Shown piece after piece: positions 1-64,000 of a stretch of 64,000 bases of DNA. Origin of the DNA: Dendrobates tinctorius (lineage: Eukaryota); the NCBI RefSeq assembly GCF_039654945.1, contig NW_027361959.1, positions 7,750,001 to 7,814,000 of the forward strand, written 5' to 3'. Position numbers and translations under genes: made by a program. Below the pieces are notes generated by a model. It did no database searches. It was not told the DNA's origin and worked only from the letters and a program-made list of their open reading frames with translations. The stretch's first letter is position 1, and every line of letters begins with the position of its first letter.

Positions 1-251
1 AGCTGACTTAAGCCCCCCAGTCGCATGCGTGCCGATGTCAGCTGCCGGCCTCTGCATTGCCATACGCTGTGCCACAATAGACTGCAGCTGAATGTGTGTC
101 TGCCCGGTCACATCTTCTGAGACTGCGGTTGTTACGCCGCTGCTTACAAGGTGTATGCACGTGTTGTTTCGGGTGCACTAGTCTTAAATCCAGGCTTGCT
201 TTTCCCCTTTCTGTGTAAAGTTTCATATCTTTTGATGTAACCTAATTTCAG

Positions 252-373
252 ATCACCAGATTCAAAGAAAAGGAAACATCCTGTCAACGGTTTACCAACT
301 AAGAAATCTGGAAAGGAATCCAGCAGCGATGAGAGTTCCAGTGAAGAAGATGAGCCACCTGCAAAGAAGCAAG
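252..373 (+). CDS. NOLC1: NOLC1/Nopp140 internal coding exon (SPDSKKRKHPVNGLPTKKSGKESSSDESSSEEDEPPAKKQ)
   Basis: tttcag acceptor and aag|gtaaaa donor; first Ser/acidic block; upstream exons lie outside the window. Confidence 0.9.
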
Positions 374-890
374 GTAAAACATCAGATTGATATGTTGCTT
401 TTCTCAAATCTTTAAATGCTTGAAAGGTGACGTACACCTTCACATGGAATTTATATTTGGATCATTTGCTTCCTGAATGCAAATTTCACCCTTTAAATAG
501 CTGGGAATTTTGTTTTTGGCTTTTTTTTTTCACCTTCTACCAAGAGCGTAAACATTTTTTTATTTTTCCATTGCCATGGACATCTGAGGGCATGATTTTT
601 GCAGGCTAAGCAATAATTTTGAATTCTGCCATACCATGTACCGAAAAATGGAGAAAAAAAATATATATGGCATGGGGTAAGATGGTGGGAAAAAAAAAAG
701 CAGTTCCGCTGTTATGATTACTTATTAAATTTGTTTAGGCAGGTGAGGTGACTGCAGTTATGGCATTTTGATTTTTCCGCCCTTTTTTTACTGTGTGAAT
801 TTTTTTTTTTTTTTAAAGTCTTTAAATAATATGACTTTAGTCCTGTTAGGGGACCACTTGTTTTAGAGATTGTCTAAAAACAGTTTATAA

Positions 891-1876
891 TGCTGCGTTC
901 ACACGTCGCGTTTTTTTCACGTTTTCTCGGCGGTTTTAAACGCACGATATTGCCGCGAAAACGCAAAAAATAAGCATCCCATGCAATCCTATGGGATTCC
1001 ACAGTGCTGTGCTAATGCTGCGGTTTTTTCCGTGGCGGAATCGCTTTGCGGTAAAAAACGCAGCATGTTCATTAATTTAGCAGAATCGCGGCGATTCCGC
1101 CCACATAGGAATGCATTGTTCTGCTTACTTTCCGCATGTTGCTGTGCCCACCATGCGAAAAGTAAGCAGAACATTTGCGGATGGTACCCACGGTCCGGAG
1201 GAGAGGAGACTGTCCTCCAGGCTGAGAGTACCATATCCCTGTAAAAAATAGAATTAAAATAAAAAATATTGTTATTCTCACCTTCTGGCGTCCCGCGCAG
1301 CCTTCCCGCATCTCTCCACGCTCCCGGCATCTTCCGGTCCCAGTAATCCTTTGCGAGATTGACCGCGATGATGTCACGGGAGCACGACGTCTCGCGGTCA
1401 TTCGCGATGACGTCACGGGAGCACGACGTCTCGCGGTCATTCGCAATGACGTCGCGGGAGCACAACGTCTCGCGATCATTCGCGCAAAGAATTACTGGGA
1501 CCGGAAGATGCCGGGAGCGTGGAGAGAGGCGGGAAGGCTGCGCGGGCCGCCGGAAGGTGAGAATAACAATATTTTTTATTTTTTTTAATTATTTTTACAT
1601 CCTATCTTTTACTACTGATGCTGCATAGGCAGCATCAGTAGTAAAAAGTTGGTCACACTAGTCGAACACTATGTTTGATCAGTGTGACCAACCTGTCAAT
1701 CAGTTCTCCAAGCGATGCTCCAGATCGCTTGGAAAACGCTAGCATTCTGCAAGCTAATTACGCTTGCAAATCGCTAGTTTTTCCGCGGGAATTTAAAATG
1801 TGATTTTCCCGCGGAATGGAATTCCGGAATTCTCGCGGTTACTTCTGCGGGAGTTCCGCTACGTGTGACCGTAGCC
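891..1876. mobile_element. PIF/Harbinger-type MITE with internal palindrome and 39-bp tandem repeats
   Basis: TAA on both sides; imperfect TIR (gctgcgttcacacgt / acgtgtgaccgtagc); internal inverted repeat ~1245-1370 vs ~1480-1600. Confidence 0.7.
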
Positions 1877-2696
1877 TAAGGGAATTCTCTGTCTCTTATA
1901 AAGCTCACAGGAGCGCTGACATGACAGAAACGGGGGCTTTCAGCATTGTAACCCATCAGTACCCTCCGATTGTGTTGTGGGGGCTGGAGGGAACGGATAC
2001 GTGCAAGAAATTGCGCGCATACTATTTAAGTGCTGCTTTTAAATTTGACAACATCATTTGAATGTTTAACAGCATCAGCTAATATAGCTGGCATCACAGC
2101 AACATGTGGTCGGAGCTCAGTTCCTGAGCAGCCTTCATTTACGCAGACCCCTTCCCTGGATGTTAATTCACGTCGTAATGTGGAAAGGGGTTAAGTAAAT
2201 AGTCTTCATAAAAATAATTGCACCATATTGAAGCTGCATAGTGTCTGAAAGGCTTTTGGCTGAGTACTTTTGCACACTTGATGTTGTATCCCTGAAAAAA
2301 CCCGAATAGCACACATACACGTGAATGAGGCCTTGGATAGCTAGAGCCAGTGGTTGTACACATCTGGAGTAGAAACGAAAGTATCTAAACTGTAAGGCTA
2401 TGTTCACATGTGACATTTTTTTTTCTTCTTTTTGCTGTAAATTTTAAACTGCATTTTACAGTTCCAGCAAAGTCTGAGATTTCAGAAATCTCATGCAGAC
2501 ACATTGGGTTTATTTTCCTGACTGATTTGGAAAGTAAGTGAAGACTGCAGCACTCTGGTACCTACAGCTCACAATAGGAAATTACAGAAGGCGACACTTC
2601 CACAAGAGAAAAATCGGAAACTAGTATCAGGCTGCAAAGTATATATCAATGGGTCTGAAAATGAATGATTGAAGATTGCAGACAAAGTTTTATTAA

Positions 2697-3474
2697 ATAC
2701 TAGCTGAAGAGCCGGCGCTGCCCGGGCATATAAACTAACTACAGTTGATTATAACAAATTATAATGTGTATGTGTGTGTATGTATGTATATATAGCTGAG
2801 TGTATAGCACCACCCACTCCGCATAGCCACATTCACTGTAATATCCCACATCATCCCGTCAGCTAGAGCTACCGGACTACTACCCCTAATATCCCACATC
2901 ATCCTGTCAGCCAGAGCCATCGGACAACTACCACTAATATCCCACCTGGGGTGAGAATCAGAGCGCTGAGGGATTCACCCTAACTTCCATACCGGAGATC
3001 CCTTTAAGAGAGCCTGGGGTCCGTACCAGAGCATTTGAAGGCAATTGCCCTGACTTCCATACCGGGGATCCCTTTAAGAGAGGCCTGGAGTCAATACCAA
3101 AGCGCAGAGTGGATTTGCCCTAACTTCCATACCAATGATCACTTTAAGAGACCCTGGAGTCAGAACCACAGCGCTGAGTGGAACGGTCCTAACTTCCATA
3201 CTGGGGATCCATTTAAGAGAGACCTGGGGTCAAAACCAAAGTGCTCTGTGCTTCTTTCTAGGGGGCAGACAATGGCTGGGAGCTTTTGTTCCCAGGAATG
3301 CTAGATTTCTTCCACCCAGTCAGTGTCTGCTTAGGTGTTGTCAAGTGGGAAAACTTGTTCATAGCAACCAATCACAGCTCAGCTTCTTTTAACCAGCTCT
3401 GGTGAAATGAAAGATGCTTCGTGATTGGTTGGTGATACACACAAACATACATTCAGTTTTATATATATATAGAT
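2697..3474. mobile_element. Non-autonomous Helentron/HINE-like element with microsatellite and ~47-bp and ~61-bp tandem repeats
   Basis: 5' ACTAG followed by a GC-rich palindrome, (TGTA)n tract, 3' end ttttatatatatagat. Confidence 0.55.
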
Positions 3475-3535
3475 AGGCAACCAATAGCACGAAAAACAAA
3501 AAAAATTTAATGAATCTTTCTCTTGTGTATTTTAG

Positions 3536-3648
3536 CCACTTCAGCAAGCAAAAAGCCCATATCCAAAACTCCTCCTTCTAACAAAGCCAAAAAAAGCAGC
3601 AGCGAAGACTCCAGTGATTCTGAGGAAGACACTAAGAAAGCTCCACTG
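3536..3648 (+). CDS. NOLC1: NOLC1 coding exon (ATSASKKPISKTPPSNKAKKSSSEDSSDSEEDTKKAPL)
   Basis: Polypyrimidine tract + tttag acceptor, ctg|gtatgt donor; phase matches neighbouring exons. Confidence 0.88.
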
Positions 3649-3669
3649 GTATGTTACACATTCTATTAA

Positions 3670-6553
3670 CTCCTTAATCACCCATGATGTACATTTGTAC
3701 AATGTAAGTCGCTAATGTAAGTATGAAGCTGGCTTAGCAGCTGAGCCAGCTTAACCCCTTCATGACCGTAGCAGTTTTCGTTTTTCGCTCCCCTTCTTCC
3801 CAGAGCCATAACTTTTTTTATTTTTCCATCAATATGACTGCTTATTTTTTATGGGATGAGCTGTACTTTTGAACGACACCATTGGTGTTTTACCATGTCT
3901 TGTACTCAAAAACGGGAAAAAAATTCCAAGTGCCGTGAAATTGCAAAAAAAAGTGCAATCCCACATTTGTTTTTTGTTTTGGCTTTTTTTTTTTGCTAGG
4001 TTCACTAAATGCTAAAACTGACCTGCCATTATGATTCTCCAGGTCATTGAGTTCATAGACACCAAACATGTCTAGGTTCTTTTCTATCTAAGTGGTGAAA
4101 AAAATTCCAAAGTTTGCTTAAAAAAAAATTGCCCATTTTCCGAGACCCGTAGCGTCTCCATTTCTCTATCGCCTCATTGGGGTACACAGGAACCATGGGT
4201 CTATGCTGCTGTTGCCACTAGGAGGCTGACACTATGCACATGAAAAAAGTTTGCTCCTCCTCTGCAGTGTACACCCCACTGACTGGCACTAAGTTTATCA
4301 GTTTTAGCTTAGTGTCAGTAGCAAGTGAATACTGGTCTTTCATTAGACCTTTATCTACCTCAGTGTGCGTCGTTCCTTTTCAGGCACCCAGAGGGATGTT
4401 GTGAACAGTCACTACTGTACTCCCACAAAGAGACTGAGTATGGCGTGTACTGCCATCTCGTATCCTCATATGTCTGGCCGGCAGGACCACAGCCCCTAAC
4501 ACAGAAGCGTATTCAGGTGAGCTGGATCCTGTCCTGCCTTCGTCCCTCTACCCACTCGCCCACCAGAGCCTGTCGGTTTGTGGAGACGCGGACATCCCGC
4601 ACCGCTTGATCTTCGGACGTCCGATATTCAGGAGTGGAGGTATTTCTCTCTTTCCCCCCTCCCCTCCAGGACCCGGAGTAAAATAAGAAATTGAAGATCA
4701 GGGAGATAAAAAAAAAAAACAAAAAAACATGCCTTTATTTCATTTTTGGGTATTCCCCTTTAATCCTCCTTTTCCAGTCACAATGCTGGATATCTGACCG
4801 AGATCCAGCTGGTGGAGTATTGATTACACACAGGGCACGTCTCATACCTTGCTCTGTGTCCTGCCCGCAGCTGCGCATTTGGATCTGTGCTTACTGGCTA
4901 CCGTGCCGCTCTCCCATGCTCCAACGGTCACCAGCGCTAATCTAGGTCCCGGCTTCGGCTGGGCCTAGCTGCAGAGTTGGCTCCGCCCCCTTTTCCTTGT
5001 TCTTCGGGCGGGCTTTTCTCCCACCCGTCGCTTCAGATGTTCCCTTCCGGCCTGCGGCTAGTCTCGCCTCCCACGGCTTCTTCTCTCCGCCGGAGCCAGC
5101 GCCATCTTACTGCTCCAGGACCTGGTTCTTTGCTCCGCCCCCTCTTCTCCTCCCTGCTTTTCGGGAGTTTGTTCTCCCGTCTCCTGAGGTTTCTGCTGGC
5201 CTGTGGCTAGCTCCGCCCCTCGGCCTCATCCCCCTCTGGAGTCAGCACCATCTTGCTGCTCCAATGCCTGGCGCTTAGCCCCGCCCCCTTCTCATCTGGC
5301 TTTTGGCACGGGCTTTGCAGCATACACCAGCAGCGCGTGCTTTTTGTCCCATGGATCTTGCCTCCCTCCTCGCAGGATCCTGTTGGTGCCTTCGTTACTA
5401 CCTGGACCGAATACCTCACGGGGGACATGAGTTCTGACGTTCTACACGAACTGTGAGTAGCTGCTCTGCAGCCTGACACTCTCCTCTGCATCTTTTCTGT
5501 CCCCTAACCTGGCATCAGTTAGTGGGTCTGCTCATCATGCCTAAGCATAAAGGAGAGCCTGCTCGTCTCCCTGCTTCCTCTTCCTCTGACTCCTCCACCC
5601 TTGTCAGACACTTCATGTGCTCTTTGTGCAAAACCAAACTCCCCTAAGGTCAGTCCTCTCCCTCTGTCAGGACTGCAGCAACCCCACTGTGCCTACTGCC
5701 CAGGAGTCCCTTCCCACCCCAGGCGAGACTGAGACACCTGTTTAAAACAGGTGACATGTCGCGACTCACCGCCAGAGCCCACCTCAAAGCGGGGGATACT
5801 GCCAGCTGACGTACTATTCCGTCAGCTAGCAGTAGGAGGTTAATACCAGGCAGACCTTGGATGTGTTATTTAGCTGGCATCTGTCTGTGACTGCAGCAAC
5901 TGGAGTTGGTTCTGATCTCTGCAGTTAAACCACTTAAATGCTGTTGCTAATCTGTAATAGTGGAATTTTCTTGCTGCCATTGCAGGGAAATGTCACTATG
6001 GCAGCCAGGGGACTGCGGGAAGACCATGTAACTGCTATCTTTGTTCTAAGAAATTCAGCCCACAAGCTGATCTTAGAACATTGATTTCTCTATCTATTGG
6101 AATACTGTGGTGTTGCATAGTATAAAGCATCAAACAATTGCAAGTTGAAGTCCCCTAAGGGAATTTAAAAAAAATAGGTAAAAATGGGGAAAAAAATCTT
6201 TATGAACAATACATAAGAAAAATAAAAGCTTAAATCGCCCCCTATCTTCCCTTGCAAAAATACATAAAAAAATAAACGTTAGACACAGATGCCAATATCT
6301 ATCAAAACGTAAAATTACTTAAACTGCACATTTAACACATAAAAGAAAATTGGAATGCTATTTTTCTGACGCTGTACTTCTCCCACAATATTTAGTTAAA
6401 AAACAAAATGACACTTGTATCCCAAATTAGGATCAATTAAAACATCAAGCTCTCATACAGTTAAGTCGCCGATAATATAAAGGTATGGCTCTTGGAATGA
6501 AAGGGGAGCAAAGAAATATCTAAAAACAATAAACTGTGTAGTCATGAAGGGGG
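3670..6553. mobile_element. Nested TTAA-flanked piggyBac-type non-autonomous elements (outer ~3670..6553, inner ~3755..5839)
   Basis: ttaa-ctcctt and ttaa-cccctt starts; ggagg-ttaa and aaggggg-ttaa ends; similar to other intronic copies. Confidence 0.55.
4161..5740 (+). mobile_element. DIRS retrotransposon 5' fragment (left ITR, GC-rich leader, start of gag with CxxC motif)
   Basis: Starts tttctctatcgcctcattgggg like the other DIRS left ends; gag-like MPKHK...FMCSLCK at ~5537; truncated. Confidence 0.8.
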
Positions 6554-6832
6554 TTAAACATGCGTCTTGCGTCTTTTTCTCGTCGTAATATTGTGATCAG
6601 GAATGGATTGTAAACTGATAAAGAGTCCAATGAAAGAGTTCCACAAAGGCCATTTTCAAACGTCTCTAAAAGATGAGCTGTATTCCGATTGCAATACCCG
6701 GGCCGACCGCTGGTTCTCCTGACCTGAGCTAACCGCCACACAGTCATATGTGAGGCAGCTCAGCTTGGATCAGGAGGGGGAGCCGGGTATTGCAATCCAA
6801 TTATGATCTGTTTTCATGGATGTGTGGAACTA

Positions 6833-8471
6833 CAGTCATATGTTAAAGTTTGGGCACCCCTATTAATGTTAACCTTTTTTCTTTATAACAATTTTGGTTT
6901 TAGCAACAGCTATTTCAGTTTCATATAGCTAATAACTGATGGACTCAGTTATATTTCTGGATTCAAATGAGGTTTATTGTACTAACAGAAAATGTGCAAT
7001 CTGCGTTTAAACAAAATTTGACCGATGCAAAAGTATGGGCACCTCAACATAAAAGTGACATTAATATTTCGTAGATCCTCCTTTTGCAAAAATAACAGCC
7101 TATAGTCGCTTACTGTAGCTATTAATGAGTTCCTGGATGAAGGTGTTTGTGACCATTCCTGTTTACAAAACAATTCCAGTTCAGTTAAGTTTGATGGTCG
7201 CCGAGCATGGACAGCCCGCTTCAAATCATCCCACAGATGTTCAATGGTATTCAGGTCTGGGGACTGGGATGGCCATTCCAGAACATTGTAATTGTTCCTC
7301 TGCATGAATGCCTGAGTAGATTTGGAGCGGTGTTTTGGATCATTGTCTTGCTGAAATATCCATCCCCTGCATAACTTCAACTTCGTCACTGATTCTTGCA
7401 CATTATTGTCAAGAATCTGCTGATACTGAGTTGAATCCATGCGACCCTCAACTTTAACAAGATTCCCGGTGCCGGCATTGGCCACATAGCCCCAAAGCAT
7501 GATGGAACCTCCACCAAATTTTACTGTGGGTAGCAAGTGTTTTTCTTGGAATGCTGTGTTTTTTAGCCTCCATGCATAATGCCTTTTTGTATGACCAAAC
7601 AACTCAATCTTTGTTTCATCAGTCCACAGGGCCTTCTTCCAAAATGTAACAGGCTTGTCCAAATGTGCTTTTGCATACCTCAGGCGACTCTGTTTGTGGC
7701 GTGCTTGCAGAAACGGCTTCTTTCGCATCACTCTCCCATACAGCTTCTCCTTGTGCAAAGTGCGCTGTATTGTTGACCGATGCACAGTGACACCATCTGC
7801 AGCAAGATGATGCTGCAGGTCTTTGGAGGTGGTCTGTGGATTGTCCTTGACTGTTCTCACCATTCTTCTTCTCTGCCTTTCTGATATTTTTCTTGGCCTG
7901 CCACTTCTGGGCTTAACAAGAACTGTACCTGTGTTCTTCCATTTCCTTACTATGTTCCTCACAGTGGAAACTGACAGGTTAAATCTCTGAGACAACTTTT
8001 TGTATCCTTCCCCTGAAAAGCTATGTTGAATAATCTTTGTTTTCAGATCTTTTGAGAGTTGTTTTGAGGAGGCCATGATGCCACTCTTCATAGGAGAATC
8101 AAATAGGAGAACTACTTGCAAGTGGCCACCTTAAATACCTTTTCTCATGATTTGATACACCTGGCTATGAAGTTCAAAGCTCAATGAAGTTACAAAACCA
8201 ATTTAGTGCTTCAAGAAGTCAGTAAAAAGTAGTTAGGAGTGTTCAAATCAAGAAAATAAGGGTGCCCATACTTTTGCATTGGTCAAATTTTGTTTAAATG
8301 CAGATTGCACATTTTCTGTTAGTACAATAAACCTCATTTGAATCTAGAAATATAACTGAGTCCATCAGTTATTAGATATATGAAACTGAAATAGCTGTTG
8401 CAAAAACCAAAATTGTTATAAAGAAAAAAGGTTAACATTAATAGGGGTGCCCAAACTTTAACATATGACTG
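6833..8471 (-). mobile_element. Tc1/mariner DD34E DNA transposon, IR/DR type, ~210-bp TIRs, TA TSD
   Basis: ta|cagtcatatgttaaagtttgggcacccc ... ggggtgcccaaactttaacatatgactg|ta; inner repeat aaagtatgggcacc. Confidence 0.97.
7061..8076 (-). pseudogene. Tc1 transposase with C-terminal frameshift
   Basis: GRPRK, WTDETK, QQDND-34-E (SPDLNTIE); frame shifts near 7135 before AKGGSTKY*. Confidence 0.9.
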
Positions 8472-8477
8472 TAGCTA

Positions 8478-9950
8478 AAGGGTACTTCACACTAAGTGAG
8501 ATCGCTAGCGCGATCGCTGATGCGTCACCGATGTGACACAACAGCGATCTCGCTGTGTGTGGCACGCATCAGCGACCGCCCCCCCCCTCGCCGGGTATCG
8601 CTGATCGTGCAGGAATGTCCTGGGCCATTTTTTGATTGTTGGTCTCCCGCTGGCCAGCATGCATTGCTGCGTGTGACAGCGGGAGACCAACGATCAGCGA
8701 GCTCCCAGTGCTGTAAGCTGGTATCCAAGGTAAACAGCTGGTAACTAAGCGCCGGGATGTCACAGTGGCTGTGACCAGGTTCGTGGACCCAGGCGGTCAT
8801 TGCAAATGTTGGAGTGTAATAAAATGAGAATAAAGTTTATATATGAATACGTGACGCCACCTGTGGTATTCTGGTCAGAGGTGACCAGCGCTGCGGTGTT
8901 GTTCCCCTGAGACTGTTGATCTGTCGCAGCTGAGGTGAAAATGGCTCTCCACAGGTAGAGCAATAGTCCCAGGGCCGTTGAGAGTTCTTTTTAGGGGTGA
9001 TGATGTCAGGTGGAGTGGACGATGTAGCAGTGCTAGGTGCAGAAAGGAGACAAAGGACTTAGTTGAATGTAGTTCCAAGGGGCTTTACTCACAGTCTGGT
9101 GCACACAGATGCCCACTTCGGTGCTGAGTCCTCCAGGCAAAGGGGTCCAGTCAACTTTCAGGCAAAATGAAGTACACCCTTCCAGCACTCCCTGTCAGTT
9201 TGTACCTTTCTTGGCCGTCTCCTCACACTATGCTGATTATACTCCTTCCTTCCTTTCAGCTTCTCACAATCAAGTGTAAATTCGCTATGGCCCATAAAGG
9301 AACCACAGCTGTCAGCTTGCTAGTTAAGTCACAATGTCTACTCCACTAGGCTAGGGGCTGAGACCCTCCTGCGACCTGGATTCTTCCCCCACCTGACGGC
9401 CGTCAGCGTGGGACGAGCCCCACGGGGAGCACTCTCCACCCGTGCCTCTAGAAGAACCACTCTTTCCTTCAGGGAGCCTTTCTTAGAAAACAATCCGTCC
9501 ACCAGCCCTCCTGACAGGAGCTGCGCCAGACACGTCTTGTCACTTCCCCTCCCTCTGAGGGAACTCTCCAACTGACTACAAATCTCCCGCTCTTTTCCTA
9601 AGCTCCGCCCACCTCCAAGCAGGGACCATAAAGGATGCGCTGCTATGCTCGTGTGTGCGGGATGTGAGTGTTGGAGTCTGGTCGGGTGCCCCCATCTTAC
9701 CTGGTCGTGAGATACCACACCTCTGGATGAGGTGCAGTACCTCTGTGGCTACTGGACCCGCAGGGGCGCCACACAAGCTCTTAGTTACTTGCTATTTACC
9801 CTGGATACAAGCGTCCTCGCTGGTCCTGATCACTGTTGAGTTTGCCTGTTTGACAGTTCCCCAGCAATCATGTAGCGACGCACCAGCGATCCTGACCAGG
9901 TCGTATCGTTGTCGGGATCGCTGGTGCGTCGTTTAGTGTAACGGGACCAT
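8478..9950. mobile_element. Harbinger-type palindromic MITE interrupted by an LTR-like insert
   Basis: Related to MITE 49472..50131; halves 8478-8750 and 9775-9950 are complementary. Confidence 0.55.
8751..9773. mobile_element. Probable solo LTR, one end eroded
   Basis: ~1-kb non-coding insert splitting a MITE at its centre; ends ...ggggcgccaca. Confidence 0.4.
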
Positions 9951-11274
9951 TACCCTGTGTTTTGCGTCCACTTCTGGTGCTGACTGATGTGACTTTCTTT
10001 ATCGCCTTATTGGGGGACACAGATTACCATGGGTGTATGCTGCTGCTGCTAGGAGGCTGACACTATGCAAAACAAGAAAATTAGCTCCTCCCCGGCAGTA
10101 TACACCCACCGACAGGCACCAAGCACCTCAGTTTGTGCTTAGTGTCTGTAGGAGGCGGACCGGGATCTCCCCAGATCCGCAGTTAACTTTTTTCCCTTAG
10201 GTTTTCTAGTAGAACGTTTTTAATTCTTTGTCTTTTGTCTTTCAGATTCAAGTCGGGAAACAGGGTGTAAGTTTCACCCTGATTTCCCATATCAGGCGGC
10301 TGAGCGAGCAGTGTGGCGTACCCCACATCGCAACTCTCAGTACCGCTGGCAGGACTTTTTCCCTATCACCTTCTGGTGCTATGGGTTGTGGGCAGGTGGC
10401 TGGTCCTTGCCAAATCCCCCTCCTCACCCCTCTCTCGGGACAGGGCTGAGAGGAAGACGGCGATCGCAAGTAGTGCATCCTCCACATCCAACAAGAGGTT
10501 AACGCCGTCTTCTGCAGGATGCGGGTACAGAGGACATTTCCCAGCGGCTTGCCTTATGCTCGTGGGCCCCTGTGATCATCCTCTTCAGGGACGTCAGGTA
10601 AGTGCCTGTACGATCCCTCCAGCCCCGCAGTGTTACCAGAGAACCCATCGGGAGTAACAGCTACAGGCTTCCCTGTTTGAATCTCCCGCCTCTCTCCCCT
10701 GCCTGCCGCGCACCGCTCTCATCAGCCGCGCGCCTCCCTATCTATATTCAGGGGGGCACAGAACAATTCACAGCCTGGGCAGGGATTTCAAGGGAATCTG
10801 CCGGCATTGTACCGTAATATCGGCGTTTTTTATTGTCCTGAGTAGTTATCAGGCACCGGGCTGCGGCGGCATCAGTTTCACTTTCACTTTCGTTTCAGCT
10901 GCTTTCAGCGCGTTTCCTCCTCCTTCTGAGCGCGCTTTCCTGCGCGCCTTTCCTATCCTATCACAGGGCTCCTTTCTATTTTGCCATAGCCAGCTCCCTT
11001 CTCCCCGCGCCCTCCTTACTGCCCTTATCCAATCGCGGCTCAGCTGCTAAGCTCCGCCCGCCGCTTCCTTTATACAGTAGTTCCTGGTCGTCTTTTCTCT
11101 TCCTGTGTTGCGTGGGGGACACGTCGGCTTTCTCTGCTCGCCTGAATCTCGGTAGGCTCTGCGGCTCAAATTAGCTCCTCTCCGCATTTTTTCCCCCTAA
11201 CTCGTCTGGCCATTCAGCGCAGGTTACTTAGGCCCAACCCTTCAAGGGGTCTCAGCTTCAGGCCCACAGCTACC

Positions 11275-12620
11275 CACTACGCTTGTGCGCGCTGTAATAA
11301 GAAGTGGGCTTCAGGTCAGTCATCCCCCTTCTGTCCGTCCTGCAGGCCTTCCATTATGTCTGCCTCTCAGGAGCACACCGAGTCCCGGGATGAGGATGCT
11401 CCACCTCCCCCAGAGTGGACCGTGGTAATGTCTCAGTCGGTCGCTGACTTGACTAAAGTTTCTCAGTCTCTGGTCCAGGTCTTAGAACGATTGCCTCAGC
11501 TAGCTACAGCCACCTGCGCACCGACCGCCTCTCAAGGTGAGTCGTCCGCACCTGACCGCGACCTTCAGAGAGAAAGATCGGGCAGGAGTTCTAGGCGATG
11601 ACTCCCAATCGGGGTCTAGTCCAGACGCCGACAACGCATCTAAAACACGGGACATGGTCGATAGTCTCATTTCGGCTATCTTCCAAACCCTTAAAATTAA
11701 GCAAGATAAAGCTCCCCCTCAGGAAGGCTCTGTGCTCTTTAAACGAGCAAGGCCCCCATCTCGAACCTTTCCCAATCACAAAGAGTTCGAGACTACCTTG
11801 TCCAAACACTGGGAGCGCCCTGAGCTACGTTACTCAGGCCGCAGGTATTTAGACGTCCTGTATCCCTTTGATGCGGACCTGCTCACAAAGTGGACCAAGA
11901 CTCCCGAGGTGGATCCCCCAGTGTCACGGATAGCCTCAAAAACGGTTCTATCCCTGACAGATGGGGCATCGCTTAAAGATCCTACTGACAGGCAGATTGA
12001 ATCTCTGGCTAAGTCAATCTTTGAGGCATCCGGCGCCTCCCTCTGTCCTATTTTCGCATCCGCCTGGGTGGTGAAAGTCATTTCCGCTTGGGCTAAAATT
12101 CTTCGCAAGGGCATCTTAGCGACAGCTTCTCAAGACAAGTTAGCAGATCTGGTAGATCAGATTAACCATGCGGGTAAATACCTTTTGGCCGCCTCCTTGG
12201 ACGCGGCCGGGTGTGTAGCTATGGCTAACAGCAACGTAGTCGCTATACGCCGAGTCCTTTGGCTAAAGTCATGGAATGAGGATACTACTTCAAAAAAGTC
12301 GCTTACTAATCTGCCATTCCATGGCTCTAGGCTCTTTGGAGCCAAGCTGGATCAGATAATCTCCGATGCCACTGGCGGTAAAAGCACTTCTCTCCCCCAA
12401 TTCTTGACCAAAACGCTTTTTTAACAGAAAGGGTTTTCGGCCGTTCAGGTCCTTTCGTCCCTTCTCTTCCACGGAAAGATCTGCTCCGCAAGATCGCTCT
12501 TCCACCACTAGGGAGAAGAAAAAGGAAAAAAAAAAAAAAAACCTTCTTGCAAGCCCCGCTCCCCGCTGGAGATCTAGAGGTCTTCAGGCGCCAGTTCCGG
12601 CAGGTTTTCCTCCAAGTGAC
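11275..12620 (+). pseudogene. DIRS gag-like ORF1, frameshifted
   Basis: CARC...CPSC zinc-finger-like motif, PPEW, P.VDPPVSR, LKDPTDR, LPFHGSRLFG homologous to intact ORF 35801..37243. Confidence 0.85.
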
Positions 12621-12650
12621 GGGTCACCCCCACCTGGAAGTTCTTCCAGG

Positions 12651-14500
12651 GTGGGAGGCAGACTTTCCCTTTTCGTCGATGCTTGGCTGTCCGCTGTCGA
12701 CTACACTTGGGTCAGAAAAATCGTCGCATCCGGTTACAAGATCGAATTTGCTTCCCCCCCAAACAGACGGTTTTTCCTGTCTCGACCCCCGAGACAGTGG
12801 TCCCTTATTCCAGGGTTTCTTCAGGCCATTTCCTCCCTTCTTTCCGCCGGAGTGATTGTTTCCGTCCCCCCAAACGAACGGGTTTCAGGGTTTTACTCAA
12901 ATCTCTTCGTAGTCCCGAAGAAAGACGGCTCCCTTCGCCCAATCCTGGACCTCAAATTGCTCAATCGCCACGTGAAGATTCTTCATTTCAAAATGGAGTC
13001 CCTTCGGTCGGTGAGAGCCTCAATGGAACCCGGAGAATTCCTCTGCTCGGTGGACATATGGGATGCCTATCTTCACATACCTGTTTGTTTGCAACATCAG
13101 AAATATCTTCGGTTTGCGATTCAGGAAAATCACTACCAGTTCACGGCTCTCCCCTTCGGCCTAGCCTCCGCTCCCTGTGTTTTCACAAAGGTGATGGCAA
13201 CAGTCATGGCCATCCTTCGCTCCAGGGGGATCCTCACCATCCCTTATCTGGATGATCTCTTGATCAAGGGCTCGTCCCGCCAAGACTGCCTTCAGAGTCT
13301 TCAGATAACCCTGGACACTCTCTGCGTTCTCGGATGGCTAGTCAACAAGGAGAAGTCCATTCTGATCCCCACGCAGCGTCTGACTTTTCTGGGCATGGAA
13401 TTCGACACTAACCTGGGCCGGGTGTTTCTCCCGAGGGAAAAATTTACGGCTCTTTCCAAGGGTATCAAAATCCTCAAACGGCCAGCGCCCATCCCCCTTC
13501 GGTCCTGCATGAAGGTTCGGGGGAAGATGGTAGCTTCCATGGAAGCAGTGCCCTTTGCACAATTTCATCTTCATCCCCTCCAGCTATGCCTTCTTTCAGC
13601 CTGGGACAAGTCCACGCTGTCCTTGGACCGTCCCATTCTCCTCCCTCTCAGAGTGAGGCAATCCCTGACTTGGTGGGCAATGCCAGCGTCGGTTCTACAA
13701 GGGAGGTCTTTCCTTCCGCTTCAGTGGCAAGTCATCACCTCCAATGCCAGCCTTCTAGGCTGGGGAGCGGTGTTCCATCAGAAAGCGGCCCAAGGCCGCT
13801 GGAATCCACAGGAGTCTTTTCTGCCTATCAATCTTCTGGAGATCAAAGCAATCTTCCTGGCCCTTCCTCGCTGGCAGCCTCTCCTCGTCGGCAAGCCAGT
13901 CCGCATTCAGTCGGACAATGCCACGGTGTGGCGTACATAAACCACCAGGGGGGCACTCGCAGAAAGCAAGTAATGTCAGAAGTGGCCAAGATACTGCACT
14001 GGGCGGAATGTTACGTTCCGGCAATCTCAGCCGTTCACATTCCAGGGGTGGAAAATTGGGCAGCCGACTTTGAGTCGTCAAGGTCTAGCGTCAGGCGAAT
14101 GGGCTCTTCATCCCAAAGTCTTCGATCAGATATGACAGCGCTGGGGCTCACCGGATATCGATCTCATGGCATCTCGGATGAACCACAAAGTTCTGCGCTT
14201 CGTAGCCAGGTCCAGGGACCCTCTAACCGTCACTTGCGACGCCCTAGTAATACCGTGGTCCCAGTTCCGACTTCCTTATCTGTTTCCGCCTCTTGCCTTG
14301 ATCCCACAAGTGGTCAAAAAGATAAGATCGGAAGGCGTACCAGTTATTCTAGTGGTGCCAGACTGGCCGAGACATCCTTGGTACGCGGAACTGGTGAACA
14401 TGCTCGCGGACGTTCCCTGGAGGCTTCCAGACCGTCCGGATCTTCTCTTGCAAGGCCCTCCTTTACCACGAGAATTCTCAGTCTCTGAGTTTAACGGCAT
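12651..14500 (+). pseudogene. DIRS RT-RNaseH-methyltransferase ORF2, frameshifted
   Basis: YSNLFVVPKKDG, LPFGL, YLDD, SNAS..GWG, INLLE, SDN, YLFPP. Confidence 0.92.
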
Positions 14501-15494
14501 GGCCATTGAGGCCGCAATTCTGAGAGAATCAGGTTTGTCTGACCAGGTGATTCAGACTATGATCAGAGCCAGAAAACCGGCCTCTTCCCGCATTTACATA
14601 GGTACTGGAAGGCTTTTTTCCGTTGGTGCGACGATATCTTTCAGATGTCCTTTTCTATTTCATCCATACTTGGGTTTTTCCAGTCTGGTGTAGAGGCGGG
14701 TCTGTCCATCAGTACCCTCAAGGGCCAGGTCTCCGCTCTATCTATCGTCTTCCAATGAGAGCTCGCTTCCTTGTCGCAGGTTAAGACCTTTCTCCAAGGG
14801 GTCGCCCATGTGGCTCCCCCTCATCATTCGCCGATAGACCCGTGGGATTTGAATCTCGTCCTTAGTACTCTTCAAAAGGCGCCGTTCGAGCCTATCCAGG
14901 ACATTCCTTTATCAATTCTCTCATGGAAGGTAACCTTCTTGATTGCCATTACATCCATCAGAAGAGTTTCTGAGTTGGCGGCCTTGTCATGTCGTTCCTT
15001 CACTTCTTCCGAAGGTGGTGTCCTCTTTCCACATCAGTGAGGATATCGTTCTCCCATCTTTGTGTCCTGCTCCTTCTCATCCTCTTGAGAAGTCTCTCCA
15101 CAAACTGGACGTAGTTAGAGCCTTGCGTGTCTATCTCGCCAGGACCTCTTCTTTTCGTCAGTCCGATTCTTTGCTGGTCATCTCTGAAGGTCACCGGAAA
15201 GGGCTTCCGGCTTCTAAATCCATGATCGCTCGCTGGATTCGTTCGACCATTCTGGAAGCTTACCGTCTTCAGGAAAAACGGCCCCCTCCGGGAGTGAGAG
15301 CTCACTCCACCTGGGCTGTGGCGGCTTCGTGGGCCGTTCGTCACCAAGCTTCAGCTTTACGAATTTGCAAGGCCGCGACCTGGACGTCCTTGCACACCTT
15401 TGTGAGGTTCTACAGGGTTCATACCCAGGCCTCGTCTGATGCAGTTGTTGGAAGGAAGGTTCTGCAGGCGGCGGTGGTACACCGGCCGACCTAA
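14500..15494 (+). pseudogene. DIRS tyrosine recombinase, disrupted
   Basis: PWDLNLVL, SIRRVSEL, AHSTWAV (catalytic R changed to W), AATW, RFY. Confidence 0.9.
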
Positions 15495-16006
15495 GCCTTT
15501 CCTATTCTTTCGTTCCTTATTGCTGTTCCCGCCCTTGGGACTGCTTTGGAACGTCCCATGGTAATGTGTCCCCCAATAAGGCGATAAAGAAAGATGGATT
15601 TTTGGTTCTTACCGTAAAATCTCTTTCTTGGAGCCTTCATTGGGGGACACAGCACCCGCCCTGTTTAAGTTGTACTGTGTTGGGTCTTTGAAACACTTGT
15701 TGGGTTAGTACATATGTTTAGTGTTTTCTCGTTGCTTCTCCTACTGCTTTCTCACCAACTGAGGTGCTTGGTGCCTGTCGGTGGGTGTATACTGCCGGGG
15801 AGGAGCTAATTTTCTTGTTTTGCATAGTGTCAGCCTCCTAGCAGCAGCAGCATACACCCATGGTAATCTGTGTCCCCCAATGAAGGCTCCAAGAAAGAGA
15901 TTTTACGGTAAGAACCAAAAATCCATCTTTTCTTCTACACTCTATACAATTGGAGCCTCCCACCCATATCATTGCCCTTCATTTTTCATCTCCTTTTTTC
16001 CTTCAG

Positions 16007-16130
16007 AAAAAGGCCACCCCTGTGGTTAAAGCAGTGAATGTGAAAGCTGCACGTCAGAAAAAAGCTGAGGTCTCCAGTTCTGAAGACGAAGCTCCCAAGA
16101 AGAAGCAGCCACCTGCTGCCAAGTCCCCAG
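16007..16130 (+). CDS. NOLC1: NOLC1 coding exon (KKATPVVKAVNVKAARQKKAEVSSSEDEAPKKKQPPAAKSP)
   Basis: cttcag acceptor, cag|gtacaa donor; K/A/P-rich plus SSSEDE block. Confidence 0.88.
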
Positions 16131-16473
16131 GTACAAGCTGCTTGCTCACCTCTTTAGGTTTTGCTCTTTCATTTATAAATCTATAAGCAGCAGAAAACTT
16201 TCTTAGGTTTTTAATCTGTTGGTGATGTGTGATGTACGTTAATGTCACGTGTGCAGGGAGGAGGGGTGGTGTTTGGGTTGTCTAATGAAGGTACTCAAGT
16301 CTCCCAACTTGGTACTCTTGCAAAACCTCTGCTGCATAATAGCAAAACGTGCTATGTATCCCAAAGTAGTGCCAATAAAATCTACAGCTTACCCCACAAA
16401 GACAAGCCCTCAAGCTGCTTAATGCAGTGTGCCTAGTACTAGTAAGTGATGACCATATGATTTTACTTTAAAG

Positions 16474-16577
16474 TAGCAGCAAAGGCAACTCCAGTGGCAA
16501 AGACTGCCGCAGCAGCGAAATGTAGAAAATCTGACACTAGCAGCAGTGAAGAGTCTGATGACCGCGAGCCAGCCAAG
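16474..16577 (+). CDS. NOLC1: NOLC1 coding exon (AAKATPVAKTAAAAKCRKSDTSSSEESDDREPAK); may start at 16474, 16477 or 16480
   Basis: AAG-TAG-CAG tandem acceptors, aag|gtaaag donor; in phase. Confidence 0.82.
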
Positions 16578-16673
16578 GTAAAGCACTATTAATCATACAG
16601 TCAAATTGCACAGTGCCATTAAGCTTGACTACGTTGGTTATACTAAGGGTTTTTCTTTTCTTGTATACTAAAG

Positions 16674-16824
16674 ACCGCTCCTGCAAAGACTCCACCAATC
16701 AAGTCCCCTGCAGCTGCTAAACCACAGGTTAATAAGGTAGCCAAGGGAAAGAAAAGCTCCAGCAGTGATGACTCTGACAGCTCTGAGGATGAAGCCCCAG
16801 CTGCGAAGGCCAAACCAAAGCCAG
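16674..16824 (+). CDS. NOLC1: NOLC1 coding exon (TAPAKTPPIKSP...KKSSSSDDSDSSEDEAPAAKAKPKP)
   Basis: taaag acceptor, cag|gtaata donor; in phase. Confidence 0.87.
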
Positions 16825-17633
16825 GTAATAGATTTTCCCTTACAATTAGAAATGGTCCAGCATCGTACGTGACTGCACCATCCCGTCTTCAGCTGGCCTT
16901 AGTTTTGAGTTGCATTTCCAAAACTGTTAGGACGTTAGGTTATCCCGAGCTGCAAATATTCAGATTTGGTTTCAATCACACAGTTTTTACAGGTGAATAA
17001 AATTAGTTTCACCTGTGAAAATTGCATGACCATAATCCACATTACGAACCACAACAATTTTCTTGAAGAATTGATGTTTGTTTGTTTTTTTCCCTCCATT
17101 TTGACTACACAGTATAAAAAAAACCAAAAGGCGAGCTCTTCTGCAGAACCTGACCTCCATTATTTGGGTTCAGGCAAATGTCCGATCACCCGCAATGCAT
17201 GGACGGGTCACGGGGCTCCTGACCAGAGTTTGACATTCTCCTAGAAGTATAGGGATGTATCATGCTCTGGCTGTGAGACCCGCGGCCAGTCCGTGCATTG
17301 CGGTCCATGATCAGACAGATCCACGCACGTCTGCATGAGCCCTTTGTCAGTATATGGCAGAGCACAGTAGCTCCTGGTGAACCTAGTTGGCTACAGAGAG
17401 TTACCGTTATGAACATGTATGTTTTGGACAGTCCTCACACCTCACAACTGGAACCATACATATGATCAGATATTTTTTATTTTATTTTAGTGGTTGACTT
17501 TGCATATGCTAGGCATAGAAATGTATTATTAGGTTTCCTGTATGTTTTGAGATTATTTCTAGCATAAGTTTTAGAACCAACCTTTTTGTTATCTGCTTTT
17601 TATTTTATTTTTATTTTGTTATCTGCAATGAAG

Positions 17634-17780
17634 GCGCATACAGTGCTGTTCCTCCCCCTGCAATGGTAAAGAAAGTCAAAGTGGGTGCAAAAGCTACTCC
17701 CAAGGCAATTGCTAAAAAGGCAGAAAGCAGCAGTGACTCTTCGGATAGTGAAGAGGAGGAAGAACCACCAGCCAAAAAAG
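17634..17780 (+). CDS. NOLC1: NOLC1 coding exon (GAYSAVPPPAMVKK...AESSSDSSDSEEEEEPPAKK)
   Basis: Joined PGAYSAVPPP resembles the PGPYSSVPPP motif of vertebrate Nopp140; donor aag|gtacat. Confidence 0.87.
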
Positions 17781-18191
17781 GTACATTTATTTATTTTATT
17801 CTTGGCAATTGCTGGTTAAGTATCAAATTTAACCCTTTGCCGTAAAATAATGTACATGTTTGTCAGCAATGGGTTTACCGTGTGTGGAGGGGCTTAAAAG
17901 CTTTCTCCACATGCGATGGATGCTGGCAAAGTGGTATTTTTTTTCACCATGTTATCCCACTAGGATTTTTTTCCCTCAAGGATATGTAAAGAGAAAAATA
18001 AAATTAAACAAGGGGAGGGAAAAATGCAACTATAAAAACTAAAATTAGCTGTGGAGACAAGGGGTAAATCTGAACTGATTTTTTTTTTTAAATATATATA
18101 ATAGGGGGCTGAGATCGAATACCCCTCCTGCACTTGAATTAACAGTTGAAGATTTCTGTGGTGTAAAGATGATGCTTTTTGTGTTTTGTAG

Positions 18192-18272
18192 GTAAGACCA
18201 CTCCAGGCAAATCCCCTGCACAAGCCGTAAAGCCAGCCGCTAAGAAGGCACAAGAACCGTCCAGAGATTCAG
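18192..18272 (+). CDS. NOLC1: NOLC1 81-nt coding exon (GKTTPGKSPAQAVKPAAKKAQEPSRDS)
   Basis: ttttgtag acceptor, cag|gttagt donor; phase 1-1. Confidence 0.8.
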
Positions 18273-19059
18273 GTTAGTTTTACAAACAAGTAGAGCTTTT
18301 TCTTTCTTTAACCCCTTCACGACCTTTCGATTTTCCCTTTTTTACGCTTTGGTTTTAATTTTTCCGTCAATATAGCTGTATGAGGGCTTTTTTTTTTTAT
18401 GGCGAGATGAGTTGTACTTTTAAATGACTACATTGATTTCACCATATAGTGCAGTGGAAAACTGGGGAAAAATTTCCAAGTGCAGTGAATTTGCAAAAAA
18501 AAGTGCAATTCCACAATTGTTTTGTTTGTTTTTTTTTTTATTTACCATGTCCACTAAATACTAAATAAAACTGACCAGCCATTGTAATTCTCCAGGTCTG
18601 CACAAGATATGCAGATAAGAAACATAGGTTCTTTTTTTATTTAAGTGGTGAAAAAAAAAGTCAACATTTTTTGTGGGATTTGGGGCTCGGTGAAGGCTTA
18701 CTTTTTGTGCCCTGAGTTGTTTTTATTCATGCCATTTTGGGGTAAATATAATGTTTTAATCGCTATTGTTATTGCACTTCATTGCAATATTGCGGCTGCC
18801 AGAAACAAAAAAAAAAATTCTGGCGTTACTTTCGATTATTTTTTTTCTCGCTACACCGTTTACCAACAGATTAATTTACTTTATATTCTGATAGATTTGA
18901 CATTTTTAAACCCAGTGATACCAAATGCGTTTTTTTTTTGTTTTGTTTTATTTTAAATGTGGCTAAAAGTGGTGATTTGAACTTTGATCCTGCTATGTGC
19001 AGTATAAATCATGATCTCCTATGAACGCCGACCATCAGCGCCCCGTCATCACGTGGAGC

Positions 19060-19305
19060 AGCATATGGGGGCATAAGCTATGGAGCATCTTATGGGGGCA
19101 GCATATGGGGGAATAATCTATGGAGCATCTTATGGGGGCAGCATATGGGGGAATAATCTATGGAGCATCTTATGGGGCATAATCTATGGAGCATCTTTTC
19201 CAACCTAGGCTTATACTCGAGTCAATAAGTTTTCCCATTTTTTTTGTGACAAAATTAGGGGGGGTCCGCTTATACTCGGGTCGGCTTATACTCGAGTATA
19301 TACGG
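19060..19305. repeat. ~40-bp minisatellite joined to the end of a Tc1/pogo-type element
   Basis: gcatatgggggaataatctatggagcatcttatgggggca repeats; ends ggcttatactcgagtatatacgg|ta. Confidence 0.6.
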
Positions 19306-19602
19306 TATTTATTATTGCAGTTTCCATAAAAGTGTCTAGTATATGAAAATATAAAATTACACGTGCACTAAAAAAATGGCCAAATGCCATTTTTTTGTCA
19401 CCACGTTTACCCCCAAAAATGCAATAAAAAGTAATTAATGCCTGGGAACTCCAAAATGGTATTAAAAAAAAATAAATAATGCAGCTCGGCGCAGCCCCAT
19501 CTATGGAAAAATAAAATTTATGGGTCTTGGAGTATATTGTAAAATATTTTTTGGAGTGATTCATGTTGCCAGAATATTTTTACAACACAATAAAAGCCTT
19601 TA

Positions 19603-20467
19603 GGCTGTGTGCCCACGATGCGATTGTTAAGCGTTTTTGCCGCGATTTTCGGTGCAAAAATGTTTAAAAATCATGTACAGAACACACCCCATGCATTCCG
19701 CACATGCTATGCTAATGCTGCGCTTTTTTCCGCGGCGGAATCGCATCGCGGAAAAAATCGCAGAATGATCACTATTTTGTGCGGAACCGCAAAGAATTGC
19801 CGCGATTCCGCACCCATAGGAATGCATGAGAATCGCTTACTTCCCGCATGTGGCTATGCCCACCATGCGGGAAGTTAAGCGTCTCATGTGCGGTTGGTAC
19901 CCACGGTGTGGAGGAGAGGAGACTGTCCTCCAGGCCCTGGGCACCATACCCCTGTAAAAAAAGAATAAATAAAAAATCGGGGTATATTTACCTTCCAACG
20001 TCCCGCGCTGCATCCCCGGCCTAAGCGTTCCCAGTAATGCCTTGCGGCAAGGTCCTGTGATGACGTGGTCTCGCGAGATCGCTATAGTAGCGCGAGACCA
20101 ACGTCATCACAGGTCCCGCAAGGCATTACTGGGAACGCTGAGGCCCGGGATGGCAGCGCGGGACGTCGGAAGGTAAATATACCCCGATATTTTATTTTTT
20201 TTATCATTTTTAACATGTTATCTTTTACTATTGAGGCCGCATAGGCGGCCTCAATAGTAAAAAGCTGGTCACACTTGTCAAACACTATGTTTGACGAGTG
20301 TGACCAACCTGTCAATCACTTTCCAAGTGATGCTTCAAATCGCTTGGAAAGTGCTTGAATTCAGCACACGAAAATCGCGGTGAAATCGCGCGGAAAAAAA
20401 CGTGCGATTTCTGGGAAGGAGTCTGGTTTTCAGTGTGCGTTTTAACACGCAACTTGGGCACATAGCC
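19603..20467. mobile_element. PIF/Harbinger-type MITE related to 891..1876
   Basis: TTA TSD; TIR ggctgtgtgccca / tgggcacatagcc; internal palindrome. Confidence 0.75.
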
Positions 20468-21855
20468 TTAAAGATGAACCTGAAAAACAAAGCTGCATTT
20501 TTTATTACCCATTTTTTAGTACATTTTTTGGTAAAGTGAATGATGTCATTCAAAACCATAACTTGATCAGCAACAACAAGCTCCTGTAGAGCGATGCCTG
20601 CAAAAAGTTTTTACTCTTGGAGGAAGAAAAAGAAAAAAGACACAGTTAAAATGAAAATTGGCTGTGACTTCAACCGGATAGAAACTGTAATCTTAAACCC
20701 TTCCCCAAATATGACATACTAGTACATCAGATGTCAGGCCTGTTCTTTGACGCTGGCTCAGTAGTTGAGCCCGCATTTTTGTCAGCTGATGATGGCTGTT
20801 ATTCAGCGAACTGCCTCTAACAACAGCATTTGGAGCAGAGCTCCGCCCGTGGCTGTTAACCTGTTAAATGCTGCCGTCAGTCTGACACGAGCATTTATTT
20901 CATGCAAGCTGTCCAGAGGGCCAGCTGCCTATTGGCCCGATTTCAAGATGATAATCGTGGGTTTACTATCATCATGGTGCTTCCTTGAAGGCCCACATAT
21001 TGCTGGCATTTATGGGAGACACTGATTCTTGCTGTACACGGAATTGCTGTGTATTGTACAAGTGACGAGAGGATCACAGATTCAAGTCCCCTTACAAAAT
21101 ACAGCCAAAAAATATATATATTTTTTTACTTCAAAATTAACCAGATATAATAAACTTTTTAATTAGAAAAAAAATCAAAACCCCAGAAATGCATTTTTTT
21201 CGCGTGCTGAAAAACCTGAAAAGTATGCAATATGAGGTAATCAAAACTGTTTTTAACCCAAATGGCGCAATAAAAATGTCAGTTCAGGATGCAAAAAAAC
21301 AAGCCCAGCTCCAAAAATTCTAACAAAATGTTATAGGTCTCGAAAAAGAGAGTCAAAAGGTTTTTTTTCTTTTTTTAGTACAAATTTCCATATTTAGTAT
21401 CTATGCTCTCATTAGCTATGTAATCTTACTGTTCTGTAGAATCTTATTGCCAGGTATTTTCTACAATATAAAGACACTGAAAAAGTTATAAACTATTGTT
21501 GAATTGTTCTTTTTTTTTTTTTTCCCTCAATTTTGTTGCGCCTAGAATTTTTTTTTTCTAAGTATATCACTTGATAAAATGGATGGTGTTATTCAAAAGT
21601 ACAACTCGTCCCGCCTGAAAAACAATTCATATGGCTATATTGACAGAAATATTTAAATAAAAAAGTTATGGTTCTTGGAAGAAGGGAGGGTTAAAAAGCG
21701 CAATAGAAAACCACATTTGCCATGTCGGGAATGACATAGTTCTTTTGGTTGAAAATTCTTTGTCATTTAATTCAGTTGCAAGTTGTTATTCACACCACTC
21801 GTAGGACTTAATGTCATCTTATGTCTAAGAATAAAAATTGATTAATTTCCATTAG

Positions 21856-22011
21856 ATTCAAGTGATGAAGATGAAAAAAAAGTGTCCAAACCAGCACTAA
21901 AAAATATTGCTGGCAAGGTTTCCACCCCCTCAGCGCAGAAAAGTGCACCTGTAAAGAGTGCTGCAAAGCCCACTCAGAACAAAAAAGACTCCAGCTCCTC
22001 TGACAGTTCTG
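21856..22011 (+). CDS. NOLC1: NOLC1 repeat-module exon (DSSDEDEKKVSKP...KKDSSSSDSS)
   Basis: attag acceptor, ctg|gtgagt donor; 156 nt. Confidence 0.88.
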
Positions 22012-22164
22012 GTGAGTGTTTCATTTTTTTTTATAGTAATATTATTTCAATGGTAGGGATATGAAAATTTTACACTGAATGTAATGTTATTTTAATTATA
22101 TGAGCCATATGCCTTTATTCTTGCAGAATTCCTTTAACTTCTATTATCCAGCACAGATTTAACC

Positions 22165-23710
22165 CCTTTACAACATGCGCTGTACATGTACTATGCATGT
22201 CGTGTCCTTCCCTTTGATGTGGGCTCTGGCACATGTCAACTGTTTGAGCAGCTGACATGTGCCCCTAACAGCTGTGGGTGGAAACGCCATTAAATGCCGC
22301 TGTCCATCTCTGACAGTAGCATTTAATGGGATCGTGCCTTAAGCGCGTCACTAATTCCACCCATCGGTGCCCATGTCACCTGACTGTGGGTCGCCGATAG
22401 GTTGGCATGACAACTCGGGGTCTACAGGAGACCCCTGTGGTTGTCATTGCTGGATTGCAATGAGCGCCACCCAGCAGCCAGTGGTCATGTCAAGTGAGCA
22501 TTTCTGCCACACACAGGCGATCTGATCATTGCCTGTGTGTAGCGGAGACGATCGGATTATCACAGCTTCTAGTCTGCCATAGAAACTACCATGGAGACTA
22601 TTGAAGTAAAAAAGAAAAATTGTTATTAAAAATATTAAAAAAAAAGTTCAAGTCGCCCCCCCTTTCGCCCCATTCAAAATAAAACAAATAAAAAAAATCA
22701 AACATACACGTATTTGGTATCACCGCTTTCAGAATCGCGCGATCTATCAATATTAGAAAAAGAATTAACCCAAACGCTAAATGGCGTAATGAGAAAAAAA
22801 TTCTAAACACCAGAATTACGTTTTTTGGTTGCAACATAGCATTAAAATGCAATAACGGGCGACTAACCCAAAGATAGTATATCTGCACCAAAATGGTATC
22901 ATTAAAAACGTCAGCTCGGCACGCAAATAATAAGCCCTCACCCGACCCAAGATCACGAAAAATGGAGACATTATGGGTATCGGAAAATGGCACAAGTTTT
23001 TTTTTTTTTTTTTTTTTGTGTGTGTCTATGAACTTGTAATGACCTGGAGAATGATAATGTCAGGTTAGTTTTAGCATTTAGTGAACATGGTGAAAAAAAC
23101 AACTATGGAATTGCGCTTTTTTGGCAATTTCACCACACTTGGAGTTTTTTTTTTTCCCGTTTTCAGGTACACGACATGGTAAAACCAATGGTGTCATTCA
23201 AAAGTACAACTCGTCCCTCAAAAAACAAGCCCTCACATGGTCATTTTGACCAAAAAATAAAAAAAGTTATGGCTCTGGGAAGAAGTGGAGCTAAAAATGA
23301 AAATGCAAAACCAAAAATACCTCTGGTCATTAAGGGGTTAAATAAAAAACAATCTAGACATGTGTGGTATCTACAAACTCAAAATGACCTGGAGAATAAT
23401 AATGGCAGGTCAGTTTTAGCATTTGGTGAACATTGTAAAAAAAATTAAAAAAAAATCCCCAATAAACAGTTGTGGAGTGGCACTTTTTTTTTGCAATTTC
23501 ACTGCACTTGGAATTTTGTTCCCGTTTTCGAGTACGTGATATGGTAAAAGCAATGGGTTCGTTCAAAAGTGCAACTCGTCCTGCAAAAAACAAGCCCTCA
23601 CATGGCCATATTGACAGAAAAATAAAAAAAATTATGGCTTTGGGAAGAAGGGGATTGAAAAACAAACGCAAAAACAAAAAAGAGCTACAGCTTGAAGAAG
23701 GGGTGATAGA
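22165..23710. repeat. Cluster of piggyBac-type MITE fragments
   Basis: ttaacccc and aaggggttaa termini; homology to 3755-4160 in reverse orientation. Confidence 0.5.
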
Positions 23711-24191
23711 AGTTAATTTAAAGGGAACCGGCCAGCTGATATACATGCTGCCCAAACAGTGGGCATTGTGTATCCGCTCCTGGCTTTCAAATCACAGCCA
23801 TGTATGGTTTACTCTGAGACACTGCGGCGTTCCAGAGAAAACCTACATTTTAATTATCGCCAGGGACTGAGCCACGTGGGTGACTAGTCGTACAGGCAGG
23901 TCCCTTGGCGGCTTCTTCCCACCTGCTGACAGTGACTGATAAGTGTCTGCCTATAGGCAGAGGCTTGTCAGTGAGTCATCGGGCGGGGAGAAGCCGCCGG
24001 AGCACTAGGTGTGCTGCTAGTCACACGCGCAGCGGTGATTAAAAGTATGTTTTTCATACATACAATAAAAAATACATGGCTGTGATGGCACAGTCAGAGG
24101 CTGATATATGCTGCCCACAGTTTGAGCAGCATATATCCTATAACATTCATAGCTGTGGCTATACAGTCAGTAAAATGACTCTTATTAACAG

Positions 24192-24371
24192 ACTCAAGCG
24201 ATGAAGACAAGGCACCTGCAAAGCCAGCTGCAAAAACTCCACCTGCAAAGCCCGCTGCAAAAGTGACCCCTGCAAAGCCAGCTGTAAAAGTGACCCCTGC
24301 AAAAGCCGCTGCAAAAGTGACCCCTGCAAAAGCCGCTGCAGCCAAAAAGGAGTCAAGTTCTGACAGCTCAG
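24192..24371 (+). CDS. NOLC1: NOLC1 repeat-module exon (DSSDEDKAPAKPAAKTPPAK...KKESSSDSS)
   Basis: aacag acceptor, cag|gtgagc donor; internal 27-nt KVTPAK(P/A)A(A/V) repeats; 180 nt. Confidence 0.9.
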
Positions 24372-26335
24372 GTGAGCAGCCTGTTTCAGGCATGTCTAAC
24401 AAACATGGCAGTGCACAGCCATAGTGCTGAGCAGACGGAGATGTACATAGCAGAGAATATCTTCATATGTGTAGCTTACAGCGACACACGCCAGGGTTTT
24501 TTGTCAGATTTGTACCAAACCATTAGAAAAAAACTAACGTTTTCATGAAGTCTGATTCTTATGGAGATACAGGAAGTATGAAATAGAGCCATAATGCAGT
24601 CGTGACTCAGGGTTTTCCCACCACTAATTTTGCTTTTGCGTGAAGATTTGCTGTGGTGGGTAATATTATCCACAAATCTGCAAGGTTATGAGCACATTGT
24701 GGAATGAAAGTTTTACGCCTACTGCTGTAAAATCTAGGCAATTTTTTTCCCTGCACTGTATTTATTTTGGAAAGTTATCCACATTAACAATCTTTACCAA
24801 ATCCACCATGGCTAACCCCTTCATGACTGGGTGATGTTTGTTTTTTGCGCTTCAATTTTTTCCTCCCATTTTGTCAATAGCCGTAAATTTTCCTATTTTG
24901 CCGTCGACATACAGCCACATGTTTTTTTTCTATGGGACGTTGTAGTTTTGAACTGCACCTTTATATACTGTAAAAAAAAGTTTACTGAAACCGTGAATAA
25001 AAGATGACTCCACCATTGTGTTTTTTTGTTTATACGGTATTCATTGCCCCCTAAAAAAGTGACTTGACAACATTAATTTCTCAGGTCAGTACAATAATGG
25101 CATGCATAGTTCTTTTTATGTATAGGGGTATTCTGAAGTTTGGAAGTAATCTCTAGCTACAAAATAGGGGATAACTTCGAGATTACTAGGGGTTTGACCA
25201 CTGGGCCCACCGCCCATCTCAATAGCCAGTGTTCTTAGGAGCCCCATGTGAACAGAGCGGTGGGCCATTCACTCCCTTTATTCTTAGTGGGACTGCTGGA
25301 GATAGGACCGCCATTGTCTGTGCTGGTTTACGGCATGCCCCAACTTTATTGAAGTTCATTGCCCTGTTGAAAGTACTGGAAAGCACTAGTGCAGTACTAG
25401 TACTAGTGCAGCACTGGCAGACTGCTAAGTGTACACTTCCCCTGTAAGAGAGATCAGCAAGTTAGTGAGCAGAGGCAATTGGGTATGGAGTGCTAAAAAA
25501 GAACCTGTCACAGTGATAACATGTCTGACAGCCACTGAGCACATAACTACAGAAGCCCTTGGACTTTGTCAAGTTTTGAATTGAAAGACAGGTACACTCT
25601 CAAAGGGTAAAAATCCGCCATAAGGCCAGCTCCAGTCGCTGCTGTTAGAGGAAAATGCTGGCACTGTATCAGCATGTGTGGGCTCCAAACACTGGCACCC
25701 AAACCTGTGATGTACGCACAGTGTCACACATAGGGAAGGGTTTAAAATATGGGCATAATTTATAGAATTTTTTTTTTCACTTTTCTCAGTATTCTCTGTA
25801 ACGCCATGTGATTTGGAGCAGAGATGGCGCAGGTTTAGGCGTTCTGCCTATGTAATCACTTGTGGGCGCCCATTGTACTATACAGTCTACAGTTTGCTGT
25901 GGTGAAAAGATATCTGCTGGCTGCAGTATAACACCTTATATTCCACTCTAAATGATGATTATATCTTCTAAGCGTTCTTATAAAGGACTCCTTGTTTTGC
26001 AATTGTAGGATGCCAACCAGATGCTAGACAGTTGTGGACCTCCTGATTTCCCTTGTGTGTGATTATCACAGGCACTGCAACTTCTATCATGTAACATAGA
26101 TTTAATATTTAAGAGTAATATTCATCTTTCAACTGTCAAATCTGATGTGCTGTGTCATGGCCATGTTGTGTTGTAAACTTGACATACAAAGGATTTATTG
26201 TATTGCCGCTCTTTGTGTTAGTGTATTGCAGTAGCACTTGTGTTAATAGCTATGCTTATAAGGTTAGAAAAATCTAAATGGAGACTATAAATTCAAATAG
26301 GCTGTATATTACATTGATCATCCCTTTATAAACAG

Positions 26336-26503
26336 AGTCAAGTGATGAAGAAGAAGAGGCACCAGCGAAGTCCGCTGCAAAACCTGCTGCAAAAACTCCA
26401 CCTGCAAAAGCTGCTGCAAAAGTGATCCCTGGAAATGCTGCTGCAAAATTGACTCCAGGAAAAGCTGCATCAGCTAAAAAGGCCGCCAGCTCTGACAGCT
26501 CAG
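26336..26503 (+). CDS. NOLC1: NOLC1 repeat-module exon (ESSDEEEEAPAKSAAKP...KKAASSDSS)
   Basis: aacag acceptor, cag|gtgagt donor; 168 nt. Confidence 0.9.
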
Positions 26504-27038
26504 GTGAGTGGTGGTTGTATTCCTTGACAGTCTCAAAGAGGATCTTTCACCACTTTTAGCATGTCACTTTCATGTGCCCTGATAATTAGTAGCCGTGAGC
26601 AGGTTTTTTCCGCAAGCTGTTGTACTATTACTGAGCACTCAGTATGAACATAGAAGTTTTATTATACAGCCAACAATTTATTTTATTGGCCCAGAATGAT
26701 GGTTTTCTCTTCCAGCTATTTAACTTCTTAGATGCTGCTGGTGGTATCAGCTATGGCATATGCATTTTTTGGGGGTTTTTTTTGCAGAAGCAGGAGGCTC
26801 CCCACAATGCAATTTCGTTTTCTGTTAGCCCAGGCGACATCAGTCATGTAATAATTACATTTTTATCAGACAAATCCAACACTGTAATGTACCTGTGTTG
26901 TGTTGCAAACTTATACCTAAAAACAAGTGCTGTCCTATTCCTGCTATGTCATAAACATCCATAGTTAAGCCTATAAGGTTGGAATAGCAAAATGGAGATT
27001 ACAGATTCCTGATTGGCCGTGTGTTAATGTATTTACAG

Positions 27039-27185
27039 ATTCAAGTGATGAAGAGGATCAGAAGGCACCAGTGAAGCCCCCTGCCAAAACTCCAGCTGCA
27101 AAGCCTGCTGCGAAAGTAACCCCTGCAAAGGCTGCTGCCAAAGCTGCAGCAGCAAAGAAGGATTCAAGCTCTTCTGACAGCTCAG
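27039..27185 (+). CDS. NOLC1: NOLC1 repeat-module exon (DSSDEEDQKAPVKPPAK...KKDSSSSDSS)
   Basis: tacag acceptor, cag|gtgaga donor; 147 nt. Confidence 0.9.
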
Positions 27186-28789
27186 GTGAGATTACTCTAA
27201 TATCCCTACAGCAGATTATAGAATTTTCATTCTTTTTAAAGGGAACCTGTCACTTAATTTTTTGATATTAAATCTACTCCAGTGTGGTGTTAATGATGCA
27301 ATGTGTTATTTTCAAGCAAAACGGTGCCGCAATAGTCTCCAAAAAAAAAAATCCGTATTGTTATATTCTACCTTGTCTTCCAGTCATGGGTGTGGGTTCG
27401 CGTTGGTTTCAGGCACCGTCTCATCATCTTATCCACGCCCACCCACTTTGATCAATCTGCACTAACTGGCCCAACATCACAGGAATCCTTTCTGTATCCC
27501 GCACTTGCGCAGTGATGAGCAGCTCTCGGGCATGCGCACTGAATCCTGGTGTACATCTCCAGGTTTATTTACAGTGTTCGCATGCTCCTGAGCCGCTGCG
27601 AGTCACTTGGTTTCTGATGTCGCAGTTGAGTGGCGCATATGCGGTACATGGGCTGTCTCCCCGCCACTCAGATGCCACCGCAGACTGCAGTACATGTGGG
27701 CAGGATCTGCTCACATGCCTGATGTCAGCCCTCCATCCTCTTCTGTGTGTTTGCAAAAAGATAGGGAAGGATGAAGTTTAGGATCACAGTGCAGGGCCAT
27801 TTTGTTGATGACTGCAAAATGATACTGAGTTGTGGACAGTGTAACCAAGAACAGCCGGCAGAGCTGATTCTGTTAGTTGGTGCTGCTTTCTGTATCTTAA
27901 ACTGTGATTAAATACAAGGAGTGTATCACGTGCTGCAATTAATACCAGCGTGTTACACACCTCATATCTAGATAACAGGGCTCAGTGTAGTGTATCAAAT
28001 GATGGAGTTAGAATCACATATCTGGGGTGTATCACACGTGATGAGATTATATATACAGGTCTGGGGCGTATTATGCATTATGGGATAAGATACACGGAAT
28101 TTGGATGCATCACACAGGATAGAATTAGATATGCTGGTCTGGGGCGTGTCAAGCATGATGGGATTAGATACACTGGTCTTGGGCAATGATGCATCTATAT
28201 ATTACCTTGAAAAATAACTTGTATCTTAAAAGATATTGACAACATAGGGACATTTTTGTTAAATTTTCATATTTTGTAATAAAATTTATTTTAGTAGTTT
28301 TCATTAATAATGTGGCCTTGTAATGCATATTTTATTGCTGGCGGCAGAATAGTTTCATATGAGATTTGGGGCTGGGGTGTACATTAAAATCATGGGGCCC
28401 CATAGCAGAAGTTGTAATTGCCCCCCATCACCCCACCCCCCCAAAAAAAAAAAATTCTACTGGGTGGCAGAAGTGTATGTCTCACAGCTTTGCATCCCTT
28501 ACCAAACTAATTTTCCTTTTATTAAAGCACCTAGATTACCCTTTCAGGGCCTCCATAAAGTATGATGCCAACAAAAGTGCCACACAAACACAATTTTATT
28601 TCTTCACAGTTCCTTCCCCAAGTAGTGTGTTGACCCTACTGTACCCCCCTCAATTCCGCAGGCAAAGTACAGATACCCCAACACAGTATGACCCCCCCCC
28701 CCCCAACAGTATTATAGACTCCACACAAACCTTTATATTGTAGAATTGCTTGCATACATTATCAAGGCTCCCTTTAAATATAATGGACC

Positions 28790-29665
28790 CCACATATCCT
28801 TCCATATAGGTACAATGCACCTCATATTCTTCCATATAGTATAATGCACTCCCCATACTCCGCCATATATTATAATGCACTCGCCATAGTCCTACATATT
28901 GTATAATGCACTCACCATAATCCTCAATATAATTTAATGCACATCCCATAGCCCTTCATATAGTATAATGCACTCCCTATAGTCCTCCACATAGTATAAG
29001 GCACTCCACCTACTCCTCTATATAGTATAAGGCACTCCACCTACTCCTCTATATAGTATAAGGCACTCCATCTACTCCTCCATAGAGTATGAGGCACTCC
29101 AACTACTGCTCCATAAAGTATAAGGCACTCCACCTACTCCATATAGTATAAGGCACTCTCCATAGTGGTCCATATAGCATGAGGCACTCTCCATAGTGGT
29201 CCATATAGTATAAGGCACGCTCCATAGTGGTCCTTATAGTATAAGGCGCTCACCATAGTGGTCCATATAGTGTAAGGCACTCTCCATAGTCCTCCATATA
29301 GTGTAAGGCACTCTCCATAGTCCTCCATATAGTGTAAGGCACTCTCCATAGTCCTCCATATAGTGTAAGGCACTCTCCATAGTCCTCCATATAGTGTAAG
29401 GCCTGTTTCACACTTCCGTTTTTGTGTCCGCCAAACGGATCCGTTTCCGTTTTTTTGACGGAAACTGATGCAAACGGATCCGTTTTTTAAAAACGGATCC
29501 GTTTTTTTGACGGATCCGCGGTAACCGTAATGGAAGTCTATGGGACAAAAAAAACGGATCCTGCAAAAAATGGCGGATCCGTTTTTTTACGGAAAACAAC
29601 GGATTTTGACGGATTTGAAAAAACGGAAGTGTGAAACAGGCTTAAGGCACTCCCCCATAGTCCTT
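28790..29665. repeat. 29-31-bp minisatellite array (ccatatagtataaggcactctccatagtcct-like)
   Basis: About 20 diverging tandem units visible directly. Confidence 0.9.
29400..29642. mobile_element. Short Harbinger-type MITE inserted in the minisatellite
   Basis: TAA TSD; TIR gcctgtttcacacttccgttttt / aaaaacggaagtgtgaaacaggc; many acggatccg palindromes. Confidence 0.8.
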
Positions 29666-30099
29666 AACTTGCGCTCCAAAGCAGTTGAGGACTATCACAG
29701 ATTTTATTGCATACACAGCTTTGCTATGGCAGTGTATGCCTCCGTCAGAGAAAGATTTTACGGTGAGTAACCAAAAATCCAATTTTTTGAGGATACATTG
29801 TCAGTATTAGCCAAGGAAACTATATTTTATCATGTGCATTTTAAACTGTTGATGTATAAAATCGGATGCCACACAGAGGTAAAAAGCGGACACATGGATG
29901 GCAATATGGATGAAAATCGGATTATTTTTCATACTCTCGTCTCCCCAGCCTTACGAACCCCCTGTGTTGGTTATACTGTATATAGTTAGTAGTGCAAAGC
30001 TTCATTTATTGCAACACTTCACCCTTTTCAAAGTGGTATTATATCGACAAGTAAAGCATTGTGTAAGTGTTACATGAATTCCAAACTTTTATTTTGTAG

Positions 30100-30588
30100 A
30101 ATCTGACAGTGAGGAAGAAGCTAGCAAGAAACCTGCACCTAAACAGACTCCTGTAGCAAAATCTCCGGCAGTCCCTAAAGGCAAGACTGCAGAGAGCAGT
30201 TCAGATTCTGACAGCTCAAGTGACGAAGAGGAAAAAAGAAAAGTAGTTAAAACGGTCAAAAACCCTGCTTCTGTGCCTGTTTCTGCAAAAAAAACCATTG
30301 CTGTAAATAAATCAAAGGCAAGTAGTAGCTCCTCATCAGATACTTCCAGTGATGAAGAGGAGAAACCTAAAAAACCTGCTGTGAAAAAGAAAAAGTCCGT
30401 CCCAGTAAAAAAAGCAAGTAGCAGTTCTGAGGAAAGTAGCTCAGAAGAGGATGAAGCTGAGCAGCCCGCATCCACAAAAAAGGCTAAAACAGCTACTCCA
30501 AAGACTGCAAACTCCACACCAAAAGCAGTGGCCAAAAAAGCTGCAGAGAAATCAGAAGATAGTTCCTCCAGCGAAGATGAAGAAAGTG
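30100..30588 (+). CDS. NOLC1: NOLC1 large exon with several acidic-Ser/basic repeats
   Basis: ttttgtag acceptor, gtg|gtacgt donor; 489 nt open frame overlapping track ORF 30273..30614. Confidence 0.9.
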
Positions 30589-32873
30589 GTACGTTTCTTT
30601 CTTTTATGAGTTAAAACCTTTACGTCTTGCTTTCTGACATTGCTAATCACTAGAACGGAGTGACAGAGGGGCTAGGAATATGCCATGATACTTAACGTTA
30701 CAGCTCCACCATTTACGCATCCTTCCAGGAGAAAACTTAGGTGGAGATAAAATGGCTATGTAACACTCTTAAATAGTTGAAGGGGTTGTGTTTTCACCTA
30801 TCTCTAGATTTTTTTTTGGGTCCGACCATAAAAATCTGCACTAATCGGCAGAAGGTGGATCGTGTATCCCTGTTATGACTGGCATTGTGTATGGCCGACT
30901 TCCACTCCATTCATTCTCTGTGGGATTGCCGGAAAAAGCTAAGCGCAACGCTCAGCATAAGGAACACTGGCACTCATCATAACTGGGATAAAAGTTCCCC
31001 GTTCTGCCAATAGGATGGGTGACCCGCAACAATCAGCCAGTTATTGCCTATCCCTATAAGTTTTTCCACTGGACTTCACCTACTCTGTTTAAATAAATTT
31101 TATAATTATTGGGGTCTGACCACAGGGGACCCCCACCAAACAGCAGAATGGGGAACGGTTATCCCTTTAATAATGTACGACAGTGCGATTGCTTGTCTTG
31201 TGCTCTTTTCATTCCCTATGGGGCTGCTTAGCGCTATGCTTCACTATTTCCAGCAATCCCATAGAAAATGTAGCGGCGGTTATAAGTGGGATAAAATTCC
31301 CTATTCTTCTGTTTGGTGGTGTCCAAGCAGTCAGACATTCACTGATCAGCAACTTATCACATATTCTGCAGATAAATGATAACTTTTATATCACTGGACA
31401 ACACCTTTAACCCCTTCCTGACATGAGACGTACTATCCCGTCCACGGTACCCGGGCCCGTATGACCGGGGACGGGATAGTACGTCTACCGCGATCAGCGG
31501 CGCCCACGTGGTGAGCGCCGCTGATCGCGGCCGGGTGTCAGCTGATTATCACAGCTGACACCCGGCACTATGTGTCAGGGGCGGTCACGGACCGCCCCCG
31601 ACACATTAACCCCTTGCACACCGCGATCAAACGCGATCGCGGTGTACCGGGAGTTAAAGGGAAGCATCGGCAGGGAGGGGGCTCCCTCCGTGCTTCCCTG
31701 AGCCCCCCACGGCAGCGCAATGTGCAGCGCTGCTGCGGGGGACTCCTATCCTCCAGGCCCCCGAATCCAAGATGGCGACGGGGGCCTTCGGGGGCCTGGG
31801 GAAGCTGGCTTCCTCAGTGCCTGCAAAGCGCAGGCATGAGGAAGCCTTGTGCACTGCCTGTGACAGATTGCTGATCTGTCACAGTGATCTGTGATGTGAC
31901 AGATCAGCGATCTGTCACAGGACAGTGATGTCCCACCTGGGACTATGTAATAAAGTAAAAAAAAATTTAAAAAAAAGTGTAAAAATAAATTAAAAAAAAT
32001 CGCCAAATAAATTAGTAAAAAAAAAAAAAAATATTCCCCAATAAATTCATTTTTTTAAAATAATAAAAAAAAAAAACAATAAATGTACACATATTAGGTA
32101 TCGCCGCGTCCGTAACGACCTGCCCTATAAAACTGTCCCATTAGTTAACCCCTTTAGCGAACCCCTTAAAAAATAAAAATAAAAAACGAAGCAAAAAATA
32201 ATGATTTATTATCATACCGCCAAACAAAAAGTGCAATAACGCGAGATAAAAAAGACGCATATAAATATCCATGGTACCGCTGAAAACGTCATCTTGTCCC
32301 GCAAAAAACAAGCCGCCACACAGCATCATCAGCAAAAAAATAAAAAAGTTATAACTCGCAGAATAAAGCGATGCAAAAATAATTATTTTTTATATAAAAT
32401 AGTTTTCATTGCATAAAACCGACAAAAACATAAAAAAATGACCTAAATGAGGTATCGCTGTAACCGTACTGACCCGAAGAATAAAAGCGCTTTATCAATT
32501 TTACCGCACGCGGAACGGTGTAAACGCACCCCCCCCAAAAGAAATTCATGAAACGCTGGTTTTTGTTCATTCTGCGTCCCAAAAATCGGAATAAAAAGCG
32601 ATCAAAAAATTTCACGTGCCCGAAAATGGTACCAATAAAAACGTCAACTCGTCCCGCAAAAAATAAGACCTCACATGACTCGGTGGGTCAAAATACGGAA
32701 AAATTATAGCTCTCAATATGTGGTGATGCAAAAACTATTTTTACAATAAAAAGCGTCTTTTAGCGTGCGACAGCCGCCAAACATAAAAACCGCCATAAAT
32801 AGTAAATCAAACCCCCCGTTATCACCCCTTTAGTTAGGGAAAAATAATAAAATAAAAAAAATGTATTTATTTC

Positions 32874-33049
32874 NNNNNNNNNNNNNNNNNNNNNNNNNNN
32901 NNNNNNNNNNNNNNNNNNNNNNNNNNNNNNNNNNNNNNNNNNNNNNNNNNNNNNNNNNNNNNNNNNNNNNNNNNNNNNNNNNNNNNNNNNNNNNNNNNNN
33001 NNNNNNNNNNNNNNNNNNNNNNNNNNNNNNNNNNNNNNNNNNNNNNNNN
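32874..33049. other. Assembly gap (176 N)
   Basis: Run of N. Confidence 1.
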
Positions 33050-33079
33050 TGGGGTTCGGGTTGGAGTTAGAATTGGGGG

Positions 33080-34771
33080 TTTCCACTGTTTGGGCACATC
33101 AGGGGCTCTCCAAATGCAACATGGCGTCTGATCTCAATTCCAGCCAATTCTGAGTTGAAAAAGTCAAATGGTGCTCCTTCCCTTCCAAGCTCTGCTATGC
33201 GCCCAAACAGTGTTTTACCCCCTCATGTAGGGTATCAGCCTACTCAGGACAAATTGCAAAACAATTTTTGGGGTCCAATTTCTCCTGTTACCCTTAGGAA
33301 AATAAAAAATTGGGGGCAAAAATATCATTTTTGTGGAAAAAAAATGATTTTTTTATTTTCACGTCCGAGTGTTATAAACTTCTGTGAAGCACTTGGGGGT
33401 TCAAAGTGCTCACCACACATCTAGATAAGTTCCGTGGGGGGTCTAGTGTCCAAAATGGGGTCACTTGTGGGGAGTTTCAATAGTTTAGGTACATCAGGGG
33501 CTCTCCAAACGCACATGACAACCGCAGACCATTCCATCAAAGTCTGCGTTCCAAAACGTCACTGCTTCCCTTCCGAGCCCCGACGTGTGTCCATACAGTA
33601 GTTTTCTCCCACATATGGGGTGTCAGCGTACTCAGGACAAATTGGACAACAACTTTTGGGGTCCAATTTCTCCTGGTACCCTTGGGAAAATAAAAAAAAT
33701 GGTGACTAAAAGATCATGTTTGTGGAAAAAATACGAATTTTTTATTTTCACGCCCGGGCGTTGTAAACTTCTGTGAAGCACTGGGGGGGTCAAAGTGCTC
33801 ACCACACATCTAGATAAGTTCCTTGGGGGGTCTAGTTTACAAAATGGTGTCATTTGTGGGGGGTTTCCACTGTTTAGGTACATTAGGGGCTCTCCAAAGG
33901 CAACATGACACCCGCAGACCATTCCATCAAAGTCTGCATTCCAAAACGTCACTACTTCCCTTCCGAGCCCTGACGTGTGCCCATACAGTAGTTTTCTCCC
34001 ACATATGGGGTAGCAGCGTACTCAGGACAAATTGGAAAACAACTTTTGGGGTCCAATTTCTCCTGGTACCCTTGGGAAAATAAAAAAAATGGTGACTAAA
34101 AGATCATGTTTGTGGAAAAAATACGAATTTTTTATTTTCACGCCCGGGCGTTGTAAACTTCTGTGAAGCACTGGGGGGGTCAAAGTGCTCACCACACATC
34201 TAGATAAGTTCCTTGGGGGGTCTAGTTTACAAAATGGTGTCATTTGTGGGGGGTTTCCACTGTTTAGGTACATTAGGGGCTCTCCAAAGGCAACATGACA
34301 CCCGCAGACCATTCCATCAAAGTCTGCATTCCAAAACGTCACTACTTCCCTTCCGAGCCCTGACGTGTGCCCATACAGTAGTTTTCTCCCACATATGGGG
34401 TAGCAGCGTACTCAGGACAAATTGGAAAACAACTTTTGGGGTCCAATTTCTCCTGGTACCCTTGGGAAAATAAAAAAATGGTGACTAAAAGATCATGTTT
34501 GTGGAAAAAATACGAATTTTTTATTTTCACGCCCGGGCGTTGTAAACTTCTGTGAAGCACTGGGGGGGTCAAAGTGCTCACCACACATCTAGATAAGTTC
34601 CTTGGGGGGTCTAGTTTACAAAATGGTGTCATTTGTGGGGGGTTTCCACTGTTTAGGTACATTAGGGGCTCTCCAAAGGCAATATCACACCCGCAGACCA
34701 TTCCATCAAAGTCTGCATTCCAAAACGTCACTACTTCCCTTCCGAGCCCCGACGTGTGCCCATACAGTAGT
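33080..34771. repeat. Tandem array of ~390-bp units (left part)
   Basis: Near-identical ORF translations offset by 390 nt (33632/34022; 33823/34213). Confidence 0.92.
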
Positions 34772-35800
34772 TTTCTCCTTCGTCTCATTGGGGGACACAG
34801 AGACTGTGGGTGTGTGCTTCTGCCGTCTGGAGGCCGACACTAAGTGTACAAAAAAAGAGTTAGCTCCTCCTCCGCCGCATACACCCTCGCCCCTAGGCCG
34901 GGCGTAACTCAGTTTTTTGCTTAGTGTCTGATGGAGGCACACGCAGTCTGGAGTTCCAGACTAGATTTTTTTTTTTTTTTTTCCCTTTTTTCTATGAAGA
35001 TAAGATAGGGGCGACGGATCCTATAGAGAGGATCCGATCTCCCCAAATCACCAACGGGCGACCACGTGTGAGTAACCCTCCACGTGTCCTCTCCCGCACC
35101 GAGGGACACATCTGGGACTTTTTTCCAGACATCTATTTTTTAACGAAAGAGGGGCAACGCGTCCTGATTAGAGGACTCGGTTTCCCCACAACTTCATCAG
35201 GCGCGTGTGAGCAGAACCAGTGGTCAGCCTCCACGTTGTTCCTCTCCTACAACAGCAGTGTATGGAGGCCCCGTCCACCCCTTGGTTGTGAGTCCAGGGG
35301 GCTGAATCGGAGACGCAGGTGAGAGCGGGAGCGGGGGTTCCGGTACGCCGCGAGTAAAACCGACAGAGCCCCCCCCCCCCCTCCCCCCGCCTGCACGGCG
35401 GATGGTCCTGCTCACCTTTTAATATATGGGGGATCCGCTCCTGGAGCGCACCGCAAGTTGGCGTTGCACCCGGGCTCCGCACGCCGCGTGTATCGGAGCG
35501 CGGCCGGAAGCCCGCCGGCGGTCGCGGCCCCGCTGCAATCGCGCGAAGCCGCGCGCCGACTTCCGGTGGTAGCCGGAAGTCCCGCCCGCTGACTTCCGGT
35601 GGTAGCCGGAAATCCCGCCCGCTGACGAGACGCGCGATATAGGTTCCGGAGAGACTTCCGCCCTAACACCTCGCATCCACGCAGGGGTACTGCAGACAGG
35701 AGCCGGTGGGTGAGTGTATCTCCGTTTGGAGAACCACGCTGCTTGTCAGGGAAGAGGTTACCCTCCTCCTCCTTCTACTCTGCCTTCAGCCTGTGCAAGT

Positions 35801-37243
35801 ATGTCTGCCAAAGGGAAAGCTCACTCTTTCCTTTACGCGGTTTGCGTGTCCTGTGGGGTCAGGCTGCCAAAGGCACAGGCGGGTAAATATTGTGAAGCCT
35901 GTGAGTCGGAGCGCGCCCAGGAGCCCCCCACTGTTTCTGAACCCAGGGGTCAGGACCCCCCGGAATGGGCGGTGTCCTTATCGCAGTCTATGCTGTCCCT
36001 TACAAGGGCAATTGAATCCCTTCAGGGCCCGGGCAGGAGCAGGGAGGGGGGTCTGCCGGCGGAAGAGAGCTCGTCCTCGTCTCAGGACCCTCCAACCATT
36101 AGAGGTCGCTCCAGTACCAGGCAAGCTCATATCAAGAGGGTTCGTTCCCCGTCAGCCGGACCCTCCGGGGCTTCGGCGGCGGGTATTAGGGCATCCCGTT
36201 CCCCGTCACTGAGCTCTGGGAGCGATCAGGATGAAGGAGAGGAGGAAGAGGCCTGGAATCTAGAAAGTCTGGGGTTCCAGGATTCGGTGGACAGTCTCAT
36301 TGAGGCAGTCAACCAGACATTAGAGATCGAGGACGATGTGCCCACAGCCTCAGGTCACAAGGTCTCTTTTAAGAAATCCAGGCGACCACATAGAAGATTT
36401 GCCACGCATCCGGAGTTTGAGGAGCTAGTCCAGAAACATAGAGATCACCCGGATAAGCGTTTTGCAATGCAAAAAGCGCTGCAGGCAAAGTATCCGTTTC
36501 CTCCTGAGCTCCATAAGGCTTGGGTAGAGTCGCCAGTAGTGGACCCTCCGGTATCACGTTTAGCATCAAGATCGCTATTGTCGATACCCAGTGTTTCCTC
36601 TATAAAGGACCCAACTGATCGCCTCATGGACGGGCTTGCCCGCTCGGTATATGAGGCAGCAGGGTCGGCTCTGGCCCCCTCCTTTGCGGCGACTTGGGTG
36701 GCTAAGGCCATGGTTTCGTGGGGGGACGCTCTGTATAAGGCCCTCCAGGACAGGGATCTCCCCGCGGAGGTCTTAGAGGTGGCAAATCAGATGTCAGGAG
36801 CAAGTGATTATCTTGTCAGCGCCTCACTGGACGCGGCCGAGTGCTCGGCGGTGGCGGCGGCGAATGCGATCGCCATTAGGCGTGCATTATGGCTGAGACT
36901 GTGGAAAGCGGATTCTATCTCTAAAAAATCCTTAACCTCATTGCCGTTTCAGGGCAATCGACTGTTCGGTGAGAAGCTGGACAAGCTTATCTCAGAAGCC
37001 ACAGGGGGGAAAAGTAGTTTCCTTCCGCAGCAGAGAAGTTGCCCGGCATTCAGGCAAACGCAAAGGCGTTTTCGACCCTTTCGTAGCCCCTGGGGGGGGA
37101 CTTCGGCCAGGGCGTACTCCTCCGCAAACGATGGCCAGAGTAGGGAAAAACAAGTCTCTTACAGGGCCAATCCGCTGGGTAGAGGCCGAGGCCATTTACC
37201 CAGAGCGAAGGGGGCCAAGCCCCAAAAGCCTCCAGCTAAATGA
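35801..37243 (+). CDS. DIRS ORF1 gag-like protein (N-terminal CxxC-CxxC)
   Basis: ATG MSAKGKAH...CVSC...CEAC; open frame from 35714; homologous to ORF1 of 9994..15930. Confidence 0.9.
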   Translation: MSAKGKAHSFLYAVCVSCGVRLPKAQAGKYCEACESERAQEPPTVSEPRGQDPPEWAVSLSQSMLSLTRAIESLQGPGRSREGGLPAEESSSSSQDPPTIRGRSSTRQAHIKRVRSPSAGPSGASAAGIRASRSPSLSSGSDQDEGEEEEAWNLESLGFQDSVDSLIEAVNQTLEIEDDVPTASGHKVSFKKSRRPHRRFATHPEFEELVQKHRDHPDKRFAMQKALQAKYPFPPELHKAWVESPVVDPPVSRLASRSLLSIPSVSSIKDPTDRLMDGLARSVYEAAGSALAPSFAATWVAKAMVSWGDALYKALQDRDLPAEVLEVANQMSGASDYLVSASLDAAECSAVAAANAIAIRRALWLRLWKADSISKKSLTSLPFQGNRLFGEKLDKLISEATGGKSSFLPQQRSCPAFRQTQRRFRPFRSPWGGTSARAYSSANDGQSREKQVSYRANPLGRGRGHLPRAKGAKPQKPPAK

Positions 37244-39149
37244 CTGGAGGCACTCCGTACCTACGGACGACAGAGTGGGCGGACGCCTACTAAGGTTCAG
37301 CCACGTTTGGGTCGCAGTGACACGCGACACTTGGGTGGCAGAACTTGTATCGTCCGGGTACAAGATAGAGTTTGTCGGACGGCCACCTCAGCGATTCTTC
37401 CGTTCGCGACTTTCCAAAACAGATTCGCAGGCGGAGAGTTTGTTACAGGCTGTAACATCGCTACAGCACAAAGGGGTCATCGCCCCAGTGCCGCAGGGCG
37501 AAGAGTCGCAGGGGTTTTACTCCAATCTTTTTTCGGTCCCCAAAAAAGACGGGACTGTGAGGCCGGTTCTGGATCTAAAGATCCTAAACAGATTCATCAG
37601 GGTCAGGCGATTCCGGATGGAATCCCTCCGCTCGGTCATTGCAGCCATGGATCCAGGGGAATTCCTGGCCTCAATCGATGTGCAGGATGCATATCTGCAT
37701 ATTCCGATATTCCCCCCACACCAGAGGTTCCTGCGATTTGCGATCGGAGGACGTCACTTCCAATTCGTGGCTCTGCCCTTCGGTCTGGCCACTGCCCCCA
37801 GAGTCTTTACAAAGATAATGGCGGTGGTTATGGCCATCCTGCATGCACGGGGCATAACGGTGTTACCTTACCTGGACGACCTTTGGGTAAAGGGGCCGTC
37901 GTTTCAGGAGTGCCAGGACAATGTCAGTATTACTCTGGATACCCTGGCCCGTCTGGGCTGGCTGATCAATTGGAGCAAGTCGTCTTTGGTTCCAGCCCAA
38001 AAAATCGTGTTCCTGGGCATGATTTTCGACACCTCCCGGGGGCTGGTGATCCTCCCTCAGGACAAGGCGCAAAAAATCAAGCAAGGGATACGGAACCTTC
38101 TACAGCCGGGCTCCAGATCCATCCGGTATGGCATGAGTGTTTTGGGCAGAATGGTGGCGGCGATAGAAGCAATCCCGTTTGCCCAGTTCCATCTCCGGCC
38201 GCTTCAGCATGCGCTCTTGACAGCATGGGACCGGAGGCTGCTGTCTCTCAGTCATCGGTGCAAGTTGTCTCCGCTGGTACGGGGTTCACTCCGGTGGTGG
38301 ACTCGCGACTCGTCTCTGGTCCAGGGGAAACCCTTTCCCCCGGAACAATGGTTGGTGGTGACGACCGATGCAAGCCTGCAAGGTTGGGGAGCAGTTTTCC
38401 AGAGTCACATAGCCCAGGGGCGGTGGTCCGTTCAGGAGATAGTTCTCCCGATCAACATTCTGGAGATACGGGCAATACGATTGGCCCTACAACATTTCCA
38501 GTGTTTCCTGAGACACCGGCCGGTGCGCATCCAGACGGACAATGCTACAGCAGTAGCATATGTCAACCATCAAGGGGGCACGCGCAGCCAGGCAGCCATG
38601 CGCGAGGTCGGACTGGTACTATGTTGGGCGGAGAAGAACCGCGTGGTAATTTCAGCGGTGCACATTCCAGGAGTCGAAAACTGGGCGGCAGATTTTCTCA
38701 GCCGACAGGGGGTCGCGGCAGGGGAATGGTCCCTGCACCCCGAGATCTTTCAGCAGATCTGCCAACGGTGGGGGACACCAGACGTGGACCTTATGGCATC
38801 CAGAGAGAATGCCAAAGTACTAAGGTTTGTCGCTCGATCCCTCGATCCGCAGGCAATCGCAGCAGACGCGCTGGTGCTCCCGTGGAACCAGTTTCGTCTC
38901 CCGTACTTGTTCCCCCCGCTGCCGCTGCTTCCAAGAGTTATCAGGAAAATAAGGAGAGAGAAGGTTCCAGCAATTCTGCTGGCCCCAGACTGGCCCCGGC
39001 GGGCCTGGTACGCAGATCTGGTCCAACTAGTGGTGGACGTACCCTGGCGTCTTCCAGATCGGCCGGACTTACTGTCCCAAGGGCCGATCTGCCATCCGAA
39101 CTTAGGGGCCCTGTGTTTGACGGCGTGGCCATTGAATCTTGGCTGTTAA
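36969..39149 (+). CDS. DIRS ORF2: reverse transcriptase, RNase H and Dam-like methyltransferase domain (true start uncertain)
   Basis: LPFGL, YLDD, TTDAS..GWG, INILE, TDN, ADFLSR, DLMAS, YLFPP, PDWP..WY. Confidence 0.95.
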   Translation: MRSWTSLSQKPQGGKVVSFRSREVARHSGKRKGVFDPFVAPGGGLRPGRTPPQTMARVGKNKSLTGPIRWVEAEAIYPERRGPSPKSLQLNDWRHSVPTDDRVGGRLLRFSHVWVAVTRDTWVAELVSSGYKIEFVGRPPQRFFRSRLSKTDSQAESLLQAVTSLQHKGVIAPVPQGEESQGFYSNLFSVPKKDGTVRPVLDLKILNRFIRVRRFRMESLRSVIAAMDPGEFLASIDVQDAYLHIPIFPPHQRFLRFAIGGRHFQFVALPFGLATAPRVFTKIMAVVMAILHARGITVLPYLDDLWVKGPSFQECQDNVSITLDTLARLGWLINWSKSSLVPAQKIVFLGMIFDTSRGLVILPQDKAQKIKQGIRNLLQPGSRSIRYGMSVLGRMVAAIEAIPFAQFHLRPLQHALLTAWDRRLLSLSHRCKLSPLVRGSLRWWTRDSSLVQGKPFPPEQWLVVTTDASLQGWGAVFQSHIAQGRWSVQEIVLPINILEIRAIRLALQHFQCFLRHRPVRIQTDNATAVAYVNHQGGTRSQAAMREVGLVLCWAEKNRVVISAVHIPGVENWAADFLSRQGVAAGEWSLHPEIFQQICQRWGTPDVDLMASRENAKVLRFVARSLDPQAIAADALVLPWNQFRLPYLFPPLPLLPRVIRKIRREKVPAILLAPDWPRRAWYADLVQLVVDVPWRLPDRPDLLSQGPICHPNLGALCLTAWPLNLGC

Positions 39150-40168
39150 CACAGGCAGGATTCAGACGCGATGTGGCGGCCACGATGGTGAGTGCCCGAA
39201 AGCCTTCCTCGGCGAGGGTGTATCATCGAACTTGGGAAGTTTTCTTCCGTTGGTGTAGGGATCGTGAAGTGGCTCCTCTGGTTTTTTCGATCCCCAACGT
39301 ACTGGCTTTTCTACAGGCAGGGCTGGACGCAGGGTTGGCCCCGAGTTCCCTCAGAACGCAAATCTCGGCCCTGTCGGTACTTTTCCAACGAAAAGTCGCT
39401 TCCGTCTGGCAGGTTAGGACGTTTATGCAGGGGGTCGCACATTTAGTACCCCCCTATAAGGCGCCGACGGAATCATGGGACCTGAACTTGGTGCTCAGAG
39501 CCCTTCAGGAGGCCCCTTTCGAACCATTGCAAGAGGTCTCCTTACCTTACCTGTCCAGAAAGGTCGTTTTTCTAGTAGCCATAACGTCTATTAGGCGGGT
39601 TTCGGAATTGGCGGCCTTATCTTGTAAACCACCGTTCCTAACCTTTTATAAGGATAAGGTAGTTTTAAGGCCAGCTCCCCCCTTCTTGCCGAAGGTTGTG
39701 TCTGCATTTCATATCAACGAAGACATCGTCTTACCCTCATTTTGCCCGGCACCGGTGCACAGGGTAGAGAAGGCTTTGCACACCCTGGATCTGGTAAGAG
39801 CTCTTAGGAGGTATGTGACAAGGACGGCGCCATTCCGCCAGACAGACGCTCTATTCGTGGTTCCAGAGGGACGGCGGAAGGGGCTCGCTGCGTCCAGAGC
39901 GACTTTGGCCAGATGGGTTCGCCTGACGGTCCAAGAAGCTTATCAAATCAGTGGCACGCCGGTTCCGGCAGGGATCAAGGCTCACTCGGCACGGGCAGTG
40001 GGTGCCTCATGGGCACTACGACACCAGGCTTCAGCGGAGCAGGTATGCAAAGCAGCTACCTGGTCCAGTTTACATACGTTTGTCAAACATTATAACGTAC
40101 ATACCCAGGCATCCTCGGATGCAAGCCTGGCAAGAAAGATTCTCCAGGCAGCAGTTGCGCACCTCTAA
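37307..40168 (+). CDS. DIRS ORF3: tyrosine recombinase with long N-terminal region overlapping ORF2
   Basis: SIRRVSEL (R), AHSAR (HxxR), AATW, KHY (Y); 953-codon open frame. Confidence 0.93.
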   Translation: MGRSDTRHLGGRTCIVRVQDRVCRTATSAILPFATFQNRFAGGEFVTGCNIATAQRGHRPSAAGRRVAGVLLQSFFGPQKRRDCEAGSGSKDPKQIHQGQAIPDGIPPLGHCSHGSRGIPGLNRCAGCISAYSDIPPTPEVPAICDRRTSLPIRGSALRSGHCPQSLYKDNGGGYGHPACTGHNGVTLPGRPLGKGAVVSGVPGQCQYYSGYPGPSGLADQLEQVVFGSSPKNRVPGHDFRHLPGAGDPPSGQGAKNQARDTEPSTAGLQIHPVWHECFGQNGGGDRSNPVCPVPSPAASACALDSMGPEAAVSQSSVQVVSAGTGFTPVVDSRLVSGPGETLSPGTMVGGDDRCKPARLGSSFPESHSPGAVVRSGDSSPDQHSGDTGNTIGPTTFPVFPETPAGAHPDGQCYSSSICQPSRGHAQPGSHARGRTGTMLGGEEPRGNFSGAHSRSRKLGGRFSQPTGGRGRGMVPAPRDLSADLPTVGDTRRGPYGIQRECQSTKVCRSIPRSAGNRSRRAGAPVEPVSSPVLVPPAAAASKSYQENKEREGSSNSAGPRLAPAGLVRRSGPTSGGRTLASSRSAGLTVPRADLPSELRGPVFDGVAIESWLLTQAGFRRDVAATMVSARKPSSARVYHRTWEVFFRWCRDREVAPLVFSIPNVLAFLQAGLDAGLAPSSLRTQISALSVLFQRKVASVWQVRTFMQGVAHLVPPYKAPTESWDLNLVLRALQEAPFEPLQEVSLPYLSRKVVFLVAITSIRRVSELAALSCKPPFLTFYKDKVVLRPAPPFLPKVVSAFHINEDIVLPSFCPAPVHRVEKALHTLDLVRALRRYVTRTAPFRQTDALFVVPEGRRKGLAASRATLARWVRLTVQEAYQISGTPVPAGIKAHSARAVGASWALRHQASAEQVCKAATWSSLHTFVKHYNVHTQASSDASLARKILQAAVAHL

Positions 40169-40657
40169 TCAGGGGCGCAAATTAGCAGGGATTGGGTGAG
40201 CTAAGATCCCGCCCAGAGGACTGCTTTAGGACGTCCCACAGTCTCTGTGTCCCCCAATGAGACGAAGGAGAAACATGGATTTTTGTGAGTACTCACCGTA
40301 AAATCCTTTTCTCCGAGACGCTCATTGGGGGACACAGCACCCACCCTATCAGCCAGTTGGCATTTACTTATTTTGAGTTTTACAAATCCTTGTACAAGGT
40401 TTAGGGTGGCCCCCTTTTTCAGACATATAGTTTCTTGCCTGAGTTTAAGGCGCGTTCTCCTACTGCTTATGCACTAAACTGAGTTACGCCCGGCCTAGGG
40501 GCGAGGGTGTATGCGGCGGAGGAGGAGCTAACTCTTTTTTTGTACACTTAGTGTCGGCCTCCAGACGGCAGAAGCACACACCCACAGTCTCTGTGTCCCC
40601 CAATGAGCGTCTCGGAGAAAAGGATTTTACGGTGAGTACTCACAAAAATCCATGTTT

Positions 40658-42260
40658 CTCCCACATATGGGGTATCAGCATACTCAGGACAAATTGGACA
40701 ACAACTTTTGGGGTCCAATTTCTCCTGGTACCCTTGGGAAAATAAAAAAATGGTGACTAAAAGATCATGTTTGTGGAAAAAATACGAATTTTTTATTTTC
40801 ACGCCCGGGCGTTGTAAACTTCTGTGAAGCACTGGGGGGGTCAAAGTGCTCACCACACATCTAGATAAGTTCCATGGGGGGTCTAGTTTCCAAAATGGTG
40901 TCATTTGTGGGGGGTTCCACTGTTTTGGTACATCAGGAGTTTTCCAAACGCGACATGGTGTCCGATCTCAATTCCAGCCAAAAACGTCAAATGGCGCTGC
41001 TTCCCTTCCGAGCTCTGCCATGCCCCCAAATAGTGGTTTACCCCCACATGTGGGGTATCAGCGTACTCAGGACAAATTGCACAATAACTTTTAGGGTCCT
41101 GTTACCCTTGGAAAAATAAGAATTGAGGGTGAAAAGATCATTTTTGTGGAAAAAATATGATTTTTTAATTGTATGGCTTTATGTTATAAACTTCTGTGAA
41201 GCCCATGGGGGTTCAAAGTTCTCACCACACATCTAGATAAGTTCCTTAGGGTGTCTAGTTTCCAAAATGGTGTCATTTGTGGGGGTTTCCACTGTTTTGG
41301 TACATCAGGGGTTTTCCAAACGCGACATGGTGTCCGATCTCAATTCCAGCCAAAAACGTCAAATGGCGCTGCTTCCCTTCCGAGCTCTGCCATGCGCCCA
41401 AATAGTGGTTTACCCCCACATGTGGGGTATCAGCGTACTCAGGACAAATTGCACAATAACTTTTAGGGTCCTGTTACCCTTGGAAAAATAAGAATTGAGG
41501 GTGAAAAGATCATTTTTGTTTAAAAAATATGATTTTTTAATTGTATGGCTTTATGTTATAAACTTCTGTGAAGCCCATGGGGGTTCAAAGTTCTCACCAC
41601 ACATCTAGATAAGTTCCTTAGGGGGTCTAGTTTCCAAAATGGTGTCATTTGTGGGGGGTTTCCACTGTTTTGGTACATCAGGGGTTTTCCAAACGCGACA
41701 TGGTGTCCGATCTCAATTCCAGCCAAAAACGTCAAATGGCGCTGCTTCCCTTCCGAGCTCTGCCATGCGCCCAAATAGTGGTTTACCCCCACATGTGGGG
41801 TATCAGCGTACTCAGGACAAATTGCACAATAACTTTTAGGGTCCTGTTACCCTTGGGAAAATAAAAATTGGGGTGAAAAGATCATTTTTGTGGAAAAAAT
41901 ATGATTTTTTAATTGTACCGCTGTACGTTATAAACTTCTGTAAAGCCCTTGTGGGTTCAAAGTTCTCACCACATATCTAGATAAGTTCCTTGGGGGGTCT
42001 AGTTTCCAAAATGGGGTCACTTGTAGGGGGTTTCCACTGTTTAGGTACATCAGGGACTCTCCAAACGTGACATGGCGTCCAATCTGAATTCCAGCCAATT
42101 TTGCATTGAAAAAGTCAAACGGCGCTCCTTCCATTCTGAGCTCTGCCATGCGCCGAAACAGTCGTTCCCCCCCACATATCAGGTATCTGCGTACTCAGGA
42201 CAAATTGCACAATAACTTTTGCAGTTCAATTTCTCCTGTTACCCTTGGTAAAATAAAAAA
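40658..42260. repeat. Tandem array continued, ~373-bp variant units
   Basis: Resumes ctcccacatatgg exactly where the DIRS interrupts a unit; repeated translations at 40874/41267/41639. Confidence 0.9.
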
Positions 42261-43088
42261 AATTGAACCTGAAGTATTTTTTTTATGAAAAAAAGTTAGA
42301 TGTTCATTTTTTTTTAAATATTCAAAAAAATTCCTGTGACGCACCTAAAGGGTTAATAAACTTCTTGAATGTGGTTTTGAGCACCTTAAGGGGTGCAGTT
42401 TTTAGAATGGTGTCACTTTTGTGTATTTTCTATCATATAGACCCCTCAAAGTGGCTTCAAATGTGATGTGGTCCTAAAAATAAAATGGTGTTGTAAAAAT
42501 GAGAAATCGCTGGTCAACTTTTAACCCTTATAACTTCCTAACAAAAAAAAATTTTGGTTCCAAAATTGTGCTGATGTAAAGTAAACATGTGGGAAATGTT
42601 AGTTATCAAGTTTTTTGTGTGCCTTATCTCTGTGATTTAAGGGCATAAAAATTCAAAGTTGGAAAATTGCGAAATTTTCAAAATTTTCGCCAAATTTCCG
42701 TTTTTCTCACAAATAAACGCAAGTTATTTGAATGAAATTTTACCACTAACATGAAGTACAATATGTCACGAGAAAACAATGTCAGAATCACCGGGATCCA
42801 TGGAAGCGTTCGAGAGTTATGACCTCATAAAGGTACAGTGGTCAGAATTGTAAAAATTGGCCCGGTCATGAACGTGCAAACCACCCTTGGGGGTGAAGGG
42901 GTTAAACTCCCTCTTACCAATGTCTGTGCTGAAAAAAAGCCCTTTCATCCCTTCATAACTTGGATATTTGGAGTAACCTGTTGTATAGGTATGGGGGCAA
43001 TTGTGTTCTTAGCTTGTAAAACTTTACGCCATCTGATTCATCTGTTACAATTTTGGTGTCTGATTTAAAGTTTGATTTTGTATTTTAG

Positions 43089-43156
43089 GAAAAACACCCG
43101 AGAATAAGAAAATTAAAGTTTCAACTCCAAACACATTCCCCAAGGCTAACAAGAAG
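43089..43156 (+). CDS. NOLC1: NOLC1 exon (GKTPENKKIKVSTPNTFPKANKK)
   Basis: Matches the conserved Nopp140 TPxxKKIKxxTPNTFPK motif; ttttag acceptor, aag|gtgaga donor. Confidence 0.92.
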
Positions 43157-44391
43157 GTGAGAAAATAAGTACAGTTGCAAAGAAGAGTATCTGCTGGCTG
43201 GGAAGTCAATTGAATGCCTTTATATTAAAGGTTTAATTTTACCATGTATTTAGAAACCATGAATAAAATCCTGATCCTTTACAAACATGTCTGTATTGTG
43301 TTTATTGCGCCAACATGGCTCCTACGAGGATCTCAATAAAAGAACTGGCCTTGATTTATTAAATGTAGTCATTAATCCGTTAAGGAACAGGGAATTTTTT
43401 GTTTTTTGTTAGCTTCTTCCAAGAGCCATCACGTTTTATTTTTTTTATTTTTTTTGTGTAGACAGACATATGAGGGCTTTTTGCGGAATAAGATGTTTTA
43501 AATACCATCAATTTTGACATACAGTGTACTGAAAAACGGGAACAGAATTCCAAAGTGGGATGAAATTGTGCAAAAATGCAATTCTGACTTTTTTTTTTTT
43601 CTTTTGGATTTTGTTTTTATGCCTTTCATTGTACTGTAAAAATGACATGAAAATTTGATTCTCCAAATCAGTGCTATTATGGCCATGCCAAACTTGCATA
43701 AATGTTTTTTCTATTTACATAATCAAAAAAAAATATGACTATTCTAAAGATATTTTTTGCTTTGTGCTGCCATTTTTTTCAAGACTAAAAACATTTTTTC
43801 TGCTGATTTGAGCTGTCCGTTTTTTGCCTGGTGAGCTGATGTTTTTATTGATACTGATTTCGTGTACGTACGTTTTGATTTCTTATTCTTTTTTAAGGAG
43901 ATGAAGTGACCAAAAATAAGCAATTCTGACTTTTTGATTATTTTTTTGTTTCCTTTGTTTTCTAATTGGGTTAATTTAATTCCATATTTTGATAGATTGA
44001 ACTTTTTTTTCTGGACATAACAGTTTTAATTTTCCTCTCCAATTTTTTTTAACTTTTTACAAATATTTTACTTTTTTTTTGGTTTTTTAACATAACTCGA
44101 ACTGCCGATCTTTTGAATGCTTTTACTTTATATACTGCAGTACTTCTGTGTATAGTGAAAATCTCAGTCTCCTATGGAGGTTAGCTTGTGGCTGAGCTTC
44201 ATGGGAGAACTGAGATTACGGCGATGGTACCTCAGCAGGCCCCCACACTGCCATTGTAACCAATCGGTCCCCAGCGTTTGCATCGTTGTAAGCCATTGAG
44301 GGCCAATGCACATGAGGATCAGCACGTGCTCCATTTAAATGATGCTTTCAAAGATTAACAACCGCAGCTGGAGCCATATAAACACATTTAA

Positions 44392-44663
44392 AGGGGTAGT
44401 CCCATCTCAAAGGTCCTATCCCAATATGTAGTAGGTATAATATTGGCAAATACAATTAGAAATGTAGTGTAGTTCTTCCGATTTGCTATGTCGCTTACCC
44501 CATATAGGGCACTGTCACCAGTCGTTACCATAGATACCTAAGCTACATGGAGTAAGCGACAACAAATCAGAAGAACTATACTACATTTCTAATTGGAGGT
44601 ATTTGTTAATATTATTACATCTACCACATACTGGGATAGGCTTTTGGAGATGGGAAAACCCCT
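44392..44663. mobile_element. Kolobok/T2-type MITE
   Basis: ttaa|aggggtagtcccatctc ... gagatgggaaaacccct|ttaa; whole element palindromic. Confidence 0.75.
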
Positions 44664-45547
44664 TTAAGCAGTTAACAGCAGAGTAGGGAGCTCTGCTCCT
44701 GCCACTGCTGTTAGACAGATGCCGGCTGTGTAATATTCTGAACCCCCTCCACCCATAGGACCTCTTTCCAGAATGTTAATTCTTATCCTGATATGGGAAG
44801 GGGTTAATACCACATGAATTTACAGCCATTACCTTTGTAGGCACTTCAAGATCTATAAATGGGAGATACTTATTGTATTTATGCAGTTGAATGTATTGTA
44901 ATCATAGGTTTTTAGATTTAGAACAAATTTAGACATTGAATTGAAAACCTATTGTTACAGAACTGGAACTAAATGTTGGTGAAAGGTTATTACTTTAACA
45001 CCTTAAAATCCTGCATTACAGTTAAGAATCCCTGCAAAAGTGATGGCTACACATATGCATTTATCAAGTGAAGAAAATAGGGATTTTTGTGTACTCACCG
45101 TAATATCCTTTTCTTCGAGCCAACCTATGGAATCTGAGAAAAGGGAAAAAAACCCTATGAACCCTCAAATTTCCTTGGGTACGAACTATGAGAGAATGCC
45201 GGGCTTAATAGGAATAAACAAGAACACAAGACTTGCACACACATCTCAGAGCATATGGCTATTGTAGAGGAAGTGTGGAGGCCTCAACCCAACACCGTTC
45301 CACACTCCTTTCCATGGGCACAGGAGAAAAGATGGGTCATCTGCAACTTCAACCAATGTTAATTGTGTGTATAGCATGCAAGATAAGTTTTCATAAATGA
45401 CACTGGTGTGATTTTACTCTGTCGCTTTAGCCTTGTATCCATAAATACAGGACTTGAAAGGTGTCCAAATACAAGTTTCAATGAAAAGCAACGTACCGTC
45501 ATCTTTGTCATTTGTAATAAAACTTGTGCTTTTTGGGTGTGATGCAG

Positions 45548-45637
45548 GAAGGTGCCAAAAACATCCCGTTCCGAAGAGTAGTTGAAGAGGAAGTGGAAAT
45601 TGATCCTCGGGTTGCTAACAATTCATTTGAAGCAAAG
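45548..45637 (+). CDS. NOLC1: NOLC1 exon, start of SRP40_C domain (EGAKNIPFRRVVEEEVEIDPRVANNSFEAK)
   Basis: PFRRV...NSF motif; tgcag acceptor, aag|gtatga donor. Confidence 0.95.
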
Positions 45638-46708
45638 GTATGATACTAATATTTTTTGTTTGCAAGAATTCCAGCTATTCATTTTGTTGCATCTGTTGTC
45701 TATCCAAATTGTGCATGTGGTAAAGTCATGACGGAGGCTCATACTCTACCTGTACAGCAGCCTGTAAAAAATGTCCTATAGTGCAGCAGACACTAGCAGC
45801 CATGGGGCTCAATTCACTTGAATATTTTCCATCTGCATTCGTCTGCTAATACTAGGAACTAGGCACTCCCTGTAAAATCTTTCTCTGAGCCGTAGGCGTG
45901 GCCTAGGCAGCAACAGAGCAGGACGTGTTTTGTCTGCGCTCCCATTCTGAGGCCACAAAATTCACTAAAAACAGGACTTTTCCTAGCAAAAAGGACCACA
46001 CCACCCCTCATCTGAAGCCCTGAGAGGGGAGGGAGGAGGCAGACTCACCGGAATCGCTGCTTCGGTGAAAACGTACCGGGATTGCTTTGGTGGAGGCCTG
46101 GGGACGCCGTCTTTTTCCCGGGTGCTGTGACGGAGGAGGAGGTGGGCTGTGTGGCTGAGCTGCTGGAGGTCTGAACCGCTGGAGATCTGGGTCTGGCCCC
46201 GACCGCTGACGTCCGACAGGCGAGCAGGAGCTTGATTGACCAGCGCCACCCGGTAGCGGCCTGGAAGCGCGTGTGGCTGGGAGAGGGAGACTCGTGGAGC
46301 CACGGATGCAGTGTTTGTGAGTGGTTAGCAGCGGTGCTGTGGGAGACTTCTGAGCCTGGTGGCGAGACCAGAACCAGCTGAAACCCGTCCGGGAGTCTGC
46401 GGGCACATTCCTACAGGAGACACGTTACTGTGCGGCCCTTTTCTCTCTTTTCCCGCCATAGAGCGGACAGCGCCATCTTAAGGAAAAAAAAAGGGAAGAC
46501 AACAAGCCCCATATTGGAATCTTCCTGTCGCTGAATAAGCTGCTGGGTGCGTCGCATAAATTAGGACTGAGAGCACCTCTTTAATTTGAGCCTACGCTGC
46601 TGGCAGCGAACATCCAGTTCAATTTTTCATGAGTAACCCAGGACTTTAACTTCTCTTATTGTTCTGATAATATTCTGGGGTTGCTCTGTTTGTTTCATTA
46701 TAACACAA

Positions 46709-46727
46709 TAGCGACATCTACTGGCCA
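46709..46727 (-). promoter_or_regulatory. CTCF-like motif (tggccagtagatgtcgcta)
   Basis: Close match to the CTCF core consensus CCASYAGRKGGCRS. Confidence 0.45.
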
Positions 46728-47104
46728 CAATAAGAAGTATGCTGCATTTTTAGCCAAAATGAATAACTAACTTTTTCTTTTTTTTATGTCCAAGTGGTGA
46801 TCCTTGCATACCACGCTATCAGAAGCTCAATTATGGTAAAAAATCTTTCTCTGAGCCTTCATTGGAGGACACAGGTAACATGGGTGTATCCCGCTGCCAC
46901 TAGGAGGCTGACACTAGGCAGAAAAAGTTTACTTCTCACCAGCAGGCTACACCCATCAACTGACAAGGAGCAAATCAGTTTGTGAGAAAGCAGTAGAAAA
47001 GGACATTACCCTAAATTGAACCAATAGAGGCACAAACAAGGGCATGTGCTGTGTCCTCCAATGAAGGCTTCAAGAGATTTTACGCTGACTGCCCAAAATC
47101 TTAT

Positions 47105-50100
47105 TTTCACTTCATCCATGACAACATACCTGAAAGAGAGTGCCAAGTGATGTCAGGTGGGTATATGTCCGATAAGATGACTGCTCGCATCGCTGGAGCG
47201 GGCGCTTCATCCAACCCTGGGAAAACATCTCTTAAGGCAACTGGATTTTGGAAATAATAAGGACAGGCTTAAAGATAAAATTTTGTCTGATTCAATGACG
47301 GACCTTCCAAACGTTTCAAGAGTCGCTTTATTTTATACAAGGAGATATAAGGTAATATCAATTCAAGGCCCTGCCATTCGGTTTGTCTGTGCCGCCAAGA
47401 GCATTCACCAAGTACTCTTATTATTCCATACATAAATGACTTCCTGATCATGGGGAAATCAGAAAAGCACTGCACAGCACAGCTGTGAAAAGTTGGGGTC
47501 ATCTTAAGAGCTTGGCTGGATTTTAAAGACATACAATTCAAATTTATGTCCGCTAAAGATAGTCCTTTTTGGGTCTCATTCTAGGTTAAGTCAGACTTGC
47601 CTTTTGTTACCTGAAGGGAAGAAAGACCACATAGTAGCCCTAACCTCAATGGCAATGTACCTTCCAAAAATGACATTGAGGATGGATGCAAGCAAGTTAG
47701 GTTTGGGGGCACATCTTAGAGATCAGATGATTCAGGATTCTTGGTCGTTTCACAAAAGGGGTCAGCCTTCAGACCTAAAGGAGTAGTGGGCAGTAGACAG
47801 AGCACTGAAAGGGTTTCTTGCGTCCCTCCTCGGTCGCCACGTTCTCGTCATGTCAGACAATCGCGTTACAGAGGCTTATATCAATCACCAGGGAGGAACA
47901 AGGTCCCACTTCCTAATGGTAGCAATAAACACTCATTTTCAACTAGCAGAACACCTTCTGTCCCTAACAGCGTTGCATATAAAGGGGACAGAAAACACCA
48001 GAGCAAACTTCTTAAGTCGGAACAGACTGAGGCAAGGGGAAGGGACCCTAAATTCTGAGGCGCTTCAGCAGATGATAGACTTGTGGGGGTTTCCAGAGAG
48101 AAATCTGTTTGCCAACAAACAAAAGGAGAGTGAAGAAGTTCTGATCATTGAATCAAAAAGAAAACCCTACTGCGATAGATGCCCTGGAGATCCCTTGGAA
48201 CTTCAGGATAGCATATACCTTTCCTCCATTAGTTATGATCCCGGCAGTTTTAAGTATTATCAGGGGGGATCAGGCAAGAGTGCTTTGATAGCTTCATTTT
48301 GGCTGAAAAGGCCATGGTTTTCCTTAATGAGGTGAAGGCCGACGTCCGATCCATGGCTCTTCACGTAGATTCGGGACCTTCTCACTCGAGGTACAGTTTG
48401 TCATTCTCAAATGAAAGGCTTTACATCTAACATTATGGAACTTGAGAGGGCACTATTGAGTCAAAAGGAGTTCTCTCCAGAATTCGTCTCCACCTTATTG
48501 GAGTAGAAAACCGATAACAAAATTTTTTTGGCAGAACTTGGAAAAAGTTTTTCGAATTTTCAGGCAAGAAATTAGTAGGAAAGGTTCCAATTAAGCCCAT
48601 TTTAGAAATTCGCCAAAGGGGTTTAGAACTTGAGTTAGCTACTAATACCCTTAAGGTTCTCGTGTCAGCCCTGGGAGTACTATACGATTACAATCACAGT
48701 CTGGCAACTAACAGGTGGATATCGAGGTTGGTGACAGATCTGGACAAGTCCCAATTCCAAAAGTTCCCCCGTGGGACCTAAACTTGGTGCTAGGGGCGTT
48801 ACATAAAAATCCATTTAAACCATTGCAATAATAATCAGTAAAATACCCCATACTCTGAAGACCATAATATTTGATATCAAGGTGGATCAAGGAGACTATT
48901 ACTTTCGCTTACTCTGCTCGTAAGGTGCCAGTTCCAGACTACATCAAAGCTCATTCCTCCAAACCTTTGCGGCCTTCTTGGCAGAGAAGGCAGAAGTATC
49001 TATTAACCAGAGATTGTAAGGGCGCAACGTGCTTCTCACCTTCTACATTCTTTAATCAATACAGAATAGATCTATCCTCCTCTGCTGTCCTAACCTTTGG
49101 TAGAAGGGTACTGCAAGCAGTGGTCCCTCCCTAAGGTGATTCGTTCTTCTGTAATTCAGATGGGTATGTAATTGATGAAGGGAAAACATCAAGGTTATTT
49201 GACTGTAGCTGGTTTTTCCAGAATCCATGACAGCAGCCTTATATCCCCATCACCGCCTTTGTTTGTTTTCTTTTTTTGTGTTTTTTTTTCTTTTCACTGT
49301 GTTGGTGTACACTGTAGAGTTGGGTGAAATAATGATTTGGTGCTGGTTGTGTACTCATTTTTTTTTTTAGGTGCTTTCATGCTCTTTAGCACAACTGATG
49401 TCGGGTGTTTATACCGCCCTTTTATTTCAGTAGGTTTCCTGTCCTTAGTGAAGGGATCCCTCTCTCTCTTAAGGCCCCGTCTCACTAAGCAATCTCGGTA
49501 GCGAGATCGCTGCTGAGTCACAACTTTTGTGACGTAACAGCGATCTCACCAGCGAGATTGCTGTGTGTGACAGCGATCAGCGAGCGGCCCCCCTGCCGGT
49601 ATCGCTGATCGCTGCAAGAAATCTCTGGACATTTCTTTGGTCGCTGGTCTCCCGCTGGCCAGCACACATCGCTGTGTGTGACAGTGGGAGACCAGCGATC
49701 AGGTGTAAAAAACAATAAAAAAAATAAAAAATATAGTTATTCTCACCTTCCGACGTCGCGTTCAGCCATCCTGCCTCTCTCCACGCTCCGGTCCCAGTGA
49801 TCCTTTGCACGAATGACCGCGAGACTTTGTTATCCCGCGAGACCGTGACATCTCGCGGTCATTCATGCAAAGGATCACTGGGACCGGAGCGTGGAGAGAG
49901 GCCGGAAGACTGCGCGGGACATCGGATGGTGAGAATAACTATATTTTTTATTTTGATTCTATTTTTTACAGGATGGCCAGCGATGCCGGGCGCTCGGCAT
50001 CGCTGTGCTGATCGCTGGTGAAGCTGTCTGTGTGACAGCTCATCAGCGATCACATAGCGACTTACTAGCGATCCTGACACCTTGATATCGGTGTCTGGAT

Positions 50101-50192
50101 CGCTGGTAAGTCGCTTAGTGAGACAAGGCCTTTAGGTGGGCGGTCATTGGCTCTGGAAAAACCAGCTACTGATAAGTAACCTTAGTGTTTTT
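47105..50192 (+). mobile_element. Degenerate, internally deleted DIRS of a different family, nested in the ICR of the minus-strand DIRS
   Basis: SDN..AYINHQGGTRS, PWDLNLVL, KAHS, FGRRVLQAV; own ICR ~49160-49235 complementary to its two ends. Confidence 0.82.
49472..50131. mobile_element. Harbinger-type MITE inserted in the right ITR of the nested DIRS
   Basis: TTA TSD; TIR aggcc..gtctcactaagc / gcttagtgagac..ggcct. Confidence 0.78.
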
Positions 50193-52450
50193 CCATCGCT
50201 TCATTGGGTGTGAAAGGAAACCATAGGACATCCTAAAGCAGACCCTAGTGTGGGGAATAAAACAGCTACTCGCGGATCTGATTTCAGTCTGCTGTTGTAC
50301 GCAGAACTTTCCTGTTCAGGCTGACATTTACTGAAGCATAGGTGAGTACAGTGTAGAACTTGGAGAAGGTATGGACACAGACCAGAAAGCATCCTAGCAG
50401 CTGTAAGGCAGAGGCCTGATGGCAAACAACCCGGGAAAGCTCCAATGCACATGAGGTATGAGCAGTGACCCTGAGCTGGAGCAGATTTTCCTTCATTTTG
50501 CACCCTACCATGACGTGAGTTTAAATCCATCGGGCAATGTGAGTCTTGAAAGCGGGTAGACCACCTTCAGAAATCACAAAGATATCCGAACGTCTGTAGG
50601 ATGCTGTCCTTATGAAGAAAGGATGGGACACAACGTGGGTGTACCTTATCCTCATGGCTGACCAGGAAAAACACAGTGGGAAAAGATTCAAGTTCAGAGA
50701 CACGCCATTATGGAGGTGATTGCTACAGGATCGAAATCTTCCAGGTAGGCAAAGAGAGGAACATTGTAAATGGGTTCAAAGAGTGAACCTTGGAGAACGG
50801 GCAAGACTGTGACATTTCACGACTCCAGGATGAGCAACTCCCTGTAGCAAAATTCTGATTTGGGCACTAGAGGCCAAGAAGTTTTGGAAGAGGATAGAAA
50901 ATGGTGGGGACCTGACCTTTTTAGGGGGCTGAGATACAGTAGAGTCTAGGCATGAAACACAAATAGACCCAGCTACGCTCACAGGATCTCCACAGTCTTT
51001 TGCGTCAATAGGTAAAGTTCTATTCTATAACTTTGTATATAGATTAACATGCCTTCATATTAATATAATAGTGGCCACTTGGCTTTGTATCTGAGCATGT
51101 ATGTAAACCTTTGTTGTCATGCACTCGCACTTTTGATATGAGGGTATCTGATATGAAGTTTCATTATATTAAAAAATATTTTTGATTATACAATGATTGT
51201 AGTTACAATTCCATACGTAACCTATGTATTACATGACTAGTTTCTATAATCTTTTGGACTTCTTTTATAAACTAGTGAATTAATTAACCATTACAAGTGT
51301 ATGCAAAAGTCTAGCCTGTAAGGATGACCCCAGGATAGTGCGGAGATGTTGAGTTCAGCCAAAAAAAAAAATGCGGTAAAGCTCTGATAAGACTACTGTG
51401 CTCAGTGTTCTGCCCTGGTGATTGATGTAAGCCACGGCTGTGGCGTTGGCCAGATAAATGGCCCTAAAGGTTGAAAGGAAGAGAGGATTCCTGTGTTTCC
51501 AACAGGCCTGGGCCGCAAGCTCCTGGAAGACAGCTCCCCAACCCTGAAGACTGGACTCTTATGACGACCTTTTGGCAGAAAAGGAGAGTCACGTGATGAA
51601 TGAGGAGAGGAATGCCAAGTCATGAAATGCTTTACTCAAGGGGGAAGGACAAAGGGCAGATCTAGGAATGTTACCGTACTTTCAAGTTGTGAAGGGTCAG
51701 CTGAAAAGAACGAGTGTGAACTGAGAAAACAGAACTGCTTCCAATGCTGTCACGATTTTGCCCAACATGCTCATGCAGAGCTGAAGGGGACAAGGGAGAT
51801 CGTTACTTGAGAGACTAGATCTTGAGGAGAAGGTGGGGTTTTTCTGCCTCGTAGACCAGAAAGGATACAGTACTGACACAACTCCACACACTGCACTCGG
51901 TCTATTGGTAAAATATCATAATGACACAACTTCACTTTTCTGCCCTCACAAGCCGTATCTGAAAGAAATAAAAAATCAAAGAAAAGAAATTATTAAACAG
52001 CAAAACCCCAAAGGTAGAAACAAAACTTGGTCCAGACTCATTTCTGCCTCCTACTGACACTGAGCTAAAACTTATTGATTAGCTCCTTGACAGTTGGTGA
52101 GCGTACACTTTTGGGTATGAGTTAATGTTTTTTTGCCTAGGGTCAGCAGCATACACCCATGGTTTCCTGAGTCCCCCTATGAAGCGATAGAGAAACTACA
52201 ATTACATATATTTGCAAGTGTTTTTTTTTTGGTCCTGCTAGTGGTTTTGTTTTAAAAATACGCAAGGAAATTGTGCCTATAATACGTTTCAGTGACCAAG
52301 GTTTCATCACTTTTTCTGTGAAGTTGTAGCTTTTTCCTGTGAGGGAAAATCCTCTATTTGACTGTGATGTGTTAGTAGACCTTTATACAAACCATTTACT
52401 TGGCATTTGTTAAGTTTATACTGTTTTTAATTTTTTCCCTTTTTTTATAG

Positions 52451-52609
52451 AGAGGAGCAGATGGCGACTGGGGGCAGAAAGCCAATAATGTTTTAAAATA
52501 CACAAAGGGAAAATCTTTCCGACATGAAAAGACAAAGAAAAAGCGAGGCAGCTACTGTGGAGGCGCAATTTCCACATCTGTAAATTCTATTAAGTTTGAT
52601 AGTGAATGA
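52451..52609 (+). CDS. NOLC1: NOLC1 last coding exon, SRP40_C domain ([52 protein letters not shown])
   Basis: Diagnostic Nopp140/Srp40 C-terminus; strong polypyrimidine acceptor; TGA at 52607-52609. Confidence 0.97.
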
Positions 52610-53079
52610 ACTAAACTCTAAGTTCCTATGGACATAAATGAAATTATACTTTAATCCCTTTCTGGACTCATGTTGCGTCCGTTCAACATTTTATTTTTTT
52701 ATGGCACAGAGAATCTGACTTGTTTAAAACATTTTTTCTGTATACAGTGAAAAGTCTTTCAAGCAGTCACCCAGATTTGCATTCAAAGTGGACTTTTAGG
52801 GAGGTAGTCTTCTCTAAGATGTCCAGAATTTATTTTGGAATGTAGTCTAGTGCAGAAAATCTGGTCTCAATAAGGGTGGTATTCTGGGGAATATTTACTA
52901 TATTTATATATTTGGAATTATTAGGCTTTTTTAACTCCTCATTACAGCTGATTACCCAGTCCTAATTTAATTTTTTTGTGTGTGCTGATTTTGTAGAATT
53001 GGAAAATGAATACAACCTTGTTTTTTTTTTTGTTTCAAACCTATCTTATGAATTTATTTGTGCTGGATTTAAAAGGAAA

Positions 53080-53085
53080 AATAAA
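53080..53085 (+). terminator. Probable NOLC1 polyadenylation signal AATAAA
   Basis: Canonical hexamer about 470 nt after the stop, following a U-rich 3' UTR. Confidence 0.6.
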
Positions 53086-53264
53086 TGAATGGAATTAAAT
53101 GTCTTTAAAATACAAAGAACAAGAGTCAGACAGTCATATATGCACTTTGACGGGGATCTCTACTCAAAGGTATTTAAAGTGATCCTGACACCTGATACAT
53201 TCTGCCCAATCCACAGGCAGCATTTATCAGGCACTGTTTGCATGATTTCAGCCATGTATGTATG

Positions 53265-56051
53265 TTTACTCTGTCGCCTCATTGGGGGAGACAGAACCAT
53301 GGGTGTTATGCTGCTGTCCACTAGGAGGCGACACTATGCATAATCTGAAAAAGATTAACTATGGCTCCTCCTCTGCAGTATACACCCCTGGACGGCGTCA
53401 GCCTTCTCCAGTTTTTGCTTAGTGTCGCAAGGAGGCACACCTAAATAATTTTTTTTTTTCACTCTGTTTTTTTCCCGGATGACAGATGAAGAAAAGCGGG
53501 TCTCCTGTGAGACTCCCGGCATGGCTCTTTCCTCGGCCCCCTATTATGGGGTGCCCGGTTGAAGTAGAGATGGTCGTTCCCCATGTCGCTCCTTCCCCAG
53601 TCCTGCGGGTGCTGGCTCGAAGTTGAGTCAACCTACAAAAGTCAGTGACTACCCAGAGTCAGTCCCTGACCTTCCTGGGGATGCTATTCGACACCTCCAG
53701 GGGGCTGGTGCTCCTTCCCAGGGACAAGGCACTGGCTCTCCGTCTGGGAGTTCGCATACTCCTCCGCAATCCCCCCCGATCTCCGGTTTGCCATGAGAGT
53801 CCTCAGCAGGATGGCAGCAGCAATGGAGGCGGTACCATTTGCCCAGTTTCACCTCCGGCCTCTTCAACTAGCCATCCTCAGGTCCTGGGACAGGAATCCT
53901 TTCTCCCTCGACCGGGAGTTCCGGCTAACATCGTCCACCAGGAGGTCCCTACACTGGTGGCTCAAGCCAACTTCGCTTGCAAGGGGAAATCCTTTCTCTC
54001 AGGTCAATGGAAGGTCCTGGCCACCGATGCAAGCCTGACAGGTTGGGGTGCGGTGCACCTACATCACAGGGCACAAGGCAAGTGGTCACCAGTGGAAGCA
54101 ACCTTGCCCATCAACATCCTGGAAATTCGGGCCATCCCCCTGGCATTGAGAGCCTTTCATCACTTGCTGGCAGCCTCTCATATCAGGATACAGTCAGACA
54201 ATGCCACGGCGGTGGCATATGTGAATCACCAAGGAGGGACCCGCAGTACCCAGGCGATGAGAGAAGTGGCTCATATCCTCCACTGGGCGGAAGACACGAG
54301 GTCGGTACTCTCTGCAGTCCACATTCCGGGTGTGGACAACTGGGAAGCCGACTTCCTCAGCAGACAAGGAATGGACTCGGGGGAGTGGTCTCTCCATCCT
54401 GAAATTTTTCACCAGATCTGCCATCGCTGGGGGACCCCGGACGTGGATCTAATGGCATCCCATCTCAATGCCAAGGTCTCCAATTTCATAGCCAGGAAAC
54501 GCGACCCGCGGTCGCTCGGAGCGGATGCCCTGGTTCAGGACTGGACCCAGTTCCAGCTTCTCTACATTTTTCCACCCCTCCCCCTGATCTCAAGAGTCGT
54601 GAGGAAGATCAAGCAAAAGGGAGTTCCAACCATCCTGATCGCGCCGGACTGGCCCAGACGTACATGGTACGCCGACATCGTACAACTTACAGCAAACGCC
54701 CCCTGGCGTCTCCCCAACCGTCACGACCTTCTGTCACAAGGTCCGTTCTACCATCAGAACTCGGGCTCTCAATTTGATGGCGTGGCCCTTGAGACCTGGG
54801 TTCTAGCCCAGGCAGGGCTCTCACCGGACGTCATTACGACCATGATTAGGGCAAGGAAGCCAGCCTCCGCCAAGATCTATTACCATACCTAGAGAGCTTT
54901 CTTTACCTGGTGCCAATCTCGCGGACAGGTCCCACTCTTATTCCCTCCCAAAGGTACTTGGTTTTCTTCAATCGAGCCTGGACGCCAGGCTATCTCTAGG
55001 CTCGCTTAAGAGCCAGGGTGTCGGAATTGTCAGCACTCTCCTGCAGACTGTCCTTCCTAGCTTTTCACCAGGACAAGGTGGTTCTCCGTACAGTACCATC
55101 CTTCCTTCCGAAGGTTGTGTCCAACTTTCACCTCAATGAGAAAATTTCACTGCCGTCCCTTTGCCCGGTCCGGTTCATAGAGTGGAGAAGGCTCTGTATA
55201 CGCTTAACCTCGTCGGGGCATTGCGTATATACGTGTCTAGGACTGCACCCTTCCGGAAGTCTGATTCCCTTTTCCTTCTTCCGGAAGGCGTTCGCAAGGG
55301 TCTGCCGGTTTCCAAAGCTACCCTTGCCAGGTGGATCAAGTCCACCATACAAGAGGCTTACTGCCTTAACAATTCTCTTCCGGCCGGTATCACGGCACAC
55401 TCTACGTGGGCAGTAGGGGCCTCCTGGGCCATTCAGCACCAGGTTTCGGCACAAGTGTGCAAGGCTGCCACTTAGACTAGCCTATACATGTTTACGAAAC
55501 ACTACAGTGTTCATACCCAGTCCTCAGCAGATGCGAGCCTGAGTAGACGGGTTCTGCAGGCAGCAGTGCCTCAAGTTTAGGGACCTGCTAGCACAATATT
55601 CGTCCATTGCTTCCCACCCAGGGACTGCTTTGGGACGTCCCATGGTTCTGTGTCCCCCAATGAGGCGACAGAGTAAAGGAGATTTTTGTGTACTCACCGT
55701 AAAATCTCTTTCTCAGCCTCTAATTGGGGGACACAGCTCCCACCCTGTTGCCCTTACGGGCCGTTGTTACGGTTCAGTTCTCATATTGTTCTTTGAGCTC
55801 GTAGAGAGTGGCCTTCTTACAGGCATGGTTATGTTTCTGTTAATGTTCCTCCTAATGCTTTTGCACAAAACTGGAGAAGGCTGACGCCATCCAGGGGTGT
55901 ATACTGCAGAGGAGGAGCCATAGTTAATCTTTTTCAGATTATGCATAGTGTCGCCTCCTAGTGGACAGCAGCATAACACCCATGGTTCTGTGTCCCCCAA
56001 TTAGAGGCTAAGAGAAAGAGATTTTACGGTGAGTACACACAAATCTCCTTT
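53265..56051 (+). mobile_element. Internally deleted DIRS (no gag or RT N-terminus) with both ITRs and ICR
   Basis: Left end tttactctgtcgcctcattggggg, ICR ~55638-55736, right ITR from ~55867; RNaseH/MT and YR remnants. Confidence 0.93.
53645..55580 (+). pseudogene. DIRS pol C-terminal part and recombinase remnants
   Basis: TFLGM, ATDAS, SDNATAVAYVNHQGG, YIFPP, FLPKVVS, AHSTWAV; frameshifts and deletions. Confidence 0.88.
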
Positions 56052-56056
56052 TTTAT

Positions 56057-56158
56057 CAGGGCTGTGAAGTCTGAATCGGAGCCCATTTTGGTGGAGTCGG
56101 TGTCATGGAAATTGAGGAGTCGGAGTCTGAGGTTTGGTTTATCAACTCCACAGCCCTG
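56057..56158. mobile_element. Tiny MITE with CAGGGCTGTG TIRs
   Basis: cagggctgtgaagt ... actccacagccctg; internal ggagtc repeats. Confidence 0.6.
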
Positions 56159-57199
56159 TTTTTGACTCTAAAAAGCTGCAACAACTCACAGAAAAACATC
56201 TTATTTCTCAGATTAGAAGATGCACACAGGAAAGCAGGGAGAAAAAAATAAATGTCATAGTTTTGTTGCCACAAAGTGGGAAATCCTGAGAAGACGTGCT
56301 TATTCCAAATTAAATTGCAAAAATTCAAATACGTGCATGGAAGAGCCACTGTAATAAATTAAGAATCCAAGCAGATCTCTCTTTATTACATAATCCGTTC
56401 AGTCTTTATATAGGTTATTAGTATTCATGCATTGTAACAATATAATTGGCTAATCTTATCTAAATATGTGCTTGTATTAGCATACATACATCTAATTGGC
56501 AAAGTTAACACCCAGCTTGTGGTCTGTGTCCTACTGCTCCTAAATTTCATTTCTCTGATTTTCTATGTCTTTACACAAAGACATTACTGAGGCCCCCTTA
56601 TCTGATCATGGACTCCATATTGGAAGGAAAGATATACATGTAGAAAGAAACAAATGTGAAGTCAGGATAGATAAAATATAAATCCTGTTCTCACAATATA
56701 ATAATTAAACCTCCATGAGTATCTAATAATTAGGAATAAGTAACACTTTTAAGGGTATGTGCACACATTGGCTATTTGCAGCAGATTTTTCTGCACAAAA
56801 TACAAGAGGCTTTGCAAGGAAAACTCACAAGTACATTTTTAATTGTATTTTGTTACCATTCATTTGAATAGTTGAAAATGAATGACAAAAATGCACAGCG
56901 ACAATAAATAAAATTGCTTAATCAGTGCTTAAATGCACGTACCAGAGAAGAAAAAAAGAGCATTACAAAAATGATACGAACGTGTGTAAAATTAATATTT
57001 ACTTGTAAAAATATAACATCAATTAAAACCAAAAATTAGCCTGAAACACTGACGTGCAAAGGCTGCTGTAATGCCAAAATGACAAATATACATGGATCAA
57101 ATAGCACATCTGGAAAATGAATATGGATTAAACTAAATGTAGCAAGTAATGTGTATTAAATTACAATATCCATAAAACAAGCAGAATCTCAAACAAATC

Positions 57200-57675
57200 T
57201 CTATCTAAATAAATAAAATTTGTGCTTAATAATGACCCCTTTAGCTTGTGAACTAAAAAATACACACAAATGAATTGGATTGCTCCAAGTTAGGAGCACC
57301 TTAAGGTGTAATCTGAGTGGATGTCTGGACTCCAGAGGACCAGTAGAGAGCGCTGTATATCTTGATGTGAAGTCAGATTAAATGATATTTGCCAGATAAA
57401 CGTGGGTTAATACCACGGCTCTTCCACAATGTGAAGCTGTGGCATGAGATGAGCCAACAGGACCTTCTTGATGTCACCGGTCACGTGATAGATTACAGGG
57501 AGCGTCGTGGACCAATTCCTCTTCGACTAGTTTAGGAAAAAACACGGTTTCCTTCATCAGGGATGGTCCAATGGAGGAATTGGTCACCTTAAATATCTTC
57601 TGGTGCAACCCTTAATTGAATCCAAATAATTCAACCTCAGTTTAACCCGTTAGGTGCAAGAACTGTCCATATTAA
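57200..57675 (-). mobile_element. Inverted Penelope-like pLTR copy
   Basis: Reverse complement of 60611..61130 with indels. Confidence 0.8.
57510..57585 (-). ncRNA. Degenerate minimal type I hammerhead ribozyme in the Penelope pLTR
   Basis: CUGAUGA, stem II (AGGAAA/UUUCCU), [G>U]AAA-CUAG-UC, 12-bp flanking stem gaccaauuccuc/gaggaauugguc. Confidence 0.6.
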
Positions 57676-60312
57676 CCCCTTTCTGCCATGAGTCGTACTA
57701 TCCCGTCCATGTGCCCTGGGACTTAATTCCCAGGGACGGGATAGTACGTCATAGCGATCAGCGGCGCCCACGTGGTGAGCGCCGCTAATCGCGGCCGGGT
57801 GTCAGCTGATTATCACAGCTGACACCCAGCACAATGTGTCAGGGGCGGTCACGGACCGCCCCCGACACGTTAACCCCTTGTACACCGTGATCAAACACGA
57901 TTGCGGTGTACCGGGGGTTAAAGGGAAGCATCGGCAGGGAGGGGGCTCCCTCCATGCTTCCCTGAGCCCCCCACGGCAGCGCAATGTGCAGCGCTGCTGC
58001 GGGGGGGCTCTTTCCCTACAGACCCCCGGATCCAAGATGGCGACAGGGGCCTGTAGGGAGATCGCTGATCAGTCAGTGATCTGTGATGTGACAGATCAGC
58101 GATCTGTCACAGGACAGTGATGTCCCACCTGGGACAATGTAATAAAGTTAAAAAAAAGAAAAGTGTAAAAATAATTTTAAAAAAATCGCTAAATTAGTAA
58201 AAAAAAAAAAAAAATATTCCCAAATAAATTCATTTTTTGAAAATAAAAAAAAAAATAAAAGTACACATTTGTATCGCCGCGTCCGTAACGACCCGCTCTA
58301 TGAAACTGTCCCATTAGTTAACCCCTTAAAAAATAAAAATAAACGAAGCAAAAAATGATTTATTATCATACCACCGAACAAAAAGTGCAATAACGCGCGA
58401 TCAAAAAGACGCATATAAATATCTGTTTCCACTGTTTAGGTACATTAGGGGCTCTCCAAAGGCAACATGACACCTGCAGACCAATCCATCAAAGTCTGCA
58501 TTCCAAAACGTCACTACTTCCCTTCCGAGCCCCGACGTGTCCCCATACAGTAGTTTTCTCCCACATATGAGGTATCAGGGTACTCAGGACAAATTGGACA
58601 ACAACTTTTGGGGTCCAATTTCTCCTGTTATCCTTGGGAAAATAAAAAAAAATGAGGACTAAAAGATGTTTGTTGAAAAAATACGATATTTTTATTTTCA
58701 CGCCCGGTCGTTATAAACGTCTGTGAAGCACTGGGGGGTTCATAGTGGTCACCACACATCTAGATAAGTTCCTTAGGGGGTCTAGTTTCCAAAATTGGGT
58801 CATTTGTGGGGGTTTCCACTGTTTAGGTACATTAGGGGCTCTCCAAAGGCAACATGACACCTGCAGACCAATCCATCAAAGTCTGCATTCCAAAACGTCA
58901 CTACTTCCCTTCCGAGCCCCGACGTGTCCCCATACAGTAGTTTTCTCCCACATATGAGGTATCAGGGTACTCAGGACAAATTGGACAACAACTTTTGGGG
59001 TCCAATTTCTCCTTGTACCCTTGGGAAAATGAAAAAATTGGTGACTAAAAGATCATGTTTGTGGAAAAAATACGATTTTTTTATTTTCACGCCCGGGCGT
59101 AATAAACTTCTGTGAAGCACTGGGGGGTTCAAAGTGCTCACCACACATCTAGAGAAGTTCCTTGGGGGGTCTAGTTTCCAAAATGGTGTCATTTGTGGGG
59201 GGTTTCTACTGTTTTGGTACATCAGGGGCTTTCCAAACGCGACATGGTGTCCGATCTCAATTCCAGCCAAAAACGTCAAATGGTGCTGCTTCCCTTCCGA
59301 GCTCTGCCATGCGCCCAAATAGTGGTTTACCCCCACATGTGGGGTATCAGCGCACTCAGGACAAATTGCACAATATCTTTTAGGGTCCTCTTACCCTTGG
59401 AAAAATAAGAATTGAGGGTGAAAAGATTGTTTCTGTGGAAAAAATATGATTTTTTAATTGTACCGCTGTACGTTATAAACTTCTGTGAAGCCCTTGTGGG
59501 TTCAAAGCTCTCACCACATATCTAGATAAGTTACTTGGGGGTCTAGTTTCCAAAATGGGGTCACTTGTGGGGGGTTTTCCACTGTTTAGGTACATCAGGG
59601 GCTCTCCAAACGCAACATGGCGTCCGATCTGAATTCGAGCCAATTTTGCATTGAAAAAGTCAAACGGCGCTCCTTCCCTTCTGAGGTCTGCCATGCGCCG
59701 AAACAGTGGTTCCCCCCACATCAGGTATCAGCGTACTCGGGACAAATTGCACAATAACTTTTGCAGTCCAATTTCTCCTATTACCCTTGGTAAAATAAAA
59801 AAAATTAAACCTGAAGTATTTTTTTGTGAAAAAGTTAAATGTTCATTTTTTTTTTTTTTTTTAAATATTCAAAAAATTCCTGTGACGCACCTAAAGGGTT
59901 AATAAGCTTCTTGAATGTGGTTTTAAGCACCTTAAGGGGTGCAGTTTTTAGAATGGTGTCAGTTTTGGGTATTTTCTATCATATAGACCCCTCAAAGTAG
60001 CTTCAAATGTGATGTGGTCCGTAAAAGTAAAATGGTGTTGCAAAAATGAGAAATCGTTGGTCAATTTTTAACCCTTATAACTTCCTAACAAAAAAAAATT
60101 TTGGTTCCAAAATTGTGCTGATGTAAAGTAAACATGTGGGAAATGTTATTTATTAAGTTTTTTGTGTGCCGTATCTCTGTGATTTAAGGGCATAAAAATT
60201 CAAATTTTGAAAATTGCGAAATTTTTGCCAAATTTCTGTTTTTTTCACAAATAAACGCAAGTTATATGAATGAAATTTTACCACTAACATGAAGTACAAT
60301 ATGTCACGAGAA
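57676..60312. mobile_element. Second, deleted and right-truncated copy of the array-carrying piggyBac-type element
   Basis: ttaa|cccc start; collinear with 31411..42780; contains the same tandem units. Confidence 0.85.
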
Positions 60313-61130
60313 ACCCAGCACTCCACCGAGGTAGATGGCTTCAGATTCCCATCTACCCACAGAGATTTGCGTAGCTGCCCCTGTGATAAACTATATATAG
60401 GACGCACAAAGCGTCAATTACGAGTAAGGTTGAATGAGCACCTTAGGAATATAAATAAAAAATTCCTAGGACATCCCTTGTCTAAACACTTGCGAATATC
60501 ATGGGGATCCCCTATGGGAACGACAATCACAGGTCTCCAAGTTGTGCGCAAAAGTTGGAGAAAAGGAGACTATATTAAGCAAATGTCCCGCATGGAGAGT
60601 CAGTGGAATTTTAATATGGACAGTCTTGCACATAACGGTTTAAACTGTGAGGTTGAATTATTTGGATTCAATTAAGGGTTGTACCAGAAGATATTTAAGG
60701 TGACTAATTCCTCCAGTGGACCATCCCTGATGAAGGAAACCATGTTTTTTCCTCCCTGTAATCTATCACGTGACCGGTGACATCAGGAAGGTCCTGTTGG
60801 CTCATCTCACGCCACAGCTTCACATCGTGCACACTGCATGCTGGCACGCCGCTGGAAGAGGGGAGCATGGAATGTCTGTCACCGGCCGGGACAGCACTCC
60901 TGAAGAGCCGTGGTATTAACTCACGTTAATCTGGCAAATATCATTCAATCTGACTTCACATCAAGATATACAGCGCTCTTTACTGGTCCTCTGGAGTCCA
61001 GAATCCACTCAGATTACACCTTAAGGTAAAAACTACCTAACTTGGAGCGATCCAATTCATTTGCGTATTTTTTAGTTCACTACAAGCTAAAGGGGTGCAT
61101 TATTAAGAGCAAATTTTAATAATTTATTTA
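60313..61130 (+). mobile_element. Penelope-like element 3' remnant: GIY-YIG endonuclease C-terminus plus pLTR
   Basis: CPCDKLYIGRTKR.L..R..EH...HPLSKH...E..W...DSL...GLN, stop at 60675. Confidence 0.85.
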
Positions 61131-61204
61131 TATTTTATTGATCACATTGGTGGTGTGTGTTCCTAATTTGCAGCAAGTGTTCCTCTCTTTTTTTCTACAG
61201 ATAC

Positions 61205-61221
61205 TAGCGCCACCTACAGTC
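61205..61221 (-). promoter_or_regulatory. CTCF-like motif (gactgtaggtggcgcta)
   Basis: Match to the CTCF core consensus. Confidence 0.45.
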
Positions 61222-61883
61222 TATACTAAATCTCTGTCTAAAAAGAAAAACCCAAAAGATACTAATCAGATAGTTAGAAATATCAATAAGCTGAAATAGA
61301 AAAAAATGCAACTGTATAGTACAATGGGGTGCAAATTGTATGTAATATTTAATCATTAAGTGTTCTGCCTTCATACACGTTGACACGGTGTGCACTCTAG
61401 CATACAGCATAAACCACCTATCTTCCAAGATAAGCAAACTGTTCTCTGTAATCTAACTTGTTTATTGGTGAAGAGTATAGAACATGTGGTAAAACTATAA
61501 AGAATACAAACGACATAGGTAAGTATTGGGCAGATGATCACACAGCTAAAACAATTACAGGAAGTATACAGTGTGATGCAAACTTTACATGGAATACACA
61601 GGTGTCTAATTATATCTGCTGTGCAATGGCTGCCATACAGTTAATAACATCTCTGAACAACTCTGCATTGCAAGAAAAGATATTAATCTTACCAGATATG
61701 CTTTACCAGGATAACGAACTCGAGTTGGGGAGTTACAAGAGGACAGATAAACACGTGCGTCTCATGAAATACACAGAAGAAAATGGCATCTCCCTCATCC
61801 CAGATACATTGCTTCAATCCCACAATGCATCACTCTGTTAAAGACACAGGCTGTAAAGCTATTTAAGACTGCTATAAATTCAG

Positions 61884-61902
61884 CCACCACTAGATGGTGC
61901 TA
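61884..61902 (+). promoter_or_regulatory. CTCF-like motif (ccaccactagatggtgcta)
   Basis: Strong match to the CTCF core consensus. Confidence 0.55.
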
Positions 61903-62566
61903 ATTAAATCGTCACATAATGCAAACATATTTGCCCTATGTTCAGAGGGCAGAACAAATAGAAAATGTCTGTGTTTATATGAACACAAAGATAACTATGT
62001 AGGTAACCCACGTGCCAAGTCAGAAATAGAGGAGGTGATATAATATGGGATCCATTAACCAAAGCAATAAAGATTTCAGCGGAGGCAGGCCCAATAGCTG
62101 AAAAATGCAGTAAAAAACACTGAAAGAATTGACATGCTGCAGATTGTGAATAAACAATGGTTCAAATCCGCAAGGAAAAATTAGCCCTGCTGTTCTGTTT
62201 GTATTGGCTATACACTTGTACTGGTCGGGTCAATATGACCTGACCTATTAAAGTCTATTAATTTTGACCTTTAACTGTGTGGACGTGGTTAGTCAAAAAC
62301 AAATGAAAAATCAAAATTTCAGTTTTCTATAGAAAATAACGCAAAGGGTTGTACAGGTTCACTTATTGCTATAGTCAGGCATTCTTACATTCTGCACAGA
62401 AGTACTCACGTGCTTTACATAAATATTTACTATGCCTAGAACATGTAATATTTGTTTTATCACACAAAGATGGACAAATGTTGCATCTTTCCTTTAGGCT
62501 TTTCCCAGTGCTGGTGGAGACTGTGGGTTTGCGTTGTTGAGCATGTTACTGGATATGGTTTACTAT

Positions 62567-62835
62567 TGGTGATGAGCGAGTATACTCGTTGCTCGGGTGT
62601 ACTCTGAGTATTTTGGTGTGCTCAGAGATTTAGTTTGTCGACACAGCTGCATGATTTGCTGCTGCTGGACAGCCTGAATACATGTGGAGATTCCCTAACA
62701 AACAGGCATTCCTTACATGTATTCAGGCTGTCCAGCAGCCACAAGTCATGCAGCTGTGTCGGCAGAAACTAAATCTCCGAGCACGCCAAAATACTCGGTG
62801 GACACCCGAGCAACGAGTATACTCGCTCATCACTA
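62567..62835. mobile_element. hAT-type MITE
   Basis: Perfect 8-bp TSD tttactat; long TIR gtgatgagcgagtatactcgttgctcgggtgt. Confidence 0.88.
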
Positions 62836-63721
62836 TTTACTATGGCTGCTGCTCCTTCACTTTGGGGTTTTACGTTTCTTCCTAAAATAGATGGCAAAAC
62901 AAGTGACTTTTCTAATTCTTCCAGAAAGAGTTTTTGTTTATGCAGTCTACTGGTGTTCCAATGGAGGTTTATTAAAAAAACAAATGTTTTGTAGGCAGAT
63001 AAATCAAGAATGTTATAGAATAAAACCATTGGCCGCCGATTGCGTTTATAGTTTGCTTGTGTACGCGGCTATTAGTTGATCTAGTGTATCAACTCCCCCT
63101 TTGGTGGAATTTTAATTTAATATTATCTATGGCTTTTAGTCACCTTGACTACTTACTGCATTGTCATGGTGCATTGTTCTCATCAGAATGACCTGTTTTT
63201 TGGGGGGAATGTAAGAAACCACTGTCGTATCTCCAGTAAAGCTCTATATATACTGTTTGAATGGCCACCTACCTTGGAAGCCACAAGTTGTTCATCCACA
63301 GTGACATTTTCTCCAGTATTGGATATCCATTTATCACAAACTTCTCTAATAGTGACTTGTTATTTGAGAATTATCTGATGTTGGCACAGGACAATATTTC
63401 TGCCTGGGCAGAAGGCTGGAAGTTCCAAATGACCTTTTGTTTTTAGACTGAATTGCTTGCATCGGACTAGCTGTCTGGGTATCGTACCTCATCAGATTCA
63501 ACATCAGAATTCTCATCTTCAGAATCTGAGGTGTTGGCAAGCTTTTCCAATTTAGCTTTACTCGATGTCTTCGCCACATTTTTAACCAACTTCCCAAATA
63601 ATGGGCACTCATGGCTTTCACGGTGAAAACCAGCGTTGTAGAATAAAATAGCACTAAATGAATAAACAACAATAATGAAATTGCAGAAAACGCTAACCAG
63701 TTTAGCAACAATAAGCACTTA

Positions 63722-64000
63722 CAGTGCCTACAAGTAGTATTCAACCCCCTGCAGATTTAGCAGGTTTGATAAGATGCAAATAAGTTAGAGCCTTCAAACT
63801 TCACACAAGAGCAGGATTTATTAACAGATGCATAAATCTTACAAACCAAAAAGTTATGTTGCTCAGTTAAATTTTAATAAATTTTAAACATACAAGTGTG
63901 GGTCAATTATTATTCAACCCCTAGGTTTAATATTTTGTGGAATAACCCTTGTTTGCAATTACAGCTAAGAATCGTCTTTTATAAGACTTGATCAGGCCGG
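63722..64000. mobile_element. One end of a second Tc1-like (IR/DR) element, cut by the window edge
   Basis: ta|cagtgcctacaagtagtattcaaccccc with tattcaacccc repeated at ~63911. Confidence 0.7.

What the first reader, a model, noticed from the sequence alone, without database searches (positions are those of the whole stretch)
10031..10156. Conserved, co-varying pseudoknot-like fold at the 5' end of divergent DIRS families (candidate new structured RNA or ribozyme)
Seen: four DIRS families with different ITR sequences keep the same pairings. Stem A is GGGTGTATGCTGCTG (10031-45) with CGGCAGTATACACCC (10093-107), GGGTGTGTGC/GCATACACCC at 34808/34877, and equivalents at ~4197/4264 and ~53301/53375, with G-U to G-C switches. 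Stem B pairs a segment inside stem A with one downstream: GACACTA/TAGTGTC (10059/10140), GACACTAAG/CTTAGTGTC (34836/34920), CTGACACTA/TAGTGTCAG (4226/4310) and GCGACACTA/TAGTGTCGC (53328/53420, compensatory). A variable hairpin lies between the 3' strands of A and B. A GCTCCTC tract is conserved, and in three of the four copies (G)GAGGC recurs just after stem B. In the three copies with both ITRs, the 3' strand of B lies just outside the ITR, so the fold can form only at the left end. Known: helix order A5'-B5'-A3'-hairpin-B3' resembles HDV-like ribozymes at the 5' ends of R2/RTE elements. However, the P1.1 GG and canonical J4/2 are not evident and there is a spacer after B5'. Inference: a functional RNA or ss-cDNA element for 5' processing, priming, packaging or blocking ITR-ITR duplex formation. 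I cannot confirm it is undescribed.
Basis: partly seen in the sequence, partly recalled or inferred. Interest (0 to 1): 0.78.

Follow-up and report, generated by a model that had tools for sequence, protein, structure and literature searches.

The report
Conserved base-pairing at DIRS left ends
The left ends of DIRS jumping genes in this poison frog, other frogs, snakes, a worm lizard and a turtle keep two matching base-paired stems through compensating mutations, so this is a real, undescribed nucleic-acid signal of the element, but there is no sign that it is a ribozyme.

Summary
A fifth, decayed left end lies at 52042-52181 on the minus strand.

Within the window the B core (GACACTA/TAGTGTC) never varies, so covariation there is thin. 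Elements fetched from seven other tetrapods settle the matter: the same layout recurs with different sequence.
- B is GACACTT/AAGTGTC, extended to about 29 bp, in Xenopus.
- B is 25 bp in Engystomops, 19 bp in Rhineura and 9 bp in Pantherophis.
- A covaries among frogs.

The pairing between ITR interior and inner flank is left-specific (Fisher p 2e-9 at the left end, 0.76 at the right). Non-Watson-Crick pairs are all G·U on the sense strand (10 versus 0 A·C).

No Rfam family matches even at E≤10, and the defining HDV-like features are not met.

B3′ always starts 3-10 nt after a (Py)nCAGT motif that is a perfect initiator. Distant DIRS conserve this motif at the ITR inner edge, some with TATAAA about 30 nt upstream. 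The sense RNA therefore probably starts between A3′ and B3′.

I favour (about 0.4) pairing of the RNA leader with the hairpin-A loop of the cDNA copy of the right ITR. An in-cis RNA pseudoknot is the main rival (about 0.25). The scan noted other DIRS leader hairpins elsewhere in this genome.

The parts
9993..10033 (+). Left terminus of the 10-kb element, complementary to the left half of its ICR (15555-15593). It ends at the GGG that opens stem A.
10031..10045 (+). Stem A, 5′ strand (GGGTGTATGCTGCTG)
10052..10057 (+). GGAGGC-1. It pairs with the GCTCCTCC tract as the inner helix of hairpin A.
10059..10072 (+). B5′ (core GACACTA 10059-10065, plus an A-rich extension) in the loop of hairpin A
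10084..10091 (+). GCTCCTCC tract, complementary to both GGAGGC tracts
10093..10107 (+). Stem A, 3′ strand (CGGCAGTATACACCC). It aligns with the TATA-box stretch GCAGTATAAAACCCCC of the fish element L005.
10111..10150 (+). Local alternative hairpin H. A proximal B5′-like copy (GGCACCAAGCAC) pairs with B3′, and CAGTTT sits in the loop.
10128..10134 (+). TCAGTTT, an initiator-like motif (YYANWYY) 7 nt before the end of the ITR arm
10133..10146 (+). B3′ (core TAGTGTC 10140-10146, plus a T-rich extension), present only at the left end
10151..10156 (+). GGAGGC-2, just after B3′
34808..34817 (+). Stem A, 5′ strand of the 34-kb element
34836..34844 (+). B5′ (GACACTAAG) of the 34-kb element
34877..34886 (+). 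Stem A, 3′ strand of the 34-kb element
34908..34918 (+). CTCAGTTTTTT, the initiator-like motif of the 34-kb element
34920..34928 (+). B3′ (CTTAGTGTC) of the 34-kb element
4196..4318 (+). The same module in the 4-kb copy: A 4196-4208 / 4264-4276 and B 4226-4237 / 4307-4318
53301..53428 (+). The same module in the 53-kb copy: A 53301-53314 / 53375-53387 and B 53328-53336 / 53420-53428. B extends to 20 bp and includes the CAG.
52042..52181 (-). Fifth, decayed left end, of a minus-strand element. B has 10 of 12 pairs.
15753..15897 (-). Right ITR of the 10-kb element. It carries hairpin A and B5′ (read on the minus strand) but has no B3′ in its inner flank.
40468..40607 (-). Right ITR of the 34-kb element. 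Its inner flank keeps only a TAGTG remnant of B3′.

Best explanation
What it is (shown): a selected base-pairing module at the DIRS left end. A hairpin inside the ITR (stem A plus the GGAGG/CCTCC helix) carries segment B5′ in its loop. B5′ is complementary to B3′, the 10-30 nt that follow an initiator-like (Py)nCAGT at the inner edge of the left ITR. B3′ is absent from the right end. Both helices are kept by compensatory changes across frogs, and B also across squamates and a turtle. Wobble pairs favour the sense strand.

How it most likely works (inferred, about 0.4):
1. As in Dictyostelium DIRS-1, the sense RNA starts at the CAGT motif. It therefore lacks the left ITR and begins with B3′.
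2. Reverse transcription first copies the right ITR, so the 5′ end of the minus-strand cDNA has the sequence of the left ITR.
3. That cDNA stretch folds hairpin A and displays B5′.
4. The RNA leader (B3′, and in some families GGAGG-2) pairs with that loop.
5. This brings the RNA 5′ end, where the polymerase runs off, next to the ITR copy that must template regeneration of the missing left ITR. It would be a donor-acceptor juxtaposition device, like the cis elements that guide template switches in hepadnaviruses.

It is not a ribozyme of any known class.
For: Pairing is real:
- Different sequence, same layout, in L006, L001/L093, L002, L007, L003, L092 and L004.
- Left-versus-right test: p = 2e-9 versus 0.76.
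- Pair counts against slid partners and shuffles.
- Folds with z = -5.7 to -8.1 in Xenopus, Engystomops, Rhineura and Dendropsophus.

Sense strand:
- 10 G·U versus 0 A·C inside helices A and B.
- The minus strand of the right ITR has the same sequence as the left ITR, so it satisfies this as well.

Start of the RNA at CAGT:
- YYAGWYY lies within the last 30 nt of the ITR arm in 16 of 28 DIRS, against 7% expected.
- TATAAA lies about 30 nt upstream in L005, L022 and L069.
- Frog A3′ aligns with the fish TATA stretch.
- Dictyostelium RNA lacks most of the left repeat, and its extrachromosomal minus-strand cDNA lacks only the left repeat (PMC7192593).

B3′ is anchored to this motif, starting 3-10 nt after it in all frog and squamate families.
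Against: - No transcript data could be obtained. The runs found gave DNA-like contigs, so the start site is inferred from motifs and from an amoeba.
- The contiguous sense strand folds very well in cis.
- In three families a local hairpin spans the CAGT. That is easier to understand if one RNA contains both sides of it.
- The polymerase must unwind B to copy the leader, and I could not derive a complete replication scheme in which the docking is indispensable.
- Whole-segment folding energies show no consistent strand preference.
Confidence: 0.4

Rival explanations
1. An intramolecular RNA pseudoknot. A sense transcript that starts near the left terminus contains A, B5′, A3′, the variable hairpin and B3′. 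It folds co-transcriptionally into a 5′ cis-acting domain for packaging, dimerisation or priming, or to keep the left ITR from zipping up with the right ITR.
For: - All strands are contiguous on the sense strand and fold with z = -5 to -8.
- Wobble pairs are G·U on this strand.
- Local hairpins span the CAGT motif with covariation in three families.
- The ICR-complementary terminus ends exactly at the base of stem A. This would suit a start site within the first ~40 nt.
- There is a precedent for one stretch serving both as promoter DNA and as structured RNA: L1Tc Pr77 (PMC3383444).
Against: - An initiator consensus, with TATA in relatives, sits between A3′ and B3′.
- The Dictyostelium RNA lacks the left repeat.
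- An integrated copy has no promoter upstream of its own terminus.
Confidence: 0.25
2. A fold of single-stranded DNA. The stems would form in the completed single-stranded cDNA, for example to keep the ITR arms from forming a panhandle so that the termini can pair with the ICR. Alternatively they would give the tyrosine recombinase a folded substrate, as integron attC sites do.
For: - DIRS-1 replicates through linear single-stranded cDNA (PMC7192593).
- Hairpin A starts exactly where ICR complementarity ends.
- Structure is conserved while sequence is not.
Against: The cDNA is the minus strand. At the left end its version of A and B would carry A·C mismatches where the sense strand has G·U (10 versus 0). 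Only hairpin A, in the right-ITR copy, escapes this objection.
Confidence: 0.12
3. A DNA-level feature only. The inverted repeats would be paired binding sites (CACCC/GC boxes, or element-encoded protein sites) flanking the core promoter, with no nucleic-acid pairing.
For: - A3′ contains CACCC- or GC-box-like and TATA-like sequence.
- The fish element has CRE-like half sites as hairpin arms around its TATA box.
Against: - B changes completely in sequence and ranges from 7 to 29 bp between families.
- G·U but never A·C is tolerated.
- A host factor would not co-vary in this way.
Confidence: 0.08
4. A by-product of replication. B3′ would be copied from B5′ in each cycle, so complementarity would be automatic and not selected.
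For: ITRs are re-templated from one another in the accepted model.
Against: Young copies with 96-100% identical ITRs still carry G·U pairs and mismatches inside B: Engystomops has 2 G·U, Rhineura has 1, and the Dt34k extension has mismatches. I could not find a polymerisation path that writes B3′ from B5′.
Confidence: 0.07
5. A self-cleaving ribozyme, HDV-like or of a new class, that trims read-through transcripts at the element's 5′ end.
For: The helix order A5′-B5′-A3′-hairpin-B3′ equals P1-P2-P1-P4-P2. HDV-like ribozymes sit at the 5′ ends of R2 and L1Tc (PMC3185411).
Against: - No Rfam ribozyme model matches, even at E≤10.
- Stem A is 10-15 bp, not about 7 bp.
- There is no P3/L3/P1.1.
- Stem A is missing or only 6 bp in Engystomops, Pantherophis and Rhineura, while B persists.
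- There is no invariant unpaired core apart from CAGTTT.
Confidence: 0.04

Closest known systems
DIRS internal complementary region (ICR)
   Same: It is a short internal segment of the same element, complementary to part of the terminal repeats. It is conserved as complementarity rather than as sequence, and it is needed to rebuild the termini (PMC7192593, PMC3266345).
   Different: The ICR lies near the right end and matches the outermost 30-70 nt of both termini. B3′ lies just inside the left ITR and matches an interior ITR segment in a hairpin loop. It is not mentioned in the DIRS literature I searched.
Ty1 5′ pseudoknot (TIPIRT domain) and retroviral leader structures
   Same: These are long-range crossing helices in the 5′ region of a retroelement genome that act in cis in packaging, dimerisation and initiation of reverse transcription (PMC3592414, PMC5454406).
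   Different: They belong to a different element order and share no sequence or architecture with this module. Here half of the fold may lie upstream of the start site.
HDV-like ribozymes at the 5′ ends of R2, RTE and L1Tc
   Same: They sit at a retroelement's 5′ end and have the same order of helix strands. In L1Tc the same nucleotides also act as a promoter (PMC3383444, PMC3185411).
   Different: The P1 length, P3/L3, P1.1 and covariance-model match were all not met. Cleavage was not tested.
Hepadnaviral donor/acceptor repeats (DR1/DR2) and the cis elements that juxtapose them (from my own knowledge, not checked here)
   Same: The extreme 5′ end of the pregenomic RNA is repeated near the 5′ end of the minus-strand DNA. 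Base-pairing between distant cis elements guides template switches.
   Different: No homology. DIRS uses an ICR splint and a tyrosine recombinase. The analogy is only a working model.

Membership tests
HDV-like self-cleaving ribozyme | Strand order P1-P2-(P3)-P1-P4-P2 (nested double pseudoknot) | tested here: inconclusive
   The order A5′-B5′-A3′-hairpin-B3′ fits P1-P2-P1-P4-P2. However, the only helix between B5′ and A3′ is closed by GGAGG, which lies upstream of B5′, so it is not a P3.
HDV-like self-cleaving ribozyme | P1 of about 7 bp with cleavage at its 5′ base; 3-bp P3 with L3; 2-bp P1.1 | tested here: not met
   Stem A is 10-15 bp in dendrobatid, hylid, Xenopus and Pseudophryne copies, 6 bp in Rhineura, and absent in Engystomops and Pantherophis. 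No P3/L3/P1.1 was found.
HDV-like self-cleaving ribozyme | Match to the Rfam covariance models of the family | tested here: not met
   There were 0 hits at gathering score in the whole window. No ribozyme hit appeared at E≤10 on 34760-35010 or 9985-10230.
HDV-like self-cleaving ribozyme | Self-cleavage | not testable with these tools
   This needs an in vitro transcription and cleavage assay.
Any Rfam 15 family (hammerhead, twister, pistol, hatchet, hairpin and others) | Covariance-model match | tested here: not met
   Searches gave only chance-level miRNA and lncRNA matches with E of 0.04-5.6.
DIRS1-like retrotransposon | Inverted terminal repeats, plus an ICR complementary to both termini, plus RT/RNase H and overlapping ORFs | tested here: met
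   ITR and ICR were mapped. The RT ORF has DIRS relatives with PF00078/PF17917.
Cis-acting 5′-leader RNA structure of a retroelement (Ty1/retrovirus type) | Helices supported by compensatory change | tested here: met
   The alignments for searches were fitted to the model and lean towards it. One search uses raw helices in each family.
Cis-acting 5′-leader RNA structure of a retroelement (Ty1/retrovirus type) | The whole structure lies within the genomic transcript | not testable with these tools
   No RNA reads were available. Motif evidence suggests a start between A3′ and B3′.
RNA polymerase II core promoter (TATA + Inr) in the ITR | Initiator consensus YYANWYY at a conserved place | tested here: met
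   16 of 28 elements carry YYAGWYY within the last 30 nt of the ITR arm, against 7% expected.
RNA polymerase II core promoter (TATA + Inr) in the ITR | TATA box about 30 nt upstream | tested here: inconclusive
   TATAAA is present in L005, L022 and L069. In frogs there are only TATACA, CATACA, TTAA or CTAA at -28 to -36.

The most novel reading that the evidence does not exclude
B is the donor/acceptor homology of a so far unknown strand-transfer step in DIRS replication. The first ~20-35 nt of the genomic RNA dock on the loop of a DNA hairpin formed by the minus-strand copy of the right ITR. This positions the cDNA 3′ end (or an RNase H-resistant leader primer) for regeneration of the left ITR. 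It would be a hepadnavirus-like template-switch device in a tyrosine-recombinase retrotransposon, and it would begin to explain how DIRS elements rebuild their left end.
Probability: 0.3. Interest if true: 0.85.

Novelty: new variant of a known kind. Interest (0 to 1): 0.62.

Why it matters
How DIRS elements prime reverse transcription and rebuild their left repeat has been open since 1985, and only the ICR has experimental support. A second complementarity that is left-specific, covarying and anchored to the probable start site is a concrete cis element that can be mutated. Changing B5′ separately in the left and right ITR of a marked element would show which molecule folds and at which step it acts. 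It also gives annotators a structural signature for telling left ends from right ends in tetrapod DIRS.

Tried and rejected
They cover the whole element in short pieces and show flank-to-flank joints. They say nothing about start sites.
- Logan contigs L089-L091 (three runs) begin 10 nt before to 8 nt after the CAGT-like motif and lack the ITR. I could not tell a transcript end from an assembly break at the repeat.
- MAFFT alignments across families misplace A3′ and B3′ of Xenopus and Pseudophryne. I therefore used per-family helices and model-fitted alignments.
- RNAduplex allows long, loopy interactions and was noisy. I replaced it with an ungapped helix score.
- Comparing whole-segment folding energy on the plus and minus strands gave no consistent preference.
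- HDV-like and all other Rfam families: no match.
- Several strand-transfer schemes that use B as a direct repeat between the leader and the right ITR were worked through by hand. Each gives a product with the wrong polarity for rebuilding the left ITR, so I do not claim that B templates it.
- Non-tetrapod DIRS (fish and metagenome contigs) show only a weaker left-end signal (p = 1e-4 at the left, 0.02 at the right). I do not claim that the feature is universal.
- One Ranitomeya locus could not be fetched because the file was too large.

Full report
**Source and anatomy**

The RT ORF of the 34-kb element is 100% identical to a Dendrobates tinctorius protein, so the window comes from that frog.

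The window holds typical DIRS1-type elements.
- The 10-kb element spans 9993-15930, with ITR arms 9993-10137 and 15753-15897 and an ICR at about 15555-15652.
- The 34-kb element spans 34772-40661, with ITR arms 34784-34923 and 40468-40607 and an ICR at 40235-40337.
- Further left ends lie at about 4160 and 53265.
- A covariance model found a fifth, decayed left end on the minus strand at 52042-52181. Its right ITR lies at 46846-46995.

**Check of the observation**

- Stem A is a hairpin inside the ITR. Minimum-energy folding recovers it in three of four copies, together with an inner GGAGG/CCTCC helix (z = -5.1, -1.9 and -3.1).
- B5′ (GACACTA) lies in the loop of that hairpin.
- B3′ (TAGTGTC) lies at or just past the end of the ITR arm.
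- The right inner flank has other sequence there, apart from a TAGTG remnant in some copies.

The four copies are 72-75% identical over this stretch. The B core is invariant among them, so the window alone gives little covariation.

**Relatives**

I used the RT protein to fetch DIRS loci from other genomes and 80 metagenome contigs. I located their ITRs by self-comparison. The same layout recurs with different sequence.

| Species (locus) | Stem A | Stem B |
|---|---|---|
| Dendropsophus (L006) | GGGTATAGGCTGCTG / CAGCAGGCTATACCC | CTGACACTAAG / CTTAGTGTCAG |
| Xenopus laevis (L001, L093) | GGGGTTAAGC / GCTTAACCCC | GCAGGACACTT / AAGTGTCCTGC, continued by TCCATCCTCCAGG / CCTGGAGGATGGA (about 29 bp in all) |
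| Pseudophryne (L002, three copies) | GGGTTAGAGG / CCTCTAACCC | GGCACAGAAT / ATTTTGTGCC |
| Engystomops (L007) | not evident | 25 bp |
| Rhineura (L003) | 6 bp | 19 bp |
| Pantherophis (L092) | not evident | GATTGAGTC / GACTCAATC |
| Pelodiscus (L004) | not assessed | B-like 11-bp helix |

In almost every family A and/or B are the longest exact helices in the ~180-nt left end.

**Statistics**

- I scored the best ungapped helix between the ITR interior and the 45 nt around the ITR inner edge, against 2000 shuffles. Combined over nine frog and squamate families, p = 2e-9 at the left end. The same test at the right end gives 0.76.
- On model-fitted alignments, A is 86% paired against 41-52% when partners are slid. 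16 of 20 pairs change on both sides, against 6-11.
- B is 87% paired against 21-43%, with 10 of 12 pairs changing on both sides against 2-6.
- In both cases 0 of 500 shuffles reach the observed covariation. These alignments lean towards the model, so I rest the case mainly on the raw per-family helices.
- Fish and metagenome DIRS show a weaker left-end signal (p = 1e-4 at the left, 0.02 at the right). I treat this as a hint only.

**Strand**

Inside helices A and B the non-Watson-Crick pairs are 10 G·U and 0 A·C on the plus strand. I estimate seven or more independent events.

This favours sense-polarity sequence, which means either the left end read on the plus strand or the minus strand of the right ITR, since the two are identical. 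Whole-segment folding energies do not discriminate between strands.

**Not a known ribozyme**

- Rfam gives nothing at gathering score in the window. At E≤10 on the two best copies it gives only chance-level miRNA or lncRNA matches.
- Against HDV-like ribozymes the strand order agrees, but P1 would be 10-15 bp and there is no P3/L3/P1.1.
- Stem A itself is dispensable in several lineages that keep B.

**The start-site problem**

B3′ always begins 3-10 nt after a pyrimidine-rich tract ending in CAGT(T). This is a perfect YYANWYY initiator.
- The motif sits within the last 30 nt of the ITR arm in 16 of 28 DIRS from very distant hosts, against 7% expected.
- Three elements have TATAAA about 30 nt upstream.
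- The frog A3′ (GCAGTATACACCC) aligns with the fish GCAGTATAAAACCCCC.
- In Dictyostelium DIRS-1 the left repeat is the promoter, the RNA lacks most of it, and the extrachromosomal minus-strand cDNA lacks only the left repeat (PMC7192593).

The main sense RNA therefore probably begins between A3′ and B3′. An in-cis pseudoknot at the RNA 5′ end would then be impossible for that RNA.

I could get no transcript data. The runs found were DNA-like contigs, and three Logan contigs that begin near the motif are ambiguous.

**Mechanism**

The following are shown:
- complementarity that is conserved by compensation;
- left-end specificity;
- sense polarity;
- anchoring of B3′ to the CAGT motif.

The rest is inferred. 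I favour (about 0.4) pairing between the RNA leader and the loop of hairpin A formed by the cDNA copy of the right ITR. This would juxtapose the RNA 5′ end with the ITR copy that has to template the missing left ITR.

It needs a start site near the left terminus. Three points support it:
- the strong cis folds;
- local hairpins that span the CAGT motif in three families;
- the fact that ICR complementarity ends exactly at the base of stem A.

Lesser rivals are a single-stranded-DNA fold, protein sites in DNA, a by-product of templated copying, and a ribozyme. I worked through several schemes in which B acts as a terminal direct repeat for strand transfer. They give the wrong polarity for rebuilding the ITR, so the exact step remains open.

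**Literature**

DIRS papers describe ITRs, ICRs and left or right extensions, and a ~10-nt block shared by the ITRs and ICRs. They describe no ITR hairpin and no left-specific complement (PMC3266345, PMC9210276, PMC7192593). No paper links DIRS with a ribozyme.

Earlier notes of this scan report other hairpin modules in DIRS leaders of this genome and splice-like termini. They concern neighbouring features, not this pairing.

No N stretches were filled.

Noticed in passing
window 46846-52195 (minus strand): A further DIRS element lies on the minus strand. Its right ITR is at 46846-46995 and its decayed left end at 52042-52181.
   Followed up: partly
window 10128-10134, 34908-34918, 4301-4307, 53410-53416; also L001-L008, L092, L093 and many of L012-L087: A pyrimidine tract ending in CAGT/CAGA (YYAGWYY) lies 2-17 nt before the inner end of the left ITR arm in 16 of 28 DIRS from frogs, reptiles and unknown aquatic hosts. 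It is probably the initiator. It also looks like a 3′ splice site.
   Followed up: partly
window 15736-15749 and 40455-40468: TTCTCCTACTGCTT is conserved just inside the right ITR of two different families. It is complementary to the GTAGGAG(GC) that follows B3′ in the left leader. The ITR homology therefore continues, in degenerate form, beyond a left-specific insertion that holds B3′.
   Followed up: no
window 10111-10150, 4281-4320; L006:7264-7306: In three families B3′ has a second, proximal partner: a B5′-like copy with G·U pairs. This forms a 13-16-bp local hairpin with CAGT in its loop. It competes with the distal B5′ and could act as a conformational switch.
   Followed up: partly
window 15906-15913 and 40629-40636: The right terminal extension reads CGGTAAGA / CGGTGAGT, which is a consensus 5′ splice site.
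   Followed up: no
window 34751-34771 joined to 40655-40660: Contigs of four public runs join the left flank directly to the right flank, skipping 5883-5908 nt. Many loose ends read CACATATGGGGTATCAG. The element therefore sits in another repeat whose uninterrupted copies are common, and this confirms the element's ends.
   Followed up: no
L089:1-60, L090:1-40, L091:1-60: Three Logan contigs from three runs encode the same DIRS proteins. They start 10 nt before to 8 nt after a GGTCAGCTG motif, run through the left half of the ICR without a break, and stop inside its right half. If these runs are RNA, this hints at a transcript that lacks the left ITR but includes the right terminus.
   Followed up: partly
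L005:7283-7330: In the Sparus DIRS the TATA box sits in the loop of a 10-bp palindrome (GTGATGACGT / ACGTCATCAC) whose arms are CRE-like half sites. It is a hairpin-like arrangement around the core promoter, with different sequence from the frog stem A.
   Followed up: no
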